Shown piece after piece: positions 1 to 64,000 of a stretch of 64,000 nt of DNA. The notes below the pieces were generated by a model, which ran no database searches, was not told the origin of the DNA, and saw nothing but the letters and a program-made list of their open reading frames with translations. Position numbers and translations under genes: made by a program. This DNA is from a virus. The stretch lies in the IMG/VR virus record IMGVR_UViG_3300035181_001974; one strand, given 5' to 3'. How positions within the stretch are numbered: position 1 is the stretch's first letter; each line of letters opens with the position of its first letter.

Positions 1-47
1 TTGCATGAACTGCGGAAACAGCAAATGCGGGTGAGATACTTACCTGC

Positions 48-470
48 ATGAGAATCACGCCTCGGCAGGCCGTCCGAATCAACGAGATCATTCAGGAAGA
101 AGTGCAAACGGCGCTGGAAAAGCGCCGTGAGCCCTCGTTCAAGGAAATGGTCAGTGGATTTGACACCGACACGCAGTTGGTCATCCAGGAACGTCTTTCG
201 CAGCTTGTCTTCGAAGAGGCGACCTCGGCGGTCGAGAATTTCCAAAAGAAGGCCTACGCAATCATCGCGGAGGAGACCTACCGGAAGTCTGATGGGTTGA
301 ACCGCATCACTCCTCGGACCCTCAAGGAATCGCTGGAGTACGTTGATGATCTCGAAGATCTCCGCGCAAATATTACCGTTGAGATCAGCTCGCGGTTGAA
401 CGACCTGTCAGACGGCATCTACGAGGCCGTGGCTTCTGTCATTGACCACAACGATTCAGAGGAACTGTGA
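48..470 (+). CDS. hypothetical protein (may begin upstream of window)
   Basis: 140-aa ORF in the co-directional gene array; no recognisable motifs. Confidence 0.3.
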   Translation: MRITPRQAVRINEIIQEEVQTALEKRREPSFKEMVSGFDTDTQLVIQERLSQLVFEEATSAVENFQKKAYAIIAEETYRKSDGLNRITPRTLKESLEYVDDLEDLRANITVEISSRLNDLSDGIYEAVASVIDHNDSEEL

Positions 471-826
471 TGAAGATCAAGTTGGGAACCCTACGTCGCC
501 TGATCCGCGAAAGTGTCATCTCCGAAGTCGGACTGTCGCCGGCGCTCTTTCGTGCCGGCAACACTGCCGTCAAGGATCCTCTCGAGTCGCAGAACATTTC
601 GCAGGCCTTGGGCAACCTCGAGCGCCACTTCAGTAATTCTGTGATGCATGCACTGCTGTTGGCACACGCCGACAAGTACGACGAGGGCTCACGTGAATTT
701 GACGATGCGACCTACGAGCAGTTGAAGCAGGCCGCCGAGGGCGCGACTGAGACCATGATGTCGCAGGTCGGTAGCGCGGTCAAGGGCGCCTGGGCTCGTG
801 CTCTGAAGGGCAAGTCGGAGTCCTGA
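467..826 (+). CDS. hypothetical protein with conserved N-terminal leader motif (MMKIKLGTLRRLIRES)
   Basis: 119-aa ORF; start overlaps upstream stop (ATGA); N-terminal motif shared with 826, 16120, 35035-38094(-), 50223, 52683, 42213. Confidence 0.45.
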   Translation: MMKIKLGTLRRLIRESVISEVGLSPALFRAGNTAVKDPLESQNISQALGNLERHFSNSVMHALLLAHADKYDEGSREFDDATYEQLKQAAEGATETMMSQVGSAVKGAWARALKGKSES

Positions 827-1089
827 TGAAGGTTCGTCTGGGAGATCTGAGGCAGATCATCTGCGAGGAGTTCATGCGCGGCGTCCCAGAGTTCATGGTG
901 CGTCAGGCGACGGACGACTGCACTGATCGGATCCGCCAGCACGTCAAGCGGTTCATCCAGCTTCGCGCTGAGAATCCGTCACAGGCCCGTGAGTTGATGC
1001 AGATCGCCAACAAGACACTGGCTGAGCTCGACGAGAAGATGTACGCTGTGGCTGAAGACGCCCTCTGGCAATTCATCCAGCAGACGTGA
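826..1089 (+). CDS. hypothetical protein with conserved N-terminal leader motif (MKVRLGDLRQIICEEF)
   Basis: 87-aa ORF, start overlaps previous stop; same N-terminal motif family. Confidence 0.45.
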   Translation: MKVRLGDLRQIICEEFMRGVPEFMVRQATDDCTDRIRQHVKRFIQLRAENPSQARELMQIANKTLAELDEKMYAVAEDALWQFIQQT

Positions 1090-1407
1090 GTTGAAACAGT
1101 CGACCTAACGTAGGTTATACTTCTTTCTCGTGGAGAGGGAATACTACGAGTGCCAGTGCGGTTGTGCTGAACACACGTTATGTATTGCAGTTGACACTGA
1201 AGACGGCCTCGTGACGACCGAGGTCTTTCTGTCGCACTATCATCCGTGGTATCGTTGCCTTTGGATTGCGGTGAAGTATGTTTTCGGCTTTCAGAGCAAG
1301 TCGGGCGCCTTTGGCGCCGTTCTGCTGCAGCCCGTGGATTACCCATGTCTCCACAATCTGTTCGAGTGATCTGAGGCCATCATCGATGCCAAGAAAGAGG
1401 ACACAGA

Positions 1408-2172
1408 ATGAAGCAGAAGAAATCCGCAAAAACCAGCAAAGGTTCTCAGCCCCAAGTTGAGGTGCCGACTATTTCTTCGCCTCCTCCGGAGCCCATCAAG
1501 ATCAAGGGCAAAGGCGCTGGTCCCAACACCGTCGAGCTGGTCGGCATCTACGGTGGCGATCAGAGCCATGCCATGTCAGCCTGGACCAGTACCTCGCGGG
1601 ATCTGACCGACGAGAAGCGTGCCCGACTTCCGAAGTTGTTGAAGGACCTCGCTTCTGCTGGTCACGAGACGCCTTTCGAGAAGTCGTCTCTGCACTTCCT
1701 GGTGACGACTGACATTGCCACGCACATCCACCTGATCAAGCACCGCATCGGCGTTTCTGTCAATGCAGAATCGGCTCGATATAAGGAGCTGAAGGACGAC
1801 AAGTACTACGTGCCATTCGATTGGGACGATGAAGAACGTGCTCGTTACATCGATCACATGGAACAGGCGATGGAACGCTACCATGAAACGTTGGAGCGAC
1901 TCGTGACCAAGGGAGTGCCACGCAAGCGCGCCAAGGAGACCGCGAGGTTCTATCTACCTTACGGCAATCAGATCACGGCTGACGTGATGTTCAACTTTCG
2001 AAGCTTCGTCCACTTCCTGAGGCTGCGCTACTCGAAGCACGCTCAGGTCGAAGTGCGGCACATCGCGGAAGCGATGCTGAAGCTCGCCCAGATGACCGGA
2101 CAATTTCAGGCCAGCCTCGAGGCGTTCGAGCTGGTGATGCCTGACGGCAATCTCCGCGCACTGTACGTCTGA
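1408..2172 (+). CDS. thyX: flavin-dependent thymidylate synthase ThyX
   Basis: ThyX signature RHR...S.R present (HLIKHRIGVSVNAESARY); 254 aa, typical size. Confidence 0.85.
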   Translation: MKQKKSAKTSKGSQPQVEVPTISSPPPEPIKIKGKGAGPNTVELVGIYGGDQSHAMSAWTSTSRDLTDEKRARLPKLLKDLASAGHETPFEKSSLHFLVTTDIATHIHLIKHRIGVSVNAESARYKELKDDKYYVPFDWDDEERARYIDHMEQAMERYHETLERLVTKGVPRKRAKETARFYLPYGNQITADVMFNFRSFVHFLRLRYSKHAQVEVRHIAEAMLKLAQMTGQFQASLEAFELVMPDGNLRALYV

Positions 2173-2180
2173 GGAAACAC

Positions 2181-2762
2181 ATGGCCAAGTTGATCGTCAT
2201 TGAGGGCCCTGACAAGGTGGGCAAGGAGACGCAGTCAAAGCTGTTGACTGCATATTTGAAGCACAATGGTCACCGCGCAACTCTCGTTGAAGTACCATTC
2301 AACGACAACTTTACGCACAAGGCCATCTACTGGATGTTGAGAAAAGGTATTGCCAAGTCGATGCCCAATCTCTTTCAGTGGACGCAGTACATCAACAAGC
2401 GAATCTTTCAAACCTATCAGCTGCCCGAACTCGAGGCCGACAATGACTTTGTCGTGCTCGATCGTTGGGCGCTGTCGGCCATCGTCTACGGTTGTGCAGG
2501 CGGGGCAAATCCCCAATGGACCCGTGAACTGTGTTCACGCCTCCGTAAGCCCGACCTGACAATCGTATTGCACGGTCGATCTCACATCGATCGCAAGGAT
2601 GACGTCTATGAGAAGGATGACACCCTCCAGGCTCGTGTTCGAGTCCTTTACGCAGATCACGGGAAGCATGATCCCGACACGGTGCTAGTGTCTTGTGAGG
2701 GCACTCGCGTCAATGTTCATGAGCGAGTCATTGAACAGGTCAAGAAGCACGGCCTTCTTTGA
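2181..2762 (+). CDS. tmk: thymidylate kinase-like dNMP kinase
   Basis: P-loop IVIEGPDKVGKETQ resembling Tmk IEGxxGxGKTT; DRWALSAIVYG resembles the Tmk DR..S..AYQ motif. Confidence 0.65.
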   Translation: MAKLIVIEGPDKVGKETQSKLLTAYLKHNGHRATLVEVPFNDNFTHKAIYWMLRKGIAKSMPNLFQWTQYINKRIFQTYQLPELEADNDFVVLDRWALSAIVYGCAGGANPQWTRELCSRLRKPDLTIVLHGRSHIDRKDDVYEKDDTLQARVRVLYADHGKHDPDTVLVSCEGTRVNVHERVIEQVKKHGLL

Positions 2763-2783
2763 TCACCCGTCAGATGAAGGAGT

Positions 2784-3044
2784 ATGATACGAACCATGAG
2801 CCACAAACTGAATGACACCGTTATCGCGCGTATTGCCCAGATCGTCCAGGAGGGCATGATCCTTGGCATTGACGTCGTCGATCTGATGCGCCAGATCGAG
2901 GTTGAACCTGCCGGCGATGGCGAGACGTTGACCTTGACCCCCGCCTACGTGGCATCCATCAAGCAGATGCACGAGAAGTTGCTCGCGGAAGCGCAGGAGC
3001 ATCAGCAGGCCCGTCAGGGTTCGAGCGTCATCTTCAAGAGTTGA
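2784..3044 (+). CDS. hypothetical protein
   Basis: 86-aa ORF, co-directional, no motif. Confidence 0.3.
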   Translation: MIRTMSHKLNDTVIARIAQIVQEGMILGIDVVDLMRQIEVEPAGDGETLTLTPAYVASIKQMHEKLLAEAQEHQQARQGSSVIFKS

Positions 3045-3119
3045 TCGTGGAAGAGTTGTCTTGGTGGCAGATCCTGTTCATCGGAGTGATGCTCTTCCCG
3101 TGCATGATGTTCAGAGAGG

Positions 3120-3488
3120 ATGACCTACCCGATGAGTGATCCCGAGATCATCAAGCGCCTCAACGCCGGTTCTTGGATTCAACACTTCACGGCCGGCCAA
3201 CGCTACATGCATCACAGTCAGGTCAATGATCTCTTCCGAGAGCTCAGTGACGTCCTCGACTGGATGAGTTACACTGACATCGTCCTGTTCCAGGCCGGCG
3301 CTGATCCACACATCAATGACCCGTATGGCGGGTGGATGACAACGGAACAGTTGCGACTCCGAGACGCAATGGTCTTCGATGACCTAGCCAAAAGTCGCAC
3401 TCCAGTGGCCTGGACCTCGCAGGCGGCTATCAGACTGAGAAGGATGGTAGCATCCCAAAGGTGCTCGAGATCCACGATAACACGATAA
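3120..3488 (+). CDS. hypothetical protein
   Basis: 122-aa ORF. Confidence 0.3.
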   Translation: MTYPMSDPEIIKRLNAGSWIQHFTAGQRYMHHSQVNDLFRELSDVLDWMSYTDIVLFQAGADPHINDPYGGWMTTEQLRLRDAMVFDDLAKSRTPVAWTSQAAIRLRRMVASQRCSRSTITR

Positions 3489-3503
3489 CACGATAACACG
3501 ATG
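3473..3503. repeat. direct tandem repeat (CACGATAA) x ~4
   Basis: read directly: cacgataa cacgataa cacgataa cacgatg, ending 6 nt before the ATG at 3509. Confidence 0.7.
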
Positions 3504-3508
3504 CGCGA

Positions 3509-3895
3509 ATGCGTGAGGGTGTACGGATGACCGATCGTTTGCAGATGCTTTGGGACCAACAGGAGTCGTTCATGAGGCTCCTGCAGAAGAAGCGCGGTTT
3601 CCCGGACTTCCCGACTGACATTACGTCGAAGCAAGGGCAGAAGTTCCTGAAGGACATTCGCAATCACATCATGGAGGAACTGTTTGAGGCCGGGCAGCAT
3701 CTCAAGAATGCAAAGTCACACCGGGCGACTGAACTTCCTCACGTGGACCGCGAGGAATACAAAGAAGAGCTAGTCGATGCTCTGCATCTCTACCTCGAGC
3801 TCGTCATCGCCTCAGGTATCACATTGGATGAACTGTTCGAGGCTTACCTCGAAAAGGGTCGCACCAACGTGGAGCGCATCGAAAATGGCTATTGA
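3509..3895 (+). CDS. all-alpha NTP pyrophosphatase (MazG / dimeric dUTPase / dCTPase-like)
   Basis: 128 aa, helical, acidic EE..E pattern (IMEELFEA, VDREEYKEELVDALHLYLELV) typical of the MazG/dimeric dUTPase superfamily to which T4 gp56 dCTPase belongs. Confidence 0.5.
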   Translation: MREGVRMTDRLQMLWDQQESFMRLLQKKRGFPDFPTDITSKQGQKFLKDIRNHIMEELFEAGQHLKNAKSHRATELPHVDREEYKEELVDALHLYLELVIASGITLDELFEAYLEKGRTNVERIENGY

Positions 3896-3910
3896 CTGAT
3901 ACGGTTTATC

Positions 3911-4372
3911 ATGCTCTCTCAATTTCTCGAATTTTTCAAGCGGACCTTCTGGTCACCCAAACCTCAGGCTCGAGTCATCGAAGTCAAGCCAGAGGATGAG
4001 AAGTTTCGCCCGCAGCGCAGAAATCGATGGGTCCTTGCAATCGAAGGTCTGGACACGTTCCTCGTTAAGAGCGCTCAGCTGCCGATGCTTTGGGCCGCAG
4101 CAGACCGCCAGTCATTCTTGACAGCGCAGTTTTACGAGATCGAAGGGCAATCGATCTACTCACAGTTTCAGGAGTGGTGTCAAGAGAAGAAGTCGCGCCA
4201 AGCCGTCTTCAAGTTCATCAATGCCGCCGGCAGCGCGACTGAAGTATGGACCATGACAGTCAAGCCACTGCACGCCACACCGCAGTTTCTTGACTACGGC
4301 GACCCGTCTCCCGTTATCACTGAGGTGGTGATGCAGGTCGAGAACATTCGCGTCGAAGTCACTGACGCTTGA
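3911..4372 (+). CDS. hypothetical protein
   Basis: 153-aa ORF. Confidence 0.35.
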   Translation: MLSQFLEFFKRTFWSPKPQARVIEVKPEDEKFRPQRRNRWVLAIEGLDTFLVKSAQLPMLWAAADRQSFLTAQFYEIEGQSIYSQFQEWCQEKKSRQAVFKFINAAGSATEVWTMTVKPLHATPQFLDYGDPSPVITEVVMQVENIRVEVTDA

Positions 4373-4628
4373 ACTTGATGCCCTTCATCACAAAGTAGGT
4401 TGAGATCAAGTCAAGCGCGTCAGACCAGTCGTTTTTGTCTTTGGCCTTTTCGACGGCAGTGTCGACCTCTTCCTGAGTGGCCTGCATCTTCTCGCCTGCC
4501 CATAGCAACATGTCGATGAATGCGTCGGCCTGCTTCTTGTCCTTGGGGACCTGCAGGTTGACAGGCGCCTCGCTCAGCATGATTTCGCTGATGAACTCAC
4601 GAAGTAGCGCGAGGGTGGATTTCGACAT
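4359..4628 (-). CDS. hypothetical small protein (only clear minus-strand gene in this region)
   Basis: 89-aa ORF, not overlapped by a stronger plus-strand ORF; convergent with 3911..4372. Confidence 0.35.
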   Translation of the reverse strand: MSKSTLALLREFISEIMLSEAPVNLQVPKDKKQADAFIDMLLWAGEKMQATQEEVDTAVEKAKDKNDWSDALDLISTYFVMKGIKFKRQ

Positions 4629-4720
4629 GACTATAAGTAGGCCTTTCGGGCCCGCGAGTGCCTGTGCACAATCGTTACTCGTTGGGGTAGGATGAAAGTA
4701 CCCTTACGGGAGGTGAAGAC

Positions 4721-5677
4721 ATGGACTTTGACGTCAAAAAGCGCACAATCCTCTACGTTCGGCACGGTTCTCACGCCTATGGCCTGAACGTCGCCACCTC
4801 TGACGAGGACTTCAAGGGCGTTGCCATCGCTCCCAAGGAGTACTACTTGGGCTTCATGAAGACGTTCGAGCAGGCGGAACACATGGGTTCCAAGAGCGAC
4901 GGCGTCGACTCGGTAACCTATGCCCTCAACAAGTTTGCTAGGCTCGCTGCCGACTGCAACCCGAACATCATCGAGATCCTCCACGTGGCCGACAGGCACG
5001 TGTTGAAGATCGACGAGTTCGGCGAAGAGTTGCGCAGCATCAAGGACGAGTTCTTGTCCAAGAAGGCGAAGTTCACCTTCTCGGGCTATGCCCATGCCCA
5101 GCTGCAGCGCATCAAGACGCATCGCTCGTGGTTGCTCAACCCGCCCAAGGAAGCTCCTTCGAGGAAGTCATTCGGACTTTCCGAGACGAGCAAGGTCTCG
5201 AAGTCGGAGTTGGGTGCCTACGATGCGGCAGTCGCCGACGGGATTGAGCTGGACCTGCCCAAGGACGTGCTGACCCTGTTCACGCGGGAGAAGCAGTATC
5301 AGGCTGCGAAGACGCACTACGACCAGTACGTCAACTGGCTCAAGACTCGGAACCCAGCTCGTGCCGAGCTTGAGGCCAAGTGGGGTTTTGACGTGAAACA
5401 TGGCATGCACCTGATTCGCCTCAAGACCATGGCCGTTGAAATCCTCGAAGACCATAAGGTCTACGTGGACCGTCAGGAACGTGGCGACCGCGAAGAGATC
5501 CTGGCGTATCGCCGGGGCGAGCACGACTACGATGCCCTGATTGAGCGTGCCGATGCACTGGAGAAACGTGCCAACGAGCTCTATGAGACCTCAACCCTGC
5601 GTCGAGAGCCCGACCGTAAGCTCATCGACAAATTCGTGGTGTCGATGACGGAGCGGTACCTGACGCTCCACGGCTGA
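4721..5677 (+). CDS. Pol-beta superfamily nucleotidyltransferase (RlaP-like, RNA-repair associated)
   Basis: N-terminal YVRHGSHAYGLNVATSDEDFKGV fits the nucleotidyltransferase GS...D.D fold motif; sits next to pnkp and near an RNA ligase. Confidence 0.5.
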   Translation: MDFDVKKRTILYVRHGSHAYGLNVATSDEDFKGVAIAPKEYYLGFMKTFEQAEHMGSKSDGVDSVTYALNKFARLAADCNPNIIEILHVADRHVLKIDEFGEELRSIKDEFLSKKAKFTFSGYAHAQLQRIKTHRSWLLNPPKEAPSRKSFGLSETSKVSKSELGAYDAAVADGIELDLPKDVLTLFTREKQYQAAKTHYDQYVNWLKTRNPARAELEAKWGFDVKHGMHLIRLKTMAVEILEDHKVYVDRQERGDREEILAYRRGEHDYDALIERADALEKRANELYETSTLRREPDRKLIDKFVVSMTERYLTLHG

Positions 5678-5693
5678 CAACAAACGCAGCGAA

Positions 5694-5723
5694 TCAATGC
5701 GGGTCAGAGACGGCCCGCATTGA
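5694..5723 (+). terminator. hairpin downstream of 4721..5677 (possible intrinsic terminator)
   Basis: tcaatgcggg / cccgcattga 10-bp perfect inverted repeat with a 10-nt loop, followed by tgttgtg (weak U tract). Confidence 0.35.
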
Positions 5724-5763
5724 TGTTGTGCAAAACAACCATCACAGAGAATAGAGTCAAGGT

Positions 5764-6768
5764 ATGCGTACTCTCGTGATTTTCAAGGGCCTGCCGGGTT
5801 CCGGTAAGTCGACCGAAGCCGCGGCGCTGGTGAAGCGCGAGCCCAAGCGTTGGGTGCGCATCAACCGCGATGATTTGCGCGGCATGTGCGTGGGCCCTGG
5901 CAACAACCCACACGCTCGTGACAACTCTCGTGAGGACCTTGTTCGCTCAATGAAGGAAGCGCTGATGCGTCAGGCCTTCGACGCGGGTTACGATGTCATC
6001 CTGGATGACACGCACCTGGTGCCGATGACCGTCAAGAAGCTGCACGCTGCGGCTGCGAGCTATGGCGACGTCAAGGTCATCGAGAAGGGTGTCAATGTTG
6101 ATGTCAAGACCTGCATCGCTCGCGATGCACAGCGCACCGGGTTCGCTCATGTGGGTGAGAAGATCATCCTTGACATGGCCCGTGGCGCTGGCCTCGACAA
6201 GGGGCGCAAGCTCTCCGACAAGGAGTGCTACTACGAACCGCGGCCGGACTCGTTCCGAGTCATCATCCAGGACGAGAGCCTGCCGAAGGCGATCATGTGT
6301 GACCTCGATGGGACGTTGGCCATCATCGGCAACCGCACGCCATACGATGCGTCGAACTGCGACGAGATCGACAAGCCCAATTGGCCGGTGATCCGAACAG
6401 TCCTGGCGATGCACGCTCAGGGCTACAAGATCATGTTCATGTCGGGCCGCGACCAGAAGTACCGTCCCGAGACGCAGCGCTTCATTGAGAAGTACTGCCG
6501 CGTCGCCAACCCAGCATTCACGCAGGACATGGTGGAGACATCTGCGACCATGCCTATCCCGTACGAGCTGCACATGCGTGGCGAGACTGCGCCCGATCCG
6601 GGAAAGCTCGACCAGCGCAAGGACGCCGTCATCAAGCAGGAGCTGTTCGACAAGTTCGTGGCCGGTAAGTACCACGTGGACTTCGTCCTCGATGATCGCA
6701 ATCAGGTCGTCGACTTCTGGCGCAGCATCGGCCTGACCTGTTTTCAAGTAGCCCCAGGTGCGTTCTAG
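5764..6768 (+). CDS. pnkp: polynucleotide 5'-kinase / 3'-phosphatase (T4 PseT-like)
   Basis: N-terminal Walker A FKGLPGSGKST; C-terminal HAD phosphatase motif MCDLDGTLAI; two-domain layout like T4 Pnkp. Confidence 0.8.
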   Translation: MRTLVIFKGLPGSGKSTEAAALVKREPKRWVRINRDDLRGMCVGPGNNPHARDNSREDLVRSMKEALMRQAFDAGYDVILDDTHLVPMTVKKLHAAAASYGDVKVIEKGVNVDVKTCIARDAQRTGFAHVGEKIILDMARGAGLDKGRKLSDKECYYEPRPDSFRVIIQDESLPKAIMCDLDGTLAIIGNRTPYDASNCDEIDKPNWPVIRTVLAMHAQGYKIMFMSGRDQKYRPETQRFIEKYCRVANPAFTQDMVETSATMPIPYELHMRGETAPDPGKLDQRKDAVIKQELFDKFVAGKYHVDFVLDDRNQVVDFWRSIGLTCFQVAPGAF

Positions 6769-7175
6769 GAGGATTTACGGGTCATCTTCTGGTGGCTGGG
6801 TTCACCGTACTTCGAACAGCGATGAGATTTTCGCATCTTTGCGCGAGTTTTATCGCTGTGTCGTTTTCCTAACATGGGCCGTAACTTGCTGAAAGTAATG
6901 CGTTGTTCACGTGCTTTCTGTCGATCTTCTTCGCTAAAATTGTATGTCAGACCGCGCATGCCTTTGTTCCACTGAGTCTTTCCTTTCCGACTCTCACTGA
7001 TTTTGCGGGTTTCCTCGCTACACTGACAACCTTCACGCTGATCACGAAACCGGCGCCGGTCACTGTGGATCAACTTGCACCAAATTGTTGGCGGCAAAAG
7101 TTCGAGATCTCGAAGAACGACTTGCTTCGCTTGAAGACTGGCGACATCGATGAGTCCTGAAAACTGCAAGCGCAT
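6765..7175 (-). CDS. NUMOD3-repeat DNA-binding protein (homing-endonuclease-like remnant?)
   Basis: three NUMOD3-like repeats (CSEETRKISESRKGK, FSEEDRQKAREQRITFSK, GKRHSDKTRAKMRKSH); no catalytic nuclease motif recognisable. Confidence 0.4.
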   Translation of the reverse strand: MRLQFSGLIDVASLQAKQVVLRDLELLPPTIWCKLIHSDRRRFRDQREGCQCSEETRKISESRKGKTQWNKGMRGLTYNFSEEDRQKAREQRITFSKLRPMLGKRHSDKTRAKMRKSHRCSKYGEPSHQKMTRKSS

Positions 7176-7381
7176 CCAGGAAGCCGTGAAGGAGGCGGGA
7201 GCCCACCTCGACGGGAAGCTTCCGCTTCATCCCGGACTCGCGAAGCGTAACTCTTATGCTCACCTCTGGGAACGCATCAAGTCAACGAAGGGGAAGAGCT
7301 ACAAGGACTGCGGAGACGATGAGGTCGATGAGATCCTCACCATTGTGAAGCATTACCGCGACAACCCCTGCTGAGGATGCC

Positions 7382-7711
7382 ATGCCGAAGAAGTACATGG
7401 ACGATTACAACTACCACGACTGGACGCAGTTCATGGTCGATCGTCCTGAGAAGAAGCCCAAGGGTCCGCATTTCGCTGCCGTCCTGTTCGACACCCGGAC
7501 GGAGTGGATGCCGGCCTACGATTCTCACGATAGCGATTCATCGTCGACGGTGCCTGACATTCACTACTTTGCCTTCCCTGACAAGGAAACGCTCGGTGAG
7601 TGGGTCCTACGTGCGGCCAGGGACAAGAAGAACTTTTTCTTTTTCGAGGTCAGACAGTTGGGTAATGCACAACTGCAGGTCAGCGTCGACCTGGGTCTCG
7701 GTAGCTCGTAG
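7382..7711 (+). CDS. hypothetical protein
   Basis: 109-aa ORF; overlapping 7377..7847 frame is low-complexity and likely spurious. Confidence 0.35.
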   Translation: MPKKYMDDYNYHDWTQFMVDRPEKKPKGPHFAAVLFDTRTEWMPAYDSHDSDSSSTVPDIHYFAFPDKETLGEWVLRAARDKKNFFFFEVRQLGNAQLQVSVDLGLGSS

Positions 7712-8450
7712 ACCACGTGCTACGGCAGCGGCTACGATCCCTACAAGTGAAATCGAGGATGAGGCTCTTCGCGATCTTCTGCTAGGGACAATACGTGTAG
7801 GAAGCACGCAGTTCCTGGTCGGGTGGCGGCCTCGCGTGGATGTCTGATCACAAGCGCGCTTGGCTCTATACGACAGAGCAAGAATACAAGCGTCACCTTG
7901 GAATGGCTGCGAGCACCTGTGACGACTAGGGACCCTGGCCGGAGATCCACGAGTTCGAGATCACCCACGTCCAGACGATCGACGTCTCCGAGAGGCTGGC
8001 AAAGAATCGCTTTCGCTATCGAAATGCCGAGGCGACACGCAATGCCTATCGGCAGAAGCTCCGGCAGTTTGAGGATGCTCAACGCGTGGCATTCCTCGAG
8101 GATGAACTACGTTGGGCAAAAGAGTGCGCGGGTATGTAACTTCACGATTCAGTGGAATAGAATTGTAACATGTTGAAGTGCGGTGACCAGGTCAAGATGA
8201 CCGAGGAGTTCAAGGTGATTCTTCGTGGGCAGTGCACTCCGTGAAATCACAAGGGACTTCGAGGTCCTGCCGATTCAGAGCTGCCCGACGAGGGCTGCAT
8301 TTCCTGCTCGACCTCACGCGTAGATGAGTTCGGCGAGTGTCTTGGCATCGTCGGTGACTTTACGTATGAGGATGCGAAAGACTTCGTTGACGTTCGCTTG
8401 CAATCCAGCGGCCTGCGCTACGGATACGAACAGAAACATCTGGTGAAGCT

Positions 8451-9338
8451 ATGAGCGAGATGAAAAAGTTCCCGCGCACAAGACACATTCGTGGTTCGCG
8501 GTTCCAACATGGGGACGACGACCTCGAGGCCGTCCCGTGGGAGGAGCTCGCCGGCAAACACCTCCTCATCGAGGAGAAGATCGACGGTGCTAACGTCGGC
8601 ATTTCCTTCGTCGACGGTGAGATGAAGCTACAGTCGCGTGGGCACTACCTTCATGGAGGTCCCCGTGAAAAGCAGTTCGAACTGTTGAAACAGTGGGCAG
8701 CGACACATGAGATGGGTTTGTACGAGATGCTTGGCGAACGCTACGTGATGTACGGTGAGTGGATGTTCGCCTGTCACACGATCTGGTACGACAGGCTACC
8801 ACACTACTTCATGGAGTTCGACGTCTTCGACAGGGAGACCGACACGTTCCTGTCGACACCCGCCCGTGACGAGTTGCTGAGACGCACGTCTGCACCCGTC
8901 AGGATCGTGCCTGTGCGGGTGATCGCAACTGGCCTTGTGTCGGGCGTCGAAGAGCTGAAGTCTATGATCGGCCCGTCTGCGTTTGTGAGCGAGGGAAAGT
9001 CACGTCACAACGACTCGTTGCTGTCGTGCGAGTCTTCGTGGTACGATGCTGTTGTTGTGTGTAACGTCCTGGGTAAGAGGGGACACTACGTGTTCCAGCA
9101 GGACGAGTGGATCGCCAGATGTGAAGAGCTGCGAAAGAAGTACTACGTCGGTCCCACGATGGAGGGCCTCTACGTCAAGTGGGAGAAGGACGGTATCGTG
9201 AAGGGCCGCTACAAGTTCGTGCGTGACGACTTCGTCAGCCACATCGCGGGGCAAGACGAACACTGGCACGACAGACCCATCTTGCAGAACGGCCTGATTC
9301 CAGGTGCGCTGGAGCACATGTTCAGGAGCGACACGTGA
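8451..9338 (+). CDS. rnl: ATP-dependent RNA ligase (Rnl2-like)
   Basis: ligase motif I KxDG in LLIEEKIDGANVGISF; motif IV-like YGEWM; size ~295 aa. Confidence 0.75.
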   Translation: MSEMKKFPRTRHIRGSRFQHGDDDLEAVPWEELAGKHLLIEEKIDGANVGISFVDGEMKLQSRGHYLHGGPREKQFELLKQWAATHEMGLYEMLGERYVMYGEWMFACHTIWYDRLPHYFMEFDVFDRETDTFLSTPARDELLRRTSAPVRIVPVRVIATGLVSGVEELKSMIGPSAFVSEGKSRHNDSLLSCESSWYDAVVVCNVLGKRGHYVFQQDEWIARCEELRKKYYVGPTMEGLYVKWEKDGIVKGRYKFVRDDFVSHIAGQDEHWHDRPILQNGLIPGALEHMFRSDT

Positions 9339-9880
9339 TGAAGAACAAGCAGGAACCCAACCTCAACGATGTGGCCCGGTTCATCGGAGCCGCGCTGCGG
9401 TATCCCGTGCCGCGGTGCAATGGCTCGTGGTACACTGACGGGACGCAACCGTGGACGTCGACCATTATGGTCTACCAGCACAAGGTCAAGTTCGCAGACA
9501 TTCGAATCTACTGCACGTTGGCTGATCAAGCTCTCGTCACAGAACGTTGGTTGAAGACGGGGCACACTGGCGACCCTGACCAACAATTCATCGACGAGTG
9601 TTACATGTTCGATGCGCGGCACTACCGCGATTGCTACCTGTCGATGCTTGCACTGCTCCCCGGCCCCGTCGCGCAGTACGTCTGCGAGTCGGCTGACTAT
9701 TCGCTGTTGCTCGTGGCTGACCTCGAGGAACTTGATCGGGCCATCGCCTGGAACGCGGAGAAGTGGGAGAACGGCAAGTACCCGCAGTATCTGACGCACC
9801 TGTGCAGACGTTACGGGAACGGAAAGACGTTCGACGACGTGCGACAGTACGTGGCCAATGTCTGTCGCTTCAAGCTCTGA
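9335..9880 (+). CDS. hypothetical protein
   Basis: 181-aa ORF, start overlaps rnl stop. Confidence 0.4.
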   Translation: MMKNKQEPNLNDVARFIGAALRYPVPRCNGSWYTDGTQPWTSTIMVYQHKVKFADIRIYCTLADQALVTERWLKTGHTGDPDQQFIDECYMFDARHYRDCYLSMLALLPGPVAQYVCESADYSLLLVADLEELDRAIAWNAEKWENGKYPQYLTHLCRRYGNGKTFDDVRQYVANVCRFKL

Positions 9881-9912
9881 TCCAACAACCCACTTTGAAG
9901 TAAAATAAGATC

Positions 9913-10761
9913 ATGCCGAAGCTTGCATGGGCCACTGACGTTCACCTTGATTTCATCGCTGAAAGACCGGGGGCTCTTGTGGCTTTTGGCCAGGCGCTGA
10001 TCAAGGACAATCCTGACGCCGTCCTCCTGACGGGTGACATCTCGATCGCTCGTGATCTGACGTATCACTTGTCGGCCGTGGAGAAGGTCGTCGGCCGTCC
10101 GGTTTACTACGTTTTGGGCAATCACGATTACTACGGTGGCACTACCGAGACAGTCCGCAAGGAGATGAAGGATGTCAGCAATATGTCGCAGTTTCTGCGA
10201 TACCTGCCGACCACGCCTTACGTGGCGCTCTCGCCGGCGACGGCATTGGTGGGCCACGATGGATGGTACGATGCCCTCTACGGCGATGCTCGAAACTCGC
10301 GGTTCATCATGATGGACTGGCACCGGATCGGTGACTTCGTCAGCGAGGGCGCGATGGGCGCAGCGTCGATGTACGGCGGCCGTTCACCCAACTATAGCAA
10401 GATCATCTCGGTCTCGCGGAAGTTGGCTCACGAGGGGGTGACCCACGTGATGAACGGCATCAAGGCAGCTGCTCGCTACCACACGGTCATCCTGGTGGCA
10501 ACGCACTTCCCACCTTTCGAGGAATCGCATATCTTCGAGGGGCAGAAGGGCGACGCGGCGCACCAGCCTTGGTACACGTCGAAGATGATGGGCGACATGT
10601 TGAGGCAGGCCGCGCAGGCCTACCCGAAGGTTCGCTTTGAGGTCTTCGCGGGTCACACCCACGGGAAAGCAGATCTGCAGATTACGAACAACATGTTTGT
10701 TCACGTGGGCGGCGCTGAATACTACCAACCGCAGCTTCAGACGGTCATCAACGTCCCGTGA
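9913..10761 (+). CDS. calcineurin-like metallophosphoesterase
   Basis: motifs LLTGDISIARDL (GD), VLGNHDYY (GNHD), ATHFPPF (GH-type). Confidence 0.7.
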   Translation: MPKLAWATDVHLDFIAERPGALVAFGQALIKDNPDAVLLTGDISIARDLTYHLSAVEKVVGRPVYYVLGNHDYYGGTTETVRKEMKDVSNMSQFLRYLPTTPYVALSPATALVGHDGWYDALYGDARNSRFIMMDWHRIGDFVSEGAMGAASMYGGRSPNYSKIISVSRKLAHEGVTHVMNGIKAAARYHTVILVATHFPPFEESHIFEGQKGDAAHQPWYTSKMMGDMLRQAAQAYPKVRFEVFAGHTHGKADLQITNNMFVHVGGAEYYQPQLQTVINVP

Positions 10762-11015
10762 GCTACACCTTCAGGCACAGTCACACGGCCTCGGGGAAGC
10801 AGCACGTCTTCCAAGGCCCAGGACTGAGTCAGCACGGTTCGAGCGTTCATCTGCAACAACACAACAACGAATGGGCTATCAAGTGCCTGAACGACGATAA
10901 GGATCGTCATGATCTTGCGGCGGACGTCATCTGTCACATGTTGGACCATGCTTACGAGGCCGGCCGTGAGGTGGCCCGGTTCGAGATTAGAGAGACATTG
11001 AGGATCATGAAATGA
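10758..11015 (+). CDS. hypothetical protein
   Basis: 85-aa ORF overlapping neighbours by 4 nt. Confidence 0.3.
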   Translation: MSYTFRHSHTASGKQHVFQGPGLSQHGSSVHLQQHNNEWAIKCLNDDKDRHDLAADVICHMLDHAYEAGREVARFEIRETLRIMK

Positions 11016-11803
11016 AAATCGAAAAGTTCACGGACGGCCTAGCAATTCAAGCCGACTGTACCGACCTCGTGACCGTCCTGGCGACGGTCGAGGCCACCGG
11101 GAAGGTCGGTTTGATCATTGCGGATCCGCCATACGGAAACGTGGTCCGTGAAAAGTGGGACCGCGTTCAACAATCCGATAAGGCATTTGCATCGTGGATG
11201 ATCGATTGGACGCTGCGTTGGACGACCCACGCACTTCACGATGGGGGCGCGTTCTACGTCTGGGGTGGCATTGGGCAGCCGAGCTTCAGGCCGTTCATGC
11301 GCTACCTGTGCGACGTGGAGATCAAGGACCAATTTGAGCTGGCGAACCTGATCACCTGGAAGAAGCGCCGTGCCTACGGCGTGCAGTGGAACTACCTTTT
11401 TACTCGCGAGGAGCTTGCTTACTTCGTCAAGGGTCCCATGAAGAAGCCTAGAAAGTTCCATGTGCCTCTCTTGGATGAGAAGCGTGGTTATGCGGGCTAC
11501 AATGCGAAGTATCCGGCCAAAAGCGAGTTCTATCGACGCTCCAACGTCTGGACTGACATCACAGAATTGATGCGGGGCAAGGTCCACCCGACGGAGAAGG
11601 TTCAACGCCTTCACGAGGTCATGATTGAGGTTCACACAGACCCAGGCGAGTGGATCATCGATCCCTTCGCGGGCTCAGGCGTCACGGGCTTCGCGGCGCG
11701 AAAGCTCGGTCGTAGGTTCGCGTTGGTCGAAAGTGACCCAACGATCTTTGATGACATGGTGAAACGCCTCCGTGTAAACGAGCCACCGCCCGTTGTATCC
11801 TGA
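11012..11803 (+). CDS. DNA methyltransferase, beta-class (N6-adenine or N4-cytosine)
   Basis: motif IV IIADPPYGN precedes motif I IIDPFAGSGVTGFAA (IV then I order = beta class). Confidence 0.75.
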   Translation: MKIEKFTDGLAIQADCTDLVTVLATVEATGKVGLIIADPPYGNVVREKWDRVQQSDKAFASWMIDWTLRWTTHALHDGGAFYVWGGIGQPSFRPFMRYLCDVEIKDQFELANLITWKKRRAYGVQWNYLFTREELAYFVKGPMKKPRKFHVPLLDEKRGYAGYNAKYPAKSEFYRRSNVWTDITELMRGKVHPTEKVQRLHEVMIEVHTDPGEWIIDPFAGSGVTGFAARKLGRRFALVESDPTIFDDMVKRLRVNEPPPVVS

Positions 11804-11815
11804 AGCAGAGGACAC

Positions 11816-12124
11816 ATGGATACCAAGACAGCACCCGTCACGGAAGAAGAAGTCAAGGAAATCGAAGAGAATGCTGAGCACCTCAAGAAGGTTCTCAAGA
11901 CGTTCGAGAACCAGCACGCCTACGCTGGCCCACGTCGAGCTCGATTGGAGGCGCTGATGAAGCGCAAGATCACTCGCAAGTGGAAGCCCGAGAAGACGGC
12001 GAAGATGGTCAGACGTTTGATCGCAGCTGGCCGCGATGATGAGCAGGCCGTGAACGCCATTGATCACATCAAGCACCGCCTGGAGCAGCTGGGGCGCAGT
12101 GATCGTGAAGCTGACTCGCGATGA
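11816..12124 (+). CDS. hypothetical protein
   Basis: 102-aa basic/acidic ORF. Confidence 0.35.
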   Translation: MDTKTAPVTEEEVKEIEENAEHLKKVLKTFENQHAYAGPRRARLEALMKRKITRKWKPEKTAKMVRRLIAAGRDDEQAVNAIDHIKHRLEQLGRSDREADSR

Positions 12125-12531
12125 GGTGGTCGAGGCCCACTGAGAGTGGGCCGCCAACCATCACAAGCTAGAGGTCACATGCGAAGTTGAGGTGACGGTG
12201 ATCATCAAGTCAAACCCCAACCAGGTGTACGAAGCTAAACAGATCACCGTCACCTTCCCGGAAGCCGCCGGTCAACCCTACGACCGCGAAGGCGATCAAT
12301 ATCGCTGATGCCAACGTGGATCCAATATCAACCAGGGACTTCCTCCTCGCCAAAAGAAGGATCTGCTCGAGCGACTGAAGCCATTGCGGGTCCTTGAGGC
12401 CGAACTGAAAAGGTCGACATGCTGCTCGATGCTCTCGATGGCAAAGACCAAAGTCGCTGGGGCTACGATAGAGGGTGATGCTACTCTCAATGCGACCTAT
12501 CATGGCGACGTCATCGTAGTAAGATCGGCCA

Positions 12532-13314
12532 GTGAACAGTGTTCATCTGGCCGATGCCTTTTCTGTGATCCAGTCGCTGCCCGAGGAGAGCATCGATCTG
12601 GTCTATACCGATCCACCTTTTGGAACCGGCACCGTCCAGCGGGCTCAAAGACGCGTGGGCGATCAAGTATTCCCGGAAATGGGCTATAGTGACAGGTTTG
12701 AGGATTACGTGGGTTTTCTCGTGCCTCATCTGGCGGCCCTACACAGGGTCTTGAAACCGACAGGAACTCTCTACTTGCACCTGGACCCTCGTTGGGTTCA
12801 TTATGCCAAGGTGGAGCTCGATAAGATCTTCACGCGGGATAACTTCCTGAACGAGGTCATCTGGGCCTATGATTTCGGAGGCCGCGGCAAGGATCGCTGG
12901 CCCGCTAAACATGATACGATCCTGGTCTATGCCAAGGAACGTGGCAAGCACGTCTTCAATTGGAACGACATCGATCGCATTCCGTACATGGCACCGGGGC
13001 TTCAGAAGGACCCGGCACGGGCCGCTGCTGGAAAGGTGCCGACCGACGTGTGGTGGATGTCGATCGTGGGAACCGCGTCCAAGGAACGCACGGGTTATCC
13101 AAATCAGAAACCCGTCAAGTTGATCGAGCGAGCGATTCTGGCGTCTTCACCGCCGGAAGGAACAGTCCTCGATCCTTTCTGCGGATCGGGAACAACTGCC
13201 GTGGCGAGCGCGGGTCTTGGTCGTCAGTTCGTAGTAGGTGATGCCAACCCGCAGGCAATCGCAATAACAAAGGCTCGGCTAGATGCGTTGAGTGTCCACT
13301 ATATTTGTACTTAA
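12532..13314 (+). CDS. DNA methyltransferase, beta-class (N6-adenine or N4-cytosine)
   Basis: motif IV VYTDPPFGTG then motif I VLDPFCGSGTTAVAS. Confidence 0.75.
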   Translation: MNSVHLADAFSVIQSLPEESIDLVYTDPPFGTGTVQRAQRRVGDQVFPEMGYSDRFEDYVGFLVPHLAALHRVLKPTGTLYLHLDPRWVHYAKVELDKIFTRDNFLNEVIWAYDFGGRGKDRWPAKHDTILVYAKERGKHVFNWNDIDRIPYMAPGLQKDPARAAAGKVPTDVWWMSIVGTASKERTGYPNQKPVKLIERAILASSPPEGTVLDPFCGSGTTAVASAGLGRQFVVGDANPQAIAITKARLDALSVHYICT

Positions 13315-13340
13315 AGTATAAAGCTTGGTAGTATGTAGGC

Positions 13341-14501
13341 ATGCAACACCATGCCTTGACGTTCAAAGCGCCGATCGTCGAACTGCTCTATAACGCAGGC
13401 GTTCTGAATGAACGCACGAGTTGGCTGTTGGGCAAGGTGCACGAGCACGGTGGCTTCATTGCTGGTGGATTTGCGACTAAGATCGCCTCGATGCAGCTGG
13501 TTCATGGTGGACCAGAGCACTGGTTGAAGACCAACAAAGAGTTGATCGCGGCGGGCATTAAGCGGGCCGCAGTCCACCTTGGTACAGATGATCCGTTCAG
13601 TTACCTCAAGGTCGCGGCAAGCGAGAAGTCCCTAGTGTCTTCGTGCCAATGGTACGATCGACCCATCGAGACATACGAGATGTCCGAGCGACCAGTCATC
13701 AATGAGTTGAAGCGTTACATGGGCATCGGGATGGGCTCAGCCGGGCTCGACTTCAACAACATTCACCAGACAAGGCACTTCTGGAAGAAGAACATGGGTG
13801 ACATCGATGTCTGGTTCCGGAATCGCTACTGCCTGGAGACATTCCTGTTCGAGGTCAAGCAGTCGCCGCAATACCTCGAGCCTGCACGCATCGTCAACAA
13901 CATCACCCCAGCCGGCTTTGGTGAAGAGTTCATCTGCTTTGCTCAGGGCGGATTGGATGGGCAGTTGGTGCAGACGATTACCAAGTTCCTCGGATCTCCA
14001 GAAGAGATCGTGGACGGCTTTGACATTTACAACGCCGCCTGTTACATCGTCAATGACCAACTTTTCATTCCCGAGGGGTGGGAGTGGCTCTTCCAGAACA
14101 AGATGATTCACATTCACACCTGGAAGCAAAACTACATGATGTCACGGTTGGCCAAGTGGGTCAAGAAGCACGGGTACGACAACGGCCTGACGCCCGCTAG
14201 CCTGCAGATGTTGAACGACAACATCGATCAGGTGATCCAGGATATCGAGGCCGGCGGTTATGCTCCGGTTTACCGTGAGAATGCACCGCCGCGGAAGCCA
14301 TACGATTTCATCTTCAACTACCTGCATCCGATCATGCGATGCTTCTCGTCTGAAAACCTGATGAAACTCAGCATGTACTACCCGCCTGAGGCCTACAATT
14401 ACCCGATGAAGGAATTGTACAGGCGGACCTCGGCGTCGCTGCAGCCGACAATTGAGAAGCTTACGAATCCCAAGTCACAGGTCGAGACGGATTTGAATTG
14501 A
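13341..14501 (+). CDS. hypothetical protein
   Basis: 386-aa ORF; upstream contains tacttaaagtataaag. Confidence 0.4.
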   Translation: MQHHALTFKAPIVELLYNAGVLNERTSWLLGKVHEHGGFIAGGFATKIASMQLVHGGPEHWLKTNKELIAAGIKRAAVHLGTDDPFSYLKVAASEKSLVSSCQWYDRPIETYEMSERPVINELKRYMGIGMGSAGLDFNNIHQTRHFWKKNMGDIDVWFRNRYCLETFLFEVKQSPQYLEPARIVNNITPAGFGEEFICFAQGGLDGQLVQTITKFLGSPEEIVDGFDIYNAACYIVNDQLFIPEGWEWLFQNKMIHIHTWKQNYMMSRLAKWVKKHGYDNGLTPASLQMLNDNIDQVIQDIEAGGYAPVYRENAPPRKPYDFIFNYLHPIMRCFSSENLMKLSMYYPPEAYNYPMKELYRRTSASLQPTIEKLTNPKSQVETDLN

Positions 14502-14505
14502 TGTT

Positions 14506-15477
14506 TTGACATACTTAAAGTCGATGTACCTGACGCCCCGGAAACTGCGTAGAGGCGCCAAGATCGCGCTAGTGGCTCCGGCCTCGCCGTTCAAGACGGA
14601 TGAGGTGACGGAGGGCATGGATATCATGCGTGAGATGGGACTCGTTCCTGTCTTGGGTCCCTGCGTTCGCAACCTACGCAGCGACAACATCCACGCGGGC
14701 AGTCTTGCAGATCGCGCCGCAGAGCTCAATTGGGCATTTTCGGACCCAAGCATCAACGGCGTGCTCGCCGTTTGCGGCGGCATGGGTTCAGCTGCAATCC
14801 TTCCCTATCTCGACTATCGAATGATTCGAGCCTCGAGAAAGGCCCTGTTGGGCATGTCTGACATCACGGCGTTGAATGCGGGCATCCTGGCCCGTGCCGG
14901 GCTCATCTCTATCAACGGTCAATCGCCGTCGATTCGTCTCGATAAGGGCGAGGCCATTCGCCGAGCCGATTCCGACTCGTTTCGATTGACGTTGCGCCTG
15001 ATGATGTCTGACGAGCCTTGGGGAACTCAACCCTTTGATTTTTCTGAATATTTTCCGAGGACCGTGTGCCCTGGCAAGGCCACTGGTAACGTGATTGGTG
15101 GAAACGCTGACACCTTCGTGCACCTGCTCGGGACGCCGTACATGCCTGAACTTACGGGCACGATCCTTTTCATCGAAGACGTCCACAAGAGCGGTGAGAT
15201 TCTCGGCCGCGAGTTCCTTCACATGCGTCTTTCGGGCATGTTGAACATGGTCAATGGCATCGTCATCGGAGAATTTGCCGAGGTCCCTAAGCGGACTGAG
15301 GAACGTGAACCGTCCATTGAAAACTCGATCGAGGAGTACTTTCGAAATGGTCCTCCCTGCACGTATGGTTACCCATTCTCACATGGGCCGCTGACCGGGC
15401 CGGTACCGATCGGCGCGCAGTGTGAGATTGATGCTGACGTTGGACACGTCAGCTTCGACTTTGCGATGGCGCGCTAA
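14506..15477 (+). CDS. LD-carboxypeptidase (peptidase S66, LdcA/MccF family)
   Basis: N-terminal AKIALVAPASPF, catalytic-serine motif LLGMSDITALNAG, length 323 aa. Confidence 0.7.
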   Translation: MTYLKSMYLTPRKLRRGAKIALVAPASPFKTDEVTEGMDIMREMGLVPVLGPCVRNLRSDNIHAGSLADRAAELNWAFSDPSINGVLAVCGGMGSAAILPYLDYRMIRASRKALLGMSDITALNAGILARAGLISINGQSPSIRLDKGEAIRRADSDSFRLTLRLMMSDEPWGTQPFDFSEYFPRTVCPGKATGNVIGGNADTFVHLLGTPYMPELTGTILFIEDVHKSGEILGREFLHMRLSGMLNMVNGIVIGEFAEVPKRTEEREPSIENSIEEYFRNGPPCTYGYPFSHGPLTGPVPIGAQCEIDADVGHVSFDFAMAR

Positions 15478-15530
15478 GGCCTGCGTAAATCGCTGTTGAA
15501 TCGTTCAGTGCTCAACAAAGAGCACGGACG

Positions 15531-16106
15531 ATGCAATTCTTGGTCACGACTAGTTATAGTGGTCCTACGAGGTTTCTCATGAAGAGAGCCCTTCTACTCA
15601 ACGCCGACTACTCGCCGCTCCATTTCCTATCGGACGTGGAAGCATTTATCATGGTCTACAAGGGCATCGCCGAGATCGTCGATCTCAGTGGTAAGCCTTC
15701 CATCTGGGAAGGTGAACAGCTGACGAGTCCTGGACGTACTTGGGACGTGCCTGCCACGATCCGCGTTCTTGAGCGCGTTCACAAGCGCTGGAAGGTTCCG
15801 CGTTTCCGGAAGAAGGTCCTCTTCAACCGCGACAATTGGCAGTGTCAGTACTGTCATGCGCCGCTTCACTGGAGCAATGTGACGATCGACCACGTGCAGC
15901 CCAAGTCGCGTGGCGGCGGGACGAGTTGGAAGAATTGCGTGGCTTCTTGTAAACCATGCAACAAGAAGAAGGCCAACAAGACGCCCGTCGAGGCCGGCAT
16001 GCCTTTGCGAAAGGCTCCAATGGAGCCGTCTCCATTGCACTTCTGGGACGTCGCAAAGGGCAATGATTGGCATCCCGATTGGGAGATGTTCCTTCCTCAA
16101 GGCTGA
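15531..16106 (+). CDS. HNH endonuclease
   Basis: CQYCHAPLHWSNVTIDHVQPKSRGGGTSWKNCVASCKPCNKKK = canonical HNH/zinc finger pattern. Confidence 0.75.
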   Translation: MQFLVTTSYSGPTRFLMKRALLLNADYSPLHFLSDVEAFIMVYKGIAEIVDLSGKPSIWEGEQLTSPGRTWDVPATIRVLERVHKRWKVPRFRKKVLFNRDNWQCQYCHAPLHWSNVTIDHVQPKSRGGGTSWKNCVASCKPCNKKKANKTPVEAGMPLRKAPMEPSPLHFWDVAKGNDWHPDWEMFLPQG

Positions 16107-16119
16107 ATAGTTACTCTTC

Positions 16120-16371
16120 GTGAGTAACGACAAGCGAATCTCGCGGATCACTGTCGGACAACTCCGGCGGTCGATCCGCGAGGAGTTTAAGCGGTTGTGC
16201 GAAGCACGTGACTGTTGGGGAGGCTCGCAGCCTGAGGAGACGTACGACCAGTTGCTGGTCGACGATCCTGTTTACGCCGAGCGCAGCGTATACGTGCCTG
16301 ATGATATCAAGGACGCCATCAAAAAGTGGATGGTGGCCATGGGGCTCGATGGCCGCAAACGCTCGCGTTGA
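16120..16371 (+). CDS. hypothetical protein with N-terminal leader-like motif (ITVGQLRRSIREEF)
   Basis: 83-aa ORF. Confidence 0.4.
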   Translation: MSNDKRISRITVGQLRRSIREEFKRLCEARDCWGGSQPEETYDQLLVDDPVYAERSVYVPDDIKDAIKKWMVAMGLDGRKRSR

Positions 16372-16407
16372 GATTGTGTACAATACTTAGAGCGTAGGAG
16401 TCACTTC

Positions 16408-17559
16408 ATGCGATTGAGGCTGCAAGAGCTACAGAGGGTCGTCGATCGGACCTTGGCCGAAGAAAAGGCTGTCGATGCCCTCCGTCAGGAAGTGTCCCGG
16501 GTGCTAGGTCCATCCGTTCTGACGAACGTCAAGTTGGACCAGCTGGCCGAGGGCGCCAACGATCGGATCAGCGTGCTGGAGCGAACTGGCCGTGAGTCAC
16601 AGATCAACTTCAAACCTGCTGTGATGTTGAAGTTCGCTGATAGCGCGTCAGTCGAGGCCCGCGTGCTTGCGGCCAGGACGCTGCCGGAGCGGTACGTTGC
16701 TCGGATGCGCGGTGACAAGAGCGCCGCTGTTCGTCACGCAGTCGCTCGCCGGTTGCCTGCGAGCCTGGTCAAGGAGATGCTGAAGCGCACGCCCAATGAC
16801 GATGCACTTCGTGTCATCTTCCACGACAAGAAGTTGACAGAGGCCGGCCTGGCCACTCCCGACAAGAAAGACGAACCGTTTGACATGTACGGCGAAGAAC
16901 CGTTGGGCGACACCGTCAAACAGGACGGCGCGGCCACTGACGAGGGCCTGAGCGACGCCTGGTACGAGACAACGGCACACAAGTTCATTCAGGACTATGG
17001 CGGCAATATCGAAGGACAATGGGAAGAGCCTGTCGTTCACAGGTTCTGTGCTTCGTCGAAAGCCACGTCAGGCGTGGAAATCGACGAGAAGAAGCTCTAC
17101 AAAGAGATCATGAAGCAGCTTAAGGAGAAGGACGATCGGACTCTGGAACGCTATGCGTTGAAGGAGATCGCCCAGTCACTTCGTGAAGGCCTCGAGCCTG
17201 AGCTGCCGCAGCTCTTCTCAGAAGCGGTTGACCCGTTGGAAACGCTGCTGCACTCAGACGTCTCGGCCGCAGAGTACGTCAAGCAGGCCAACAAGCTGTT
17301 CAATGTCCGCGAGTCAGTGATGCCCAAGTCGCTACGCAAGTTTCGCGTTACGGAAGGACTCTCGGGTGATATCAAGATCCCATGCTTGGCCCGAGTGCCT
17401 GGCAACGGCAACGTCTCGCGGTTGGCGGAACGTGCCCTCGACCTCTACGTCAAGAACTGGAACATGCTTCAAGCGATGAACGGCGAGCCCGTCAGGATCA
17501 ACTGGTCGACAAATCCTACTAAGGCAGGAATGATTTCGTTCAACGCTGAGTTGAGGTGA
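16408..17559 (+). CDS. hypothetical protein (helical repeats)
   Basis: 383-aa ORF, N-terminus MRLRLQELQRVVDRTLAEE weakly resembles leader motif. Confidence 0.4.
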   Translation: MRLRLQELQRVVDRTLAEEKAVDALRQEVSRVLGPSVLTNVKLDQLAEGANDRISVLERTGRESQINFKPAVMLKFADSASVEARVLAARTLPERYVARMRGDKSAAVRHAVARRLPASLVKEMLKRTPNDDALRVIFHDKKLTEAGLATPDKKDEPFDMYGEEPLGDTVKQDGAATDEGLSDAWYETTAHKFIQDYGGNIEGQWEEPVVHRFCASSKATSGVEIDEKKLYKEIMKQLKEKDDRTLERYALKEIAQSLREGLEPELPQLFSEAVDPLETLLHSDVSAAEYVKQANKLFNVRESVMPKSLRKFRVTEGLSGDIKIPCLARVPGNGNVSRLAERALDLYVKNWNMLQAMNGEPVRINWSTNPTKAGMISFNAELR

Positions 17560-17563
17560 GACG

Positions 17564-18118
17564 ATGAGGCGCCTCGCAGAAACACTTGAGGTGCAGGTGG
17601 TCGTCTCAGACCCGAACGTCTCAATCGTCCTCGACAACATGTGTTCAGAGTGGGGCGCGCTGCCCTACCCGCAGCTTTCGGTGTTGCTGGTCCACCTGAA
17701 GTTTCTAGCGATGGTTCACCAGAATCATCACTGGACCTCGAAGGGTGATTTGTTCTACGGTGATCATCTGTTGTTCGACAGGCTGTACACTGCCGTCGTT
17801 GAAGAGGTCGACTCGATCGCTGAAAAGGCAGTTGGCCTGGGCACGACGGAGAATGTCAACTTGGCGTTGCAGACGTCGCAGATCATGCGACTCGTGCAGG
17901 GTTACGGGATGTCGCAAATGATCCCACAGCCGACGGAGCTGGCCAAGCGCAGCCTACTGGCTGAAATGAACTTTCTCGTTGTCGTCAAGAATCTGGTCGA
18001 CTCCATGAAGGAGGCTGGCACCTTGACGCGTGGCCTCGACAATTTGATCGCTGGCATCGAGGACAAGCACGAGGGCCACGTTTACCTGCTGAAACAGCGA
18101 ATCGCCACCGGAGTCTAA
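17564..18118 (+). CDS. Dps / ferritin-like protein
   Basis: LSVLLVHLKFLAMVHQNHHWTSKGDLFYGDHLLFDRLY...EEVDSIAEKAVGLG mirrors the Dps pattern LYV.YVKLHNFHWNVKG.NFF.LHE.FEE.Y.E...D..AERI..LG. Confidence 0.6.
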   Translation: MRRLAETLEVQVVVSDPNVSIVLDNMCSEWGALPYPQLSVLLVHLKFLAMVHQNHHWTSKGDLFYGDHLLFDRLYTAVVEEVDSIAEKAVGLGTTENVNLALQTSQIMRLVQGYGMSQMIPQPTELAKRSLLAEMNFLVVVKNLVDSMKEAGTLTRGLDNLIAGIEDKHEGHVYLLKQRIATGV

Positions 18119-18119
18119 C

Positions 18120-18347
18120 ATGAAGAAGTTGTTGGCAGCGCTGATCCTGGCGCTCGGACTCAGCGGTTGCGTGGTGGGCCACGGTGGCTATCCAGTTGCG
18201 TACTACGATTATCCGCCCGGCGCGATTTACGTGAGTCCTGGCGTCTACTATCATATGGGCGTCTACTACACTTGGCATTCGGGTTACAGGCGCTGGTACC
18301 CGCATCCTGGGTATGGACATCCTCACAGTGGCTTCCGCCGTCACTGA
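18120..18347 (+). CDS. small lipoprotein, Tyr/Gly/Pro/His-rich
   Basis: signal peptide with lipobox LSGC; mature part low-complexity YY/PG/H rich. Confidence 0.5.
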   Translation: MKKLLAALILALGLSGCVVGHGGYPVAYYDYPPGAIYVSPGVYYHMGVYYTWHSGYRRWYPHPGYGHPHSGFRRH

Positions 18348-18400
18348 GCGGTCATTCAAAGGCCCGTAGAATATTCAAAAGAATGTCGTGGCTGTGGCCA

Positions 18401-18943
18401 TCACTTGGCCGAAGGCCATTTGCCGGTTGCCTTGTGTTGCATCCAGGCCGCGAGTCCCTCAGGATTTTTGGCGCCAGCCTTCTTCGCCTTGGTGACCTTG
18501 TCCTTGAACTTCTTGGTTCCATTGATCCAAGACTTTGCGGCCTTCTTTGATGGGCCATTGCGCTTCTTGGCCTCGTTCACATCAGGCGTATAAGTTGCGC
18601 CGCAATCGTGGCACAGCAACTCGCCCGGCACGTCGGTCTCAATTGCGTACTGACCTCCACACTCAGGACAGGTCGGGAAACCGCCGGCCTCGAGCGCCTC
18701 GTTTCTCTCGTCTGGGACGCCTGGGACTGCGGGCGCATCACCGATGGGCTCGCCGAAGCGTTCAACTAGGATTTTGAACATGCGGCGCGCTGTCTCATCG
18801 AACTGTTGCTTCTTCATTGAACTAAATATCGCTTCCTGTGTTACATTGAGGGCATGGACAAGGCGAAGAGCAAAGCAGAACTCCTCATTGAGATGGCTAC
18901 AATCCTCTACGAGGTCGATCCGATGGGTCTTCACTCTCCGCAC
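18401..18943 (-). CDS. zinc-ribbon protein, hypothetical
   Basis: CPECGGQ...CHDCG zinc ribbon; 180 aa; convergent with the lipoprotein gene. Confidence 0.45.
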   Translation of the reverse strand: MRRVKTHRIDLVEDCSHLNEEFCFALRLVHALNVTQEAIFSSMKKQQFDETARRMFKILVERFGEPIGDAPAVPGVPDERNEALEAGGFPTCPECGGQYAIETDVPGELLCHDCGATYTPDVNEAKKRNGPSKKAAKSWINGTKKFKDKVTKAKKAGAKNPEGLAAWMQHKATGKWPSAK

Positions 18944-19195
18944 GATGACGAGTACGAGAGTGAGGCGTTGTCAATCCTGGCGCGCTTCAACGAGGCGGGT
19001 TTTCAACTCGCAGATGCCGAGGAAGCAACGCCCATTGCGGTTCAAATGGTCTCCGACGTCTTTCAGTTTTGGTTCGACGAAATGTCTCGCGGAAGCGCCG
19101 GCATTGATTGGGAGCCCGTGTCAAGACGCTTGTTGATTGCGTATCTCGAAAGCTACCCGCGTAAAGGCAGTGTAGAGCACGTGACGATTGGATAG
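18854..19195 (+). CDS. hypothetical protein
   Basis: 113-aa ORF partially overlapping the minus-strand gene; uncertain. Confidence 0.25.
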   Translation: MDKAKSKAELLIEMATILYEVDPMGLHSPHDDEYESEALSILARFNEAGFQLADAEEATPIAVQMVSDVFQFWFDEMSRGSAGIDWEPVSRRLLIAYLESYPRKGSVEHVTIG

Positions 19196-19204
19196 AATGG
19201 ACGC

Positions 19205-20227
19205 ATGAAGACTGTCCTCGTCACGGGAGCCGCTGGTTTTCTGGGTTCGCACTTGATGCTACATCACTTGAGGGCGGGTGACAAGGTCCTCGGCCTCGAC
19301 AATTTCTGTTCGTCGAAGCCGGAGTCGATTCAGGTCGATGAGATCAAGAAGTTTCCGCTGGCGACGTTGATGTACTGCGATATCGCTGACGTCCATGGAG
19401 ACAGTCGCTTTAGTCGCGTGATTCACGATTACGACACCGGGTCGATGCACTCGGTACGCTTCGACATCATCTACAACTTCGCCTGCCCAGCATCGCCGCC
19501 CATCTACCAGCGCATGCCCGTGGAGACCATGATGACCTGTACGCTAGGCGTCCAGAACGTCCTGGAACTGGCGGCATCGCATGGATCGATCGTGGTCCAC
19601 GCTTCGACTTCTGAGGTCTATGGTGATCCCGAGAGTTCGCCGCAGGTCGAGTCATACCGAGGTCGCGTCAACTCCTACGGGCCCAGAGCCTGTTACGACG
19701 AGGGAAAACGTGCGGCAGAGGCCCTGTGCTATGACTACCTACATACCCACGGTGTCGACGCTCGCATGGTCCGGATCTTCAACACCTACGGTCCGCACAT
19801 GGACCCATACGATGGCCGGGTCGTCAGCAATTTCATCGTCCAGGCCTTGAAGGGCGAGAAGTTGACGATCTACGGTGACGGTCAACAGACACGTAGCTTT
19901 TGTTACGTGGACGACCTGATCAAAGGCATTGTGACCTTGGGCGATCTGGGCAACAACCCGCGGATGCCCATCAACCTCGGCAACCCGCACGAGTTCACGA
20001 TGAATCAGTTGGCGAAGGAGGTCATTCACCAAATCTACGGTGGGCGCGAGGCACCTCACCGCGATGTGGCCCGTTGGTTTGACTACAAACCGCTGCCTGT
20101 CGATGACCCGACGCAGCGTCGGCCCGACATCACCCAAGCCCAGAATCGTCTAGGGTGGGAGCCCAAGGTGCAGCTCGCAGAAGGCCTCAAACGTTCCATC
20201 GATTACTTCCGGAAGGTCATCGCCTAG
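19205..20227 (+). CDS. uxs: UDP-glucuronate decarboxylase (UDP-xylose synthase, UXS)
   Basis: Rossmann VLVTGAAGFLGSHL; UXS-diagnostic blocks ASTSEVYGDPE, GPRACYDEGKR, RIFNTYGP, DGRVVSNFIVQALKGEKLTIYGDGQQTRSFCYVDDL, INLGNPHEFT, RRPDITQAQNRLGWEP, YFRK. Confidence 0.85.
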   Translation: MKTVLVTGAAGFLGSHLMLHHLRAGDKVLGLDNFCSSKPESIQVDEIKKFPLATLMYCDIADVHGDSRFSRVIHDYDTGSMHSVRFDIIYNFACPASPPIYQRMPVETMMTCTLGVQNVLELAASHGSIVVHASTSEVYGDPESSPQVESYRGRVNSYGPRACYDEGKRAAEALCYDYLHTHGVDARMVRIFNTYGPHMDPYDGRVVSNFIVQALKGEKLTIYGDGQQTRSFCYVDDLIKGIVTLGDLGNNPRMPINLGNPHEFTMNQLAKEVIHQIYGGREAPHRDVARWFDYKPLPVDDPTQRRPDITQAQNRLGWEPKVQLAEGLKRSIDYFRKVIA

Positions 20228-20301
20228 ATGTAAAACTGATCGCTTCCGGTTTACCATGACGACATGGTTCTTGCAGACATTGCTGCCGAGGTTGCCGCTG
20301 G

Positions 20302-20622
20302 TTGCATCGTTGTTTCATAGCTCGTCACCCAGCTGAAGCCCACCTGGAACAAGCTGCCCAAGTGGCTCCGCGTGCTGATACCCATTGGTATGGCCACGTT
20401 GCCGCAGATCGCCGACATGGCCGGCTTGGTACACACCAGATTTTCGTTCACGATGAAAGCGTGTACTACGAAATTAAGGGAAGGTGGTCTGACAAGGCGT
20501 GCTATCAGCTTGCACTGATGCGAATCAAGTTTCCTGAAGTGACTATCGTGGTCATTGACGGTGTCCAGTACCGTCAATTGGGTCTACAGTACCGTGACAA
20601 GGTAAGGTGGGAAGGTAAATGA
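20302..20622 (+). CDS. small PD-(D/E)xK-like ORF upstream of dnaE (possible homing-endonuclease relic)
   Basis: IFVHDESVYYEIKGRWSDK...TIVVIDG resembles the nuclease cores of HEG at 22907 ([12 protein letters not shown]...VVVASG) and the relic at 29868 (VYVEVKGWWRDD). Confidence 0.35.
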   Translation: MHRCFIARHPAEAHLEQAAQVAPRADTHWYGHVAADRRHGRLGTHQIFVHDESVYYEIKGRWSDKACYQLALMRIKFPEVTIVVIDGVQYRQLGLQYRDKVRWEGK

Positions 20623-20676
20623 CGCAGCAAGGAAAGGAGGACGCCAAGGGAAGCTCGGTGCGAGTGCCCCGACGAT

Positions 20677-22362
20677 TTGTCGGTTTGCACAACCACACGG
20701 GCTTCTCGTAATGCGCCCTTCGATGGTTTGGGCTATCCCGATGAACACTTCAAGTGGTGCATGGAGAACGGGCTCGATGGCCATGCCATCACCGAGCACG
20801 GGAACATGAACTCCTATGCCCACGCTCAACTGTGGGTCGAGGAGTGGGCCAAGGCCAATAAGGGAAAGTCGTTCAAGTACATTCCCGGCGTCGAGGCGTA
20901 CTACCATCCCGACCTGGAGCAATGGAAGAAGGACGTCGAACTCGCAGAGCAGGCGAAGGGAGACAGGAGGGTTGCGGCCAAGCTTGCTAAGGAGCAGGAA
21001 AAGCTGCAGACCAAGATCATCGCCACCATCGATGAAAATGATGAGACTGAGGACATTGAGATGTCCAACGCCTTGACTGTCGAAAACGAGGAAGAGTCCA
21101 AATCGACCAAACACTTCAATCCCGTCAACCGACGGCATCACCTAGTCATTCTGCCCAAGAACCAGAAGGGCCTGTTGGCGATCTTCGCAGCATGTTCGAA
21201 GGGATTCTTGAAGGGCTTCTACAAGTTCCCGCGCATTGACCATGCTGTCCTCAAAGAGGCAGCCAAAGGCGGCGACATCATCGTCAGCAGCGCTTGTATC
21301 GGCGGCATGCCGGCGTACTCCATATTCCAGGAAATCCAACAGTACAAGTTTGACGAGCTCGACGCACGGTTGCTCAGTGACCCTGTGCTGCTCGAGAAAT
21401 GCGTTGTCGCGGTGGGCAATACCTACCAGCACATGGTCGATGCAGTCGGCGAAGGAAACTACTTCCTCGAGCTGCAGTTCAATCGCCTACCGGCGCAGAA
21501 CCTCGTCAACCGCGCGATCCTGGAGTTCGCTCGTCGCAATGGGCTCAACAAGCAGCTGATCGTCACCGGCGATGCTCACTACTATAATCCCGATCGTTGG
21601 AAGGACCGTGAGCTCTACAAGCGCCTGGGTTGGATGAACTACCAGGAGATCAATCCTGACGCGATTCCGAAGTCGAAGGATGAGCTGAAGTGTGAGCTCT
21701 ATCCGAAGAACGCCCAACAGATGTGGGATGAGTACCAGCGCTCCAAGGAAGGCACCGACTGGTATGACGATGAAGTCGTCTGTGACGCCATTGAGCGGAC
21801 TCACGATATCGCACACAGTGTCATCGGGGAGATTCCACCCGATCGTTCGCCCAAGTTTCCGACGAGGTTGTTGGTGCCCGAAGGCACGACCTCGTTCAAT
21901 CACCTCATCTCGCTTTGTAAGGTGGGCATGGTGAAGCGTGGTCTTCAAGACAAGCCAGAGTATATCGCGCGCCTCAAGGAGGAACTCGGCGTCATTAAGG
22001 TGATGAAAAACTCTGACTACTTCATTTCCTACCAGAAGATCATGGAGCTGGCACGCAATGTGTGCCTTACCGGCCCAGCCCGCGGTTGTTTCGTTCCTGA
22101 GACGCGGGTTCTAATGGCTGACGGCATGCATGCTCCCATTGGCACCATCAAGGTGGGCGACGTTATCAAGGATGCATATGGTGTTGATCAGATGGTGACT
22201 CAGATCTTCAGGTATCAGGTTGATGAGGAGCTGCTAGAACTCGAGTTTGATGACGGTAAGAAGATCAGGTGCACCAAGGAGCATAAGTTTCTGACGAAGA
22301 ATCGTGGGTGGATTGAAGCACAACACTTGACTGAAGATGATGACCTAATCGAGGTTGAATGA
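20677..22362 (+). CDS. dnaE: DnaE N-terminal extein (PHP + palm start) fused to N-intein 1; true start at 20618 in another frame (frameshift)
   Basis: frame A 20618..20710 encodes MTQQGKEDAKGSSVRVPRRFVGLHNHTGFS* (PHP motif), frame of ORF continues NAPFDGLGYPDEH...; N-intein 1 = 22087..22359 (CFVPETRVLMADG...LIEVE). Confidence 0.8.
   Translation: MSVCTTTRASRNAPFDGLGYPDEHFKWCMENGLDGHAITEHGNMNSYAHAQLWVEEWAKANKGKSFKYIPGVEAYYHPDLEQWKKDVELAEQAKGDRRVAAKLAKEQEKLQTKIIATIDENDETEDIEMSNALTVENEEESKSTKHFNPVNRRHHLVILPKNQKGLLAIFAACSKGFLKGFYKFPRIDHAVLKEAAKGGDIIVSSACIGGMPAYSIFQEIQQYKFDELDARLLSDPVLLEKCVVAVGNTYQHMVDAVGEGNYFLELQFNRLPAQNLVNRAILEFARRNGLNKQLIVTGDAHYYNPDRWKDRELYKRLGWMNYQEINPDAIPKSKDELKCELYPKNAQQMWDEYQRSKEGTDWYDDEVVCDAIERTHDIAHSVIGEIPPDRSPKFPTRLLVPEGTTSFNHLISLCKVGMVKRGLQDKPEYIARLKEELGVIKVMKNSDYFISYQKIMELARNVCLTGPARGCFVPETRVLMADGMHAPIGTIKVGDVIKDAYGVDQMVTQIFRYQVDEELLELEFDDGKKIRCTKEHKFLTKNRGWIEAQHLTEDDDLIEVE
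22087..22359 (+). other. N-intein 1 (91 aa), followed by stop
   Basis: C1 after GPARG; block A CFVPETRVLMADG..GTIKVGDVI; block B TKEHKFLT. Confidence 0.8.
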
Positions 22363-22446
22363 AACTCAACTAAGTTTACCTGATCCTCGTCAAATGTCTA
22401 TTAGACAGGGATCTCAAGGCTTACATGAAGAGAGCGAACGCATATC

Positions 22447-22944
22447 ATGAAGCTCAGAAGTAAGACTGTCGTACCGTATAAGGGTGAGGTCGTAGACCTG
22501 TGTGTGGAAAACAGCCACACTTACAACGTGGAAGGTATTGCAGTCCACAATTCGGGCGGTGGCTCTCTGGTCGCCTACGTCCTATACATCACCGACTTGG
22601 ACCCGTTGTTCTGGGACCTGCCTTTCGCGCGATTCCTTAGCGTTCACAGGTGTCTGTCGCCAGACACAAAGGTATTGATGTCAGATGGTTCGTCGTCCGC
22701 GCTTCGAGACGTGAAAGTCGGTGACAGCGTTGTCTCACAGGATGGCTCACACCGTAAAGTTACGTTCACCATGACCACAAAACATGAGAAGACGTACCGC
22801 GTGAAGGTGAATGGTACTACGTTCACGTGTTCTGAAAATCATGTGTGGTTGACAGTGGGTCCTGATGGACAACCTGTGAAGAAGTATACATCTGAGCTGT
22901 CGACGAGTGACGAGCTGTACACGTACCACTATGAGCATCATTGA
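22447..22944 (+). CDS. dnaE: C-intein 1 (22447..22551) + extein 2 (22552..22650) + N-intein 2 (22651..22941)
   Basis: [35 protein letters not shown]|[33 protein letters not shown]|[13 protein letters not shown]... Confidence 0.8.
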
Positions 22945-23872
22945 GAAACAGTGTAAACACTGTGGTATTATGTTTCAGTTCAACTATGAGCCCAACTGCA
23001 AGGGTTCTGGTAGTAGGCTCCATCGCCCGTACTGCACTGATGAGTGTGCCGTCGCTCACAGGAAGCTGATGTCACACGCTCCCATGCCCTCGAGGCTTGT
23101 GAAGACGTGCGTCGAGTACGGCGATGAGTTCTACGTTCCAAAGTGTCACAACAACAGAAAACTATGTTCGAATGCGTGCAGGCACAAGTACACTGCGAAA
23201 GCGCTGACAAAGAATGAGCTCCGTACACTGACATGTGTACAGTGTCTAGGCACTTTCTCAACGAAGAACGTCAATCGCAGGTTCTGTTCACCCAAATGTT
23301 TCGCTGCATCGAGGTTTGACCGCCACACGTTGGTATGCGAAGTTTGTAGCGAACCGATCGTCACCAAGAAGAGCTACGTGCCGCGGTTCTGTTCCAAACG
23401 GTGCACCCGCGAGGCACAGTCACGTGATATGGTTGCTTCACATGTGAACGGACGCTCGTGTTTTCGTTCCGACATCCTAAACAGCCCGTACTTCAAGAGC
23501 TCGTTCGAAGCCGACTACTACAGATATTGCTTGCACCTCGGTAAGATGCCATTCTATGAACATAGGTCTTTCCATGTTGTCATCGATGGCAAAGAGAAGT
23601 GTTACACTCCAGACTTTTGGTTCAGTGATGAGGACCGATACGTGGAGTTGAAAGGTGTGCGAGAAGGCAAATCGCGTTTCTCAAAGTTGCTTAACTCAAA
23701 CGCACGTTCACGGGAAGTCGTTGTGGCGTCTGGTCAGCGCATCGACGTCGTGTACATGAATGACTTCTATGGTGAACTTCGTCGACAAGGTTTGTACCAT
23801 ACGATTGCCAATCTAGAGCACAGGGACTATGCAGGAACCCAACATCTCATCAGCAAGCACGGCCAAAATTGA
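22907..23872 (+). CDS. free-standing homing endonuclease (multi CxxC zinc-ribbon + PD-(D/E)xK core) between halves of intein 2
   Basis: six or more CxxC pairs; C-terminal [17 protein letters not shown] = PD..(D/E)xK motif; nested between N- and C-intein 2. Confidence 0.65.
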
Positions 23873-24566
23873 AGCTATCGAGGTTGTCGATGAAAGTGTA
23901 GAACTCATCGACATCGAGGTCGAAGGCCAGCATACGTTTTGGGTGTCCAACAACGATAGCGATTGGGTGCTGACACATAACTCTGGTGCTCCTGATATCG
24001 ACTGCGTCCACGAGGACCATCTTGTCGTCATGACAGACGGCACTCATAAGCGAGCTGTTGACATCATTGTCGGCGACGTCGTCCTGGGAGGCGATGGAAT
24101 GCCACACGCAGTAACTGCGACCTATGCTAGAAATTTGCGGCCATTCGAGGACGCTGTCTGGGTCAGAGTTAGGGCCAATGATGGTACGTTGGGCCACATT
24201 TTGGTGGTGCCCGGTCACAAATTTGTCAGAGCTGACGGCGTCATCGTGTACTGCCGCGACCTTAAGGTCGGAGATGAATTGATGGCATCATGCGGCAGCG
24301 TTGAGGTCGTATCGATCGAGCACGGTGGTTGGGGCTCTTCCAACGCTAGATACGTCGACCTGACTGTTGAAGACGATCACAGATTCCACGTGGTACCGTT
24401 CAATACGTCCATTCTAAGTGGAGGTGATCCATCACATGACGTCGGTTATTGCATGGGCGTCATTCCTGGCACGTTCCTTGCGTGTGGCGAAGGAGACAAT
24501 TTTTGCAGCGATTGGTGCGCGTCTAAGAGAAGAACAGACCACAGCGAGCGCAACTATGAAATTTGA
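23829..24566 (+). CDS. dnaE: C-intein 2 (to 23981) + extein 3 SGAPDID (23982..24002) + N-part of intein 3 (24003..24563)
   Basis: ...VELIDIEVEGQHTFWVSNNDSDWVLTHN|SGAPDID|CVHEDHLVVMTDGTHKRAVDIIVGDVV...PGHKFV...RYVDLTVEDDHRFHVV then a non-extein-like tail. Confidence 0.7.
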   Translation: MQEPNISSASTAKIEAIEVVDESVELIDIEVEGQHTFWVSNNDSDWVLTHNSGAPDIDCVHEDHLVVMTDGTHKRAVDIIVGDVVLGGDGMPHAVTATYARNLRPFEDAVWVRVRANDGTLGHILVVPGHKFVRADGVIVYCRDLKVGDELMASCGSVEVVSIEHGGWGSSNARYVDLTVEDDHRFHVVPFNTSILSGGDPSHDVGYCMGVIPGTFLACGEGDNFCSDWCASKRRTDHSERNYEI

Positions 24567-24868
24567 GCTGGAGTTGGGACCGTGTCCGAGCAACGTTGAT
24601 GCGGTGCAGCTTACAGACAACGGCGATTCTGCCGAGCAGATGATGTGATAGTGTCTGGCCTGGAAAGAATAGCTCAGACGAGAGCTGCAGAAAATCCTGA
24701 ATTTCAAGATTGTCAGGTCAAACTGCGCGTTAAAGGGTTTGAGCACGATTTGGCCCCCATACTATGGGGCTACGTCGTGCGATGACGCCGACGCCGACGA
24801 GCGCACAATTGACGCCATCTTCTGGCTCAAAGAAAATGCGTCCTCAAAGTTTGACGATGACATTAGCG

Positions 24869-26602
24869 TCACGCTGTGACGTCTAAGACGTAGCGAGAGT
24901 TGCTACAGCCATAGATGCGATAAACGCCGGCAGCCTCCGCTACCTGTTTTTCTGTTAGACCTTGCTTCTTGTTGGCTCGGTACTTGAACCTGTCGTAACG
25001 ATGCATGAAGTCAGTCCACCAGAAGCGAGCGACTGTGGTACCGTTGAACTTCATGCCTGAGGTGGCATAACCGTTTCCTCCCAAGCGATTGTCTGAGTAA
25101 GACATCAACCTCGCTGCATTGTTTTCTCTTGCTATAGCTTTTGCCTTTGATAGCAATTTTGACACCCCGCCTCGTACATGTGTGCCAAGCTTGAAGCACA
25201 GGCGAGCGATCTCAATCGTCGTTCTGTCTGCCCCATTTCGTGCCCACCTAAGGCTGCAGGCGCCTACGATTTCGCCCGATGAGGTTACCAATCGCACGGC
25301 AAATTGGGCCCTCACGTGACCGTCGAGGTGGCACTGATTGATGAATTCTCGAACTTCTTCGGGCTCGCAGCGTTCTGCTTTCAACTTACGCGCATCGACT
25401 TTGGTAGAAAACCCAAGGCGATGGCGCAACATGCTTTCGATTATCGGTCGTTTGTCGCGCCACTCATCCTCAAATAACGTGAAAAGCGATACGCCGGCTT
25501 TGAGGGACAGCAATCTCTTCTTTTCCGCGTGATCGTGCTCAAATCTATTGGCGGCCTCGCTGTGCCAGTATAGGCCATTGCACTCGATGGCAAACATGCG
25601 CGATGGAATGAGTATGTCGAGCTCCATTCCGCCGAGCGTCTTACGATCGCTAAGGACTGCGTCAGGTGCCAGCGTCTGGATAAATGCGTAGACGTCCTGT
25701 TGCCACCTGCTCGTTTTGTCTGACCAAGGCGGAAAGCAGGTGGGACACTTGGCCTCGTTGTTGAACACTGCGCCAACGCAACGCTCAAATATTGTTGAAC
25801 ATATCGTGCATTCGATGCGCGCTTTGGTGACAGTATCGACATATTCGTCAATGAGTTTAAGCTGCTTTTCTTTGAGGCGTTTTTGTACCTCGTCGTGCGT
25901 CAGCAACTTTGCCTTGCGCATTTTTTCAAGCGTTACGTCGCTAAAGAATCGTCCTTTCAACGAAGCGCTGATCTTCTTACTGCGAGATTCAATGATGCTA
26001 GACGTATCCTTTGTCAGGCCAAGTGACCAGCCGCTGTGCGTTGCATAATACCTCCGCAGGCTGTCGCTGATTTTTGCCGCCTTTTGTTTAAGGCTTTCGT
26101 TGTTTTCCTTTGTCTTGTCGGAGTTGTGGTGACCGTGTTCCTTGTAGTGAGCTCGCATGTTTGCAGCACTGGCTGACATGCGTTCGTCATTGTCTTTCGT
26201 CAGGCCTTTGTTCCATGACGAGGTGCCCTTGGACGCGTATGCGTGTTTTCGGCTACAACGTGGACACCGTTCGGGGTATCCTTTTTCTTGATCGATGAAC
26301 CTGACCCAGTCGCAACAATCGATGCACGTCTTCCTGCACCCTGGGTACCTTGTTTCATACACAACGACGGGTGATTTTTGGTGCGTTTTTGTGCAGTGCA
26401 ATGTCAACTTACGCCCGCTGTCATATGACGCCTCACACCACGGACACGCGTAAGTTGACACCTGTTTGGGAGGCCTGGCGTCTTCTCGCCTGTGTCGTGC
26501 CTCGTGGATCTTCAATGCTCGTAGCGTTTCGTGGTTTCGACCACAACGAGCGCATGTAAATTCAACTGTAGTTGAGTTAGGATTCATGTGATGGTCGTTC
26601 AT
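24869..26602 (-). CDS. homing endonuclease: C2H2 zinc fingers + NUMOD3 + Vsr-like (DUF559/EDxHD-type) nuclease + C-terminal GNAT-like domain; inserted antisense inside intein 3
   Basis: FTCARCGRNHETLRALKIHEARH and YACPWCEASY..HCTKTH fingers; NUMOD3-like GHHNSDKTKENNESLKQKAAKIS; nuclease core ELDILIPSRMFAIECNGLYWHSE...D; C-terminal RGGVSKLL...RFWWTD shared with 27288..29087. Confidence 0.7.
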   Translation of the reverse strand: MNDHHMNPNSTTVEFTCARCGRNHETLRALKIHEARHRREDARPPKQVSTYACPWCEASYDSGRKLTLHCTKTHQKSPVVVYETRYPGCRKTCIDCCDWVRFIDQEKGYPERCPRCSRKHAYASKGTSSWNKGLTKDNDERMSASAANMRAHYKEHGHHNSDKTKENNESLKQKAAKISDSLRRYYATHSGWSLGLTKDTSSIIESRSKKISASLKGRFFSDVTLEKMRKAKLLTHDEVQKRLKEKQLKLIDEYVDTVTKARIECTICSTIFERCVGAVFNNEAKCPTCFPPWSDKTSRWQQDVYAFIQTLAPDAVLSDRKTLGGMELDILIPSRMFAIECNGLYWHSEAANRFEHDHAEKKRLLSLKAGVSLFTLFEDEWRDKRPIIESMLRHRLGFSTKVDARKLKAERCEPEEVREFINQCHLDGHVRAQFAVRLVTSSGEIVGACSLRWARNGADRTTIEIARLCFKLGTHVRGGVSKLLSKAKAIARENNAARLMSYSDNRLGGNGYATSGMKFNGTTVARFWWTDFMHRYDRFKYRANKKQGLTEKQVAEAAGVYRIYGCSNSRYVLDVTA

Positions 26603-27445
26603 TCATTTTTGGCGTCCAACAAGAGCGTCGTTGTTCACAACACCGATCTTGCCAGGCGAGATGAGGTTCTTGATGAACTTCGAAACTTTTTTGGGTGGGA
26701 AAACGTCGTTCCCATCAGCAATTATAACTGTTTCAAACTAAAAACGCTTGTAAAGGATATCGGCAAGTTCTACGGCATCCCATTCGAGGAGACCAACGCT
26801 GCCACGCGGACCGTCGAGGACGAGGTCCGTAAGGCGACGATGAAGGAAGGCGACGACAAGAATCTGTTCGTCTTGACCTACGATGAGGCCATGGCCTTCC
26901 ACTGCAGGGCTCCTAAGGGCCCGGAGTCGAAGTCCATCTGCCAGGGCTGTAGCCCAGAGTGTAAGCAGCCGGTCAGCCCGTCGTTTCGCGGCTTCATTGA
27001 GAAGTACCCGGTCGTCGCCGAGTCGATCAAGATCCTCTTCAAGCAGAATCGTAGTCTCGGTCGTCACGCGGGTGGTGTGCTGATTGCAGACGATTTGCCC
27101 AACAAGATGCCTTTGGTGACGTCCAAAGGCAAGGCCGGCGTCCGCGAGCCACAGTCACCTTGGGTCGAGGGCGTAAATTATAAACACCTTGAGAAGATCG
27201 GAGAGTTCATCAAGTACGACCTCCTAGGTCTAGAAACGATGCGGCTCATCGAGCGCGCCATCGAGCTCATCATCAAAAAGGAACGACATGAAAGAGGGTG
27301 GTTTGAGATCCAACTCGACGATGGAACGACACGAGGCGTCTACGGCGACCAACGAATCGTCACCAGCAACAGGGGCACCATCCTTGCGAGGGAGCTCGGG
27401 CCCGGCGATGACATCGTGTCCTTCGAGGTGCCCACAGTGCAATGA
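26588..27445 (+). CDS. dnaE: very short C-part of intein 3 (at most 22 codons, ..HSFLASNKSVVVHN) + extein 4 (DnaE palm/fingers segment)
   Basis: VVVHN|TDLARRDEVLDELRNFFGWENVVPISNY..KTLVKDIGKFYGIPFEE aligns to E. coli [48 protein letters not shown]; later RHAGGVLIA, KYDLLGLETMRLIERAIELI; in-frame stop 3 codons upstream of the first listed start. Confidence 0.75.
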   Translation: MMVVHSFLASNKSVVVHNTDLARRDEVLDELRNFFGWENVVPISNYNCFKLKTLVKDIGKFYGIPFEETNAATRTVEDEVRKATMKEGDDKNLFVLTYDEAMAFHCRAPKGPESKSICQGCSPECKQPVSPSFRGFIEKYPVVAESIKILFKQNRSLGRHAGGVLIADDLPNKMPLVTSKGKAGVREPQSPWVEGVNYKHLEKIGEFIKYDLLGLETMRLIERAIELIIKKERHERGWFEIQLDDGTTRGVYGDQRIVTSNRGTILARELGPGDDIVSFEVPTVQ

Positions 27446-29087
27446 TCCATTGCGAAAAGCTAGCCTAAATTCGCTCCGCGCACATCTCCTTAAAAAGCAC
27501 GGGCTCAATGCGGAGGCTGCGTACCTTCTTTTTCGAGAGCACCCTGGACCGTGCGTTCAGTGTTCAGGGCCGGTCAAGTTCATGACCTTTCAAACGGGAT
27601 ATGAACGTCTCTGTGGAGTTTGTAGCAAGAAGAACTCTCAAGTAAGAGGTGCGCTTAGCCGGAAATCAAAATCATTGCCTGCATGGAACAAGGGGCTGTC
27701 AGAAACAACGTCTGAATCGGTTCGAAGGGCCGCACAAGGTTGTCGTGATTTCATCAAAAAACACGGGCACTGGAGAACAGGACAAACTAAAGAAAATAAT
27801 GAATCTATCACAAGAGCTGCGCATAACATCTCTCGAGCATTGACTGAAAAATGGCAAGTAGAAAAACACTGGACGCAGCACGGTCAGACGTCAGAAACTG
27901 ACGATAGGATCAAACGGCGATCAGAACGGATCGGCGAAGGCGTTCGCTTGAATCATTGGTCTCGGAACGCTAATTCTGAAGATATCAAACGTTCGATCAT
28001 CGAGACTAGAAAACGCCTTATCGAGAACGGCACTAACTCTCCTTTTCGGTTGTCTCTCGAAGAGGTCGAACGGCGAGTTGATGCACTGCGGTCGAGGTGG
28101 AACATCGAAAAATTTGAGTTTGCTGGATACTCAACACCGGTGCATGTGACATGCGTCAGTTGTAACGTACCTGATATTGTTCCCTTTAACGTCCTTTACA
28201 AGGGAAAGGTGTGTTCAACGTGCTACCCGGCTAATTTCTCTCGCTGGCATCGTGAGGTGTTCGATTTCTTCGTCAAGCTCGATTCGAACGCCATCGCCAA
28301 CGACAGACAGTCAATCGCGCCTTATGAGCTGGACATCGTGTCAGGTAACGGAAGGATTGCCATCGAGTGCAACGGTGTCTATTGGCACAGTGAGGCGACC
28401 GGTACTCCACCATCGTATCACCAAGACAAGTCGACTCGCGCTCTTGAGCGTGGTGTGTCGTTGCTACATATCTTCGACGATGAATGGCACCATGATGTAA
28501 AGAAAAACATCATCAAAAGCATGATCAGGGTAAAGCTTGGTCTTGCTACTCGCGTGATGGCACGAAAGCTACATCTTCGCAGCGGTCGTCCAGCCATCAC
28601 CGCTCAGTTCATGGCGAACAATCACCTCGATGGAAACACTCCTTCGTCGCATTCGTTCTGGCTAGAGGACATTGCTGGAAACATTATTTGTGCATTGACA
28701 TTGCGAAAACCGCACCAGCAGACTAAGTGGGGATCTAAGACAATTGAATTGGCGCGGGTTTCAACGGCCCGCGATACCATCGTCGTTGGAGGCATGTCGC
28801 GGTTGATCAACGCTGCCAGGGATTGGTCACGTGAGCATGGTTACCAAAAAATGATCACATACCGTGACATGAGGTTGGGTGGCACTGGCCGGGCGTATGA
28901 ACTATCTGGTTTTAGATTTGATCACATGACGCAGCCTAGGTTTTGGTGGACGGACGGACAAAATCGTATCGATAGATTTGCTGTCAGGGCGATTCCGGGG
29001 ATCGCATCACAAGAAGAGATGGCGATGGAACACAGGCTTTTTAAGATCTTTGGTTGCTCCAACGCGGTGTACGTTATGGACCTGTGA
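27411..29087 (+). CDS. homing endonuclease (paralog of 24869..26602) inserted directly in the dnaE extein; ORF track start 27288 is probably an overlap artefact
   Basis: Zn-finger/NUMOD3-like N-terminus, Vsr-like core ELDIVSGNGRIAIECNGVYWHSE, C-terminal GGMSRLI...RFWWTD...FGCSNAVYVMDL domain. Confidence 0.65.
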   Translation, partial: TSCPSRCPQCNDPLRKASLNSLRAHLLKKHGLNAEAAYLLFREHPGPCVQCSGPVKFMTFQTGYERLCGVCSKKNSQVRGALSRKSKSLPAWNKGLSETTSESVRRAAQGCRDFIKKHGHWRTGQTKENNESITRAAHNISRALTEKWQVEKHWTQHGQTSETDDRIKRRSERIGEGVRLNHWSRNANSEDIKRSIIETRKRLIENGTNSPFRLSLEEVERRVDALRSRWNIEKFEFAGYSTPVHVTCVSCNVPDIVPFNVLYKGKVCSTCYPANFSRWHREVFDFFVKLDSNAIANDRQSIAPYELDIVSGNGRIAIECNGVYWHSEATGTPPSYHQDKSTRALERGVSLLHIFDDEWHHDVKKNIIKSMIRVKLGLATRVMARKLHLRSGRPAITAQFMANNHLDGNTPSSHSFWLEDIAGNIICALTLRKPHQQTKWGSKTIELARVSTARDTIVVGGMSRLINAARDWSREHGYQKMITYRDMRLGGTGRAYELSGFRFDHMTQPRFWWTDGQNRIDRFAVRAIPGIASQEEMAMEHRLFKIFGCSNAVYVMDL

Positions 29088-29105
29088 AAGTACCTTTACA
29101 AAGAC

Positions 29106-29582
29106 ATGGCAAAAGTCGTTGCTAACGTTGACGCACATACAAATGCGGTATCATTCAATGACATCAAGACCTGGTTCGAGCAGCACATGCACCCGGCCGT
29201 CATTGATTTCACCGATCCCAAACCTTACGAGGTCTACGAGAAAGGCAAGTGGGCAGGCATCTTCCAGTGCGTCGACCAGGACACGGCAGTGCTGATGGGC
29301 GATGACTCGTACAAGTTGATCAAGGACGTCCATGTCGGTGACGAGGTGACGGTCTTCGATGAAGTCAAGCAGCAGTTCACCACATCAGTCGTCGACGTCG
29401 TTTACGACCAAGGACCCAAGGAGTGCATCGAGCTCGTGTTCGACGACGGCAAGAAGCTTGTCTGCACCGCTGATCATCCCATCTTGACGAAGAATCGCGG
29501 GTGGGTTGAGGCACAGCACCTAACCGAAGACGACGAGTTGATTGGGTCTAGCAGTGGTTACGAAGCTCGTGGATTGACGTGA
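29106..29582 (+). CDS. dnaE: extein 5 (29106..29267) + N-intein 4 (29268..29579)
   Basis: AVIDFTDPKPYEVYEKGKWAGIFQ|CVDQDTAVLMGDDSYKLIKDVHVGDEV...; N-intein 4 tail (LVFDDGKKLVCTADHPILTKNRGWVEAQHLTEDDELI) is paralogous to the N-intein 1 tail. Confidence 0.75.
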   Translation: MAKVVANVDAHTNAVSFNDIKTWFEQHMHPAVIDFTDPKPYEVYEKGKWAGIFQCVDQDTAVLMGDDSYKLIKDVHVGDEVTVFDEVKQQFTTSVVDVVYDQGPKECIELVFDDGKKLVCTADHPILTKNRGWVEAQHLTEDDELIGSSSGYEARGLT

Positions 29583-29666
29583 GGCGGGCGTTTTGGTCGC
29601 AGGTTTCGCCGCGACCGTGGCCATGTCGCCTTACAGAGACGCAACAGGCCCACGACTCCGCAACAT

Positions 29667-30056
29667 GTGATTGTACGGACGCGCTCCGCTCATCGTAGCG
29701 CCCCTTTGTACTTTCTGCACTCAGCGGGCAACGGGAACGGAAAGAATGGCGTCGTCGACCTGTATGACAACTGGCGTCATTGCATGGACGAGGGCTTCAG
29801 CGAGGAGGAGATCAGGATCCAGCTCACAAGAGAGGCGTACATGATCTTCCATCGTCAATGACCGACGTTGGAGCTCTTTAAGCGGGTGTACGTGGAAGTC
29901 AAGGGCTGGTGGCGTGATGATGCTAGGGAGAAGTTTGACGCATTCGTAACGTTGCATCCGACGCTCAAGTGTGCACTTGTCAGTGGATATGACCTACAGT
30001 TGCTAGAAAAGAAGGAGACGACGCTTGAAGCTTGTGTCATCACGCAGCGTGGGTAA
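29667..30056 (+). pseudogene. decayed homing-endonuclease relic (PD-(D/E)xK core) between halves of intein 4, with in-frame TGA at 29859..29861
   Basis: ...MIFHRQ*PTLELFKRVYVEVKGWWRDDAREKFDAF resembles [15 protein letters not shown] of HEG 22907; far too short for a functional HE. Confidence 0.5.
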
Positions 30057-30624
30057 GCGCCACGTCTACGACATCGAGGTGCGAAATCATCATAATTTCG
30101 TCGCTAACGACGTCGTTGTTCACAATTGCACGGGCCAGGGCGCTCAGCGACTCTTTGTCAAAGGCAAGCCCAAGAGCATCATCGACATCGCGACGCTGAC
30201 CAGCATCTATCGCCCGGGTCCCTTGGCCGCCAAAGTCGATCGACTGTACTTGGAGGCGAAGAATGACGGCAAGGAGTTGGAGTGGGGCGATCACCGCGTC
30301 AACGACATCCTGAAGAAGACATACTCGTGTTTGACGGGTGACACACATATCCTTACTGAGCAAGGTGAGGTTCCCATTAGACAAATCGTTGAACAAGGAA
30401 TGGTGGGAACTAAGCTTCCGTCATACAATGAAATGACGAAGACCGTCGAGATGGACGAAGTTGTCGCTGTCGCCTCAAACGGCGTACGTGACATCATCGA
30501 GGTTGAGCTGGAGGGTGGAGAAACTTTGTCTTTGACTGAAGATCACCTTGTCATGACGCCTCGTGGTTGGGTGCAAGCAGGTGAACTGACGTCTGAAGAC
30601 GAGATTTTGGGAATGAAGTACTGA
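30025..30624 (+). CDS. dnaE: C-intein 4 (30025..30126) + extein 6 (30127..30327) + N-intein 5 (30328..30621)
   Basis: MKLVSSRSVGKRHVYDIEVRNHHNFVANDVVVHN|CTGQG..IATLTSIYRPGPLAAKVDRLY...KKTYS|CLTGDTHILTEQGEVP...; IYRPGPL matches DnaE ALFRPGPL. Confidence 0.8.
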   Translation: MKLVSSRSVGKRHVYDIEVRNHHNFVANDVVVHNCTGQGAQRLFVKGKPKSIIDIATLTSIYRPGPLAAKVDRLYLEAKNDGKELEWGDHRVNDILKKTYSCLTGDTHILTEQGEVPIRQIVEQGMVGTKLPSYNEMTKTVEMDEVVAVASNGVRDIIEVELEGGETLSLTEDHLVMTPRGWVQAGELTSEDEILGMKY

Positions 30625-30630
30625 AACCAG

Positions 30631-30830
30631 GCTACTTCGTCGTGCCATCACTCAACCTCATCATCGAGTACGACGGCGACTATTGGCACAGTAACCCAGC
30701 GAAGCATGAACTAACACCTGCGATGAAGAAGCAATTTAGGCTTGATCAATTATGGACGCTTGCCACAAGAACTTGAGGCTTCACGGTGTACCGCGTCTGG
30801 GAGTCTGATGCCTTGAACTATCACCTCAAA
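30631..30830 (+). pseudogene. Vsr-like (DUF559/EDxHD-type) nuclease-core relic with in-frame stop, between halves of intein 5
   Basis: YFVVPSLNLIIEYDGDYWHSNPAKHE...RLDQLWTLATRT*GFTVYRVWESD matches only the catalytic core of HEGs 24869/27411/31990; no DNA-binding region. Confidence 0.5.
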
Positions 30831-30847
30831 TTGAGGACAATTTAGAC

Positions 30848-31093
30848 ATGAAGATTGATGATTTTGAAGAGGAGTTGCTTACGTCGTTCAAGAACTTTAT
30901 CAACACGATGAAGTCACATACGGCATTTGGAAAGCGTGATGATCTCACGTATGCCGACTGGTTCGACACATTTCGAGCTTATGAAGAGGTCGGAAATGAT
31001 ATGGAGCTCGAATACCATGGTCAACGTGTTTTGAGTGTTGATGGACCAGTGTGCCAACTCTGCGCATCATCATTGAACATGAAAGAAAAATGA
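30848..31093 (+). CDS. hypothetical small protein inside intein 5 gap
   Basis: 81-aa ORF. Confidence 0.35.
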   Translation: MKIDDFEEELLTSFKNFINTMKSHTAFGKRDDLTYADWFDTFRAYEEVGNDMELEYHGQRVLSVDGPVCQLCASSLNMKEK

Positions 31094-31094
31094 T

Positions 31095-31412
31095 ATGAGC
31101 GCAGATCTTTACACTAGCGAGATCGATGACGATGTTTATGGATCTCTAACGCTAGAGATGAACGTTCATGGGAATTTGCGAATCATTGCATATGATCCTG
31201 GGACTAGAGATTTGGTAGGTTGCTGTCAGTTTCCACCCTCGCATGAGGGTTTCAACGAAGCCCAACGATTGATCAACGCTTTGCAAGAATGGATGCGTCA
31301 TGTGGGGGAAAATCTCAACCCTTGCCGAGTCGTTCTAGGCAGTGATGCTTTGTCGCGCTCAATGTCATTACACATTGTTTGTCAGACTCATCGTGAAACG
31401 GAGCGTAAGTGA
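31095..31412 (+). CDS. hypothetical small protein inside intein 5 gap
   Basis: 105-aa ORF, start 1 nt after previous stop. Confidence 0.35.
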   Translation: MSADLYTSEIDDDVYGSLTLEMNVHGNLRIIAYDPGTRDLVGCCQFPPSHEGFNEAQRLINALQEWMRHVGENLNPCRVVLGSDALSRSMSLHIVCQTHRETERK

Positions 31413-32110
31413 TGCCTGACGTAGTTCCCGTCAAGATCCGTGCGATCAAGCGTGTTCCTGCACAGCCTGTGTACGACATCCAGGTCAAGAAGAACAACAA
31501 CTTCTTCGCAAATGGCCTTCTCGTGCATAACTGCATAATTTTTCAGGAACAGGTGATGGAACTCGCCGAGAAGGCTGCCGGCTTCCCGAAGGACAAGTGT
31601 GACGAGGTCCGTCGCGCAATCATGAAGCGCAGCATCTCGGGCGGTGAGGCGGCAAAGAAGGCAGCCCAAGAGACCCGTGACGGGTTCGTCAAGGGTTGCA
31701 TCGCCAACGGTTATACCGAGAAGGTGGCCAACAACCTCTACGACAAGATTCTGTACTTCGCGGGCTACGGCTTCAATAAAAGTTTGTACTTTTCGGAACC
31801 AGTAAATACCTTTTTTTCAGACGGCACGTTCAAAGAGACAAAGCAGCTTCAACACATCGAACCCGGCGACCTGGTCATGTCTCGTGATGAGAATTCAGGT
31901 AAAAACATCCTCGTCCCTGTTGTTGCAAAACACGACCACGGTGAGCTAGACTTGGTAGAAGTGGAGTTGGTGACCGGAGAGAAGGTAAAGTGCACGTGGG
32001 ATCACAAGTTCAGGACGAAGGAGACAAACGAGATGTTGCCCCTGTGGATGATTGCCGAACGGGGCCTCAGCATCGTTGTGACCGATGTAGCAGGCTCTTC
32101 GTCTACCTGA
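31409..32110 (+). CDS. dnaE: C-intein 5 (31409..31531) + extein 7 (31532..31780) + N-intein 6 (31781..32107, Ser1)
   Basis: ...PVYDIQVKKNNNFFANGLLVHN|CIIFQEQVMELAEK...KILYFAGYGFNK|SLYFSEPVNTFFSDGTFKE...TWDHKF; extein matches E. coli GIILYQEQVMQIAQ...VEKFAGYGFNKS. Confidence 0.8.
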   Translation: MMPDVVPVKIRAIKRVPAQPVYDIQVKKNNNFFANGLLVHNCIIFQEQVMELAEKAAGFPKDKCDEVRRAIMKRSISGGEAAKKAAQETRDGFVKGCIANGYTEKVANNLYDKILYFAGYGFNKSLYFSEPVNTFFSDGTFKETKQLQHIEPGDLVMSRDENSGKNILVPVVAKHDHGELDLVEVELVTGEKVKCTWDHKFRTKETNEMLPLWMIAERGLSIVVTDVAGSSST

Positions 32111-33039
32111 AGGCCTACGAAAAACACCAAGCTAGGTGCCAAGGATTCATACTCGGTGACAGTGAGAGTGTCACATGCCAAGTCTGTGGCTTCACGGGTA
32201 AGGCACTGGCAAAGCACTTGTCGGGGACGCATGGTATGAGCAAAGAAGAATACCTGAAAGCGTACCCGACTGCCGCAATCACATCGAAAGTCTCGACAGC
32301 GCGTTTCAAGCATCGTGGGCAGAATTTCGCCTGGCTCAAACGAGCGAAGGCACGCGGTGATGATTTGACTGCCTACAAGGAAAAGATGGGCCGTGCGGTC
32401 AGTGAGGCCATCACGAGCAATCCGGGCGAGAGGAAACGTCGCTCTGAACTAATGGGAGAACTTAATCGACGACCTGAAGCCCGTAAACGTTCATCAGACG
32501 TTGCAAGACTAACGTCAACCCGGCCTGAGATACTCAAGGCACGTGCTGAGCGCCTGGCCCGTTGGCGTGAGTTGAACCCCGATGAGTTCTACGAAAAGTG
32601 CACAAAAGCTGCACATGCTATTTGGCATAGCATTCCGGAATTAGCGTTGTTTGATTTGTTGAAAAACGTTGAAGGTTATGATTTTGTTCATAATCAGGTC
32701 GTCAAGTCAGTTGCTTTTCCAAACAAATCTAAAAGAAAGCAAGTTGACATTGCCGATCGATCAAGACACATTTATGTTGAATTTGATGGAATCATCCATT
32801 TTAATGCACGTATTAAAGGCGAGGATAATTTTGAACGAGTGAAGTGCATGGATGCAATGCTTGATGATTACATCACTAAACATGATTGGACACTCATTCG
32901 AATTTCTTACGATCAGTTCTCATACAAGGATGGCGGTCGCTTCGAACCTGATTGCTTGAAAAAGCTTTTTGAGATCCTGAAAGATCCTCGACCTGGCGTT
33001 CATCGGATAGGAAAAGCGTATGAAAAGACCGCCGTTTGA
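31990..33039 (+). CDS. free-standing homing endonuclease (Zn finger + basic NUMOD-like linker + Vsr-like core) between halves of intein 6
   Basis: CDRCSRL..HQARCQ and CQVCGF..H finger; core HIYVEFDGIIHFNARIKGEDN...LIRISYDQF (DUF559/Vsr pattern). Confidence 0.65.
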   Translation: MHVGSQVQDEGDKRDVAPVDDCRTGPQHRCDRCSRLFVYLKAYEKHQARCQGFILGDSESVTCQVCGFTGKALAKHLSGTHGMSKEEYLKAYPTAAITSKVSTARFKHRGQNFAWLKRAKARGDDLTAYKEKMGRAVSEAITSNPGERKRRSELMGELNRRPEARKRSSDVARLTSTRPEILKARAERLARWRELNPDEFYEKCTKAAHAIWHSIPELALFDLLKNVEGYDFVHNQVVKSVAFPNKSKRKQVDIADRSRHIYVEFDGIIHFNARIKGEDNFERVKCMDAMLDDYITKHDWTLIRISYDQFSYKDGGRFEPDCLKKLFEILKDPRPGVHRIGKAYEKTAV

Positions 33040-33244
33040 AATCGCACTGAATGACATTGCCCAACGCATGGGTCTGAGTCCGATCGAACTGTTACGGGCC
33101 GCGGCACGTTACCGACGCAAAAGCGAAACGAAGGTTGAACTCCAGCCGACTGACGAGTACATTGAAGAAGAGTATGCTAAAGCAATGCTTGATGAACCGA
33201 ACGCAGGAGCGATCGAAGACCTGTTGAAGGACCTGCTCACATGA
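33020..33244 (+). CDS. hypothetical small protein
   Basis: 74-aa ORF between HEG6 and C-intein 6. Confidence 0.3.
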   Translation: MKRPPFEIALNDIAQRMGLSPIELLRAAARYRRKSETKVELQPTDEYIEEEYAKAMLDEPNAGAIEDLLKDLLT

Positions 33245-34371
33245 GTAACATCAAGTCTATCACACCCGTGGGTCGACACCAGACCTATGACCTCGAAGTC
33301 GATCACCCGGATCACCAGTTCTATCTCGCTAACGGGATACTGACGTCTAACAGCCATGCAGTGGCATACGCCATTGACAGCTTCTGGTGCGCCTGGCTGA
33401 TGACATATCACGAGGAGGAATGGCTGTGTGCCTATCTCGAAAGCATGTCGCACACTCCTGCTCAACGTGCTAAGGCGTTCAGCGAGGTAAAGGCCTTGGG
33501 CTATCAGATCGTCCCGATCGACATCAACCTGGCGGGGCTCGGGTGGACCGCGCTGCCCGGCAAGAAGTTGATGCCGTCGATGACGTCCTGCAAGGGTGTC
33601 GGCGACTCGGCGGTCGAAGAGATCATGGCCAACCGTCCCTACAACACTATCGAGGAGTTGCTGTGGGATGACAACTTCGAGTGGAAACACAGCAAGTTCA
33701 ACAAGAAGGCGATGGAGGCCCTGGTCAAGATCGGTGCCTTCGGCAGTATGGACATCGTGGGCGAAGGCAAGGTCTTCAACAACTATCATCACATGCACGA
33801 GGTCCTCTTCGGTTCTCACGTGGAGACCGTGACCAAGAAGCGCAAGGGCGTCGAGGTCACCGAAGAGGTCGACATCGATCACGGGGCGTTGATCAAGCGA
33901 CACCCGAAGTCTGACCCGCACGAGGGCCTTAAGAACTTCTACCAGTTGGTCAGGGACTACGCTGACATCGAGGACTGGTCGTCTTCTGAACGTGCTCAAA
34001 ATATGGTCGACGTCTTCGGTGCTTTGGACGTCACCGCCATGATTGACATCGAAATCTTGGCTGCCTTGGAGAAGAAGGGCGTCAATAGCATTGACGACCT
34101 GGAGCACGGTGACACGGCGGTCGTCTGGTTTGTCACGGCCCCTGTTGCTGCAAAGAAGGGTGGCAAGCCGGTGACGGGCATCAAGAAGAAGACCCGCAAT
34201 GGCAAGGAATATGTGCAAATCTTTGCGGTTGGACCCACTGGCAAGGCCACGAAGATTTCTGTCTGGGGCGGCAAGGAGCTTCCTGACCCCTTCATCCTGT
34301 GTTGTGCCGAGGTCAAGAGGGACGACTTTGGCGCGTCGACGACGGTCTGGAAGTTGAGGGAAATCACGTAA
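33241..34371 (+). CDS. dnaE: C-intein 6 (33241..33351, ends TSN) + extein 8 = DnaE C-terminal region (fingers end, OB domain)
   Basis: MSNIKSITPVGRHQTYDLEVDHPDHQFYLANGILTSN|SHAVAYAIDSFWCAWLMTYH..; LGYQIVPIDINLAG matches E. coli GLKILPPDINSG; KGVGDSAVEEIMANR matches KGVGEGPIEAIIEAR. Confidence 0.8.
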   Translation: MSNIKSITPVGRHQTYDLEVDHPDHQFYLANGILTSNSHAVAYAIDSFWCAWLMTYHEEEWLCAYLESMSHTPAQRAKAFSEVKALGYQIVPIDINLAGLGWTALPGKKLMPSMTSCKGVGDSAVEEIMANRPYNTIEELLWDDNFEWKHSKFNKKAMEALVKIGAFGSMDIVGEGKVFNNYHHMHEVLFGSHVETVTKKRKGVEVTEEVDIDHGALIKRHPKSDPHEGLKNFYQLVRDYADIEDWSSSERAQNMVDVFGALDVTAMIDIEILAALEKKGVNSIDDLEHGDTAVVWFVTAPVAAKKGGKPVTGIKKKTRNGKEYVQIFAVGPTGKATKISVWGGKELPDPFILCCAEVKRDDFGASTTVWKLREIT

Positions 34372-34564
34372 ACATAAAACCCATGTACACCTACGAACAG
34401 TTGATCGAGAAGATAGTCCGTGCCAAGGTCTCGCTGGCAACCACCGCGGGCACTCGGACTCGTGCCCAGCTGAATGCGATCACGAGGGCTACGCTCCGTG
34501 CAACTGTGGGGCCACGGCACACAACAGTCATATCTCTGCGTCTTTGGAGGACCTGAAGCTATGA

Positions 34565-35038
34565 ATGACGAGGGCGTGCCCAACGCGGACGCACTCCGAC
34601 AGTGGGCCGAGGCTTGGGAAGCCGCTGAACAACAGTGGGAAGAGACGATGGAGAGGACGGAGCGCGACAACAGGTGCCTCGAGGAAGAAAGGATCGCAGA
34701 TGAGTCGACGCGGCATCGTGATAACGCTACAGGTCTCTCTCCCAACTTGGGATAAAGAAAAGAACCAGTGGATGTTGCCTCCTCCCAGCGTTAAGCTGGC
34801 GCGGAAGCTACGCATGGCCCTCAGCAATGACATGACAGAAGCCTCGGAGGAAGAGATCGAGGCGTATGCCGTCCAGCTAGCTGAGGACTTCAAGAAAGAA
34901 GTCACGCTTGATGAGTGGAGTGGATTTTTCCGCGGGATCATCGAGCGAGTTCGTGACTATGATCGCGAGGGTCACGAGCGACGTGCTAGATTTAGCAACA
35001 TCTCCCCGGGCATCGGCAACCGCAAGGACGACGTTTAG
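34565..35038 (+). CDS. hypothetical protein
   Basis: 157-aa ORF; overlapping alternative frames make the start uncertain. Confidence 0.3.
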   Translation: MTRACPTRTHSDSGPRLGKPLNNSGKRRWRGRSATTGASRKKGSQMSRRGIVITLQVSLPTWDKEKNQWMLPPPSVKLARKLRMALSNDMTEASEEEIEAYAVQLAEDFKKEVTLDEWSGFFRGIIERVRDYDREGHERRARFSNISPGIGNRKDDV

Positions 35039-38000
35039 CCGTCAATCGGCTCCCAGATCTGGCTGTGATCCGAGTCAGCCTTCTTGACCTTGAGCTTGCC
35101 GTCGTCCGTCTTGGAAATGACTGCCTGCTCACCGGCCGAGAACTGCGTGTCTTGTCCGGCCACGTAGGCTTGACCTTTCAATCGCGTCGCGGCCGGGTGA
35201 CCTTTGAATCGGCCGTAGATTTTGTAGGTCGTCTTCGGACCCTTGGCTGCCGTGGGCTCAATCGCTGCAGCTGCGGCGGGCGCGGCAGCTGTTGCCTTCG
35301 ACGGCGGCGACTTCTTAATCGGCGGCGCCACGTTTTCTGGTGCATTTTCCTCACGGGCGCCCGAGGCCGTCGTCATCAACGGGAATGCGGTCAACAGGTA
35401 CCTGTCGCCATACTTGACCATCGCCATGTTGTACGGGTGACCACCGCTACCCGGAGCATGGACAGCCTTGACGTATGTGACCTCGGCACCGCGCTTCAAG
35501 GCAACCTGAGGTAGGTTCTTGGTGTACGTCTCACGGCCATTCGGGCTCGTGAACTTCCAGTAGACCGCGCCCTTGGTGCGCATCCTGGACGCACGGCTGC
35601 GATTCGGTGACAACTTCGTGTACTTGCCACCGCGGATGACGGGCTCGGAAGAGTAACGATTGACCTCGATCTCTTCACTTTCGATCTCGTCATTTTCGCG
35701 GCCGGTGATGTCAAAAGCCGAGACATCATTGCTGATGTAGTACGTCCTGCCCGGGCGTGCGCCGGCCGAGCCGACCTCAGAGCGCCTTGGCTCAACGCTG
35801 CCACGAACCTTGTTCAGGGCATGCATGGCAGCAGCCGCGCCCGCGGGCGTCAGCTGGAACAGCGCGCCCTTGTCGATACCCGGCGGTGCCCAGTACCAAG
35901 CTGAGCCGCTGGCATTGATGCCTCGCACGGGTTCCTTGCCGTGTTGAGTGCTCTTCCACAAATCGTGGCGTCGAACCAGGCGACCCATCCAGTCAAACCA
36001 TGCTGACTCGATTTCTTCGCGGGTGGCGTGGCCGTTGTTCTGCAGCAAGAAGATGACAATGAACTCGTCAGACTTGAGAGACTTTGTCGAGATGTCGCGC
36101 CAGGAGGGATTCATGATGTCCTGGTTCTCGTTTTCGTCGCTGAGCTCTTCCAACAAGATCCTACGCATGCCCATCGCAGCCTTGACATAGGCCTCAGCGA
36201 CCTTTAGGGACTTCAGAGTCTTGCGAGCGACCCTCCTGACGAAGTTGTCGCTGTCTTTGGTCAAGGCCTGCAGGACATCGTTGCCGACAGCGGCATTTGA
36301 CGCGGCAGCCGCGCGGATGGCGACGGCCTCATCGCGGGATAGCTGTTTCAGAACATTAACGGGCGTGTTGGGGTTAGCAGCCACCGCGGCCCGCGTAGAA
36401 GTCGACTCATCACCTGCGAGGACAGCTAGGTCCTCCTTGGGCGTGACCGGATTGTGGGCCACCGCAAAGCGGTAGGCGTGATTCTTGCTGAGGGCGAACT
36501 TGCTGGCATTTGACGCTCCGATCGACGGGTTCTGCAATAGCGCCGTCCTGATGTCGGGCGTGACCGACTTCCACAACAACTCGACAGTGTCAGAGTCGAT
36601 GTTCGACTGCTTCAACAACTTGATCAAGAACTGCGTCGACAACTTGTCACGGAGCTTAACGATCAAGGCACCTAGGTGAGCCGGTGGCAGGTTGGGTGCC
36701 TTCATGATGTTCTTCAGGTCGTATTCGTCAGTGACGGGGATCAACATGAGCTGCTCGGGCGTCAAGTTCAGTTCGTCAATGTGTCTCAACACCTGACCTG
36801 CGACGACGTGGTAATGTGAAGCAGAGCTGCTTTCCACGGCTTCCTTGAACTGCTCAAGCGTGTAGCGCCCGCTTTTGATCAAGGCCCACCATGCATCGTG
36901 TTTTGCCATGTCATTCTTGAAGTTCGGAATGACCTTAACGATCTCGTCCTTCAATGCGTCAGGAGCGCGTGGATTCTCCATGATGGCCGCGATGACGGCC
37001 TCGTTGCCGCTCTTCACCAACTGCGTGAAGTTCTCTTCTGTCAGGTTGGCATGTTCGATGGCCCGCTTGATGTAGTAGCTGTTGCCGCCATCGCCGATCT
37101 TCTGAATGAAGAACATCGCCGCATCGGGCGTCAAGTTGCCGATGTTGTCGCTGAGCGCATACATCAAGAATGAAAGCATGTACTTGTCTTCTCCGGTCTC
37201 GACCTTCTTCGCCGCGAGATCATAGACCTTCTGCACCACCCGCAACGTCATCTTGGCACTCTTGGCGATTTTTTGTAGCGCCTGCGAAGACACGTCTTTG
37301 CCCGCCATCAGGTCATTGACATGCTCCTCAACCGCGCGTTGTTCGTCCTCAACCTCACGGGTCAGTGGGACCTTCTTGACGTGAGCCTCAATCTTTGACC
37401 AGATTGCCGGCCACTCGACGCCCACGTGTTTAGCAACTGTCGATACCGGGACTCGTTTGTCAGAGGCATCGTAGGCCTCATTATTGCGGCCCGCCTCGTC
37501 ACGAATGACGATGGCGTACTTGGAACTCGGAGGCGGGGGTGTGGTCTGCAACTGCGTCTTGTCAATGACGAAGTAGAACTTGTTGTTGCTGGTTGAATAC
37601 GTCGAGAAGTAGTTGTGGCTCGTGGTCGCTGCAATGCACCACTTGGTTCCGATGCCGTACTTGCAGGAGGCTCCCATGGTGTGAGGACGGATGACCAACC
37701 AGTGATCATCATTGTAGATCACGTCAGAATCAGCCTTGGCCTGCTTGGACTCCTGGCTCTTCGACTTGCCACCCAAGGCCTGGACAGCGGTCTCGATGGC
37801 GCTGGGATCTTCATACTGGTTGATGTCCTTCTTCTCGAGTCGCTGCTTGTTGCCGTCGAACAATCGCATGTTCTGGACGACGACGTTGACTGAAAAGCCA
37901 TCGTCGACCTGCTTGGCACACCACATCAGGTACTTGTTGTTGGACCCTTGCGGCTGATTCTCGACTAGGTCATCGAAGTCCTCGTCGGAAATGTCAGGGT

Positions 38001-38094
38001 ACCGTTCACGGGCGTCTTCTATGCGGCCTTCGACGAGAATCTCAACGTAGCTTTCTAGGATTGACTCGCGCAATGTGCCCAGGGTGACCTTCAT
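35035..38094 (-). CDS. large (1019 aa) protein: N-terminal leader motif, central HEAT/ARM-like repeats, C-terminal domain shared with 52683..54134
   Basis: starts MKVTLGTLRESILESYVE; repeats such as VRAAVAANPNTPVNVLKQLSRDEAVAIRAAAASNAAV; C-terminal TYKIYGRFKG...DGKLKVKKADSDHSQIWEPI. Confidence 0.6.
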   Translation of the reverse strand: MKVTLGTLRESILESYVEILVEGRIEDARERYPDISDEDFDDLVENQPQGSNNKYLMWCAKQVDDGFSVNVVVQNMRLFDGNKQRLEKKDINQYEDPSAIETAVQALGGKSKSQESKQAKADSDVIYNDDHWLVIRPHTMGASCKYGIGTKWCIAATTSHNYFSTYSTSNNKFYFVIDKTQLQTTPPPPSSKYAIVIRDEAGRNNEAYDASDKRVPVSTVAKHVGVEWPAIWSKIEAHVKKVPLTREVEDEQRAVEEHVNDLMAGKDVSSQALQKIAKSAKMTLRVVQKVYDLAAKKVETGEDKYMLSFLMYALSDNIGNLTPDAAMFFIQKIGDGGNSYYIKRAIEHANLTEENFTQLVKSGNEAVIAAIMENPRAPDALKDEIVKVIPNFKNDMAKHDAWWALIKSGRYTLEQFKEAVESSSASHYHVVAGQVLRHIDELNLTPEQLMLIPVTDEYDLKNIMKAPNLPPAHLGALIVKLRDKLSTQFLIKLLKQSNIDSDTVELLWKSVTPDIRTALLQNPSIGASNASKFALSKNHAYRFAVAHNPVTPKEDLAVLAGDESTSTRAAVAANPNTPVNVLKQLSRDEAVAIRAAAASNAAVGNDVLQALTKDSDNFVRRVARKTLKSLKVAEAYVKAAMGMRRILLEELSDENENQDIMNPSWRDISTKSLKSDEFIVIFLLQNNGHATREEIESAWFDWMGRLVRRHDLWKSTQHGKEPVRGINASGSAWYWAPPGIDKGALFQLTPAGAAAAMHALNKVRGSVEPRRSEVGSAGARPGRTYYISNDVSAFDITGRENDEIESEEIEVNRYSSEPVIRGGKYTKLSPNRSRASRMRTKGAVYWKFTSPNGRETYTKNLPQVALKRGAEVTYVKAVHAPGSGGHPYNMAMVKYGDRYLLTAFPLMTTASGAREENAPENVAPPIKKSPPSKATAAAPAAAAAIEPTAAKGPKTTYKIYGRFKGHPAATRLKGQAYVAGQDTQFSAGEQAVISKTDDGKLKVKKADSDHSQIWEPIDG

Positions 38095-38359
38095 GCATGG
38101 TAATTATTCCCTCCATCGTGCGGGTGCACGCCTAAGTGTAAACCGAGGGCGTACTAAAGTACTTTCATGTCATGTCGTCGAATGATGATATTGTCAAGGT
38201 CACCTGTCCTGAGTGCGGGGCACCTCACTGGGCGTTCGACCCACAAAAGTGGCACACCAATCGTGGGTTGCTGTGCAGTCCGTGTTGGGTCCGAATTCGA
38301 CCAGGAATCATCCAAACGATCACAAACTCCCTACAGGAACTCTACGACAGTAGCAAACC

Positions 38360-38929
38360 ATGAAGCAGCAGGTCCTCTTCGGCTGCGGTTGGCCGCCTCG
38401 CCCGAATCGCACGGATCCCGAGGTGCTCGAGCGCCTGCTCGATGCCCTGATGCCACGCGTCATTCAGTGGATGAAGTCCGCGGGCGATGACACCGACAAG
38501 TTTGAGAAATCCTACCTGAAGGAGATCCATGATGACCTGAGAAGTGCCGTCAGGTTCGACGACGATGCGTACGACATTGCCAAGATGTTGGACAACATTC
38601 ACTACTGGGAGGTTGATCACGAGCTCCTCCACCTCTTGGAGGATGTAGCTTACATGCGAATCAAGGCTCACAATTCTCTGATCGCGGAATGGGTAAACCA
38701 CCATGGGGTTACTCCCAAATATTCTGTGGGCCAACGTGTGACCTTTAAGCACCGTGGCAAGGACCAGGTGGGTGAGGTGTCGAAGGTTGAGGAACAGCTG
38801 GCGCAGTACGTGGTCTTCTGCGAGTCCCTGGGACACGTGCGCAAGGGCGTGGGCAGTCACGGGCTCTACGTGAACTATGAAAACGTGCAAGATGCGCCCG
38901 AGCTGAACACGCCGATTCCCACGGTTTAA
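38360..38929 (+). CDS. hypothetical protein
   Basis: 189-aa ORF. Confidence 0.4.
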   Translation: MKQQVLFGCGWPPRPNRTDPEVLERLLDALMPRVIQWMKSAGDDTDKFEKSYLKEIHDDLRSAVRFDDDAYDIAKMLDNIHYWEVDHELLHLLEDVAYMRIKAHNSLIAEWVNHHGVTPKYSVGQRVTFKHRGKDQVGEVSKVEEQLAQYVVFCESLGHVRKGVGSHGLYVNYENVQDAPELNTPIPTV

Positions 38930-39044
38930 GATAATCGGCATGGCGTAACGCGGGATAGAGTTTCGTGTAGTAACAGATGTTGATTTCCCAAGATTGTATT
39001 TGATCTTGCCCGTCAAGATCCAGACGTAATCTGGAAGGAAGTAA

Positions 39045-39584
39045 ATGAAACAATCACTAACGTTTTTTGTCGGACCAGATCGTTGTGGTAAGACCGAGAT
39101 GGCCCGCGAGCTTTCGCGGGTAACTGGCATTCCGTATTTCAAGGCGACCTCAGAATACACCTCATTTCTAAGCTCGCGGGTCACCAAGAACGACAAATTC
39201 TTGAATCAACTGCGTTTCGCAGATCCCCGTGTATATGACCTGTTGAAGCAAACGGGCTACAGTGTCATCTTCGACCGAGGCTTTCCGTGTGAGTATGCAT
39301 ATGCAAAGGTATTTGGCCGTGAGACCGACTTGATGATGCTGCGACACATGGACGAGGCATGGGCATCATTGGGCGCTCGCGTGATCTTTGCGCAACGCTC
39401 CAATTACGCGGGTATCAAGGACGACCTCGACCCTAGCATTGGAGAAGAGCTGCTGACCAGCCTTCACAGCGCCTATGAGGAATTTGCAAGTTGGTCGAAG
39501 TGCAGGATCTTGAGGTTGAACGTTGACGACGAGAACCTCGCCCGCGAGACCGAGGAAATCATCGACTTCCTTAACAAGGACTGA
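39045..39584 (+). CDS. P-loop nucleoside/nucleotide kinase (dNK / dNMP-kinase family)
   Basis: Walker A FFVGPDRCGKTEMAREL; later DRGFPCEYAYAKVFG resembles dNK/Tmk DR...S..AY; candidate kinase for hm-dCMP. Confidence 0.45.
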   Translation: MKQSLTFFVGPDRCGKTEMARELSRVTGIPYFKATSEYTSFLSSRVTKNDKFLNQLRFADPRVYDLLKQTGYSVIFDRGFPCEYAYAKVFGRETDLMMLRHMDEAWASLGARVIFAQRSNYAGIKDDLDPSIGEELLTSLHSAYEEFASWSKCRILRLNVDDENLARETEEIIDFLNKD

Positions 39585-39585
39585 C

Positions 39586-40269
39586 ATGGCAAAACCCATC
39601 AATTACGACAGTGGCTTCTTTGACGATGGTCGGCAGTATTTCGCTCACGGGCTACCGGCGTGGAAGGATTTCGTTTTGAATGTTCTGAAGGCTGAGTCGA
39701 TTGCCGACTTCGGCTGCGGTCAAGGTGATTGGTTGGAGCCGCTCGAGGGCAGCATCCCGGTCTGGGGCTGCGATGGCTTCGCTGACGTCAATCAGCTGAG
39801 GATCGATGTCAAGAACTTCCAAAAGATCGACATTGGGACTGTGTCGCCTCAGAACCTGACGGTGGGCTCACGCGATGTCTGCATGTCGCTCGAGGCGATG
39901 GAACACGTGACTCATGACAAAGAGTCGAACTTTTTGGACTGCCTGTTGTCGCCGGATCCGAGGCTCGTAGTCTTCGGCGTGGCCTCGGGCTGGGGTACCT
40001 ATGATGCCAACTTGACGTTGAAGGTCAATCGGTTGGGCGAGCGCCTGCCGGGAGGGCCAGATTGGCACCCACAGTGGGGGCGTCACCATGTCAACTGCCA
40101 ACCGGTCGACGAGGTCATCAAGAAGATGGCGACCCGCGGGTACGTGGTCGATCCCGCGTTGTCAGCTGCATTTGCCAACCTCAAGGTGCCAGGTAAGGGC
40201 AATCGCCTGAAGTGTGCCTTTGCGAGCTTCTACCGCAAGAACACTCGTGTCTACAAGAAGGCGACCTGA
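39586..40269 (+). CDS. class I SAM-dependent methyltransferase
   Basis: motif I IADFGCGQGDWLEPL; start taken at MAKPINYD (ORF-track start 39523 overlaps upstream gene in another frame). Confidence 0.5.
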   Translation: MAKPINYDSGFFDDGRQYFAHGLPAWKDFVLNVLKAESIADFGCGQGDWLEPLEGSIPVWGCDGFADVNQLRIDVKNFQKIDIGTVSPQNLTVGSRDVCMSLEAMEHVTHDKESNFLDCLLSPDPRLVVFGVASGWGTYDANLTLKVNRLGERLPGGPDWHPQWGRHHVNCQPVDEVIKKMATRGYVVDPALSAAFANLKVPGKGNRLKCAFASFYRKNTRVYKKAT

Positions 40270-40547
40270 TGCACCCCTGTTGCTACTATGGGAAAGACAC
40301 TTCTGACTACAAGAACCACTATGGTATGGAGTGTCTTCTCATGGAAGCAAAAAGTGTGGAGGCAAGATTATTGCACCCAATGTGTTGCCTATAGTCTGTG
40401 TTCGAGACATGTCTTTTTTCTAGAGCTTCAGGTGCTTGCATAGCATTTGACGCCATAGCGATTGATCGACGTTTGTCGCTTGGCCTGATCGCTTGCCTTT
40501 TCCTTCAACCCAATACAACTTGATAAACAAGTAGTAGATACTGCTTC

Positions 40548-41885
40548 ATGGAACACAAGAGGCTCTTGATCGAGACACAGTTGAGCAATTACAATACCTA
40601 CGGTAAGTTTCTGCTCGAATGTGACTCAGGATGGCAGATGGTGATGGGCCGCGTCCGTGAAATGCTGAAGCTCAATCCTGACCTTCACATTGACGTGATG
40701 TGCCCCAAGACGGGTGATCCCGCTGGTCGTCAGGTTATCACAGATCCCCGGGATGTCAATGCTGACCTGTGGGCCAAGTACGGTGAGGATGGCGAGCGCC
40801 GTCTGAATTTCATCGAGCACGAGATCATCGCCAACGCGTTGGTGACACGGTACGACTTCAACTGGTCGGCACTCGCCAGTGCCCTTGATCTCGGAATGCA
40901 GAAGATCGGCAAAAAGCCCAAGTGGGACGCGGTCTACATCAACGACCCAATGCACCTTCGCAACTTCAAGGCGTTGTTCCACGTGACTGGTGGTTATAGG
41001 CCCAGGTTTTACGTGCACAGTCACTTCGTCGACGTACCTTCTTGTCCCAAGTTTCCGGAAGAGGCCTCGCTCTGGTTCGGCCAGCTTGAGGCAGCCATAA
41101 AGGCTGACTGGAACTTCTGGCAGTGTCCCTCGGCCTTGAAGGAGTTCGAGCGCGAGGCTGACAATGTCCTGAAGCGGGACATTGTCAATGACATCTTGAT
41201 GAAGTCGGATCCCTGGGACGATGGTTACTCAGCCGAGGAGATCAACTCTAAGCCCGACATGAGCAACGTCAGGTTTGATCCCGACCTGTTGAATCGCTGG
41301 CACGCCGAAGGCAAGGTCATCCTCTTCGTCCCGAACCGTGTCGGCGGGCGCGGTCGTTCGTCGGACTACACCAACTGTGGCAAGTTCATGTTTGACATCT
41401 TGCCGAAACTCCGTGAACTGCGCCAGGACTTCGTTGTGCTAGCGGGCAACCCCAGCCAGAAGTTCTTCAACCACGAGCTCGAGAAGGAGTGCGGGCCTAA
41501 TGGCTACGTTTCATTGGTCCCGGATGCCTTTAACCGCGACGAGTTCAAGGTCATCTGTCGTCAGGCTGACATCGCTGTCAGCCTCTATGATCAGGACACC
41601 TATGGGGGCACCGCCGCTCGAGAATGCATTGAGCTCGGGTGTATGCCTCTGTGGATCGATAACTTCGAATATTCGAGCATCGCTCAGGAGGCCAGTAAGT
41701 GGCCCTTCTTGGCGTCGCCGGACTTCAAGGATCTGCATCACATTGCTTCAGCTTTGATTCATAACATCAAGGAACGACCTGCGTACATGAAGGACTGGCT
41801 CGATCGTCTGCGGACGGTCGTCCGAGCTCGATGTTCGTACGAGGCCACGACGCCGATGGCGATGAAGCGCATGGACCTGCTGTGA
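40548..41885 (+). CDS. putative GT-B fold glycosyltransferase
   Basis: C-terminal half KVILFVPNRVGGRGRSSDY...ADIAVSLYDQDTYGGTAARECIELGCMPLW resembles the GT4-like nucleotide-sugar binding domain; weak. Confidence 0.4.
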   Translation: MEHKRLLIETQLSNYNTYGKFLLECDSGWQMVMGRVREMLKLNPDLHIDVMCPKTGDPAGRQVITDPRDVNADLWAKYGEDGERRLNFIEHEIIANALVTRYDFNWSALASALDLGMQKIGKKPKWDAVYINDPMHLRNFKALFHVTGGYRPRFYVHSHFVDVPSCPKFPEEASLWFGQLEAAIKADWNFWQCPSALKEFEREADNVLKRDIVNDILMKSDPWDDGYSAEEINSKPDMSNVRFDPDLLNRWHAEGKVILFVPNRVGGRGRSSDYTNCGKFMFDILPKLRELRQDFVVLAGNPSQKFFNHELEKECGPNGYVSLVPDAFNRDEFKVICRQADIAVSLYDQDTYGGTAARECIELGCMPLWIDNFEYSSIAQEASKWPFLASPDFKDLHHIASALIHNIKERPAYMKDWLDRLRTVVRARCSYEATTPMAMKRMDLL

Positions 41886-42212
41886 AGAACGATAAAGATC
41901 CCGATCACATGGATCAATTCATTTTCGCGAGGTGGCTCGACAGTCTACCTGCAAATAAAGAGAAAAGCGCTTCAAAGAGGTTGCTGAGGCTGCCCGTGAG
42001 AAAGAAAAGAAGCGCATCGAAGAGCTAAAGAAAGTGCCCGTCAGACCCACGGATTCTTGCGTATTCTGTGGGGGACTCGTTAGTGCTGAGTTCAAAAACA
42101 TCAATTTCGGTGGTCGTCTGGCAATTTCAAGGGCACTCTTGCGAGAAGTGTAGGCCTAGTTATAGGCCCCCTCCGCCTAAGGTAATAATTACCTGCCAGG
42201 GAGACTCCGCCG

Positions 42213-43007
42213 ATGAAGAAGTCAGAGCTTGTTCAAATGATCCGTGAAGAGGTACTCGCCGTCGTAGCCAACCTCATGGAGGCCGCTGCAGCGCCTCCGA
42301 AGTCATTTTCCGAGTTTCGCAAGGCATTTGCCATGGCGCTCGAACAGGCCGGTGCGCCGGATGATCTCGTCGACGAGGCCCTCGATGAGGATTACGAAGG
42401 TGGGCCCATCTTCGGCGCGATTTACGAGGCGTGGACCAATATCGAGGCCGAGATGTCTGGCATCCGTGATCCTGCAGAACGCCATGATACGTGGCTCGAT
42501 ATGGTCGAGTTCTACGTTCACGATGCAGTTCTTGACATGGCGGACAGTTACTTCAACGCCATGAACTATGCCCCAGGTCACAGGCCCGCAAAGTTCGATC
42601 CGAAGGCACTGGCAACGGCCGTCGTTTCCGTGATGTCGGGTTCGAAGACAACTGCTCTCATCAAGAAGGCTCCGAAGACGCTGACTGAGGTCGTCAATGC
42701 TGTGCGTGAGGCCATACGCCTCAAGGGGACGAAGGTCACCTGTTCGCCCATGCCGGATGCAAAGACGTTGAAGACGAAGTGCAGTATGATGGTTCCGCCC
42801 GAGCAGTGCATGAAAGTGTCAATATATCTTGATGAGGTCATGATAAAGCTTGGATTTGAGTCCTCGATCGAGGATCCTGCTGCGATCCTAGCAGACACTT
42901 CCGATGAGGGTTTGTTTGCCGACTACACCAGCCCGTCAATTCGTGGTGTCTTGGATGCTGACCCTGTCCGGGGTACCATCTTTTTGTCGCTAAACACGAC
43001 CCGTTGA
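42213..43007 (+). CDS. hypothetical protein with N-terminal leader-like motif (MKKSELVQMIREEVL)
   Basis: 264-aa ORF; upstream GGTAATAATTACC. Confidence 0.4.
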   Translation: MKKSELVQMIREEVLAVVANLMEAAAAPPKSFSEFRKAFAMALEQAGAPDDLVDEALDEDYEGGPIFGAIYEAWTNIEAEMSGIRDPAERHDTWLDMVEFYVHDAVLDMADSYFNAMNYAPGHRPAKFDPKALATAVVSVMSGSKTTALIKKAPKTLTEVVNAVREAIRLKGTKVTCSPMPDAKTLKTKCSMMVPPEQCMKVSIYLDEVMIKLGFESSIEDPAAILADTSDEGLFADYTSPSIRGVLDADPVRGTIFLSLNTTR

Positions 43008-43039
43008 ACTAAGGACTCTGTGAGGCATATAATGACCTC

Positions 43040-43999
43040 ATGAGAGTTTTGATTACGGGTGCCGCGGGTTTTATAGGTTCGAACCTGACGAAGGCGTGTC
43101 TAGATGCTGGGTGGCACGTCACCTGCGTCGATGACCTGAGCAACGGTCACCGCGAATTCTTGCCATCGCCCATCGCAGTGCGCTTTCAACCCAACGACTT
43201 TGCGAACTCCACGGTCCTCGATCGGATCAGGCGTCAGGAGTTTGACACGGTCATTCACCTGGCGGCGGTCCCGCGGGTCTCTTACTCAGTCCTCTATCCC
43301 TTGAGAACGCATGAGGTCAACGTCGACAAGACATTGCTCCTCCTGGAGGCTTGCAAGGGCAATGTCAATCACGTCGTCTTCGCCTCCAGCTCATCTGTGT
43401 ACGGAGGCGCTGATGTGCTGCCGACCCCTGAGACTTTTCCACGGAATCCCAAGTCGCCTTATGCTCTGCAGAAGGCGATCATTGAGGACTATCTGCGGTT
43501 GTACAGCGAGCTTTACGGTCTCGACTCAGCCTGCATGCGGTTCTTCAACGTCTTCGGACCCAATCAACTCGGCGATTCACCGTACGCTACTGCGGTTTCT
43601 GCGTGGTTGACGGCGATCAAGAAAGGCGTGCCTATGCGCTCCGACGGTGACGGCTCACAGTCCCGTGACATGTGTTACGTGGACAACGTGGTGTCAGCCT
43701 GCATGAAGGCAGCCACGTATTCTGGAAAGCTTGGAGCCGAAACATTCAACGTGGCGTGCGGTGATCGAACGACGAACAAAGAGATCCTTGAGGAGCTCAA
43801 GCGTCGTTATCCGGGCGCTTCCTATGTCGATGCCCCTTGGCGCCCGGGTGATGTGATGCACACGCAGGCCGACGTTTCGAAAGCTGAGCGTGTACTCGGG
43901 TACATCCCCGTGGTACGATTCTGGGACGGCTTGGACCGCACCATCAAGTGGTACGAGGACAACTGGTCGTGGACCAAGGTATTGAAGCTGCACACATGA
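43040..43999 (+). CDS. UDP-sugar 4-epimerase (extended SDR; candidate UDP-xylose 4-epimerase)
   Basis: VLITGAAGFIGSNL; SSSSVYGG; catalytic SPYALQK (YxxxK); RFFNVFGPNQ. Confidence 0.7.
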   Translation: MRVLITGAAGFIGSNLTKACLDAGWHVTCVDDLSNGHREFLPSPIAVRFQPNDFANSTVLDRIRRQEFDTVIHLAAVPRVSYSVLYPLRTHEVNVDKTLLLLEACKGNVNHVVFASSSSVYGGADVLPTPETFPRNPKSPYALQKAIIEDYLRLYSELYGLDSACMRFFNVFGPNQLGDSPYATAVSAWLTAIKKGVPMRSDGDGSQSRDMCYVDNVVSACMKAATYSGKLGAETFNVACGDRTTNKEILEELKRRYPGASYVDAPWRPGDVMHTQADVSKAERVLGYIPVVRFWDGLDRTIKWYEDNWSWTKVLKLHT

Positions 44000-44184
44000 A
44001 AATCATCGAAACAACACACGCTGTTACAAGCAGTAATGATCTACGCACTGCTCTAAGAGAACATGTCGACACTGCGAAGTTTGCTGGGTTTCTACCTTCC
44101 CAACAAGAACCGGTGCTCTTGGAGCTTGTGAGTCTAAAGAATGGATCGCTGGTAATCAAAACATCGAGAAGCGTGGAGGAATAG

Positions 44185-44844
44185 TTGATTCAAATTCAAT
44201 ACAAGGTTGCCGATGTTCGCTCCTTGTTTAAGGACCTCAAGGAACGCCAGGAACACGTTACTGACAAGTCTGGTTGCAAGATGATCGAGGTCGTCGGTGC
44301 TACGTTCATCGCTAACGAAACATCGATCTTCGGAACGGTCAATCAGGACTACGTGGCTCGTGAGATTGAATGGTATCGCTCCATGTCACGGAACGTCAAT
44401 GACATCCCCGGTGGAGCACCAGCGGTCTGGAAGGCTTGTTCATCGAAGAGAGGCGAGATCAACTCCAATTATGGTTACCTCATCTGGAGCGAGGACAACT
44501 ACAAGCAATATGACCACGTGCTAGCAGAGCTGAAGCGTGCTCCGGAGAGCCGGCGTGCCGAGATGATCTATACGCGGCCCTCAATCTGGAAGGAATATAA
44601 CCGCGATGGGATGAGTGATTTCATCTGCACGGACTCAGTTCAGTATTTCATTCGCAACGGTCAAGTCATTGCTGACGTTCGCATGAGGTCGAACGACGTC
44701 GTCTTTGGATACAAGAACGACAAAGCCTGGCAGGATTATGTTCACCAGCAGTTGGCGGCAGATTTGGGTCTACCCGTGGGTCCAATGATCTGGCACGCTG
44801 GGTCACTTCATGTCTATGAACGACATTGGAATCTCATTGATTGA
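44185..44844 (+). CDS. deoxycytidylate 5-hydroxymethyltransferase (T4 gp42-like, ThyA fold)
   Basis: long collinear matches to T4 gp42: KGEINSNYGYLIWSEDNYKQYD, PESRRAEMIYTRPS, DGMSDFICTDSVQYFIRNG, VRMRSNDVVFGYKNDKAWQDYV, AGSLHVYERH; TTG start. Confidence 0.85.
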   Translation: MIQIQYKVADVRSLFKDLKERQEHVTDKSGCKMIEVVGATFIANETSIFGTVNQDYVAREIEWYRSMSRNVNDIPGGAPAVWKACSSKRGEINSNYGYLIWSEDNYKQYDHVLAELKRAPESRRAEMIYTRPSIWKEYNRDGMSDFICTDSVQYFIRNGQVIADVRMRSNDVVFGYKNDKAWQDYVHQQLAADLGLPVGPMIWHAGSLHVYERHWNLID

Positions 44845-45124
44845 TCACGATCGATTAGTACGATACGTCTTGCCTTCAAGCGATAATCATCGCTTGGCAG
44901 CCATTTATTGAATCTATGATGACTTGTGCATGCATCAGGGTGACGATGGTTACGTCGGCATTGCATACAAGCATCGTTTCGCTTCAAGAATCATCGTACA
45001 CGATGTGCACATAACATTGTATGTCCACATTGCTCATTAACGTGAAGAGGACCTACGATGTTGCGATACCACTTGATAAATTGCAAAAGTACCGTGAACT
45101 CTACCAGGATTCTACATACGGCAA

Positions 45125-45303
45125 ATGAAGCGCAAGCCCGTACCTAACATTGAGGACCTCTTCGTGGCGGCGATTCAATCGTCGCTTGAGGCAGCGCACC
45201 TCCTCAAGTTGTCGCACGACCAGTTCATGGCCCTTGTGGAAGGTGCTTGGCAGGTCGATGCGGAACGTATGTCGAAAGAAACCCAAGAAGGCAAGGAGAA
45301 ATA
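45125..45303 (+). CDS. hypothetical small protein (59 aa, below ORF-track cutoff)
   Basis: ATG at 45125, ends ...EGKEK* just before 45307; located in an otherwise AT-richer intergenic region. Confidence 0.3.
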
Positions 45304-45306
45304 GCA

Positions 45307-45852
45307 ATGACCTGTATCATTGGTTTGGTGGACGGTAAGAACGTGTGGCTCGGCGGCGATCGTGCCGCGACGGGCGGCAATCTAGGTCGCACCCTCATCA
45401 AGCATCCCAAGATCTTCACGAAGAGCGGTATTGGCATCGGCGTCAGCGGCTCGTCCAAGGTCATGGATGCCATCCAACACGCCATCGAGTTCCCGAAGCA
45501 CGAGGAAGGCGTGGCGACTAAGACGTTCCTCGTTAATGATCTGATCCCGGCCTTCCGCGAGGGTCTGAAGAAGCTCGACTGCCTCGTTGAACACCACGGG
45601 CAGTGGTATTTTCACGGTGCCTTGTTGATCGGGTACAGAGGCGAACTGCACATGGTCGAGGGCAACTTCCAGCTCATTGAGAGTGCACGGGAGTTTGACG
45701 CGATCGGCAGCGGCGCCGAGCCAGCACTGGGTAGCCTCCGTGCCACGCGAAATGAGGGGCCGAAGAAGAGGATCCTCGAGGCGCTCAAGGTTTCTGCAGA
45801 AAACAATGCCGGCGTCGCACCACCGTTTGACACCCTGATGGTGAAAGGTTGA
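45307..45852 (+). CDS. HslV / proteasome-beta-like Ntn-hydrolase, paralog 1
   Basis: MTCIIGLVDGKNVWLGGDRAATGG.. compare HslV [24 protein letters not shown]; C-terminal DAIGSGAEPALGSLRA matches HslV AIGSGGPYAQAAARAL. Confidence 0.6.
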   Translation: MTCIIGLVDGKNVWLGGDRAATGGNLGRTLIKHPKIFTKSGIGIGVSGSSKVMDAIQHAIEFPKHEEGVATKTFLVNDLIPAFREGLKKLDCLVEHHGQWYFHGALLIGYRGELHMVEGNFQLIESAREFDAIGSGAEPALGSLRATRNEGPKKRILEALKVSAENNAGVAPPFDTLMVKG

Positions 45853-45855
45853 ACC

Positions 45856-46401
45856 ATGACCTGCATTGTCGCACTGGAACACGAGGGTACTGTCTGGGTC
45901 GGTGGTGACTCTGCAGGCATCGATGGTTTGAGCATCTGCAACCGGGCCGATGAGAAGGTCTTTATCAACGAGAACCTCATCATGGGGTTCTGCGGGTCCT
46001 TCCGCATCGGTCAGTTGCTACGCTACTCGCTCGAGGTCCCCGAGCAATCGGTGAAGCAGACCGACGACATGGAGTACCTGGTCAATGACTTTGTTGATGC
46101 TGTCAGAGAACTCCTGAATGAGAAGGGCGCGGCGAAGAAGGAGAACGAGCTGGAAGAGCATGAGTCGTCCTTCATCGTTGGCTTCAAGGGTAAGATTTAC
46201 GTGGTTGAAGAGGACTACCAGGTGGGTCGACCCCGTGAGAACTACGCGGCCGTGGGCTGCGGCGCCCAGATCGCTCTGGGCGCCCTGTACGCTACGAGGA
46301 ACAGCAACATGCAACCCCAAGATCGTCTCCGCGTGGCCCTCGAGGCCGCAGCAGAGTACAGCGCGGGCGTTCGAGGACCCTTCGCCTTTTTGAGCCTCTG
46401 A
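45856..46401 (+). CDS. HslV / proteasome-beta-like Ntn-hydrolase, paralog 2
   Basis: MTCIVALEHEGTVWVGGDSAGIDG..; AAVGCGAQIALGALYA. Confidence 0.6.
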   Translation: MTCIVALEHEGTVWVGGDSAGIDGLSICNRADEKVFINENLIMGFCGSFRIGQLLRYSLEVPEQSVKQTDDMEYLVNDFVDAVRELLNEKGAAKKENELEEHESSFIVGFKGKIYVVEEDYQVGRPRENYAAVGCGAQIALGALYATRNSNMQPQDRLRVALEAAAEYSAGVRGPFAFLSL

Positions 46402-46413
46402 CACAGGAGAGAG

Positions 46414-46989
46414 ATGCAGAACCCTTCCTTCACCGTTTTCTGCGGTCCGATGTTCTCGTCAAAAACATCGCGACTGTTGATGGAACTGGAGCGTTGCAAG
46501 TTCCAGCACAAGTCCGTCGCGGTCTTCAAGCCGCAGATCGACACTCGTTATGCAGTCGGTGACATTGTCAGTCACAGCGGCTGGCGAGCGCAGGCTGTGA
46601 CGGTGAAGGAAGGCGCCGACCTGTTGCAGCACATCCTCGACAGCGACACCGACTACAAGGTCATCGCTGTCGACGAGGCCTTCATGATTCACGGGATCGC
46701 TGAAGTGCTAATTTTCTTGTATCGCTCGGGTTTCTCGATCATCGTCTCCACGTTGGACATGGCCGCCAATGGGAAGCCATTCCCGGAAGTCACCCAACTG
46801 TTGCCTTGGGCGACCGAGGTCATCAAGTGTACCGCTGTCTGCACTGTTTGCGGCCGTGATGCTCATTATACGCATAAGAAGGTCACGGGCGGTGATGAAC
46901 ACACCGTCGAGGTGGGCGGCGACGAGCTCTACGAGCCGCGGTGTTGGGAGCACCACTTGCTGATCAACAACAAGCACAAGATGCCTTGA
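46414..46989 (+). CDS. tdk: thymidine kinase
   Basis: P-loop VFCGPMFSSKTS; zinc motif CTAVCTVCG...C..H; size 191 aa. Confidence 0.85.
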   Translation: MQNPSFTVFCGPMFSSKTSRLLMELERCKFQHKSVAVFKPQIDTRYAVGDIVSHSGWRAQAVTVKEGADLLQHILDSDTDYKVIAVDEAFMIHGIAEVLIFLYRSGFSIIVSTLDMAANGKPFPEVTQLLPWATEVIKCTAVCTVCGRDAHYTHKKVTGGDEHTVEVGGDELYEPRCWEHHLLINNKHKMP

Positions 46990-47004
46990 CAAATACATCA
47001 TCAG

Positions 47005-47457
47005 ATGACGCTAAAATCACTCATTACCGAGGCGGTACGGGCGCACCTGTTTGAACAGGTCCGCAAGAAGTTCAACATGCACCTGCCCGATGATCTCAGG
47101 CAGTTGGCGACCCTCTTCAAGAGCGCTGGACACCAGCTCTACGTTGTCGGCGGTTCAGTCCGCGATGCTTTGCTGGGCAAGGAGCCCAAGGATTACGACG
47201 TTGCGACTGAGGCGACTCCTGACCAGGTTATTTCGCTCCTGGAGACTGATCCCGGCCTCAAGATCCTGCCCATCGGCAAGTCATTCGGCGTCGTCAAGGT
47301 GATCACTCCCGAGGGCGGTGAATATGAGATCGCCACCTTCCGCAAGGAGACGTATGCTTCTAATACTAGGGATGACTTTGTGAAGTTTATCCGCGCAAAG
47401 GGACCAGAGTATGAGAAAAGGCTTCGTCTGTTCATTGATCGATCCGATCACGCCTAA
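47005..47457 (+). CDS. cca: CCA-adding tRNA nucleotidyltransferase, N-terminal piece (head domain) - gene interrupted
   Basis: LYVVGGSVRDALLGKEPKDYDVATEATPDQV...GEYEIATFRKETY is the class II CCA/polyA polymerase head; the continuation motif (RRDLTINA) is found only in the downstream ORF 47654..48529. Confidence 0.75.
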   Translation: MTLKSLITEAVRAHLFEQVRKKFNMHLPDDLRQLATLFKSAGHQLYVVGGSVRDALLGKEPKDYDVATEATPDQVISLLETDPGLKILPIGKSFGVVKVITPEGGEYEIATFRKETYASNTRDDFVKFIRAKGPEYEKRLRLFIDRSDHA

Positions 47458-47614
47458 AATTCGTTACGTTGGTATAACTGTAGGACCGTGGAATAAAGGT
47501 GTTCTGGCAACTCAAGAACACAAACGTAAATTGGGTGTTCCCAAGCCCCTAGAACAAAAGAACATTCAGAACGTATTGCTCAATCAAAACGTGAAATGTG
47601 GGCAAAAGGATTGA
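47411..47614 (+). pseudogene. GIY-YIG homing-endonuclease-like relic inside the CCA gene interruption
   Basis: KGFVCSLIDPITPKIRYVGIT mirrors I-TevI GIYQIKNTLNNKVYVGSA (GIY...YIG spacing); ORF only 67 aa. Confidence 0.4.
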
Positions 47615-47653
47615 CCGGTCGACTTACTACAACTTCTAAGAAAGACGTAACAG

Positions 47654-48529
47654 ATGACGTGGCAAAAGATAGCAAAGGAAATATTTCCTGAAGAATTCAA
47701 GCAATTTGAAAGACTTAATGGTCGTCGGCCCGACGCGGTCGAGTTCACTGACATTGCTTCGGACGTGCAGCGCCGCGATCTGACGATCAACGCCTTGTTC
47801 TACGACATCGACAAAGGGGAGATCGTCGACTTCGTCGGCGGAATCGACGACATCCAGAACGGGATCGTCAAGGCAGTTGGAGACCCAGGTGCGCGATTTG
47901 CAGAAGACAGGTTGCGCATCCTGCGGGCCCTGCGATTTGCGACACGCATGGGGTCACAACTTGACCCTGCGACGGCTCAGGCCATCAAAAATGACAATAA
48001 GTTGAGCGGGGTTTCCCCTGAACGAATTAGAGACGAGTTTTTGAAGGGCATTCTAGCGACCCGATCTGTGCCGTCGTTCCTTGACATGATGGAGGAGTAC
48101 GACCTCTGGCCACAGGTGTTCCCGGGTCTTAACGTTGCGCGGGTTCCGATCGACACGAAGAACGTGCCGGTGGTTCTCGCCCGATTGTTGTGGGGTAACG
48201 CTCCCGATCTTGTGGCAAAGCGCCTTAATGCGTTGAAGTACTCTGCCGACGAGGTAGCGCAGGTGACGTTTCTCCTGCGATTCAAGGACTTGACTCCCGA
48301 GAATGCCTTCAGGCTACGCAAGGCTTACCTGATCAGCAAGCTGTCGGACAAGGACTTGATTGAGTTCGCTGCAATGAAGAGCACGCCTGAACCGCGCTTG
48401 GTTCGAGCCTTCCTGAAGTACAGGCCCACCATCACAGGTGATGAGCTAATGGCACAAGGATTCACGGGCGCTCAGTTGGGCAAGGAGATGGAGCGCCGTG
48501 AGACGGAGCTCTTCAAGGAGTTACTGTGA
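47654..48529 (+). CDS. cca: CCA-adding tRNA nucleotidyltransferase, C-terminal piece
   Basis: GRRPDAVEFTDIASDVQRRDLTINALFYDIDKGEIVDFVGGIDDIQNGIV...AVGDPGARFAEDRLRILRALRFATRMG = canonical continuation of the head plus neck. Confidence 0.75.
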   Translation: MTWQKIAKEIFPEEFKQFERLNGRRPDAVEFTDIASDVQRRDLTINALFYDIDKGEIVDFVGGIDDIQNGIVKAVGDPGARFAEDRLRILRALRFATRMGSQLDPATAQAIKNDNKLSGVSPERIRDEFLKGILATRSVPSFLDMMEEYDLWPQVFPGLNVARVPIDTKNVPVVLARLLWGNAPDLVAKRLNALKYSADEVAQVTFLLRFKDLTPENAFRLRKAYLISKLSDKDLIEFAAMKSTPEPRLVRAFLKYRPTITGDELMAQGFTGAQLGKEMERRETELFKELL

Positions 48530-48984
48530 TGACCCACAATAGCGAAGAACTGCGGCCCACCTGGCCTTCGATCTGGATGGCAGTCGCCAAGACGATTGCC
48601 TTGCGTTCTTACGATCCCAGGCTAAAGGTGGGCGCCATCGTCGTCTCATACGACAATACCCAGATGTTGTCGATCGGGTACAACGGCAACTACAAAGGCG
48701 GGCCACACGAGCACGAGTCGAAGGAACCTGGCAAGTCAGGCTTTATTCACGCCGAGGTCAATGCGCTGGTCAAGTGTGACTTCAACTTTCCCAAGAAGAA
48801 ACACCTGTACGTGACTCACAGCCCGTGCAAGGACTGCGCCAAGTTGATCATCAATGCTGAGATTGCCCGAGTTGTTTATGAGATTCCCTACCGCGATCCG
48901 GCAGGGCTAAATCTCCTGCGGTCCGTCGGTATTGAAGTGCTATCGCTAGAGGATGCGATTATCAACTCAAGATTGGCCCGTTGA
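48526..48984 (+). CDS. dCMP deaminase
   Basis: zinc-binding HAEVNAL and PCKDCAKLI motifs; 152 aa. Confidence 0.85.
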   Translation: MMTHNSEELRPTWPSIWMAVAKTIALRSYDPRLKVGAIVVSYDNTQMLSIGYNGNYKGGPHEHESKEPGKSGFIHAEVNALVKCDFNFPKKKHLYVTHSPCKDCAKLIINAEIARVVYEIPYRDPAGLNLLRSVGIEVLSLEDAIINSRLAR

Positions 48985-49244
48985 CTTTTACGTCAAAAGC
49001 ATCAATACGTACATTCAGTACGACAGCGAATATTGGCACGGTCTTGACCGCTCCATCGACGTCATGATGGCATCACAAATCCACGTGACAAAGGAATCTA
49101 TCGCAACTGGCTTTCAGATCGTGCAAAGGATGAGTGGTTTACCGCTCAAAACATGACTCTATCGATAGTTGTACATGGAAGAACGAAAGCCAATCGTGAT
49201 GACCTGCGTCTCAAGCTGGAGAGAATACTTACCGCCAGGGCCCG

Positions 49245-49529
49245 ATGAAGACACTGACTGAGGCTGATGTCCTTCGCATTATGCGTGAGGAATGGGATAA
49301 CAAGGTCAATCAACTCGCTGAGACCATCGACGTCGCACTGACGGCGAAACTGGGCAAAGGTGATGAGAAGATCGTCATCTCTCCCGAGCTAAAGGTACTG
49401 CACAAGAAGAGCGGCATCCGCTACACGGTTGACTCCGTCGGGCCCCGCGATTGCATTCTCCGAACGCCGGAAGGTGAGACCTTCCTTGTTGACGCTACAA
49501 CCTTGGAGCAAGAATATGAGCTTGACTGA
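49245..49529 (+). CDS. hypothetical protein
   Basis: 94-aa ORF. Confidence 0.35.
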   Translation: MKTLTEADVLRIMREEWDNKVNQLAETIDVALTAKLGKGDEKIVISPELKVLHKKSGIRYTVDSVGPRDCILRTPEGETFLVDATTLEQEYELD

Positions 49530-50226
49530 CAAAGACACGGGCCTCGACGTCGACGGCCTTCTAAGGAAGTCCGTGAAGGAGACGATGGGCGCGGCACGCG
49601 AGCCTCTCAAGGAAGCGTACGTGGCCGAGCAGAAGCCCTTCAAACAGGTCTCCGAGCTCATCTCACAGAAGACCAAGGACGCTCACACCGCCCTCTACAA
49701 GGACTACATTGAGCAAGTGAATCAGGTCTCGTCGGAGCTCGACACCGCAGATCGTTCGGGTGCCAATTCGAAGCACAGCGACTTCAGATCGTTGAAGCTA
49801 GACGAGGCATACAACCTCAATGCCGTCTGGCTGCACGAGTTGTACTTTGCCAACTGTTTCGATCCTCACAGCGAGATCGTGATGGATTCGATCTCGTACC
49901 TGAAGCTACAGCGTGACTTCGGGACCTTCGAGGACTGGCAACGTGACTTCATTGCCTGCGGCATGGCGGCGGGCAACGGTTGGGTGGTGTGCGGTTATCA
50001 CGCCTTCTTGAAGCGCTATGTCAATGTCATCATCAGCAATCACAGCCAGGACGTCATGGTTGGGTTGTACCCTATCATCGTGGTCGACATGCATGAACAT
50101 GCCTACTACCGCGACTACCTGTCCGACAAGAAAAGCTATCTCATCTCGCAGATGCGCGAGTTCAACTGGACCGTGATCGAAGACCGCTTCAAGCGCGGTG
50201 AGGCGATTGCAGTGGCGGTGAAGTGA
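49516..50226 (+). CDS. Fe/Mn superoxide dismutase-like protein
   Basis: C-terminal NGWVVCGYH...PIIVVDMHEHAYYRDY matches SOD G.GWAWL...P.LG.DVWEHAYY; N-terminal His ligands only partly conserved; start taken at MSLTDKD. Confidence 0.55.
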   Translation: MSLTDKDTGLDVDGLLRKSVKETMGAAREPLKEAYVAEQKPFKQVSELISQKTKDAHTALYKDYIEQVNQVSSELDTADRSGANSKHSDFRSLKLDEAYNLNAVWLHELYFANCFDPHSEIVMDSISYLKLQRDFGTFEDWQRDFIACGMAAGNGWVVCGYHAFLKRYVNVIISNHSQDVMVGLYPIIVVDMHEHAYYRDYLSDKKSYLISQMREFNWTVIEDRFKRGEAIAVAVK

Positions 50227-50822
50227 TGGACAGAAAGATCAGGATCAAGGTCGGCGATCTGAAGCGAATCCTCCGCGAGGAATTTCTACGTGAGGCCGGC
50301 GGCAATGATCCCACGGCCGGTAAGGAACCTGAGCGTGAGGACGGCGAGGACTCTGTCGACGCGCAGATCGATCGTTACCTCGGAGAATACGAGAGCGAAG
50401 CCAAGTCCGCCAAGACCGAAGGCAAGGACTGGCGTCGCGCGGTCCGGCGCATTGTCGAGGCCGGCGATGACGAGGGTGACAATGAAGGTGGCGATGATGA
50501 GTTCGGCCTCGGCGACGAAGGCAGCGACGCGCCCTCGAAGCCCGGCGTCGATTCCATCGACATGGACTCTTATGCCAATTCTGTGATGCGCCTGATCGAC
50601 AACGCCGCGTCACTGTTGGAGTTGCGCAACACATTGCTCCGTCGAGCGGCCAACTTCCTGGGCAAGAACTATGCCCCAGAAGTCGTAGAGGCGTTCAAGG
50701 AGAACCTGCGTTCTGAGCACGGCATCGAGATCGGTAAGTCGCCTGAAGAGGCAGCCGACGATGAGTTCCCGGCTCCCGCCGCCGCCCGAGCTGGGGGTGG
50801 TGCCGGAGGCGCTCCCGCATGA
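50223..50822 (+). CDS. acidic protein with N-terminal leader motif (RIKVGDLKRILREEFLRE)
   Basis: 199 aa, Asp/Glu-rich middle, Gly/Ala-rich tail. Confidence 0.45.
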   Translation: MMDRKIRIKVGDLKRILREEFLREAGGNDPTAGKEPEREDGEDSVDAQIDRYLGEYESEAKSAKTEGKDWRRAVRRIVEAGDDEGDNEGGDDEFGLGDEGSDAPSKPGVDSIDMDSYANSVMRLIDNAASLLELRNTLLRRAANFLGKNYAPEVVEAFKENLRSEHGIEIGKSPEEAADDEFPAPAAARAGGGAGGAPA

Positions 50823-51160
50823 GACATGACATCTTCCAGTCACGAAAATGCATCCACGTCAAGCTGACGAAGGAAGTTCACGCAGCCCTGCGGGCGCGGC
50901 TCTTCCAACACGGCATTTCGATGCAGGATGTCTTTGACGAGTTTGCTCGTCAAGTGGCGGAAGGCTCGCCTCGGGCAATTGCCATCGTCGACGGCCTCGT
51001 CAATCGCAAGTTGCGTGAGGTGATCGACGGCAAGCCCAAAAAGCGTCGCATCGAAGGTTTCGGTGAACTGGACTCAGAGGCGTTGTACAGTTTGATCAAC
51101 AGGGACGAACAAGATGGAACTCAAGATGGAAAGCCCGACGCCAAAGAAGAGCTTGCTTAA
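50819..51160 (+). CDS. hypothetical protein
   Basis: 113-aa ORF. Confidence 0.35.
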   Translation: MRHDIFQSRKCIHVKLTKEVHAALRARLFQHGISMQDVFDEFARQVAEGSPRAIAIVDGLVNRKLREVIDGKPKKRRIEGFGELDSEALYSLINRDEQDGTQDGKPDAKEELA

Positions 51161-51416
51161 CAAGCTAATCGACAAGGCCATTGATACTTCAGCGAAGGTC
51201 ATGGACTTGAAGAACGACATCCTTGACCTGGCACACAACGTCAACATATTGACCAAGTCAGTCGTCGGAGTCGCGCAGGCGGTTCAGTCGCATCATCAGG
51301 CGATTTCGGAGCTGTACGCCATCCAGGCGCAGATTCTTAAGGTCATGAATGGCAACTCTCTTGATTCCAAGCTCTCCGAAGGCAAGAAGAAGGAGGGGCG
51401 TGACAAGCCTAACTGA
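51114..51416 (+). CDS. hypothetical coiled-coil protein
   Basis: 100-aa ORF. Confidence 0.3.
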   Translation: MELKMESPTPKKSLLNKLIDKAIDTSAKVMDLKNDILDLAHNVNILTKSVVGVAQAVQSHHQAISELYAIQAQILKVMNGNSLDSKLSEGKKKEGRDKPN

Positions 51417-51418
51417 AT

Positions 51419-51811
51419 ATGACGTGGTTGCTAACAACTTGGGCATTCGTCAAGAAGTACTGGCAGATCGGCCTCCTAGTCCTTGGAGTCATCGTCGGAT
51501 TCATCCTGTTTCGCGGGCAGGGTAGTGACTACGCTAAGCGCCTGAAGGAGATTCAGGACGCTCACGATGATGAAATCAAGCAAATCAACGCCGCTCGCGC
51601 TGAAGAAGAGCGCCAACATGATCTCGATGTCAAGCGCCTGCAGGATGCTCTGAGCGCAGTTCAGGCACAGTATGATGCTGCCAAGAAGGACCTCGACGAC
51701 AAGAAGAAGAAGGAGATCGAGGACATCGTCAAGCAGTACGGTTCGAATCCTAACGAGCTCGCCAAGCAGTTGAGCGCGGCGACTGGCTTTCAGATCGTCC
51801 TACCTGCGTGA
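51419..51811 (+). CDS. membrane protein, N-terminal TM helix + coiled coil
   Basis: WLLTTWAFVKKYWQIGLLVLGVIVGFILF hydrophobic segment then heptad-rich region. Confidence 0.4.
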   Translation: MTWLLTTWAFVKKYWQIGLLVLGVIVGFILFRGQGSDYAKRLKEIQDAHDDEIKQINAARAEEERQHDLDVKRLQDALSAVQAQYDAAKKDLDDKKKKEIEDIVKQYGSNPNELAKQLSAATGFQIVLPA

Positions 51812-51825
51812 TGTAGTATGAGGGC

Positions 51826-52341
51826 ATGTGGAAAAGACTCTTCTCCCTTATCCTCTGTTTCACATTGATCTTTAGCTATGTTCGCCCGGCGTTGGCCGAC
51901 GACAACGGCGTGACGTTGCCTGACATCACCGTCCCTGACGGTGAAAAAGACCTAGGCGCAGTCATTTCGCCGATGAAGAAGGGCGACAAGGCGCCCTTCA
52001 CTGGCATCCTCCTGTCCCCTAAGGCTGTGGCGACGGTGATCGCTCAGCTACACGCTGCCAACGATCAGATCAAGATCGAGGTAGATCGCGCGAGGGGCGA
52101 GGACAAGGCCCAGTGCGATTTCAAGCTTTTTGAAGCCAAAGCGAAGTCAGACGCAGACCAGAAGGTGTTGCAGGCTCAGATTGACGCCAAGCAGAAGGAG
52201 CTCAATGCGGCCGAAGAGCAACTCAAGAAGGCGCAGTCGTCAAACTCTTGGATGCCCGTCTACGTGGGTCTGGGCGCCGCAGGCGGGATTGGCCTCACGT
52301 TGTTGACTGTCTACACGGTGTCGAAGGTGACCAGCAAATAA
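51826..52341 (+). CDS. secreted/membrane coiled-coil protein (signal peptide, C-terminal TM)
   Basis: MWKRLFSLILCFTLIFSYVRPALA|DD signal; C-terminal VYVGLGAAGGIGLTLLTVYTV. Confidence 0.4.
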   Translation: MWKRLFSLILCFTLIFSYVRPALADDNGVTLPDITVPDGEKDLGAVISPMKKGDKAPFTGILLSPKAVATVIAQLHAANDQIKIEVDRARGEDKAQCDFKLFEAKAKSDADQKVLQAQIDAKQKELNAAEEQLKKAQSSNSWMPVYVGLGAAGGIGLTLLTVYTVSKVTSK

Positions 52342-52362
52342 CGCGAGCGTCCTATTTAGACC

Positions 52363-52680
52363 GTGCCGGACACTTCGGAGGCTCCCATGGCAGACGATAA
52401 CACAACTCCTGACCCGACTGAGGTCAAACCAGCGTGGTACTGGATCAAGGACACAAAAGGCTATGGCTCTGTCACTGTGACGATGGTTTTCGTCGCCTTT
52501 TGGGTGACGACCTTGGCCTACATTGTCTCGTTGGTCGAGAAGATCGGCGGCGTGACGATCAGACCGTTTGACGTGGCAGCATGCTCTGCTTACTTTATTC
52601 CGATCTTGACGCTGTACTTTGGCCGCAAGTTCACTGACGCCAAGTTCGGAACTGCCTCGACACCCGGTCCCAAGGACTGA
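52363..52680 (+). CDS. small membrane protein (2 TM)
   Basis: two hydrophobic stretches. Confidence 0.35.
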   Translation: MPDTSEAPMADDNTTPDPTEVKPAWYWIKDTKGYGSVTVTMVFVAFWVTTLAYIVSLVEKIGGVTIRPFDVAACSAYFIPILTLYFGRKFTDAKFGTASTPGPKD

Positions 52681-52682
52681 GC

Positions 52683-54134
52683 ATGAGCAAGGTCACAGTC
52701 ACCGAGGAGGCCATCCGTGAGATGGTCCGCGAGGTCCTTGACAACAAGGACCTTGGCCGCGTTCTGGTGCCTGAGGGCACCGGCAAAACCGATGAACCAA
52801 TCAAGGTCAATGACGTGGTCGATCCTTCGGCCGCCGTGACCAATCCCGGCAACCCAGATTTTCGGCCACACAGCCGAGCAGAGCTCAAGGTTGCTGTCGA
52901 TGCGCTTAGCGCAGATCTGCCCGATGAAAAGGTGCCCGATGTCTACGAGAAGTTGGTCGGTGCCCTTGAGGTTTCACAAGAAAAGGATGATGGGGACAAG
53001 ATGAAGAAGGACACGAAGACCGAGGCTGTGATCCGTGCTGCGGTCAGGCAGCATCTGCGTGATAACCTCGACCTGACCGAGGCCTTTCCGAAGAAACAGA
53101 AGGAGTTTGGTCCAGTCGTCGGACCTCTGCCCCCTGTCACGAAGGTCCCGACGGGCGTTCACGGTGCTGAGTACATGCGCAAGGCCGAGAAGTACCGCAA
53201 GGACCTCAGGTCGGCACTGAAGGGTCCTTTGGAGGAACCAGAAGCTGACGAGGTCGAGGCGATGGCTGACGATGACGCTCGCAAGTTCAAAACTGTCTCT
53301 GACGTGGGCGGCGCCTCCTTCCAGGACATCGCTGCCGAGCTTGGCTTTTCAGTTGCGGGCGCCAAGCAGGCCGTCGACAAGGCGATGGCGAAGGCCCAAT
53401 GGTTGGGTCAGCTCGAGGAGGAATCTCCCGAGGAACTCGAAATCCTCGTTCTGTCAGCCATAAATGACTACATCAAGCTGTTGACCAAGTCGGGCGAACT
53501 GACGGCTGCCGACGTGCAGCTGATGAAGGATCATCCAGACATCGTCCGCGAGCTCGACGGCTTCCGCGAGTTCCTCGACAAGTCGATTCGCAAGGCCCGC
53601 AAGACTAATCAGGCTATCATCAATCCTATCAGCGACGAGGGCGGCGAGGCTCCCAAAGTCACCGCCTCCGCGGCCGCATCTGCAGCGCCACCCGCGACGG
53701 CTCCCGCTGCCAAGGCCGGTAAGGACACGTACAAGGTCTACAAGGGTGGACCGAAGTACGGTGGCGCCTCCGTGGTGACGCGGTACAAGGGTAAGGTCTA
53801 CGGCAAGTCGGGCGCCTCGGAGTTCAAACCGGGTGAGACAGGTCGGGTCTCGATGGATGGCGACAAGCTAAAGGTCAAGAAGACGGGCTCTGATCACACT
53901 CAAATTTGGGATCCGGTCGGCGAGTCGAAGGTCATCAAGAAGGTGATCAAGAAGGGCAACGTCACCATCGTCCTCGAGGCCGGTGCCCGCATGGTCGGCA
54001 CCGGCGACCAGGTGACTTGCAAGTTCTGTGGGCAGCCAGTTGAGGTGATGATCGCAATTCCGGGTGGCGAGAAGTACCTCGACGACCACGGCCCGTGTCA
54101 CGGGTCAAAATCGCGAGTCGCAGCAGCTACCTGA
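52683..54134 (+). CDS. 483-aa protein with N-terminal leader-like motif and C-terminal domain shared with 35035..38094
   Basis: MSKVTVTEEAIREMVREVL; C-terminal DTYKVYKGGPKYGG...DGDKLKVKKTGSDHTQIWDPV. Confidence 0.5.
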   Translation: MSKVTVTEEAIREMVREVLDNKDLGRVLVPEGTGKTDEPIKVNDVVDPSAAVTNPGNPDFRPHSRAELKVAVDALSADLPDEKVPDVYEKLVGALEVSQEKDDGDKMKKDTKTEAVIRAAVRQHLRDNLDLTEAFPKKQKEFGPVVGPLPPVTKVPTGVHGAEYMRKAEKYRKDLRSALKGPLEEPEADEVEAMADDDARKFKTVSDVGGASFQDIAAELGFSVAGAKQAVDKAMAKAQWLGQLEEESPEELEILVLSAINDYIKLLTKSGELTAADVQLMKDHPDIVRELDGFREFLDKSIRKARKTNQAIINPISDEGGEAPKVTASAAASAAPPATAPAAKAGKDTYKVYKGGPKYGGASVVTRYKGKVYGKSGASEFKPGETGRVSMDGDKLKVKKTGSDHTQIWDPVGESKVIKKVIKKGNVTIVLEAGARMVGTGDQVTCKFCGQPVEVMIAIPGGEKYLDDHGPCHGSKSRVAAAT

Positions 54135-54142
54135 GGTGATGC

Positions 54143-54910
54143 ATGGACTTCGGGCAACCTAACGCAGTAATTGTTGCAGCAGTTCAGTTCGAGCCTAAGC
54201 TGTTCGACGTGAGGCAGAACCTCGCGACAGCGCAGCAGTTGGCCTTCGAGGCTGCTGCAAAGGGCGCTCGCGTGATCGTGTTGCCCGAGCTCTGCACCTC
54301 CGGCTATGTCTTCCGCAATCCCCGCGAGGCGATGGAGTGCGCTCAGACCCGTGATGGGTACCAAACAGAAGCGTTCCTGCCGATCGCTCGACGGTTCAAC
54401 TGTCACATCGTCTTCGGTTATCCAGAGCTCCGCGAAGGCATGCTGTACAACTCAGCGGCTACCGTGGGCCCTGGAGGCCTCGTAGGAAATTCGCAGAAAC
54501 ACAACCTATGGGGCAATGACAATCTTTGGGCGCAGCCTTCAGATGTTCAACATGAGGTCCTGGTAACTCCGGTCGGTCGCCTGGGTGTGCTGATCTGTCG
54601 GGATGCCATGAACAAGTACCGGGAATCGTACCAGTTCTTCAAGCCCGGTCACAAGTTCTATCCCAAAGGCTCAGTCGACACCATTGCACTGTTGACCAAC
54701 TGGGGCGCTGCCTTCGGTTATCCTGACTCGGCCTGGGTCGAGCTGGTCGAGGACACTCGAGCCAACTTGATCGTCAGCAACCGCGTGGGTGAAGAACGTG
54801 ACCTGAAGTGGAAGGGCGGTTCCTGCATCATTGACCGCGATCGTCGGATCTGGACCAATGGCTCTTCCTTCACAGAGTCGGCCGTCGTCGGTGGAGTGGT
54901 GTTGCTGTGA
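54143..54910 (+). CDS. carbon-nitrogen hydrolase (nitrilase superfamily)
   Basis: VAAVQFEP...RVIVLPELCTSGY (catalytic Glu), LICRDAMN (catalytic Cys). Confidence 0.65.
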   Translation: MDFGQPNAVIVAAVQFEPKLFDVRQNLATAQQLAFEAAAKGARVIVLPELCTSGYVFRNPREAMECAQTRDGYQTEAFLPIARRFNCHIVFGYPELREGMLYNSAATVGPGGLVGNSQKHNLWGNDNLWAQPSDVQHEVLVTPVGRLGVLICRDAMNKYRESYQFFKPGHKFYPKGSVDTIALLTNWGAAFGYPDSAWVELVEDTRANLIVSNRVGEERDLKWKGGSCIIDRDRRIWTNGSSFTESAVVGGVVLL

Positions 54911-55278
54911 AGTTGACGGACCTACACGAGGAGTTCATCAACGTGGCGCGAAGACCGATGCAATTCGGTCGCCTGCCCGTCAATACCCGTAGGGTTGAAC
55001 TGCCCGTGGTGCCGATGGATCGTTGGGTCAAGGAAGGCTCGCCAGCCCATCTGACGAAGACGTATAAGTTTCGCAGGCAGTCTGATCGCAATCCCTTTGT
55101 GTTGGCCTTGATGGAATACGAGGAACAGGTTGGACACCACGCGCGGTTGACCCTAGATGAGGATACCGTGAAGGTGGAGCTGCTGACGAGGGACATCGAG
55201 CAGGTCACAGAACTCGACAAGGAATTTGCTAAGTACGCTGACGACGTCTACAAGGACCTCGCCATGCGGCCCGATTGA
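54907..55278 (+). CDS. hypothetical protein
   Basis: 123-aa ORF. Confidence 0.35.
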   Translation: MKLTDLHEEFINVARRPMQFGRLPVNTRRVELPVVPMDRWVKEGSPAHLTKTYKFRRQSDRNPFVLALMEYEEQVGHHARLTLDEDTVKVELLTRDIEQVTELDKEFAKYADDVYKDLAMRPD

Positions 55279-55292
55279 TGTAAGATTGGGAG

Positions 55293-55691
55293 ATGGAAGC
55301 AAAGGCTGACACTAGCAGAGTCCTGATGAGCGAGATCCTCGAGGGTCACCTCGATGATGCGGAAAAGTCACAGCAACCCCTAGGCTTCATTATTGCCGTT
55401 ATCGGAGTCCAGGTGGGCGCTGGCATCGAGACCGTCGTCGGCTCGGTCAAATCGTATCGTGCTGAAAAGGCCGTGGTCGAGGTTCACGATCTCGAGGCAA
55501 GAGTGACGATCGAGGATGGTTACGGCCTAGTTCAAGCCGGGACTTCATTGAAGATTGCGGGCTTTGAGCTACACTTTGGCGAGGAAATCCACCGCGTCGA
55601 GGGGCCGATGATCATTCAAGGCCTCGGTCTGCAGGATCTCGATCCACAAAGAGGGATGTGCACTGTGTCCATGCAGCTGCGCCGCGAGTGA
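55293..55691 (+). CDS. hypothetical protein
   Basis: 132-aa ORF. Confidence 0.35.
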   Translation: MEAKADTSRVLMSEILEGHLDDAEKSQQPLGFIIAVIGVQVGAGIETVVGSVKSYRAEKAVVEVHDLEARVTIEDGYGLVQAGTSLKIAGFELHFGEEIHRVEGPMIIQGLGLQDLDPQRGMCTVSMQLRRE

Positions 55692-56128
55692 CCTATTTAC
55701 GACCTGAGGACGTTCTTGCCATGAAAAGCCATTGTTGCAGCTATGATTCGGGATGCTACGCTCCTAGCGCCGACTACAACTATGAAGACGTGGATTGTGA
55801 CTGCAGTTGCGAGCGCTGCGCCGAGAGCGAGCTCTACCGTGAGCCACTGGCACCGGAAGGCGCTCCTCCGTGCGGTGAATGTGGAGCGCTAGAAAACGAG
55901 CCACACGCCCCAGGCTGCCCCGCCGAGCCCGCCACGGGCCTCGCTGAATCAGCCCGTCGTCGATCGACGAGCGATCAGATCATCGGTTCGTTCGACAAGT
56001 TCATGGACGCCACCTTGATCAAGGAGGCCGCATCGCGCACCGTCGTGGCCAAGGACACGCCACAGCGCATCTACAACAAGAAGTACCGCGAGACGCCTGC
56101 AAACCGCACCCGCGTCGGAGGCAAGTGA
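55658..56128 (+). CDS. Cys-rich hypothetical protein
   Basis: CCSYDSGCY, CDCSCERC, CGECG clusters. Confidence 0.35.
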   Translation: MHCVHAAAPRVTYLRPEDVLAMKSHCCSYDSGCYAPSADYNYEDVDCDCSCERCAESELYREPLAPEGAPPCGECGALENEPHAPGCPAEPATGLAESARRRSTSDQIIGSFDKFMDATLIKEAASRTVVAKDTPQRIYNKKYRETPANRTRVGGK

Positions 56129-56721
56129 TGACACAGAAACTGAAGACAGGTAAGAGCCTCGGCGTCTTCTTCGACACGCTCGTTGAGGAGGCAGTGAAGC
56201 AGGCGCTGTACCAGCGTTCGCTGCAGGAAAAAGAAAAGCAGGATTCGTTGTCATCGTCAATGACGTCGACAGACCCTGATGAGGCGCCCGACAAGGCTCC
56301 TGACGTTGATCACTCGTCAAAGACAGGTGATGACGATGAGGAGGCGATGGAATCGGGCAAGGTCAGTGCTGACGATGTCATCGAAAAGCTCAACGCGATT
56401 CGTTCAGGCCACTCCTTCCGCGACGAGAAGGTCAAAGGCAACATGCAGCAGTACGTGGAGTCCCTGTCAGACGCAGAGAAGACCGCGCTGTTGGCCTTCC
56501 TGAAGGGCATCTCGCAGATTGTGACAGGCGAGATTGCGGCGCAGCAGGCCTCTGACCCGAGCGAGAAGCCCGCAGACGTCAAGATGAAAAAGGGCCCGGA
56601 GCCAGCGCAGGTCAAGCACATCAAGCCCAACGTCATCAAGTCGCAGCAGCCCAAGACGAGCAAGAAGCCGGGCGCTGAGGACACCTCAGGACCGGTCCCG
56701 ATCACTCCCAAGAAGAAGTGA
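56125..56721 (+). CDS. hypothetical acidic/disordered protein
   Basis: 198-aa ORF. Confidence 0.35.
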   Translation: MMTQKLKTGKSLGVFFDTLVEEAVKQALYQRSLQEKEKQDSLSSSMTSTDPDEAPDKAPDVDHSSKTGDDDEEAMESGKVSADDVIEKLNAIRSGHSFRDEKVKGNMQQYVESLSDAEKTALLAFLKGISQIVTGEIAAQQASDPSEKPADVKMKKGPEPAQVKHIKPNVIKSQQPKTSKKPGAEDTSGPVPITPKKK

Positions 56722-56753
56722 TCAATCTGACAATCTCAGTTTAGGGTACACGC

Positions 56754-56963
56754 ATGCAACCAATCATTGAAACAAGGGTGATCTCTCTGCCAAGGGGCGG
56801 CGAACTCGAGGTCGGAATGACCCAAGGGCTGATCGACAGGATCAGGTATCAGTTCGGCCTGTCACCTGACCAGAAGATCGAAGACGATCACGTGAGGATG
56901 TTCGTCTGGGGTTCAGTCAATTCGGCCGTCGACAAGGCTGAACTGGAGATGGCACATGGCTGA
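56754..56963 (+). CDS. hypothetical small protein
   Basis: 69 aa. Confidence 0.3.
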   Translation: MQPIIETRVISLPRGGELEVGMTQGLIDRIRYQFGLSPDQKIEDDHVRMFVWGSVNSAVDKAELEMAHG

Positions 56964-57225
56964 GAAGGAAACGTTGGTCGAGTACATCCAGTTGGTGGCT
57001 GAGGCCCGGATGCGTGAGGCCGACGTTTCCGATGGCACGAGGGTTCCACACGGATCAACGAAGCACATCAAGGACCTCGAGGCCCGCATTGCTGATCTGA
57101 CGCGGTGGCGTGACAAGCAACGTAAAGGTTCTGAGGCACGAGCCAACTATGCCCGCGTGGTCGCTCGCCTGAAGGCAGAGTTGAAGTCAGCGAGGCGCGC
57201 CGCAGAAAAGGCGAAGAAGAAATGA
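56956..57225 (+). CDS. hypothetical small basic protein
   Basis: 89 aa. Confidence 0.3.
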   Translation: MAEKETLVEYIQLVAEARMREADVSDGTRVPHGSTKHIKDLEARIADLTRWRDKQRKGSEARANYARVVARLKAELKSARRAAEKAKKK

Positions 57226-59342
57226 TCCTGAATGAAGGCGGTGCTGCAGGTCACCTGCAACACCTGTACGAAAATCTGGAGCTAACCTTTGGCGAGATCA
57301 AAGAGGTCATCACCAATGCCTCGGAGGGCAAACTGGAGAAGGCTTCTGAGAAGCTCGATGGCATGAACCTCGTCTTCACCTACGACGTGTCGGAGGGTCG
57401 CCTGAAGGTCGCCCGCACCGGCAGTGACATCAAGGGAGGAGGCATGGACGCGGCGGGCCTGGCGAAGAAGTTCTTCGGACGCGGAAATGTGGAGGTCGCC
57501 TTCAATTCGGCCTTTAAGGTCCTAAATGATGCCCTAGGATCGCTCGGCAAGCAGGACGCAATCAAGGTCTTTGGCGAGACGGGCACGCGGTGGTACTCAA
57601 TGGAGATCATCTACTCCCCAGAGCCCAATACCATCATCTACGATTCCAACAGCATCATTTTTCACGGGTGGCCTATCTTTCAGGTCAACAAGGACGGCAG
57701 CGTCGACCAGACCGACGATGACACCGGTGTTGAGCTGCTTTCAAGGCGCGTTGACCAGATGCAGAAGGCGATCTCGCTCCGCGACTGGCGAGTCCGCGGG
57801 CCCTCTCTGCTCAACTTGAAGCGATTGTCGGATGGCAGCGTGGCAGCCAAGGCCATCTCGCGGATTGATGCGGCAATGGCCACTGCGGGCGTCGATGATT
57901 CCAACACGGTCTATGACTACCTGCGTGTCCTGATGTCGCAGGAGGTCGCAGAGCTCGGGCTGCCCAAGTCTGCCGCCGCCGCCGTTGTTGAGAGGTCGAT
58001 CACGGCGCCCGGAGCTCCAGGCGTGCCGGAGATCAAGAAGATGCTGCCTAAGGAACAGCAAGCTGTCGCTGCTGACTTCGTCAAGCGTTCCGAAGACCTT
58101 CTGAAGCGTATGGTCCAGCCCATCGAACAGGCGATCACGGATTTTGCAATTGAGGTGCTCCGTGGTGTTGACTCGACGTTGATCTCCAAGTCTGACGAGG
58201 AGGTCGCCCGTCTCCGTGCGCAGTTGCAGAAGGCGATCAGGGCAATCGAGGCCTCAGGTAACGCAGCAGCGATGGACGTCCTGCAGAAGGAAATGTCTCG
58301 CCTGGGCCGCGTTGAAAATATCAGTGCGGCGATGGAAGGCATGGTCTTCTTCTACAAGGGCAAGGCCTACAAGTTTACGGGCGCATTTGCGCCAGCTCAC
58401 CAGATCTTGTCATTGTTCAAGTACGGACGCAAGGGCATCCCGAAAATGGACATTGGCGAGGCACGTCTACGCGCCGCTATTAGCCGCCTCCTCCGTGAGG
58501 GCGGCCATGCCTTTGACAACGTGGGCCCAATCTCACTGCAGGACTTTCGTTCTGTTTGGCCTCAGTTGAAGGCCGACCTGATGGCACTGGGCTGCACCAA
58601 GGTCGAATTTATTGGCACCACGGGCAAGAAGCAGCTGATGGGCGACATCGACCTGGCGGCAGAATATCCTGGGACCCGCGATGAACTCTACGCTGCCGCC
58701 GTCGACATGTTTGGCAAGTCTTCAGTCGAGAAGATCGGATCGAACATCGTCTCTATCAGCTATCTGGTTCCCTCGTCTGGGACTCACGTGCAGGTTGACG
58801 TGATGATGGGCAAGGTCGGCTACATGACCTGGTCCCGCTTCGGAACCTCACCTGATCCGGGCCACGTGGACTACTCGCCCGTCAAGGGCGTCGGTCGCAA
58901 TGTGTTGCTCAACGTCATCAATAGGTTCGCGGCGGCTCAGCAGTTCCCAGGCCAGCAGACCGACCTTGATCGCACGCGTTACAGTGTTGACTTCGACAAA
59001 GGCCTGTTCAAGGTCGTCCAGACCAAGCGTAACAAAACGCCCGGCAAGCCACCACTCAAGGACTGGCGCACGGTGGAGCGTGAGCTGGTCAGCGACGATC
59101 CCAACAAGATTGCCTCTGTGATGTTCGGCAAGGGCGTCAAGGCTGACGATCTCCGCCGCATCGAAGACGTGGCCGCAGCGCTCAGGCGCTCGCCGCTGCT
59201 CAATAGGCTCGCACCTGAGATTCTTGCCACGTTTGCTCAGGAAATGAGGGAGTTGGTGGCTAAGACGCCCCACATGCTGGGAGATGACCCTGATAGTGCA
59301 CTCCGCTATATCGATATGATAGCTAGTGGCAAGGAGACTTAG
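57222..59342 (+). CDS. hypothetical large protein (706 aa)
   Basis: long uninterrupted ORF, no motif recognised. Confidence 0.45.
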   Translation: MILNEGGAAGHLQHLYENLELTFGEIKEVITNASEGKLEKASEKLDGMNLVFTYDVSEGRLKVARTGSDIKGGGMDAAGLAKKFFGRGNVEVAFNSAFKVLNDALGSLGKQDAIKVFGETGTRWYSMEIIYSPEPNTIIYDSNSIIFHGWPIFQVNKDGSVDQTDDDTGVELLSRRVDQMQKAISLRDWRVRGPSLLNLKRLSDGSVAAKAISRIDAAMATAGVDDSNTVYDYLRVLMSQEVAELGLPKSAAAAVVERSITAPGAPGVPEIKKMLPKEQQAVAADFVKRSEDLLKRMVQPIEQAITDFAIEVLRGVDSTLISKSDEEVARLRAQLQKAIRAIEASGNAAAMDVLQKEMSRLGRVENISAAMEGMVFFYKGKAYKFTGAFAPAHQILSLFKYGRKGIPKMDIGEARLRAAISRLLREGGHAFDNVGPISLQDFRSVWPQLKADLMALGCTKVEFIGTTGKKQLMGDIDLAAEYPGTRDELYAAAVDMFGKSSVEKIGSNIVSISYLVPSSGTHVQVDVMMGKVGYMTWSRFGTSPDPGHVDYSPVKGVGRNVLLNVINRFAAAQQFPGQQTDLDRTRYSVDFDKGLFKVVQTKRNKTPGKPPLKDWRTVERELVSDDPNKIASVMFGKGVKADDLRRIEDVAAALRRSPLLNRLAPEILATFAQEMRELVAKTPHMLGDDPDSALRYIDMIASGKET

Positions 59343-59345
59343 ACT

Positions 59346-60731
59346 ATGCCGACGATCATCCAGAAGAAGATTCCTGAGGTGCTGCGGCACATTATTCGAC
59401 AGATGCTGGTCGAGAAGCTCATCGTTGAGGCTGACGATGAGTCACAGTCCTTGCCCACCTCAACGTTCAAGGCCGGCGAGGAATTTGACGCCCTCGAGAA
59501 GGCTGCCAAGGAGCGCTACGAGGCCGCGCAGGCTGAGCTCAAGGCCTGGGATGAAAACGAAAAGCGACGCGTCAACTTTCCGGCCGCTGTCGATGCCCTT
59601 AGGGCCTCCAAGAAGATCAGCAAGGACAATGCGCGCAAGGAGTTGATGAGCAACCCCGCGACGCGGTACGATGTCAAGCTGGCGCAGACCAAACGGCCGA
59701 CGCTTGAGAAGCAGCTCGCCAAGGCCGAGACGGAATACGCTGAGTACAATCCTGAACTTCGCGGTTACGTCCGGGCTCGGTCCGGCGGTGCCAAAACTGC
59801 GGCCGATAAGGTGATGCCCCCGAATGGGAAGGCAGTCCGCCTGTCAATCGACAGCGTCAAGCCACTGAGGTGGTACGCCTGGCCCCCGATAGGATCGTCA
59901 AAGTTGATCTACCATGATGCCAATGACAAGAACGTGGGCCCAGGCGAGCAGTGGCTGGCCTGGCTGTTTGGCGGCCAGGTCCAGGGCGGCGGCGTTCCAT
60001 TCGACGTTGTCACTCCTGACGGTCGCATTTGGGAGGTCAAGGAGCTCAAGAAATCCTCAGACACCATTCGCCCGGGCACTGAAGGTCGCAAGGCATTCAA
60101 GCGCGCCAAGAAGCGCCTCGAGGGCATCGTCCAGCAACTGCGTAACTTTTCGATCCTGGCCCGGCGCTCGGGGTTCCTGCAACCCGGCGAGCTAGATGAG
60201 ACTGACAAGCGGATCGTCGACTACGTCAACGTCTTCGTGGAAGACGACTATGAGATGATCGTCGGCAAGGGTGAGATCTCGCGGGACAGATTCATTGCCC
60301 TCCGCGGCGTGCTCAAGGCACTGCAGCAGTTCCGTCAGAAGCACGGCAACCAAACGTCAATGGAGGACCAACCTGACACGCGGGTTGCCTTGAACGACAA
60401 GGAAGTCAAGGTCGACAAGCCAACGTTCATCGACGTGGCCAAAAAGGTAGAGAAGTCCACCGGCACCAAGAACATCCTGGCCGACTTTGAGAAGATTGAT
60501 CTGCTACTGTCGACGCTAAAGGACCCTGCCTTCGAGAACCCAGCTGAGTTCTTCAATGAGTGGTTCCTTTCGGTCGACGTCAACGAGGTCTTCTCGGAGA
60601 CCGACGGCGTCATCGTTGTCAACCCACGTGGGTTCATGATGATACCCAAGTCGATGTTGAAGAAGGCCCTGCGGTTCGACAAGGTCACGCAGATGCAGCC
60701 CAGGTTTGCCCTAACGCTGCCTCACAACTGA
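59346..60731 (+). CDS. hypothetical protein (461 aa)
   Basis: long ORF. Confidence 0.45.
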   Translation: MPTIIQKKIPEVLRHIIRQMLVEKLIVEADDESQSLPTSTFKAGEEFDALEKAAKERYEAAQAELKAWDENEKRRVNFPAAVDALRASKKISKDNARKELMSNPATRYDVKLAQTKRPTLEKQLAKAETEYAEYNPELRGYVRARSGGAKTAADKVMPPNGKAVRLSIDSVKPLRWYAWPPIGSSKLIYHDANDKNVGPGEQWLAWLFGGQVQGGGVPFDVVTPDGRIWEVKELKKSSDTIRPGTEGRKAFKRAKKRLEGIVQQLRNFSILARRSGFLQPGELDETDKRIVDYVNVFVEDDYEMIVGKGEISRDRFIALRGVLKALQQFRQKHGNQTSMEDQPDTRVALNDKEVKVDKPTFIDVAKKVEKSTGTKNILADFEKIDLLLSTLKDPAFENPAEFFNEWFLSVDVNEVFSETDGVIVVNPRGFMMIPKSMLKKALRFDKVTQMQPRFALTLPHN

Positions 60732-60733
60732 CG

Positions 60734-61384
60734 TCAGCCTTTTAGGTACCGAGACACGAAGTCGCGGATCAAGGCCTCGCCCCTGACCTTTTTGCTTGTG
60801 AGCTTCTTCGCTGCAGGCTTTTTGGCAGGGGCTGCCGGGGCCTTGGGCGCCGACAAGATGTTCCAGACGGCCTCGCGGTCGATTTCTTTTGGCAGGTTGG
60901 CAATGAAGCCCTTCTTGTCTCCCGTGGACAGGAACTGTCGCATCTTGGTGCCGCTAACGTTAACCGTCTGGGTCCTCTCGATCGGCTTCAGAATAATCTG
61001 CCCATTGTGGAATAGGTTTCCAGCATACTTGTCGAGCGATTTTTCCGGGAAGTTTTGTGCAAGGTCCTCGGGATCAGCGTAGATGGTGAAGATGTCCTCG
61101 GTGTCGCCGGCCTCATTGGCCTCGCCAATGTCTTCATAGACGTTTCGGACAGGCGAACCGCCGTACGTCACGCGGACGTTGCCTGGCAGCGAGGGCTCAA
61201 TGAACCTCTTCCAGATCTGCTCCATGTCGGAGCCAAGGATGGGCAGCTCACCAGGCCGCATGCGATCGCTGAGGCTTACGTATAGGTGGACTTCATCATT
61301 TTCCTTGGCTGCCCACCGCACCAGGCCATCGTGACCTGCGTGAAATGGTTTCGCCGACATCGCGATCAGACCGATAGTTGCCAT
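60734..61384 (-). CDS. cytidylyltransferase-like nucleotidyltransferase (candidate NMN adenylyltransferase)
   Basis: N-terminal GLIAMSAKPFHAGHDGLV = (T/H)xGH nucleotidyltransferase motif. Confidence 0.5.
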   Translation of the reverse strand: MATIGLIAMSAKPFHAGHDGLVRWAAKENDEVHLYVSLSDRMRPGELPILGSDMEQIWKRFIEPSLPGNVRVTYGGSPVRNVYEDIGEANEAGDTEDIFTIYADPEDLAQNFPEKSLDKYAGNLFHNGQIILKPIERTQTVNVSGTKMRQFLSTGDKKGFIANLPKEIDREAVWNILSAPKAPAAPAKKPAAKKLTSKKVRGEALIRDFVSRYLKG

Positions 61385-61419
61385 GTCAAAATCTCCGGAT
61401 CCAGTGTAGGATAACTAGC

Positions 61420-61884
61420 ATGGGAGCAAAGAACAAGGAGCACAAGGAGCGCCGAAAGACCATCTCTTGTGGCACGCTGGTGTACAGGTTTGGAGAAACC
61501 TGGGATGACACGTGTATTTTGCTGGTGAAGCAGTTCGCTCACAAGGACTCGTGGGGCATTCCCAAGGGTCACATGCACGAAGGCGAGACACCGGAACAGT
61601 GCGCGACCCGTGAGACCCGTGAAGAAGCAGGAATTGACGTCATCCTAGAGGATCGTCTGCCTGACGCGTATGCCGGCTACAAGCATGAAGACAAGACCGT
61701 GGTCTCGTACCTGGCACAGCAATCGTGCTCACGGGTGCCTGATGCCAGCGATCCAGATTCTGAGGTCGCCGACGCGCGTTGGTTCAGGGTCGGCGAGCTG
61801 CCGATCATTCACGCCTACCAACGTGCGTTGATTGCAGAGGCCGTCAATCGCCTGCATGAGGCCTTTCATAAGGAGGAAGGGTGA
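61420..61884 (+). CDS. NUDIX hydrolase
   Basis: Nudix box GHMHEGETPEQCATRETREEAGI; start taken at MGAKNKEH. Confidence 0.75.
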   Translation: MGAKNKEHKERRKTISCGTLVYRFGETWDDTCILLVKQFAHKDSWGIPKGHMHEGETPEQCATRETREEAGIDVILEDRLPDAYAGYKHEDKTVVSYLAQQSCSRVPDASDPDSEVADARWFRVGELPIIHAYQRALIAEAVNRLHEAFHKEEG

Positions 61885-62227
61885 AGGCCAATCCACCGTC
61901 AGTCGATGAGGATTTCTATATCGAAATCAAGTACCCAGTGTCGGGTAGTGTTGACCAAGTGCAGGACGCCGCAGACATTGAGTTCCTTCGACAGAACCTG
62001 TATCGAGCTCTCAAGATCCTGTCGGAGTTGCTGAATGGACCCGAAAATAGTCGAGGCCCTTGCTGATGTCTTTACGTATGCCGCTCACGTGGATGAGTGG
62101 AAGGTCATCAATCGTGAATTGTTGAAGACGTTGCCGGCACCCCTGCGCAAGGAAGTCAACATCAACCGTTACGAACTAGCGCGACGTTGGTCTGAAATGT
62201 CGGGGCGCCCGGTGGTATTTAGTCGAG

Positions 62228-63346
62228 ATGAAGCGCCTCAAGGAACATCAGGTCCTACGTGAGTACGTCAGAACAGTCCTGAAAGAGGGGGACGACGTTG
62301 CCTCTGTGATGAGTGCTGCCTACGCGATGACGCCGTATGGCGTTCACTACACGTCGGGCGATATGCTCTACAAGGCGTTTGTTAAGCCTTTCGTTGACGT
62401 GGTCGACGTCGCCGTTGGCAAGACCAAGGAGATGAGCCAGCGCGTTCAGACCCTGGCCAAGGTCGGCTTTGAGGCAGTGGCGACGAGCCTGCTGCCTTTC
62501 TTGACGTCTGATTACAAGGAGATCTTCGACAAGGAAAAGGAAGAGCTCGACAAGATCCGCAACGAGTACAGTGAGGTCTATGCAGCGACCTGGGACGCCT
62601 TCAAGCAGACCGATGTGGCGCTGACGGCGTTCTTCTGTTATCCTGGTGCCGTCCTGACGGGCGTCATGGCCAAGAAGGCCCCTGATGTTGCGCTAAGAAT
62701 GTTGGGCATCCTGTCGGGCGGCACGCTGGACTCGTGGATCGAAAAGGTCCGTAAGGCAATCGGCGGGGGCTTTGGTACTGGCAAAAGCAGCAAGGATCAC
62801 TTCGAATCACCAGCGGGCGGCTATGGAGGTGGCGGCACGATGGGCATGGACTATATGTACGGATTCGATTATGGCGGGGGCGGAGGTTACGGTGGCACTC
62901 ACGAGAGCGTCATCCGTGAGGACGATCAAAAGAAAAACAAGAAGCAGAAGGTGGTCGACCTGATCACCTCTGAAAAAGTCGTCAAGAAGGCGCTCAGTTC
63001 GCCGGAGGCTCAGCGTATGCAGAAGAAAGCGCGGGCGGCAGTGCACAATACCTTGAAGACAGTGTTGGAACATGCTCAGGCCGTCTGCACCGCCAAGTCG
63101 GTGGAAGAGCTACAGAAGAAGATCGGCAAGCCGTTGAAGGGACTCGATAAACTACAGCAAGCCAAGCCCGAGGAACGCCAGGCTGCAGAGCAGCAGATGC
63201 TAGCAACGGTCAAGAAATCCATGAAGGAGTTCTATGTGAAGTCGTTGGAAGGCAACGTCAAGCAGGTCCTCGAGGCCGGCATTCCCAAGAACAGCGGCTA
63301 TGTTCGAGACTACGAGAGCGTTATTCAGAAGATCAAAAGCTTCTGA
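62228..63346 (+). CDS. hypothetical protein with Gly/Tyr-rich segment
   Basis: 372 aa; GGYGGGGTMGMDYMYGFDYGGGGGYGG. Confidence 0.4.
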   Translation: MKRLKEHQVLREYVRTVLKEGDDVASVMSAAYAMTPYGVHYTSGDMLYKAFVKPFVDVVDVAVGKTKEMSQRVQTLAKVGFEAVATSLLPFLTSDYKEIFDKEKEELDKIRNEYSEVYAATWDAFKQTDVALTAFFCYPGAVLTGVMAKKAPDVALRMLGILSGGTLDSWIEKVRKAIGGGFGTGKSSKDHFESPAGGYGGGGTMGMDYMYGFDYGGGGGYGGTHESVIREDDQKKNKKQKVVDLITSEKVVKKALSSPEAQRMQKKARAAVHNTLKTVLEHAQAVCTAKSVEELQKKIGKPLKGLDKLQQAKPEERQAAEQQMLATVKKSMKEFYVKSLEGNVKQVLEAGIPKNSGYVRDYESVIQKIKSF

Positions 63347-63378
63347 ACACTGAGTTCACGTGTAGTATCTTTCAGAAC

Positions 63379-63672
63379 ATGGCAAAGCGAAGCAAGGGTC
63401 CTGAGAAACAGTATAACATCGGCGAGATGATGCCGGATGAGGTTAACGCCCTACGCGCCCTCGTCAAGGAGTTCATCGGCAAGATCAACAATGTCGACAA
63501 CGAGATCGACCTCCTCAAGGAGGACCGCAAGGAAATCATCGAGGAGTACGCAGAAAAGCTCGACATGAAGACGCTGACGGCTGCCCTCCGTGTCGTCCAG
63601 ATTCAGCGTGGCGTGGCGCACAAAGATACGTTCGACTTGTTCATCGAGGCATTGACTGATCCTGCTCAGTGA
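63379..63672 (+). CDS. hypothetical protein
   Basis: 97 aa. Confidence 0.35.
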   Translation: MAKRSKGPEKQYNIGEMMPDEVNALRALVKEFIGKINNVDNEIDLLKEDRKEIIEEYAEKLDMKTLTAALRVVQIQRGVAHKDTFDLFIEALTDPAQ

Positions 63673-63686
63673 TGTAGGATTGTTAC

Positions 63687-63986
63687 ATGGACGATCGAGC
63701 GTTTGCTGATGAAGTGATCGAGCGTCTCAATGACATTGTCGTTGACCCTGACGTTGCCCAGGATGTTGGACGTCTCATCCTGTACGGAAAGACGCCTATC
63801 TCCTCGAAGGCCACGCTAAATCACAAATCAATCCAGTGCCCAACTGGTCTTTTGGGATTTCTTGGCCAGTTGAATGGTATCGTGGGAACAATCGATTCTG
63901 GCCCTCGTGAGAGTTGGGGCTTCATTGTTGCAAGATTTGAAGGCAATCGTCTGATCAAGTTCGAGAGAACCAAGGAGCAGCCGTGA
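63687..63986 (+). CDS. hypothetical protein
   Basis: 99 aa. Confidence 0.35.
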   Translation: MDDRAFADEVIERLNDIVVDPDVAQDVGRLILYGKTPISSKATLNHKSIQCPTGLLGFLGQLNGIVGTIDSGPRESWGFIVARFEGNRLIKFERTKEQP

Positions 63987-64000
63987 CTGACAAACCTGAG

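Follow-up and report, generated by a model that had tools for sequence, protein, structure and literature searches.

What is a domain that resembles an enzyme in its own right doing at the end of a homing endonuclease? The question is raised by two genes, here called HE-A and HE-B, in the window (the whole stretch of viral DNA that was analysed, 64,000 nucleotides), where a phage DnaE gene is split into eight pieces and each of the two genes occupies its own fixed break. The genes and their parts are located as follows, with the evidence in brackets.

24869..26602, minus strand, antisense to the DnaE pieces: HE-A gene, Hef-type (EDxHD) homing endonuclease, 577 aa (open reading frame; phrog_3339; AF2 model)
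25868..26602, minus strand: HE-A residues 1-245, C2H2-like zinc fingers, zinc ribbon and three W-x-x-G-L-T-K-D/E helical repeats, the presumed target-binding array (weak C2H2 matches; AF2 model)
25718..25867, minus strand: HE-A residues 246-295, zinc ribbon (C265, C268, C286, C289) immediately N-terminal to the nuclease (conserved cysteines)
25421..25717, minus strand: HE-A residues 296-394, EDxHD/Vsr-like core (E327, D329, E340, H347, D379) (3r3p_A profile match; catalytic residues intact)
24872..25420, minus strand: HE-A residues 395-577, Mom-family GNAT-fold domain (H425, R467, G478, S481, D504, R506, Y512; RFWWTD..R..RF in the β6-β7 insertion) (Foldseek; phrog_1384; hhalign; conservation)
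27411..29087, plus strand: HE-B gene, paralogous Hef-type homing endonuclease, 558 aa (open reading frame; BLASTP to HE-A; phrog_3339; AF2 model)
28236..28532, plus strand: HE-B residues 276-374, EDxHD core (E306, D308, E319, H326, D357) (HMM match, E~1e-34; invariant columns)
28533..29084, plus strand: HE-B residues 375-558, Mom-family GNAT-fold domain (H405, R449, S463, D486, R488, Y496) (Foldseek; phrog_1384; residue string HRSDRY)

The preliminary description took the two reading frames for paralogous endonucleases with a common C-terminal region, and both points hold. BLASTP aligns HE-A and HE-B at 32% identity over ~568 columns (E=3e-84), reaching the last residues, and the C-terminal region, which contains the RGGVSKLL and RFWWTD stretches quoted at the time, is 36% identical between them. 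The family phrog_3339, 'homing endonuclease', matches residues 72-574 of HE-A (E=3.5e-59) and also HE-B (E=8.4e-60); the AF2 models have pLDDT of 93 and 90.6, respectively. The order of parts is the same in both: zinc fingers with helical repeats, zinc ribbon, EDxHD/Vsr-like nuclease and a C-terminal domain of ~180 aa. HE-A and HE-B are thus very probably paralogous free-standing Hef/EDxHD (Vsr-like) homing endonucleases, in which a variable N-terminal array precedes a tandem of nuclease and Mom-family GNAT domain. The first 35 nt of HE-B are shared with the 3' end of DnaE piece 4. An upstream in-frame ATG for HE-B is found at 27288, and the alignment of HE-B homologues begins at a CPxC motif just past 27411.

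The nuclease profile matches the catalytic domain of I-Bth0305I (3r3p_A, E=3.6e-7), and the proposed E..D..H..D Vsr-like core is present in both proteins, its E/D/E/H/D residues being conserved in 90-100% of 112 homologues, with a mean identity of 43% across the family. Hef-type endonucleases have been assigned to the EDxHD family before (Taylor 2011, PMC3239194). I-Bth0305I, the prototype of that family (3r3p; Taylor et al. 2011, PMC3239194), resembles HE-A and HE-B in the nuclease core, the catalytic residues, the modular DNA-binding region at the N-terminus and the association with a self-splicing element; however, it is intron-encoded and ends at the nuclease, whereas HE-A and HE-B have an extra zinc ribbon N-terminal to the nuclease and add the ~180-aa Mom-like domain 1-3 residues after it. 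The N-terminal array is the least conserved region (mean identity 25%). Zinc fingers, as originally noted, are supported by C2H2-like matches and by the CxxC...CxxC ribbon, whose cysteines C265/C268/C286/C289 are at least 90% conserved among the 112 homologues. The repeats, three W-x-x-G-[LQ]-T-K-[DE]-[NT] units each followed by a helix, do resemble NUMOD3, but Pfam NUMOD3 has no match in HE-A or HE-B even at E<=10; nine homologues have a precomputed PF07460 hit.

The C-terminal domain had been described as GNAT-like with a possible acetyltransferase character. Structure prediction run on both proteins returned a GNAT fold, with Mom as the best match: the top PDB match of the HE-A model in Foldseek is phage Mu Mom (8bv8_A, E=2.4e-7), and those of the HE-B model are 8bv8_B (E=6.7e-6) and 8bv8_A (E=3e-5), followed in both cases by dozens of GNAT acetyltransferases. 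The 'Mom-like' family phrog_1384 matches HE-A at E=1e-10 and HE-B at E=1.8e-6, a stand-alone 'Mom' in BFVD has a matching fold (E=9.6e-10), and six homologues have a precomputed hit to Pfam Mom, PF25680; HE-A and HE-B themselves fall under the Pfam gathering scores for Mom and GNAT. The domain profile also matches GCN5 (E=4.5e-5), RGGVSKLL pairing with QVRGYGTRL of GCN5 motif A. The GNAT fold is thereby upheld, but the domain belongs specifically to the Mom family and hence is a relative of a DNA-modifying enzyme, not a generic acetyltransferase.

Mu Mom performs a Gly-tRNA(Gly)-dependent N6-adenine modification; its H58, R111, S124, D149, R151 and Y159 are essential or strongly required for activity, S124A being inactive (PMC13219725), and R111, D149 and R151 are not general GNAT features (PMC7261163). 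Aligned with Mu Mom by hhalign (E=3.6e-5, probability 71%), HE-A places H425, R467, S481, D504, R506 and Y512 at these positions, and all six are found in HE-B too, a pairing that combines a profile-to-single-sequence alignment of moderate confidence with the fold match rather than superposed coordinates. The six HE-A residues are kept in 109, 109, 72, 107, 103 and 104 of 112 homologues, respectively; the position of S481 is Gly in 30 of them (~30% of the family). A cofactor-loop signature, V-x-G-G-h-S-[KR], is strongly conserved, with G478 in 108/112 and K or R at 482 in 108/112. The β6-β7 insertion (RFWWTD..R..RF) is the best-conserved and most basic stretch, topologically where Mom has its essential DNA-binding insertion. 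There are also differences from Mu Mom: identity is 14-18%, Y59, W48 (dimer interface) and W181 of Mom lack conserved counterparts in the HE-A alignment, the loop is nearer to classical GNAT motif A, Mom having PRNSES there, the insertion has a different sequence, and, unlike Mu Mom, this type of domain is always fused to a nuclease and never stands alone here. The likeness lies in a GNAT fold with a β6-β7 insertion and in the six active-site equivalents.

The extra domain was initially thought unusual for a homing endonuclease, but within this lineage it is not. The tandem of nuclease and Mom-like domain is found in 414 phage records and ~10,000 protein clusters; in those 414 records, tblastn alignments to Hef-type proteins extend from the repeats through the Mom-like end at 26-32% identity. 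The two domains are spaced by 1-8 residues in 235 of 249 retrieved homologues (by 1-3 residues in 213 of these 235), and the Mom-like domain is C-terminal in 231 of the 249. Its mean identity, 36%, almost equals that of the nuclease; Mom-type residues are intact with nuclease residues lost in 31 of 236 homologues, some of them truncated, and the reverse is seen in 23. This build is the standard one for Hef-type endonucleases, a very large phage family. Fusions of Mom domains to restriction-fold nucleases in jumbo phages were already reported by Iyer, Anantharaman, Krishnan, Burroughs and Aravind (2021, PMC7824862), evidently for the family of HE-A and HE-B; PA5oct has five HE-A matches. The Hef-type endonucleases of T4-like, Campylobacter and jumbo phages (labelled 'Hef-like homing endonuclease', NCTC12673 Hef58-60 and the PA5oct copies among them) share the full-length architecture: phrog_3339 and phrog_559 match end to end, and BFVD fold matches cover 500-600 columns. 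These relatives are distant in sequence (<35% identity) and lie between structural or nucleotide-metabolism genes, whereas HE-A and HE-B sit in a fractured DnaE, HE-A in antisense between split-intein halves. The DnaE pieces around them are:

23829..24566, plus strand: DnaE piece 3, with intein 2 C-half, the 7-aa extein SGAPDID (polymerase catalytic motif) and intein 3 N-half from 24003 (translation; Hint/PT-HINT matches)
26588..27445, plus strand: DnaE piece 4, with the 17-18 aa intein 3 C-half (..VVVHN, then T), polymerase core extein and a ~50-aa degenerate Hint-like tail (Pfam DNA_pol3_alpha 110-260; translation)
29106..29582, plus strand: DnaE piece 5, 3' of HE-B, with a short added head, MAKVVANVDAHTN, extein and intein 5 N-half (comparison with the uninterrupted L004 and interrupted L009)

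HE-A thus separates the halves of split intein 3 at the catalytic PDxD motif of the polymerase. In the related phage L004, which has a matching piece 4, an HE-A orthologue (59% identity) occupies the identical intein-3 site and the HE-B site is uninterrupted; in L009 an HE-B orthologue (56%) occupies the identical site, and a DnaE piece of 759 aa implies an uninterrupted HE-A site. Other homologues are free-standing among phage structural genes, and neighbouring intein gaps hold decayed nuclease remnants. HE-A and HE-B behave as homing elements, with fixed sites that related phages have either occupied or vacant. Dassa et al. (2009, PMC2677866) described 'fractured genes', DnaE among the hosts, in which a split intein interrupts the host gene and a free-standing endonuclease gene, Vsr-like or GIY-YIG, separates the two intein halves. 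HE-A is similar in lying between split-intein halves of a DNA-replication enzyme gene, with a coding overlap with its neighbour; but in the fractured genes all three reading frames are on one strand, while HE-A is antisense, the HE-B break lacks intein catalytic residues, and no domain beyond the Vsr-like core is mentioned there.

In such a setting the N-terminal array would anchor the endonuclease to a long target sequence of an uninterrupted DnaE allele, and the nuclease would cleave it, after which recombinational repair would copy the gene into the site. As the Mom catalytic pocket, Gly-rich cofactor loop and basic β6-β7 insertion are kept, the C-terminal domain is probably no passive appendage and most likely binds the same DNA next to the cut. 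A required function for the domain, with binding of nucleic acid or of a cofactor, we consider likely; the best overall reading, an active or cofactor-binding module acting on target DNA, we infer with about even confidence, and actual catalysis of DNA modification falls slightly short of an even chance. A flipped-out base may enter the pocket and receive an acyl or aminoacyl group, the donor being aminoacyl-tRNA, as in Mom, or acyl-CoA. The likeliest benefit would be a 'cut or mark' logic like that of single-chain restriction-modification enzymes: cognate or near-cognate sites that carry the mark, whether in the resident genome or in repair products, would be spared re-cleavage, and unmarked co-infecting or superinfecting relatives would be cut. 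Such a self-protection role is tentative and rather unlikely. Insertion of HE-A, and probably also of HE-B, already destroys the target, which leaves no obvious need for a protective mark, and during mixed infection location would not let a diffusible enzyme tell self from non-self DNA. No biochemical report of DNA modification by a Hef-type protein was found in the literature.

The replacement of the S124 equivalent by Gly in ~30% of the family counts against an active module and, together with the dispensability of protection at the disrupted target of HE-A, in favour of an exapted, non-catalytic domain. This could be a DNA clamp or base-flipping 'reader' adding specificity, a dimerisation surface for double-strand breakage, or both, with pocket residues kept for base binding. 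Mom is an obligate dimer, modelled as flipping out dA (PMC13219725), I-Bth0305I is reported to act as a homodimer, and the junction between the nuclease and the Mom-like domain is rigid. However, conservation of the V-x-G-G-h-S-[KR] loop and of all Mom acid/base residues exceeds what binding would need, W48 is not conserved, and EDxHD enzymes encoded in introns, I-Bth0305I among them, lack such a domain yet dimerise and cut. We regard the non-catalytic alternative as the less probable one, though a sizeable minority possibility. The module acting on target DNA is also preferred over a weapon akin to restriction-modification, in which Mom would broadly modify phage adenines and the nuclease would attack host or superinfecting DNA. 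Iyer et al. (2021, PMC7824862) predicted restriction plus protection for this very fusion, of which PA5oct has five copies; the nuclease and Mom-like centres are both intact, and some phages have many copies per genome. Yet both genes break an essential polymerase gene, one of them between split-intein halves at PDxD, with orthologues at the same sites, empty sites in relatives and nuclease remnants in adjacent intein gaps; long variable arrays of zinc fingers and repeats typify homing enzymes with long targets, and multiple divergent paralogues would be redundant if the modifier were generic. The Hef of phage U5 reportedly cleaves near its own gene in experiments, and altogether the weapon is improbable. 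Finally, an acetyltransferase of proteins or small molecules, or a toxin-like GNAT acetylating aminoacyl-tRNA, directed at host or phage factors (e.g. recombination or repair proteins) and not at DNA, is very improbable: generic GNATs come close behind Mom in the fold search and the profile matches GCN5 including motif A, but Mom is the closest structure, the named families matched are all Mom or Mom-like, the Mom-specific R111, D149 and R151 are conserved, and the domain is obligatorily fused to a DNA nuclease, with a basic insertion at the DNA-binding position of Mom.

The two endonuclease genes named in the preliminary description are both present in the ORF listing:

24869 to 26602, minus strand, HE-A, a Hef-type endonuclease of 577 aa
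27411 to 29087, plus strand, HE-B, its paralog of 558 aa

HE-B has two possible starts, 27288 and 27411, and the latter is reasonable because homologues align from a CPxC motif located directly after it. The proposed paralogy extends over the whole length of the proteins (BLASTP, 32% identity, E=3e-84). A chance similarity or low-complexity artefact in the C-terminal region is ruled out by this match and by thousands of homologues. In the 112-sequence family alignment, the conserved landmarks come in this order: a CxxC...CxxC ribbon (C265, C268, C286, C289 in HE-A numbering), the nuclease residues, and a dense cluster of conserved polar residues within the final 180 aa (H425, R452, E464, R467, G478, Y502, D504, R506, Y512, R535, R538). 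Mean pairwise identity is 43% in the nuclease, 36% in the C-terminal domain, and 25% in the N-terminal array. The NUMOD3-like repeats ascribed to this array are a resemblance only, as neither protein matches PF07460 in its repeat region at E<=10; precomputed matches place it in nine homologues. Promoter and terminator scans around the two genes gave background level, and no tRNA genes were found within the window.

The Vsr-like nuclease core suggested for both proteins is borne out, with E327/D329/E340/H347/D379 in HE-A and E306/D308/E319/H326/D357 in HE-B; the residue string EDEHD is found in both and in 103 of the 112 homologues. A nuclease profile of 22 sequences (aa 296-394), compared with PDB sequences, has 3r3p_A as its sole significant match (E=3.6e-7). 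This is I-Bth0305I, the prototype EDxHD/Vsr-like homing endonuclease, and Taylor 2011 (PMC3239194) explicitly puts the 'Hef type' phage endonucleases in the same family. HE-A as a single sequence gives zinc-finger noise against PDB sequences, with GCN5 and 3r3p sub-threshold. PHROG families labelled 'homing endonuclease' and 'HNH endonuclease' match HE-A and HE-B along their full length (E about 1e-59). PADLOC returns only a weak generic 'HEase' match, which places the pair outside the catalogued defence systems.

The C-terminal domain, of about 180 aa, had been described as GNAT-like. AlphaFold2 models were built from alignments of 112 sequences for HE-A and 97 for HE-B; mean pLDDT is 93.0 and 90.6, respectively, and exceeds 95 across the nuclease and C-terminal domains. 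This structure prediction, which could have spoken against an acetyltransferase-like fold, was run on both proteins and predicts that fold in each, with a mixed β-sheet, α3 after β4, and α4 after β5. A plain DNA-binding module without the GNAT fold is ruled out by both predictions. In Foldseek comparison with PDB, the top match of both models is Mom, the DNA-modifying enzyme of phage Mu (8bv8; E=2.4e-7 for HE-A, 6.7e-6 and 3e-5 for HE-B), and more than 100 GNAT structures are found at E<=1e-3, with TM on target of 0.5-0.69. The fold assignment stands, and the family is sharpened from generic GNAT to Mom. Among predicted viral structures, the full-length architecture is shared by some 20 phage proteins labelled 'endonuclease-like' or 'homing endonuclease', and stand-alone 'Mom' and 'NAT_SF' proteins come next.

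At the sequence level, phrog_1384, 'Mom-like DNA modification protein', matches HE-A with E=1e-10 and HE-B with E=1.8e-6, and NCBIfam XF1762 matches with E about 4e-7, under its cut-off. Pfam GNAT is sub-threshold for the domain of both proteins, and Pfam Mom PF25680 (cut-off 27.1 bits) scores 12.2-15.5 bits with HE-B and has no match in HE-A; precomputed PF25680 matches exist in six homologues. A 4-sequence profile of the domain matches GCN5 (E=4.5e-5) and aligns the RGGVSKLL stretch, noted earlier as reminiscent of GNAT motif A, to that motif of GCN5 (QVRGYG). Compared with the motif A consensus Q/R-x-x-G-x-G/A, the first Gly (G478) is kept in 108 of 112 sequences, the family has a hydrophobic residue (L/M/F/V) where the consensus ends in G/A, and the loop at G478 is followed by conserved S-[KR]. 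In its Gly-rich cofactor loop (V-x-G-G-h-S-K), the HE-A/HE-B domain is nearer to classical GNATs than to Mom.

Mom modifies N6 of adenine in dsDNA with glycine from Gly-tRNA(Gly); according to a study of 2026 (PMC13219725), its active site is lined by H58, Y59, R111, S124, D149, R151 and Y159, of which R111, S124, D149 and R151 are essential. The hhalign match to Mu Mom is moderate with a 111-sequence profile (E=3.6e-5, probability 71%) and weak with a 4-sequence profile (21%). Six pocket positions, those needed for momylation, have equivalents, which read HRSDRY in both HE-A and HE-B.

Mom active-site residues, their HE-A equivalents by hhalign, and conservation among homologues
Mom H58, HE-A H425, 109 of 112
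Mom R111, HE-A R467, 109 of 112
Mom S124, HE-A S481, 72 of 112, plus 30 with Gly
Mom D149, HE-A D504, 107 of 112
Mom R151, HE-A R506, 103 of 112
Mom Y159, HE-A Y512, 104 of 112

In the hhalign and family alignments, Mom Y59 corresponds to L/I426; the dimer residue W48 lacks a conserved aromatic counterpart, and so does W181. The β6-β7 insertion of Mom is indispensable and has been modelled as a DNA-binding element that presents a flipped-out dA (PMC13219725). Its counterpart (~175-209 in Mom) is predicted at aa 523-560 of HE-A, between strands 518-530 and 561-574 and containing helix 551-558, and aligns with the Mom 174-209 region. The insertion is in the same place as in Mom, but its sequence motif (RFWWTD..R..RF-K-x-R-A) differs; conservation and basic character both peak in this stretch. 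Nuclease and Mom-like domain lie 1-3 residues apart in 213 of 235 proteins, and in 231 of 249 homologues the protein ends with the Mom-like domain. Mom-type residues are intact and nuclease residues are not in 31 of 236 homologues (some of them truncated); the reverse is seen in 23. Both residue sets are intact in HE-A and HE-B, and both are under family-wide constraint. The Mom-like domain is real and catalytically plausible.

A catalytic-looking extra domain had been thought unusual for a homing endonuclease; it is instead the usual build in a huge family of phage proteins, and the fusion is already in print. Searching with HE-A by tblastn matched 414 phage records, often labelled 'Hef-like homing endonuclease', from Campylobacter phages, PA5oct (five matches, so annotated) and Lak phages; the alignments reach residue ~572, and the C-terminal region is therefore a property of the family beyond HE-A and HE-B. 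With the C-terminal domain alone as query, word-indexed searching for homologues recovered two proteins only, and an exhaustive HMMER search was needed: among 1.84 billion cluster representatives, it gave 15,741 matches at E<=1e-3 and 9,898 at E<=1e-10. The best 150 of the 15,741 are mostly 400-650 aa long, with the domain at the extreme C-terminus. HE-A and HE-B are new, distant members of a known, very large endonuclease family. Iyer et al. 2021 (PMC7824862) reported the Mom-nuclease fusion under a restriction-modification reading. The extra domain is not mentioned in Dassa 2009 (PMC2677866) or Taylor 2011 (PMC3239194), nor are nuclease fusions in two Mom mechanism papers (one of them PMC7261163), so that the homing-endonuclease (Hef, EDxHD) and Mom-fusion literatures are not yet joined.

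Both genes reside within the DnaE (Pol III alpha) gene, which spans about 20619 to 34371 on the plus strand and is broken into at least eight ORFs:

20677 to 22362, plus strand, DnaE ORF 1
22447 to 22944, plus strand, DnaE ORF 2
23829 to 24566, plus strand, DnaE ORF 3
26588 to 27445, plus strand, DnaE ORF 4
29106 to 29582, plus strand, DnaE ORF 5
30025 to 30624, plus strand, DnaE ORF 6
31409 to 32110, plus strand, DnaE ORF 7
33241 to 34371, plus strand, DnaE ORF 8

HE-A is antisense between pieces 3 and 4, which bear intein halves at the catalytic PDID|TD motif; HE-B, in sense orientation, separates piece 4 from piece 5. Comparison with three related phage contigs (L004, L008 and L009) confirms the behaviour of homing elements, with fixed insertion sites in a conserved gene that are filled in some genomes and empty in others. 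The intein-3 site holds an HE-A-type gene in the window, L004 and L008; the L004 orthologue (59% identity) has the same antisense position and the same 17-aa C-intein. The polymerase/finger junction holds an HE-B-type gene in the window, L008 and L009 (56% identity in L009, at the same junction). L004 is without inteins 1, 2 and 5 and without the HE-B break, and its uninterrupted HE-B site reads ..ELILQKEGNPSPTFDD..; the contiguous 759-aa upstream piece of L009 implies that its HE-A/intein-3 site is empty, and the uninterrupted site would read ..GAPDID|TDLA... In L008 (5293-9506), HE-A-like and HE-B-like genes flank a 281-aa homologue of DnaE piece 4. The neighbouring L008 ORFs are small unknowns, with other DnaE pieces absent there, and in that genome the pieces of the polymerase may be scattered. 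Further homologues occur as free-standing genes, flanked by sheath and baseplate genes. In the fractured-gene arrangement of Dassa 2009, the endonuclease gene lies between the halves of a competent split intein, all on one strand. HE-A has the halves of intein 3 on either side (Cys1 ... VVVHN|T) and runs antisense to them; the HE-B flanks lack Cys1, TxxH and the +1 nucleophile. This genomic behaviour is that of homing endonuclease genes and not of a generic restriction system.

We tentatively propose, as a possibility on the doubtful side of even, that Hef-type enzymes are bifunctional and either cut or mark DNA, with the array delivering the Mom-like domain to modify a base covalently at one long target via aminoacyl-tRNA or acyl-CoA. 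The N-terminal array would dock on the uninterrupted DnaE allele and the EDxHD core would cut it; the fused Mom-like domain would engage the same DNA, probably through a flipped base, and most likely transfer an acyl or aminoacyl group, which would spare resident and repaired DNA. Hef itself is said, in work of Sandegren from 2005, to cleave its own DNA. The main rival is that the Mom-like domain is a non-catalytic reader or dimerisation module; the Ser-to-Gly replacement in about 30% of the family fits such a role, as does the fact that the insertion already destroys the HE-A target. The published restriction-modification reading, in which these are weapon-like proteins (Iyer et al. 2021, PMC7824862), agrees with the enzymology but does not fit the genomic behaviour. 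Should the cut-or-mark proposal hold, a selfish gene would carry built-in, site-specific immunity or a targeting mark, and these proteins would be the first homing endonucleases with DNA-modifying activity and the first site-directed Mom-type enzymes. Since the donor and the substrate of Mom are now known (glycine on tRNA, adenine in DNA), marking of DNA by about 10,000 clusters of homing endonucleases is directly testable; if true, it would extend homing biology by self-immunity or by cleavage guided by modification, and provide a naturally targeted DNA-modifying module.

Fragmentation of one gene to such a degree may be more unusual than the endonuclease-Mom fusion. L004 and L009 have far fewer DnaE breaks. 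Among 50,697 deposited phage genomes, no DnaE shares more than ~25% identity with the DnaE extein, and part of HE-A has an exact copy on a 309-kb JGI metagenome contig; an uncultured jumbo phage is therefore the probable source of the window. Six of the breaks resemble competent split inteins in sequence (Cys/Ser1 ... HN, then S/T/C), and inteins 2 and 3 are separated only by a 7-aa extein, SGAPDID, the polymerase catalytic motif. The HE-B break (27284-27445, 29106-29144) departs from the canonical split intein: a Hint-like tail of ~50 aa, GWFEIQLDDGTTRGVYGDQRIVTSNRGTILARELGPGDDIVSFEVP, without Cys1 or TxxH, is added to the upstream piece, and the only addition downstream is MAKVVANVDAHTN followed by Ala. 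In L009, where the break lies at 4880-5056 and 6701-6750, the tail is kept, and the site is continuous in L004. This break may be a degenerate intein retained as a docking module, with DnaE made of two chains there. Close to its 5' end, DnaE seems to contain a +1 frameshift, at TCG TAA T (20700-20715): one frame ends in ..RRFVGLHNHTGFS-stop, and the next frame goes on with NAPFDGLGYPDEH; the L004 homologue has GLHAHTGFSAFDGLGYPDEH in a single frame. Possible causes are an assembly error, a lesion in a pseudogene and programmed frameshifting.

Additional nuclease genes and remnants
20302 to 20622, plus strand, short ORF with the PD-ExK motif Y-[VY]-E-[VI]-K-G, upstream of DnaE
22907 to 23872, plus strand, 321-aa Zn-finger protein with a PD-ExK/endonuclease-I-like C-terminus (phrog_1271, phrog_945), between split-intein halves
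29868 to 30056, plus strand, short ORF with the PD-ExK motif Y-[VY]-E-[VI]-K-G, between intein-5 halves
30597 to 30773, plus strand, decayed EDxHD-core remnant LIIEYDGDYWHSNP (E=6e-7), in the gap between intein-6 halves
31990 to 33039, plus strand, 349-aa protein, Ros/MucR zinc finger plus Vsr-like core that matches the nuclease part of phrog_559, between split-intein halves
48950 to 49153, plus strand, weaker decayed EDxHD-core remnant (E=5e-4)

The 349-aa endonuclease has no Mom-like domain. The halves of intein 1 are 85 bp apart (22363-22446), with no endonuclease gene between them; the homing gene of this split intein was either lost or never present. Intein 3 (24003-24566, 26588-26641) has an atypical split point, kept in L004 (MVVHSFLGRGHSVVVHN|T): the N-half includes block F (YVDLTVEDDHRFHVV) and a Cys-rich tail of ~55 aa, and the C-half is 17-18 aa only, MMVVHSFLASNKSVVVHN|T. 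A natural split intein with such a short C-fragment could interest protein engineers.

Follow-up and report, generated by a model that had tools for sequence, protein, structure and literature searches.

The dnaE gene of an uncultured large phage (IMGVR_UViG_3300035181_001974) is broken into eight ORFs, and at one of its junctions it probably carries a split intein that is dead but domesticated. The intein stump would no longer join the two parts of the protein but would hold them together as a non-covalent docking bracket in a two-chain polymerase. Within the window, by which we mean the whole 64,000-nucleotide stretch of DNA analysed, complete split inteins are found at six dnaE junctions, and the junction between pieces 4 and 5 (27284-29144) is without one. 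At junction 4/5, piece 4 ends in a short tail related to the N-terminal half of a split intein (Int-N), piece 5 begins with a still shorter head that aligns with the first strand of the C-terminal half (Int-C), and a homing-endonuclease gene (HEG) lies at the break.

The dnaE locus and junction 4/5

The ORFs, their sequences and the endonuclease gene are where a first-pass annotation of this DNA had placed them (Table 1). Piece 4 (to 27445), the HEG and piece 5 (from 29106) are all on the + strand, in the layout of a ‘fractured gene’. The ORF at 26588-27445 consists of a short Int-C followed by DnaE extein that reads to ...AIELIIKKE. Non-DnaE sequence and a stop codon were also correctly noted after this extein, but the tail is 53 aa long (27284-27442, RHERGWFEIQLDDGTTRGVYGDQRIVTSNRGTILARELGPGDDIVSFEVPTVQ; stop at 27443-27445) rather than the approximately 40 aa given. 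The ORF from 29106 reads MAKVVANVDAHTN, then AVSFNDIKTWFEQHMHPAVIDFTDPKPYEVYEKGKWAGIFQ and then a canonical Int-N (CVDQDT...). In the AlphaFold2 (AF2) model of the piece 4 extein, pLDDT is mostly above 85, and its Foldseek matches include the E. coli and Taq Pol III alpha subunits.

Table 1. Features at and around dnaE junction 4/5, in window coordinates
Feature	Position	Strand	Evidence
Int-C (VMVVHSFLASNKSVVVHN), very short, from the split intein before it (junction 3/4)	26588..26641	+	Block G HN, then Thr at +1
DnaE extein, end of the Pol III alpha palm/NTPase domain, to ...ELIIKKE	26642..27283	+	PF07733 positions 110-260/260, E 8e-13; alignment with unsplit relatives
C-terminal tail of the N-terminal DnaE half, 53 aa + stop: apparent non-catalytic remnant of split Int-N N3 (block B) + N4, acidic end; proposed docking module	27284..27445	+	Profile homology; AF2/Foldseek
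Free-standing homing-endonuclease gene, 559 aa	27408..29087	+	phrog_3339 ‘homing endonuclease’, E 8e-60; phrog_559, E 7e-50
N-terminal head of the C-terminal DnaE half (MAKVVANVDAHTN): apparent remnant of the first Int-C beta-strand; proposed partner strand of the tail	29106..29144	+	Absent from unsplit relatives; profile alignment
DnaE extein, start of fingers, AVSFNDIKTWFEQ...GIFQ	29145..29267	+	PF17657 positions 12-46; alignment with unsplit relatives
Canonical Int-N of the next split intein, junction 5/6	29268..29582	+	Cys1, block B CTADH; Pfam Intein_splicing, PT-HINT and Hint matches

Unsplit relatives read ...ELILQKEGNPSPTFDDIKAWYE... across the junction in the alignment, which puts the end of the extein near KKE and its resumption near (N)AVSF. 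Of approximately 90 related loci, 56 are unsplit, reading ...KEGNPSPTFDDIK..., and the tails are extra sequence absent from them. A nucleotide search of GenBank phages with 26500-29700 gave no match, and a search at the protein level found only DnaE-like genes of at most 31% identity, in Streptomyces, Bacillus and Rhodococcus phages; the analysis thus has neither a cultured relative nor an earlier annotation to draw on. Among GTDB genomes, a scan turned up five distant MAG contigs only, none informative about the host. The Int-C of junction 3/4 lies outside the main finding and serves here to set the start of piece 4; the same Int-C, 16-25 aa long, is present in 40 of 112 homologues.

The first-pass annotation took the two flanks of the HEG to encode the same stretch of DnaE, as though the insertion had duplicated a target-proximal segment. 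The tripeptide WFE does occur in both flanks (GWFEIQ and TWFEQH), and both lie near the same E. coli segment, but these three residues are all that they have in common (TGGTTTGAG / TGGTTCGAG). At the DNA level, no repeat longer than 8 nt connects the flanks (E >0.3), and there is no protein similarity of one to the other. The tail profile and HMM match intein blocks only (block B for the HMM), never the DnaE junction segment of unsplit relatives. Moreover, GW[FY]E in the upstream flank is part of an intein-like motif ([KR][ED]C[IV]EL in canonical Int-N, GEWFTFEL in T4 gp39), and W[YF]E in the C-extein belongs to an ordinary conserved DnaE residue set that is present in unsplit relatives. A target-site duplication is contradicted by these comparisons and has next to no likelihood left.

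Homology of the tail and head to split inteins

A profile of 78 tails compared with a profile of canonical Int-N sequences (hhalign) gives a probability of 97.5% and an E value of 5e-12 over Int-N columns 53-97, so that the tail corresponds to the C-terminal ~44 residues of a split Int-N (block B and N4). Searched against the PDB, the tail profile scores best with residues 75-107 of the NrdJ-1 split intein (E 5e-6). In every canonical Int-N, whether from the window or from relatives, the tail HMM matches block B (E 1e-8 to 1e-12; 8e-11 for the Int-N of junction 5/6), whereas block A regions reach only ~1e-3 against the tail profile. By these profile comparisons, the tail is homologous to HINT N3/N4. 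The first-pass annotation had seen in it a degenerate block A; comparison of the tail with the intein blocks does yield an intein match, but at block B and N4, with TxxH replaced by YGDQ.

Single-sequence Pfam scans of piece 4, of the 78 tails and of the fused tail and head of the window, the relatives and T4 gave no intein match, so the homology of the tail is seen only by profile-profile or profile-PDB comparison. Phmmer with the tail alone against 1.84 billion representatives returned eight matches, five of them DnaE tails and three spurious (repeat proteins). MAFFT alignments that mixed N-pieces and C-pieces were misaligned and were not used; in these, the canonical Int-N of C-pieces repeatedly landed under the tail, an incidental illustration of the homology.

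The AF2 model of the tail has five strands with pLDDT 92-96. After Pol III alpha, the Foldseek matches of this model are mostly inteins, superimposed over 37-42 residues with an rmsd of 1.4-2.0 Å. The tail covers approximately one third of the HINT fold.

The head extends the resemblance to the other side of the split. When tail and head are fused and compared with fused canonical split inteins, the profile match has a probability of 97.4% (E 9e-12) and the head falls on the first Int-C strand. Fifty-two homologous heads share the consensus M[AS]K[IV][TK]S[IV]K; they are 9-16 aa long (13 aa in the window) and align to the strand before block F.

Loss of splicing features

About 50 N-terminal intein residues are missing at junction 4/5. 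The extein ends ...KKE and the tail aligns from Int-N column 53 on, with no room between them for block A and its residue-1 nucleophile (Cys, Ser or Thr, or else Ala in class 2/3); the first residue inserted after the extein varies (R, G, E, Q or N). At the TxxH position, Thr is found in four of the 78 tails and His in one. On the C-terminal side, the heads lack blocks F and G, and neither an HN nor a terminal Asn is conserved among the 52. The heads run straight into the extein. Position +1 is Ala in the window and Phe, Val or Ala in relatives, so a conserved nucleophile is lacking; the corresponding place in unsplit relatives reads ...P(T/S)F. The first-pass annotation saw no intact intein here, and a functional C-block with a +1 nucleophile, looked for at the start of the 29106 ORF, was not found. 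Competent split-intein halves are present at the other six junctions and absent from this one. Judging by the residues available, protein splicing at junction 4/5 is very unlikely, since block A with Cys1, blocks F and G, a terminal HN and a nucleophile at +1 are all lacking. No full-length intein was found at the exact junction 4/5 site among 267 proteins and 108 loci, so it is only from homology that we infer descent from an intein resident there.

Could the tail and head nevertheless be an atypical mini split intein, of ~53 + 13 residues, that trans-splices by a non-canonical route to give a single-chain polymerase? The HINT homology is clear, the arrangement is that of a fractured gene (PMC2677866) and the window head ends in ...AHTN, which is superficially like HN. 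However, ~66 residues are too few for a HINT active site of ~130 residues, and neither block A, with its residue 1, nor block F or G is there. The TxxH residues have been lost in 95-99% of tails, the terminal Asn is not conserved, position +1 has A, F or V instead of a conserved C, S or T, and the first residue after the extein (R, G, E, Q...) is not conserved either. Splicing of this kind is therefore highly improbable.

The endonuclease gene and the contents of the gap

The first-pass annotation was right that an endonuclease gene lies between the two dnaE pieces and ends at 29087, but the gene begins at the ATG at 27408, one codon before the start given (27411). It overlaps the tail ORF by 38 nt. 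The protein has an N-terminal C2H2-like zinc finger, NUMOD-like repeats, a putative Vsr/EDxHD-like nuclease core and a GNAT-like C-terminal domain. One segment (RIAIECNGVYWHSEA) weakly matches I-Bth0305I (PDB 3r3p; E 0.5; motif AIE.NG.YW), and the match to Pfam MTES_1575, an REase family, is below the cut-off (E 0.006). A paralogue with 32% identity lies at 24869-26602 on the - strand, within another split intein.

The content of the gap between tail and head is variable. It is nearly empty at two loci (85 nt and 326 nt), holds GIY-YIG genes at five, zinc-finger/Vsr-like genes in the window and at three other loci, and several unrelated genes at three more; at a further four, the C-terminal half is more than 2.4-5 kb away. 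The tail/head pair is thus independent of the HEG. Apparent presence or absence of the HEG among contigs with an identical N-piece proved to be differences in gene calling on DNA that is 100% identical. A readthrough fusion of the HEG to piece 5, which share a frame and are separated by one stop and six codons, was dismissed because frames and gap contents differ among relatives.

Conservation of the tail/head pair

The family comprises 94 distinct homologous tails of 44-72 aa, none of them interrupted, which keep their length, reading frame, hydrophobic pattern and a DD motif down to ~45% extein identity. The tail evolves faster than the extein, with identities of 0.48 versus 0.72 for type 1 and 0.32 versus 0.64 for type 2. 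In GC3 it resembles the exteins (0.70 for the tail, 0.70-0.78 for the exteins) rather than the HEG (0.52). The last 18 residues are net negative in 95% of tails (mean -3.0) and the heads are net positive in 77% (mean +1.5), a polarity that is also seen in working split inteins (cyanobacterial, NrdJ-1; PMC2677866). Head and tail types co-vary, with AKVVAN/AVVKSV heads accompanying GWFE...TSNRG tails and KITSI heads accompanying G[IM].E.E.DG tails. Four contigs, from at least three samples, encode a natural protein (P0073) in which a shortened tail is fused in frame to a head, so the element can stay inside a protein.

The suggestion in the first-pass annotation that a seventh intein had decayed here seems correct in that an intein once occupied the site. 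‘Decayed’ is less apt, as the tail and a matching head have been kept in ~100 diverged relatives whatever lies between them, even where there is no HEG; this points to a retained function rather than debris. If tail and head were functionless leftovers of an intein or HEG insertion, translated only owing to the chance positions of stop and start codons, the DnaE halves would associate through their normal domain interface. The fast evolution of the tail, the undocked head in AF2 models (see below) and the failure of single-sequence searches to reveal a family would fit such an origin. But 94 tails that preserve length, frame, hydrophobic pattern and DD motif, a single pattern common to 52 heads, the systematic charge complementarity, the amelioration of tail codon composition to that of the extein and the persistence of the pair in loci where the HEG is absent make it unlikely.

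A proposed docking bracket

The preferred reading is that association has been kept and catalysis lost. The surviving parts would be those that adjoin the split site: Int-N N3/N4 (~45 aa, five beta-strands, acidic end) on the N-terminal half and the first Int-C strand (~10-13 aa, basic) on the C-terminal half. The parts that adjoin the exteins and provide the chemistry (block A and its residue 1, Thr and His of TxxH, blocks F and G, the latter with HN, and the nucleophile at +1) have been lost, so that no peptide bond would be made at junction 4/5. The six intact split inteins would ligate pieces 1-4 and pieces 5-8, giving a polymerase of ~777 aa (PHP, palm and thumb, plus the tail) and ~543 aa (the head, plus fingers to the C-terminus). 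The first-pass annotation had expected at least two polypeptides, as in Aeh1 NrdA, and with no intact intein at this junction the polymerase should indeed comprise two or more chains. Tail and head would pair as the halves of a working split intein do, in an antiparallel strand zipper helped by opposite charges, and the resulting bracket would sit at the palm/fingers boundary of a non-covalent assembly. The HEG would be an exchangeable passenger; homing, with the flanks co-converted, is probably how it spreads the tail-stop-HEG-start-head cassette. We infer that tail and head pair physically, that assembly of the polymerase needs this pairing and that the cassette is mobile.

Structure prediction left the head undocked (pLDDT ~43), in a run with alignment depth for the N-piece only, which therefore says nothing on docking; the fused tail and head without an alignment gave pLDDT 36. 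Because a confident fold is predicted for the tail in the absence of the head, the tail may stand alone as a domain with another partner, such as another replisome component or DNA, or it may regulate the HEG or immunity to it, the head then being a leader peptide. There are parallels for this. In Aeh1 NrdA, the a/b heterodimer does not require the tails, which are needed only for higher-order assembly (PMC3045599), so ‘docking of two halves’ may be too simple, and the T4 insertion hangs outside the TOPRIM domain and makes no DNA contact. However, the head is conserved and falls on the very Int-C strand to which the last strand of Int-N is paired in genuine split inteins, head type follows tail type, the charges of the two are opposite and the P0073 fusion keeps them adjacent. 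A function for the tail apart from the head thus has a low probability. The palm-fingers interface of Pol III alpha may itself hold the halves together unaided.

Relation to known systems

To our knowledge, Aeh1 NrdA and T4 topoisomerase II are the only two HEG-split genes for which the persistence of function has been explained; in neither case were relatives of the tails known, and their intein origin was only speculation. The nrdA-a / mobE / nrdA-b arrangement of Aeromonas phage Aeh1 was reportedly described by Friedrich in 2007. The Aeh1 NrdA tails are essential for activity and are retained in the mature chains without splicing (Crona et al. 2011; PMC3045599). The authors speculated that they might be degenerate split intein remnants, and database searches with the tails found nothing (PMC3045599). 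The two systems are alike in that an essential replication-related gene is split by a free-standing HEG and carries extra, oppositely charged tails absent from unsplit homologues. They differ in the gene itself and in the type of HEG (putative Vsr/EDxHD-like, or GIY-YIG, here and HNH mobE in Aeh1), and the charge polarity is reversed, Aeh1 having a basic C-tail and an acidic N-tail. Unlike the Aeh1 tails, which matched nothing and are AT-rich like their HEG, the DnaE tails have HINT homology (E 5e-12) and a host-like codon composition, and they form a large family (94 tails, 52 heads) that is kept without any HEG; their function is predicted here.

In T4 gp39/mobA/gp60, the gp39 tail and gp60 head form a pendant domain of ~70 aa, a TOPRIM insertion seen in cryo-EM as an ‘assembly bracket’ (Xin et al. 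2024; PMC11461880; PDB 8yo3); inteins are not mentioned in that paper. In a search across the PDB, the DnaE tail profile picks up the gp39 tail (GEWFTFELNGDTIIVNENDEVQINGKWITVGEL) at E 0.002 (hhalign 91%, E 1e-6), and the gp60 head, MKFVKIDSS, resembles the DnaE heads, although the gp39 tail stops before the last acidic strand and the gp60 head is longer (~30 aa). Compared directly with canonical inteins, the T4 sequences give no significant match, so T4 intein ancestry depends on the DnaE tails as an intermediate.

Fractured genes, in which split inteins flank a free-standing HEG, include the NrdJ-1, gp41-1 and DnaE-1/2/3 loci (Dassa et al. 2009; PMC2677866). This dnaE has ordinary members of the group at its other six junctions, and among PDB entries it is NrdJ-1 that the tail matches best. 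All six HINT motifs and the five catalytic residues are present in members, which trans-splice, whereas junction 4/5 keeps only a degenerate N3, N4 and the strand before C2. In the cyanobacterial split DnaE intein (Ssp/Npu), two gene products associate first through their intein halves and are then covalently joined into the polymerase. DnaE is likewise encoded there by two genes, and in some relatives of the present phage the halves are also far apart in the genome, but the cyanobacterial insertion site is in the fingers rather than at the palm/fingers boundary and the intein is fully catalytic.

Being natural, small (~45 + ~12 residues) and non-splicing, an acidic/basic strand-zipper pair of this kind could be used as a heterodimerisation tag, and the ~17-residue Int-C of another split intein in the same gene has a length attractive for semisynthetic protein labelling. 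For the phage itself, the prediction is that its replicative Pol III alpha functions as a heterodimer, divided at the palm/fingers boundary and held together non-covalently. Junction 4/5 provides sequence-level evidence for an intein origin of such tails, in a family of ~100 members with a link to T4 gp39/gp60, and would represent an end point of intein evolution at which the halves still associate but the chemistry has gone. Split inteins could then be domesticated more widely, with their split-site strands, once every catalytic part is lost, surviving as a portable module for non-covalent heterodimerisation that travels with HEGs; it is conceivable, though we hold this more tentatively, that this is the general origin of the tails of HEG-split genes, including T4 gp39/gp60 and possibly Aeh1 NrdA.

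The split dnaE gene and its inteins

The gene for the DNA polymerase III alpha subunit (DnaE) occupies 20.6-34.4 kb of the window, in eight ORFs (pieces 1-8). Its layout is that of a 'fractured gene' (Dassa et al. 2009, PMC2677866), with free-standing endonuclease-like genes interposed between several of the pieces. Recognisable split-intein halves are present at six junctions (1/2, 2/3, 3/4, 5/6, 6/7 and 7/8). At each of these, residue 1 is Cys or Ser, the block B His is present, the intein terminates in HN or SN and the first C-extein residue (+1) is Ser, Thr or Cys; the full T/SxxH motif of block B occurs at five of the six, junction 3/4 having VPGH. Metagenomic contigs of up to 309 kb contain an exact copy of piece 4, and no close relative was found among GenBank phages; the window thus comes from a large phage that has not been cultured.

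Coordinates of the dnaE pieces, interposed genes, junction elements and compared genes
Sequence	Feature	Position	Strand	Remark
Window	dnaE piece 1	20677-22362	+
Window	dnaE piece 2	22447-22944	+
Window	dnaE piece 3	23829-24566	+
Window	dnaE piece 4	26588-27445	+
Window	dnaE piece 5	29106-29582	+
Window	dnaE piece 6	30025-30624	+
Window	dnaE piece 7	31409-32110	+
Window	dnaE piece 8	33241-34371	+
Window	Endonuclease-like gene	22907-23872
Window	Endonuclease-like gene	24869-26602	-	Junction 3/4 intein
Window	Endonuclease-like gene	27408-29087		Junction 4/5
Window	Endonuclease-like gene	31990-33039
Window	Int-N, junction 3/4	24003-24566
Window	Cys-rich extension	24390-24566		End of piece 3
Window	Int-C, junction 3/4	26588-26641
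Window	Junction 4/5	27284-29144
Window	Tail of piece 4	27284-27442
Window	Head of piece 5	29106-29144
Window	Gap in intein 5/6	29583-30024
Window	ORF in 5/6 gap	29868-30056
Window	Gap in intein 6/7	30625-31408
Window	ORF in 6/7 gap	30848-31093
Window	ORF in 6/7 gap	31095-31412
T4 (L094, AF158101)	Gene 39	3778-5328		Tail GEWFTFELNGDTIIVNENDEVQINGKWITVGELRKNL, then stop
T4 (L094, AF158101)	Gene 60	2458-2990		Head MKFVKIDSSS
L100	P0073 gene	3001-4398		Fused tail and head

The break in the junction 3/4 split intein falls between blocks F and G. The N-terminal half of this intein (Int-N, ~187 aa) includes the first Int-C-like strand and block F (VEVVSIEHGG...RYVDLTVEDDHRFHVV), and its C-terminal half (Int-C) has ~17-18 aa, MMVVHSFLASNKSVVVHN followed by T. 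To our knowledge, no natural split intein with so short an Int-C has been described. An Int-C of 16-25 aa (M..HSFL....SVVVHN, then [TSC]D) stands at the start of 40 of the 112 piece 4 homologues. Natural split inteins have been reported to break between N4 and C2, the exception being a terminase intein (PMC2677866). The endonuclease gene of the junction 3/4 intein is on the opposite strand. The Cys-rich extension that follows the HINT part of its Int-N (...GYCMGVIPGTFLACGEGDNFCSDWCASKRRTDHSERNYEI, then stop) may be what is left of a zinc- or DNA-binding part of an endonuclease domain that was once in frame.

The gap in intein 5/6 holds only short ORFs and no full endonuclease gene; one of these ORFs (...RVYVEVKGWWRDDAREKF...) may be a decayed endonuclease gene, since it resembles the C-terminal end of a PD-(D/E)xK/Vsr-like nuclease. 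The gap in intein 6/7 holds two small ORFs, at a lower GC content (0.42-0.45), in which no endonuclease motifs are evident.

An intein-like tail and head at junction 4/5

The best-supported reading of junction 4/5, and in our assessment a fairly probable one, is a split-intein stump that has been domesticated, does not splice and docks the two chains of the phage DnaE. The N-extein stops at ...ELIIKKE (27283) and continues directly into a 53-aa tail, the end of which is overlapped by 38 nt by the gene for a 559-aa endonuclease; piece 5 starts with a 13-aa head, MAKVVANVDAHTN, after which DnaE sequence picks up at AVSFNDIKTWFEQ. These boundaries follow from unsplit relatives, which read ...ELILQKEGNPSPTFDDIKAWYE... 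across the site. The junction is at the palm/fingers boundary, with PF07733 finishing at its own last position and PF17657 starting at position 12. The first-pass annotation gave the coordinates and peptide strings correctly, except for the endonuclease start (the ATG is at 27408, not 27411), but the duplication of a DnaE segment that it saw in the flanks was not borne out: they have only the tripeptide WFE in common, with no DNA repeat and no protein similarity between them. A duplicated DnaE segment was also rejected because the tail profile has no match at the DnaE junction in any of the unsplit relatives.

Most of the 112 piece 4 homologues terminate in a related tail, which is thus not peculiar to the window genome. 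With metagenomic loci included, the distinct tails number 94, are 44-72 aa long and fall into two groups: type 1 (ERKxRGWFExELDDG...YGDQ..V.TSNRG..LAR[DE]L..GDD[IV]VSF) and type 2 ([KQ]GG[IM].E.E.[DE]G...RL.....V.L.DG..V....L...DD[IV]..P.E.). A profile of 78 tails matches a canonical Int-N profile, built from halves of the same gene family, over the final ~44 residues of Int-N, which comprise block B (N3) and N4 (hhalign probability 97.5%, E 5e-12). Searched against all PDB sequences, the tail profile scores best with the NrdJ-1 split intein (residues 75-107, E 5e-6); other HINT proteins come next, with unrelated weak matches mixed in. The tail HMM matches block B of every canonical Int-N in the window and in the unsplit relatives at E 1e-8 to 1e-12, whereas block A, to which the tail had initially been likened, is matched weakly (~1e-3 or worse). 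HINT domains have an internal pseudo-symmetry, which may explain that earlier sighting. In an AF2 model (71-sequence alignment) the tail forms five strands (pLDDT 92-96), and Foldseek placed Pol III alpha structures first and then mostly inteins, with 37-42 residues superposed at an rmsd of 1.4-2.0 A (MchDnaB-1, Mtu RecA, Msm DnaB and Pho RadA; NrdJ-1 and Npu DnaE were listed too).

On the other side of the junction, the head is conserved as well: in 52 C-terminal pieces, the extein, from F.D[IV]K.W[YF] on, is preceded by an initial stretch of 9-16 residues with the pattern M[AS]K[IV][TK]S[IV]K... Fusions of 17 tail and head pairs match fused canonical split inteins over 66 columns (probability 97.4%, E 9e-12), the head falling on the first Int-C strand. 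For comparison, this strand reads MSNIKSITPVG in the window and MIKIATRKYLG in Npu. By this alignment, the surviving parts are exactly the segments that flank the canonical N4/C2 break point; in working split inteins these are two long antiparallel strands (PMC2677866).

Junction 4/5 retains roughly one third of the fold and lacks every catalytic feature of a split intein. Block A and residue 1 are absent, since the block-B-like segment follows ...KKE directly. The positions of the catalytic Thr and His of block B (TxxH) read YGDQ in the window, with Thr in four and His in one of the 78 tails. Blocks F and G would not fit into so short a head, and comparison of the heads shows no conservation of HN or of an Asn at their ends. 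A functional C-block with a +1 nucleophile at the start of piece 5, which would have spoken against the first-pass reading, was not found: the head is without block G and the junction residue is A, F or V. A HINT active site is impossible from the ~66 residues of tail and head, and protein splicing at this junction is very unlikely. The first-pass observation is partly confirmed and its interpretation partly supported.

Maintenance and probable mobility

The tails remain open and alignable down to ~45% extein identity, with a pairwise identity of 0.48 for the tail versus 0.72 for the extein in type 1 and of 0.32 versus 0.64 in type 2. GC3 is 0.70 in the tail, 0.70-0.78 in the exteins and 0.52 in the endonuclease gene. 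What separates tail from head differs freely from locus to locus: the gap is almost empty in L040 (85 nt from stop to extein resumption) and L002 (326 nt), contains GIY-YIG genes in L005, L008, L019, L020 and L027, and zinc-finger/Vsr-like genes in the window, L048, L053 and L060. Tail type and head type go together. Over their last 18 residues, 95% of the tails carry a net negative charge (mean -3.0), and 77% of the heads carry a net positive one (mean +1.5), a polarity that is also that of the cyanobacterial DnaE, NrdJ-1, NrdA-2 and IMPDH-1 split inteins (PMC2677866). The open, alignable tails, extein-like GC3, free gap content, head/tail co-variation and charges together indicate that the stump is maintained and not decaying.

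In L034, L047, L051 and L060, unrelated genes occupying 2.5-3.6 kb stand between the DnaE halves, and in L054, L058, L072 and L079 the C half was not found within the remaining 2.4-5 kb of sequence. The separated tail- and head-bearing halves of these relatives behave as independent genes, like cyanobacterial dnaE-n and dnaE-c.

Split and unsplit alleles are mixed among close relatives (loci L001 and L013 are unsplit at 81% identity, protein P0002 is split at 82%), as expected of a mobile cassette. In the P0073 lineage (loci L100-L102), a shortened tail and head are fused in frame within DnaE (...ILQRRASIQFDTGEWAFPVSDDAIEKLNVGDSYDNKKITFIQHKCTNVSFEDIKNWY...), on four contigs from at least three samples or sequencing runs. 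Either tail and head were rejoined once the endonuclease gene had been lost, or the fusion represents a contiguous ancestor.

The endonuclease gene would be a passenger. Its product matches phrog_3339 (E 8e-60) and is weakly similar to I-Bth0305I, and a paralogue with 32% identity lies within another of the dnaE inteins. The endonuclease gene probably spreads the tail-stop-endonuclease gene-start-head unit by homing with co-conversion of the flanks.

A proposed bracket for a two-chain polymerase

Splicing by the six intact inteins is predicted to leave two chains, an N half of 777 aa that bears the tail and a C half of 543 aa that bears the head; L002, which is without any inteins, encodes such a pair (775 aa with a terminal tail, 510 aa with an initial head). 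The tail and head would re-associate like split-intein halves, by electrostatic capture and then a beta-strand zipper. Because no chemistry would follow association, we infer a bracket function for the pair at the palm/fingers boundary, where it would keep the two polymerase halves together or assist their folding. AF2 left the head undocked, the head being without alignment depth in that run.

Junction 4/5 would fit with those genes split by homing-endonuclease genes that have interaction tails, the functionally closest cases being two phage genes, Aeh1 NrdA and T4 gp39/gp60. The tails of Aeh1 NrdA-a/mobE/NrdA-b are essential and are not removed from the proteins; their authors, who had no database match for them, speculated about a degenerate intein (PMC3045599). 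The cryo-EM paper on T4 gp39/mobA/gp60, which does not mention inteins, describes a pendant 'assembly bracket' of ~70 aa made by tail and head (PMC11461880). A full-text literature search on degenerate, remnant or inactive inteins returned nothing that describes a module like that of junction 4/5. Unexpectedly, the DnaE tail profile matches the C-terminal tail of T4 gp39, GEWFTFELNGDTIIVNENDEVQINGKWITVGEL, with E 0.002 across the PDB, ranking third after two inteins, and the gp60 head resembles the DnaE heads. Compared with the DnaE pairs, the T4 tail plus head gives an hhalign probability of 91% (E 1e-6). The link of T4 to the DnaE tail family is probable but transitive, because direct comparison of the T4 tail plus head with canonical inteins is not significant. 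The T4 topoisomerase split by mobA may carry the same intein-derived bracket as these phage polymerases.

Follow-up and report, generated by a model that had tools for sequence, protein, structure and literature searches.

Decayed homing endonuclease genes between the split-intein halves of a fractured phage dnaE gene

The dnaE-type polymerase gene of a large phage (IMG/VR record IMGVR_UViG_3300035181_001974; the 64,000-nucleotide stretch analysed is termed the window) spans positions 20677–34371 and is cut by split inteins into separately translated pieces. It is a "fractured gene", with free-standing homing endonuclease genes (HEGs) placed between intein halves; this one gene bears five canonical split inteins and one degenerate split. 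In the gaps of inteins 4 and 5 the HEGs are present as decayed 3′ remnants of two nuclease families, and these relics very probably represent the HEG degeneration stage of the homing cycle within the fractured dnaE. Homing-cycle decay in a known arrangement of this kind is an expected stage and not surprising; it is well documented here. An earlier note on this DNA had proposed decaying endonuclease relics in both gaps, and they are indeed present, with intact versions in related phages (found on contigs of 309–369 kb). The note also spoke of two different nuclease folds. There are two families, T7 endonuclease I-like and Vsr/EDxHD-like, but the topology of Vsr is that of a diverged type II restriction enzyme (PMC3239194), and thus both belong to the restriction-endonuclease-like fold.

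Inteins 4 and 5 and the features in their gaps are all on the plus strand. N-intein 4 (29268–29582) begins with Cys1 at 29268, displays the block B motif CTADH and ends with a TGA stop at 29580–29582. It continues the frame of the DnaE piece before it (ORF 29106–29582) and has a 64% identity to N-intein 4 of the relative L016. C-intein 4 (30025–30126, 88% identity to L016) starts with TTG at 30025, ends in VVVHN and is followed by the +1 Cys at 30127. A DnaE extein segment of 67 codons (30127–30327, 87% identity to L016) separates inteins 4 and 5. N-intein 5 (30328–30624) has Cys1 at 30328, the block B motif LTEDH and a stop at 30622–30624, and its tail is shorter than in relatives; C-intein 5 (31412–31531, 92.5% identity to L016) ends in LLVHN with the +1 Cys at 31532. 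The splicing motifs are therefore present in both inteins: Cys1, TxxH, and HN plus Cys (30121–30129 and 31526–31534). In both, the two halves are in frame with their flanking pieces and on the same strand. The C-intein halves 4 and 5 lie in different frames, each with a Shine-Dalgarno box and a start codon of its own, and TTG 30025 is in another frame than N-intein 4 and the open frame of relic 1. Together with the stops at 29580 and 30622, this shows that neither is a contiguous intein in which an endonuclease domain is nested.

The relative L007 has an uninterrupted, intein-free DnaE of 1270 aa that supplies unbroken sequence at every insertion site. It reads ...GIFQ/LTSQGAQ... at the intein-4 site and ...KTNS/CIIFQEQ... 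at the intein-5 site (the slash marks the site of insertion), and the 67-codon extein segment is contiguous with flanking DnaE. Inteins 4 and 5 thus interrupt the host gene at positions that are contiguous in a homologue. The intact motifs, together with the presumed need for the polymerase, suggest that trans-splicing of the pieces continues; because the polymerase depends on them, the intein halves would have to remain active.

The N-intein 4 frame is open from 29583 to a TAA at 30054–30056, save for a single TGA at 29859–29861. The earlier note took this for one nuclease ORF of about 130 codons. The open frame and the TGA exist, but only the 56 codons past a junction (29886–30053) are nuclease-derived, and the upstream part, 29560–29897, comes from a different gap gene of 176 aa (ORF176). 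The "130-codon ORF" therefore reads as a chimera of an ORF176 remnant and a nuclease tail, two unrelated genes. In blastn alignments window positions 29150–29890 correspond to 6456–7231 of the relative L015, and 29887–30329 correspond to L015 8032–8474, i.e. one 800-bp deletion relative to L015 joined the two.

The ORF176 remnant (29560–29897; tblastn, blastn) is a pseudogene that retains residues 15–126 only. It is collinear with L015 up to 29890, and tblastn against L015:6861–7391 gives two HSPs in two frames (61%–65% identity, E = 1.4e-33). Its lesions are a TGA at 29668–29670 in place of an L015 Trp codon (TGG>TGA), a 1-nt frameshift near 29700, the TGA at 29859–29861 where L015 has Leu, and the deleted 3′ end. 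There is no Pfam or PHROG match.

Relic 1 (29886–30056) is the last 56 codons and stop of a zinc-finger, T7-endonuclease-I-like HEG, as identified by a family HMM, hhalign and tblastn. It aligns over 54 columns with a 21-sequence family profile (hhalign E = 2.4e-19), matches the intact L016 gene (tblastn E = 3.5e-17), and has a 73% identity to L015 and 55% to the intact L016/P0004. The proposed likeness to the endonuclease at 22907 holds at the family level: both match phrog_945 and the same family HMM, the 22907 ORF at positions 25–101 (E = 2.5e-12) and relic 1 only at 77–117 (E = 3.1e-12), its homology beginning at HMM position 77 of 120. Compared directly, however, the two have only YVEVKG/YVELKG in common (BLASTP E = 0.92). 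Relic 1 alone scores 14.1 bits with Pfam T7 endonuclease I (PF05367), below the 29.1-bit cut-off, and its family profile (A6) matches T7 endonuclease I (1M0D) with E = 1.4e-14. Of the catalytic set of that enzyme (E20, D55, E65 and K67), relic 1 has the E-x-K motif (VEVKG) only. It is without the S..E helix and YxPDF, and nothing of the N-terminal zinc-finger region is left.

In gap 5, an open stretch of 73 codons (30627–30845) bears an in-frame TGA at 30774–30776. Relic 2 (30636–30845; tblastn, hhalign) is the last 69 codons and stop of a C2H2-zinc-finger, Vsr-like HEG of the EDxHD, I-Bth0305I type. Tblastn identities are 64% to L016 (E = 6.7e-28), 59% to L011 and 57% to L006. Against family profile A7, built without relic 2, hhalign gives E = 4.7e-21 over columns 51–113 of 118. 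A match to mycobacteriophage endonucleases (tblastn E = 4e-7) spans the stop, and phrog_559 (1.9e-7) and phrog_3339 (6.2e-6) are also matched; Pfam MTES_1575 gives 13.4 bits versus a 38.2-bit cut-off. Profile A7, with relic 2 left out, finds among PDB structures 3R3P (I-Bth0305I, E = 5.6e-6), 3HRL (0.03) and Vsr (0.64). The earlier note had likened relic 2 to the endonucleases at 24869, 27411 and 31990 in the window; these pairwise comparisons are weaker, with E = 1e-4 for the 24869 ORF, 0.007 for the 27288 ORF and nothing significant for the 31990 ORF.

The active site of I-Bth0305I is E-D-x-H-D, i.e. E170, D196, N208, H213 and D222 (PMC3239194). Relic 2 begins past the E position, and Tyr/junction sequence replaces the invariant Asp of relatives (EFDF versus GYFV), so that equivalents of Glu170 and Asp196 are absent. 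It retains IEYDGDYWH and LD motifs and GFTVYRVWE, and with EYDGDYWH and RLD keeps the x, H and D positions, three of the five in the signature. Nothing lies upstream of the core, whereas the intact gene in relatives encodes a pair of C2H2 fingers (Pfam E = 3.1e-10), both missing here, and the frame is broken by TGA 30774. As the earlier note had it, DNA-binding modules are absent from both relics, only C-terminal tails being left. Its premature stops apply to relic 2; TGA 29859 sits in the ORF176 remnant and not in relic 1. In each relic two or more of the catalytic residues are missing, as is every DNA-binding module, and thus neither should be able to act as a nuclease; the activity has presumably been lost.

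Two small ORFs that follow relic 2 had been regarded as unrelated fillers. They are instead shortened copies of conserved small cargo genes that L011 and L009 also have in their intein-5 gap. ORF81 (30848–31093, 81 aa, "module A") was aligned with 15 homologues (92–142 aa, 74%–100% identity), most of which add a C-terminal zinc-ribbon module of ~60 aa that ORF81 does not have; homologues occupy the same gap in L011 and L009, and the GAGGA box before the ATG is conserved. ORF105 (31095–31412, 105 aa, "module B" with a truncated C module) was aligned with 22 homologues. An internal deletion of ~30 codons took out its CxxC...CxxC ribbon, and residues 1–99 have a 69% identity to L011:8001–8408. 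Module B homologues are found outside dnaE as well. A fourth gap-5 gene of 159 aa (ORF159) is deleted from the window, and blastn shows three alignment gaps relative to L011.

The relatives display the nucleases in successive states of decay. The intact intein-4-gap nuclease is L016:6001–6867 (288 aa); L015 has it at full length with one TGG>TAG change, L005 has a 3′ part of 95–122 aa, the window 56 codons, and L017 about 30 codons, and there is no intein 4 in L007, L009, L011 and L021. For intein 5, the nuclease is intact in L016 (7461–8201, 246 aa) and L011 (6843–7580, 245 aa), L009 has one nonsense codon, the window has 69 codons with a TGA, and seven relatives have no intein 5. The intact versions that the earlier note advised looking for in related phages are therefore available for both gaps. 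An intact free-standing endonuclease gene between intein halves is present in L016, L011 and L006, and the tails in gaps 4 and 5 place the window at a post-HEG stage of the same arrangement.

Every deletion-type relic seen retains the 3′ end of the HEG. Within the coding sequence of the relic 1 tail, positions 30012–30027 comprise a Shine-Dalgarno box AAGGAG (30012–30017), then a spacer of 7 nt and, at 30025, the TTG with which the C-intein-4 ORF starts, and the relic 1 frame runs on to 30056; the HEG 3′ end therefore overlaps the downstream start. A purine-rich box, a 7-nt spacer and a start of TTG AAG CT are found at all five loci compared (window, L015, L016, L005 and L017). A promoter/terminator scan gave nothing above chance, and the Shine-Dalgarno box is the sole expression signal documented.

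The proposed course of events is as follows. Once the intein and HEG unit was fixed in the lineage, no empty target sites would remain and selection on the nuclease would lapse. In gap 4 the 800-bp deletion took the 3′ end of the neighbouring ORF and the first ~230 codons of the 288-aa HEG. In gap 5 a deletion of ~545 bp took the first ~177 codons of the 246-aa HEG, the rest acquired a nonsense mutation, and two more deletions (~170 bp and ~560 bp) trimmed or removed the small cargo genes. The 3′ tails were likely retained since the tail encodes the Shine-Dalgarno box and start of a downstream gene, which in gap 4 is the C-intein–extein piece and in gap 5 is cargo ORF A.

A different view of the remnants is that they are kept as small functional proteins, e.g. 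a 62-aa T7-endonuclease-I-like C-terminal fragment that acts as a regulator or dominant-negative partner of the intact 22907 paralogue; T7 endonuclease I itself forms a domain-swapped dimer. The frame from TTG 29868 to 30056 (62 codons) is open, 3′ tails are seen again, independently, in L005, L015 and L017, and dN/dS is about 0.3 versus L015. This appears unlikely, however: neither of the relic ORF starts, TTG 29868 and GTG 30642, is preceded by a Shine-Dalgarno box, relic 2 has an internal stop, relic lengths vary widely (about 30, 56 and 95 codons), and the part that recurs is exactly the overlap with the downstream start signals. The dN/dS value is uninformative because dS is saturated. 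Relics compared with relatives generally show low dN/dS (0.1–0.3) with synonymous sites near saturation, and such comparisons mostly record the time before inactivation rather than relaxed selection itself. The fragments might also never have been intact in this lineage. Homing could have brought them in already cut short, by way of partial gene conversion or illegitimate recombination with another phage. Gap contents are mosaic and HEG families do move between sites; the Vsr-like family of relic 2 occupies the intein-4 gap in L006 and the intein-5 gap elsewhere. Gap 5, though, is collinear on both sides (N-intein, HEG tail, A, B/C, C-intein), the gap-4 order of ORF176 then HEG tail is collinear with relatives, and simple deletion accounts for each difference, which leaves a truncated arrival improbable.

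Since every internal stop is a TGA, read-through or recoding could be imagined, so that the gaps would encode full small nucleases. Yet among the 51 stop-to-stop open frames that reach 200 codons or more in the six frames, 37 are closed by a TGA, including DnaE pieces and intact HEGs. Where the window has its internal TGAs, relatives encode Leu at one, Trp at another and Arg or Leu at the third, i.e. no consistent residue. The products would in any case still be without catalytic residues and DNA-binding domains, and this reading is very improbable. There is hardly any likelihood of an assembly or sequencing artefact or of chance similarity. Nothing was found in favour of an artefact, and contigs L001–L004, four independent assemblies of metagenomes from different samples, are 99.99%–100% identical over the relic region; with TGA as a normal stop, this indicates that the relic stops are genuine. 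The similarities to nucleases are far beyond chance when profiles or close relatives are used, with E-values of 1e-17 to 1e-33 against syntenic relatives. Decay of resident HEGs is the preferred reading.

Three further proposals, taken jointly, are tentative and rather doubtful. The T7-endonuclease-I-like proteins with zinc fingers may form a family, so far undescribed, of free-standing HEGs that partners with split inteins; 582 representatives match at E-values of 1e-3 or less. The window has a copy in its intein-2 gap, L006 and L011 have one in the intein-1 gap, L016 and L015 have one in the intein-4 gap, and in L015 another lies just upstream of dnaE. Dead HEGs may keep their 3′ tails because these have been co-opted as the translation-initiation region of the downstream host-gene piece and, if this is true, a fractured gene could never wholly shed its invader. 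The intein gaps may also act as cargo bays for small accessory genes (ORF176, modules A, B and C, ORF159), which would hitchhike on the mobile unit.

Goddard and Burt (1999) are said to have described a homing cycle that leads from invasion through fixation and degeneration to loss. Degenerate endonuclease domains occur in VMA1 and other inteins. The dnaE locus resembles such a cycle in that, among close relatives, the same site is empty or has an active-looking, point-mutated or deleted HEG. It differs in that the endonuclease is not nested in a contiguous intein or intron but is a free-standing one between split-intein halves, with its 3′ end linked to the expression of the downstream host-gene piece.

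Fractured genes that combine a split intein and a free-standing HEG were described by Dassa, London, Stoddard, Schueler-Furman and Pietrokovski (2009, PMC2677866) in eight enzyme types, among them DnaE. In those genes the start of the downstream piece lies within the 3′ end of the HEG, and step III of the model has the HEG finally lost; one HEG-less locus, gp41-7, was seen, and the HEG types listed are GIY-YIG and Vsr-like only (PMC2677866). The window agrees with them in the DnaE host, the in-frame halves on one strand with a HEG between, the phage origin, the overlap of the HEG 3′ end with the downstream start and the Vsr-like family. Unlike them, it has five canonical split inteins and one degenerate split in one gene, intermediate decay at gaps 4 and 5 (first nonsense alone, later a deletion relic) instead of a HEG that is simply there or not, a T7-endonuclease-I-like HEG family, and non-nuclease cargo ORFs in the gaps.

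The family of relic 2 has I-Bth0305I (Taylor et al. 2011, PMC3239194; 3R3P) as its best match, followed by the DUF559-like 3HRL and then Vsr, and is likewise bipartite, with the DNA-binding part at the N-terminus and the nuclease at the C-terminus. Its intact members use two C2H2 zinc fingers and not NUMOD/HTH modules, and the window copy has three of the five signature positions and a stop codon. The relic 1 family aligns with T7 endonuclease I (gp3; PF05367; 1M0D/1FZR/2PFJ) over 87 profile positions, including E...PD...ExK, and has the ExKGxW..D.R.K motif in common with it. T7 endonuclease I, however, is a structure-specific junction resolvase without a zinc-finger region, whereas the relic 1 family has an added Cys-rich N-terminal sequence of ~180 aa and homing-type positions; relic 1 itself retains the ExK half only. 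According to Crona et al. (2011, PMC3045599), nrdA of Aeromonas phage Aeh1 is split by the free-standing HEG mobE. As in dnaE, a phage replication/nucleotide-metabolism gene is broken by a HEG and its product must still function. Aeh1 reportedly does so without splicing, whereas inteins 4 and 5 of the window keep all splicing motifs, and an Aeh1-like situation is seen in the window only at the separate split at 27445/29106.

The DnaE-type (Pol III alpha) polymerase occupies positions 20677–34371, and the ORF listing and translation show it to be encoded as several separately translated pieces. The pieces have an N-terminal intein half at their end or a C-terminal intein half at their start, with nuclease genes between the halves. 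This "fractured gene" layout is known from metagenomes, and DnaE is already among the host enzymes (Dassa et al. 2009, PMC2677866). Positions 29268–31531 have as their exact limits the Cys codon that opens N-intein 4 (29268) and the final codon of C-intein 5. N-intein 4 has its stop codon at 29580, and C-intein 4 starts with a TTG at 30025 in a different frame. N-intein 5 (30328–30624) is followed by two small open reading frames, ORF81 (81 aa, 30848–31093) and ORF105 (105 aa, 31095–31412), and by C-intein 5 (31412–31531). The frames and stops rule out a single contiguous intein that encloses a nuclease. Splicing motifs are intact in inteins 4 and 5, and both would be expected to splice still.

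The in-frame TGA codons described in the earlier note are present. Past its stop, the N-intein 4 frame is open to 30056 except for a TGA at 29859, and the 73-codon stretch after N-intein 5 contains a TGA at 30774. Assembly error and recoding of TGA were both considered as explanations. Contigs from four other samples (L001–L004) display 99.99%–100% identity to the region, thus the stops are not errors. Of the window's 51 stop-to-stop open frames with 200 codons or more, 37 end in TGA; it is therefore an ordinary stop here, and recoding was rejected.

Relic 1 (29886–30056, in the intein-4 gap) was previously said to match the intact endonuclease at 22907. The two share a family HMM, but the direct pairwise match is limited to six residues (BLASTP E = 0.92). 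The single close homologue of relic 1 in the database search is P0001 (65% identity in the C-terminal part, E = 3.9e-15), encoded on the related contig L005 directly upstream of a C-intein-4 homologue. P0001 has 582 homologues at E ≤ 1e-3, mostly 200–300 aa long with the homologous part C-terminal. An HMM built from 127 of these has three matches in the window: the 22907 ORF at positions 25–101 (E = 2.5e-12), relic 1 at positions 77–117 only (E = 3.1e-12), and a segment at 20443–20586 (E = 3.2e-6). With a 21-sequence domain profile, T7 endonuclease I (1M0D) is matched at E = 1.4e-14, the E...PD...ExK residues being in register, and Bax1 comes next. The alignment of relic 1 to this profile begins only at the "YVEVKG" strand (hhalign, 54 columns, E = 2.4e-19); the S..E helix and the YxPDF motif are absent from relic 1. 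Because the HMM and hhalign alignments cover tail positions only, relic 1 is the tail, with the ExK motif, of a nuclease resembling T7 endonuclease I, and by these profiles it and the 22907 ORF are members of one family. Pfam gave a Phage_endo_I match for relic 1 that was below threshold, as every Pfam match of relic 1, relic 2 and P0001 was under the gathering threshold. When phages were searched with relic 1 by tblastn, the only matches were to cyanophage T7-like endonucleases, at E~0.1.

The third HMM match belongs to another relic of this family at 20431–20619 (ORF 20302–20622), directly upstream of the dnaE start. Only the last 63 codons of this ORF are homologous to a gene that the related locus L015 has intact at the equivalent position (263 aa, 3362–4153; 48% identity, E = 1.6e-17), and the 3′ tail is again the part kept. 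The L005 contig is 1.4 kb long, and a bacterial PpiD/SurA-like ORF (1–588, minus strand) adjoins P0001 and C-intein 4. This flank, which could reflect a chimeric assembly or another genomic context, was not relied on.

The segment upstream of relic 1 was taken by the earlier note as part of a ~130-codon nuclease ORF. The open frame with its TGA exists, but its upstream half is the remnant of another gene. As a nuclease N-terminus it was rejected, as it has no homology to the nuclease family of relic 1 and DNA similarity to L005 begins only at about 29886. In L015, the nuclease gene of the intein-4 gap is preceded by a 176-aa ORF. This ORF matches the window by tblastn at 29560–29706 in one frame and at 29697–29897 in another (61%–65% identity, E = 1.4e-33). 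The window copy has a 1-nt frameshift near 29700 and TGA codons at 29668 (Trp in L015) and 29859 (Leu in L015). Since the upstream half derives from the 176-aa ORF, the TGA at 29859 lies in the debris of another gene. Window positions 29150–29890 are collinear with L015 6456–7231, and 29887–30329 with 8032–8474 (blastn); thus one 800-bp deletion joined the remnant of the 176-aa ORF to the nuclease tail.

Relic 2 (30636–30845, in the intein-5 gap) has intact counterparts in related loci, which the earlier note had proposed to look for. These are L016:7461–8201 (246 aa) and L011:6843–7580 (245 aa), both in the intein-5 gap and both ending in ...NYPLKLRTI as relic 2 does. Relic 2 represents residues 178–246 of the intact gene (64% identity, tblastn E = 6.7e-28). 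PHROGs places it in phrog_559 and phrog_3339, in the same profile region as the intact nucleases at 24869 (577 aa) and 27288 (599 aa). The proposed match to the 31990 nuclease is not significant by BLASTP; this link, like that of relic 1 to 22907, rests on shared profiles. Matches by tblastn to mycobacteriophage endonucleases span the stop codon (E = 4e-7). A family profile built without relic 2 detects the I-Bth0305I catalytic domain (3R3P, E = 5.6e-6), then a DUF559-like protein and, weakly, Vsr. Relic 2 aligns to columns 51–113 of its 118 columns (E = 4.7e-21); phmmer with relic 2 itself against PDB sequences gave no match, and the family profile was required. With respect to the EDxHD residues of I-Bth0305I (PMC3239194), relic 2 has lost the counterparts of Glu170 and the essential Asp196 and keeps the x, His and second Asp positions. 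In the intact homologue Pfam detects two C2H2 zinc fingers (E = 3.1e-10), which relic 2 lacks, and relic 1 is without the Cys-rich N-terminal region; the absence of DNA-binding modules was thus correctly noted. The nucleases represented by both relics are presumably inactive.

Outside dnaE, a 67-aa ORF at 48953–49156 (…VDFYVKSINTYIQYDSEYWHG…), located directly after a deaminase-like ORF, is probably a further fragment of a homing endonuclease gene (HEG); it matches the Vsr/EDxHD core of the HEGs in the intein gaps (tblastn E about 1e-4 to 1e-3).

The two small ORFs in the intein-5 gap had been described as unrelated, which does not hold: ORF81 has 15 homologues and ORF105 has 22, and their modules recur in the gaps of relatives. 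ORF81 consists of module A, which in most homologues extends into a ~60-aa C-terminal module (C) with CxxC...CxxC. ORF105 consists of module B and a shortened copy of module C. The gap order is HEG, A, B-C, a 159-aa ORF and C-intein in L011; HEG, A-C, the 159-aa ORF and C-intein in L009; and HEG, a 69-aa remnant of the 159-aa ORF and C-intein in L016. Compared with L011, the window shows three deletions of about 545, 170 and 560 nt. Homologues of module B are also found in small-ORF arrays of other phage contigs. For the small ORFs, tblastn against phages yielded nothing significant, Pfam and PHROGs gave no match, and Foldseek against PDB and viral libraries gave none at E ≤ 0.001 with AlphaFold models of low or moderate confidence (pLDDT 56.5 and 67.2).

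A module map of eleven loci, with translations, gives the state of each site. The intein-4 gap has an intact HEG in L016, an HEG with one nonsense codon in L015 (TGG>TAG), and partial copies in L005 (3′ part), the window (56 codons) and L017 (~30 codons); L006 has a Vsr-like HEG instead (5246–5992), and the site is empty in L007 (whose dnaE has no inteins), L009, L011 and L021. The intein-5 gap has an intact HEG in L016 and L011, one nonsense codon in L009, the 69-codon relic with its TGA in the window, and an empty site in the other seven loci.

The C2H2 Vsr-like HEG family thus occurs in the intein-4 gap of L006 and in the intein-5 gap of L016, L011, L009 and the window, with about 57%–60% core identity. 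T7-endonuclease-I-like HEGs occur in the intein-1 gap (L006, L011), the intein-2 gap (window, 22907) and the intein-4 gap (L016). The same families in different gaps show that HEG families move between intein sites. L009:2352–3695 (minus strand) and L009:5003–6558 are counterparts of the intact 24869 and 27288 genes, each split into two ORFs; different relatives therefore lost different HEGs. A split intein also breaks up an unrelated helicase-like gene in another viral contig (L008:4375–7575); the C-half of this intein is 53% identical to C-intein 4, and a 294-aa ORF with a LAGLIDADG-like motif lies between the halves.

Other parts of dnaE show further irregularities. The extein between inteins 2 and 3 (23829–24566) is six residues only (…THNS|GAPDID|CVHEDH…), so the middle polymerase "piece" is almost entirely intein halves. 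A break at 27275–27445 and 29106–29150, without a canonical intein, flanks the 599-aa nuclease gene (27288–29087). Its N side resembles only the second half of an N-intein, with the Cys1 block missing and TxxH changed to GDQR; its C side has ~13 residues (MAKVVANVDAHTN) and no HN block. The arrangement is the same in L009 and is absent from L006, L007, L011, L015 and L016. As in phage Aeh1 NrdA, the polymerase may be left here as two chains. The gene is also interrupted directly after the PHP motif ...HNHTGFS (20700–20720; ~2440 in L011, ~4250 in L015). The window has a 7-nt insertion with a TAA and a frame shift, the downstream ORF restarting at TTG 20677 and overlapping the upstream ORF; in L011 and L015 the insertion is 12 nt long and contains a stop in frame, and no interruption exists in L006, L007 or L016. 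The interruption could be a scar, a recoding site, or a polymorphism that confers resistance to the upstream HEG.

The 3′ end is kept in five of five deletion-type relics, a small sample. The C-intein 4 ORF starts with TTG inside the nuclease tail, behind a purine-rich Shine-Dalgarno box and a spacer of 7 nt; box, spacer and start are conserved in the window, L015, L016, L005 and L017. The Vsr-like tail has a conserved GAGGA box ahead of ORF A. No Shine-Dalgarno box was found before the relic ORF starts. These features suggest a constraint on decay, in that the downstream polymerase piece has its ribosome-binding site and start codon within the HEG tail; 3′ tails may persist since they would supply downstream translation signals. 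A promoter and terminator scan gave a site count no higher than in shuffled sequence, and a repeat search gave nothing relevant. The dN/dS values of the relics against relatives are 0.1–0.3, and because synonymous sites are saturated they can neither date the decay nor prove relaxed selection.

Earlier publications already cover the arrangement, the Vsr-like family and the eventual loss of HEGs, and decay itself is as specialists would expect. Added here are the documented decay intermediates, the non-nuclease cargo ORFs within intein gaps, and a T7-endonuclease-I-like family in the HEG position, which is not among the types listed by Dassa et al. (PMC2677866). A megablast of 29000–32000 against the phage collection gave no match, and no paper was found on this multi-intein phage DnaE or T7-endonuclease-I-like HEGs in a literature search of incomplete coverage, so that their absence from the literature is only weakly indicated. 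For applications, several naturally split inteins with known empty-site sequences are available here, as are intact candidate nucleases of two families, the target sites of which can be deduced from the allele without inteins.

The site states follow the pattern expected of the homing cycle that Goddard and Burt reportedly set out in 1999. They also fit step III of the fractured-gene model, which foresaw this decay path with one HEG-less locus alone to back it (Dassa et al. 2009, PMC2677866); the present locus and its relatives form a compact natural series of empty site, intact HEG, single nonsense codon, deletion relic and near-complete loss.
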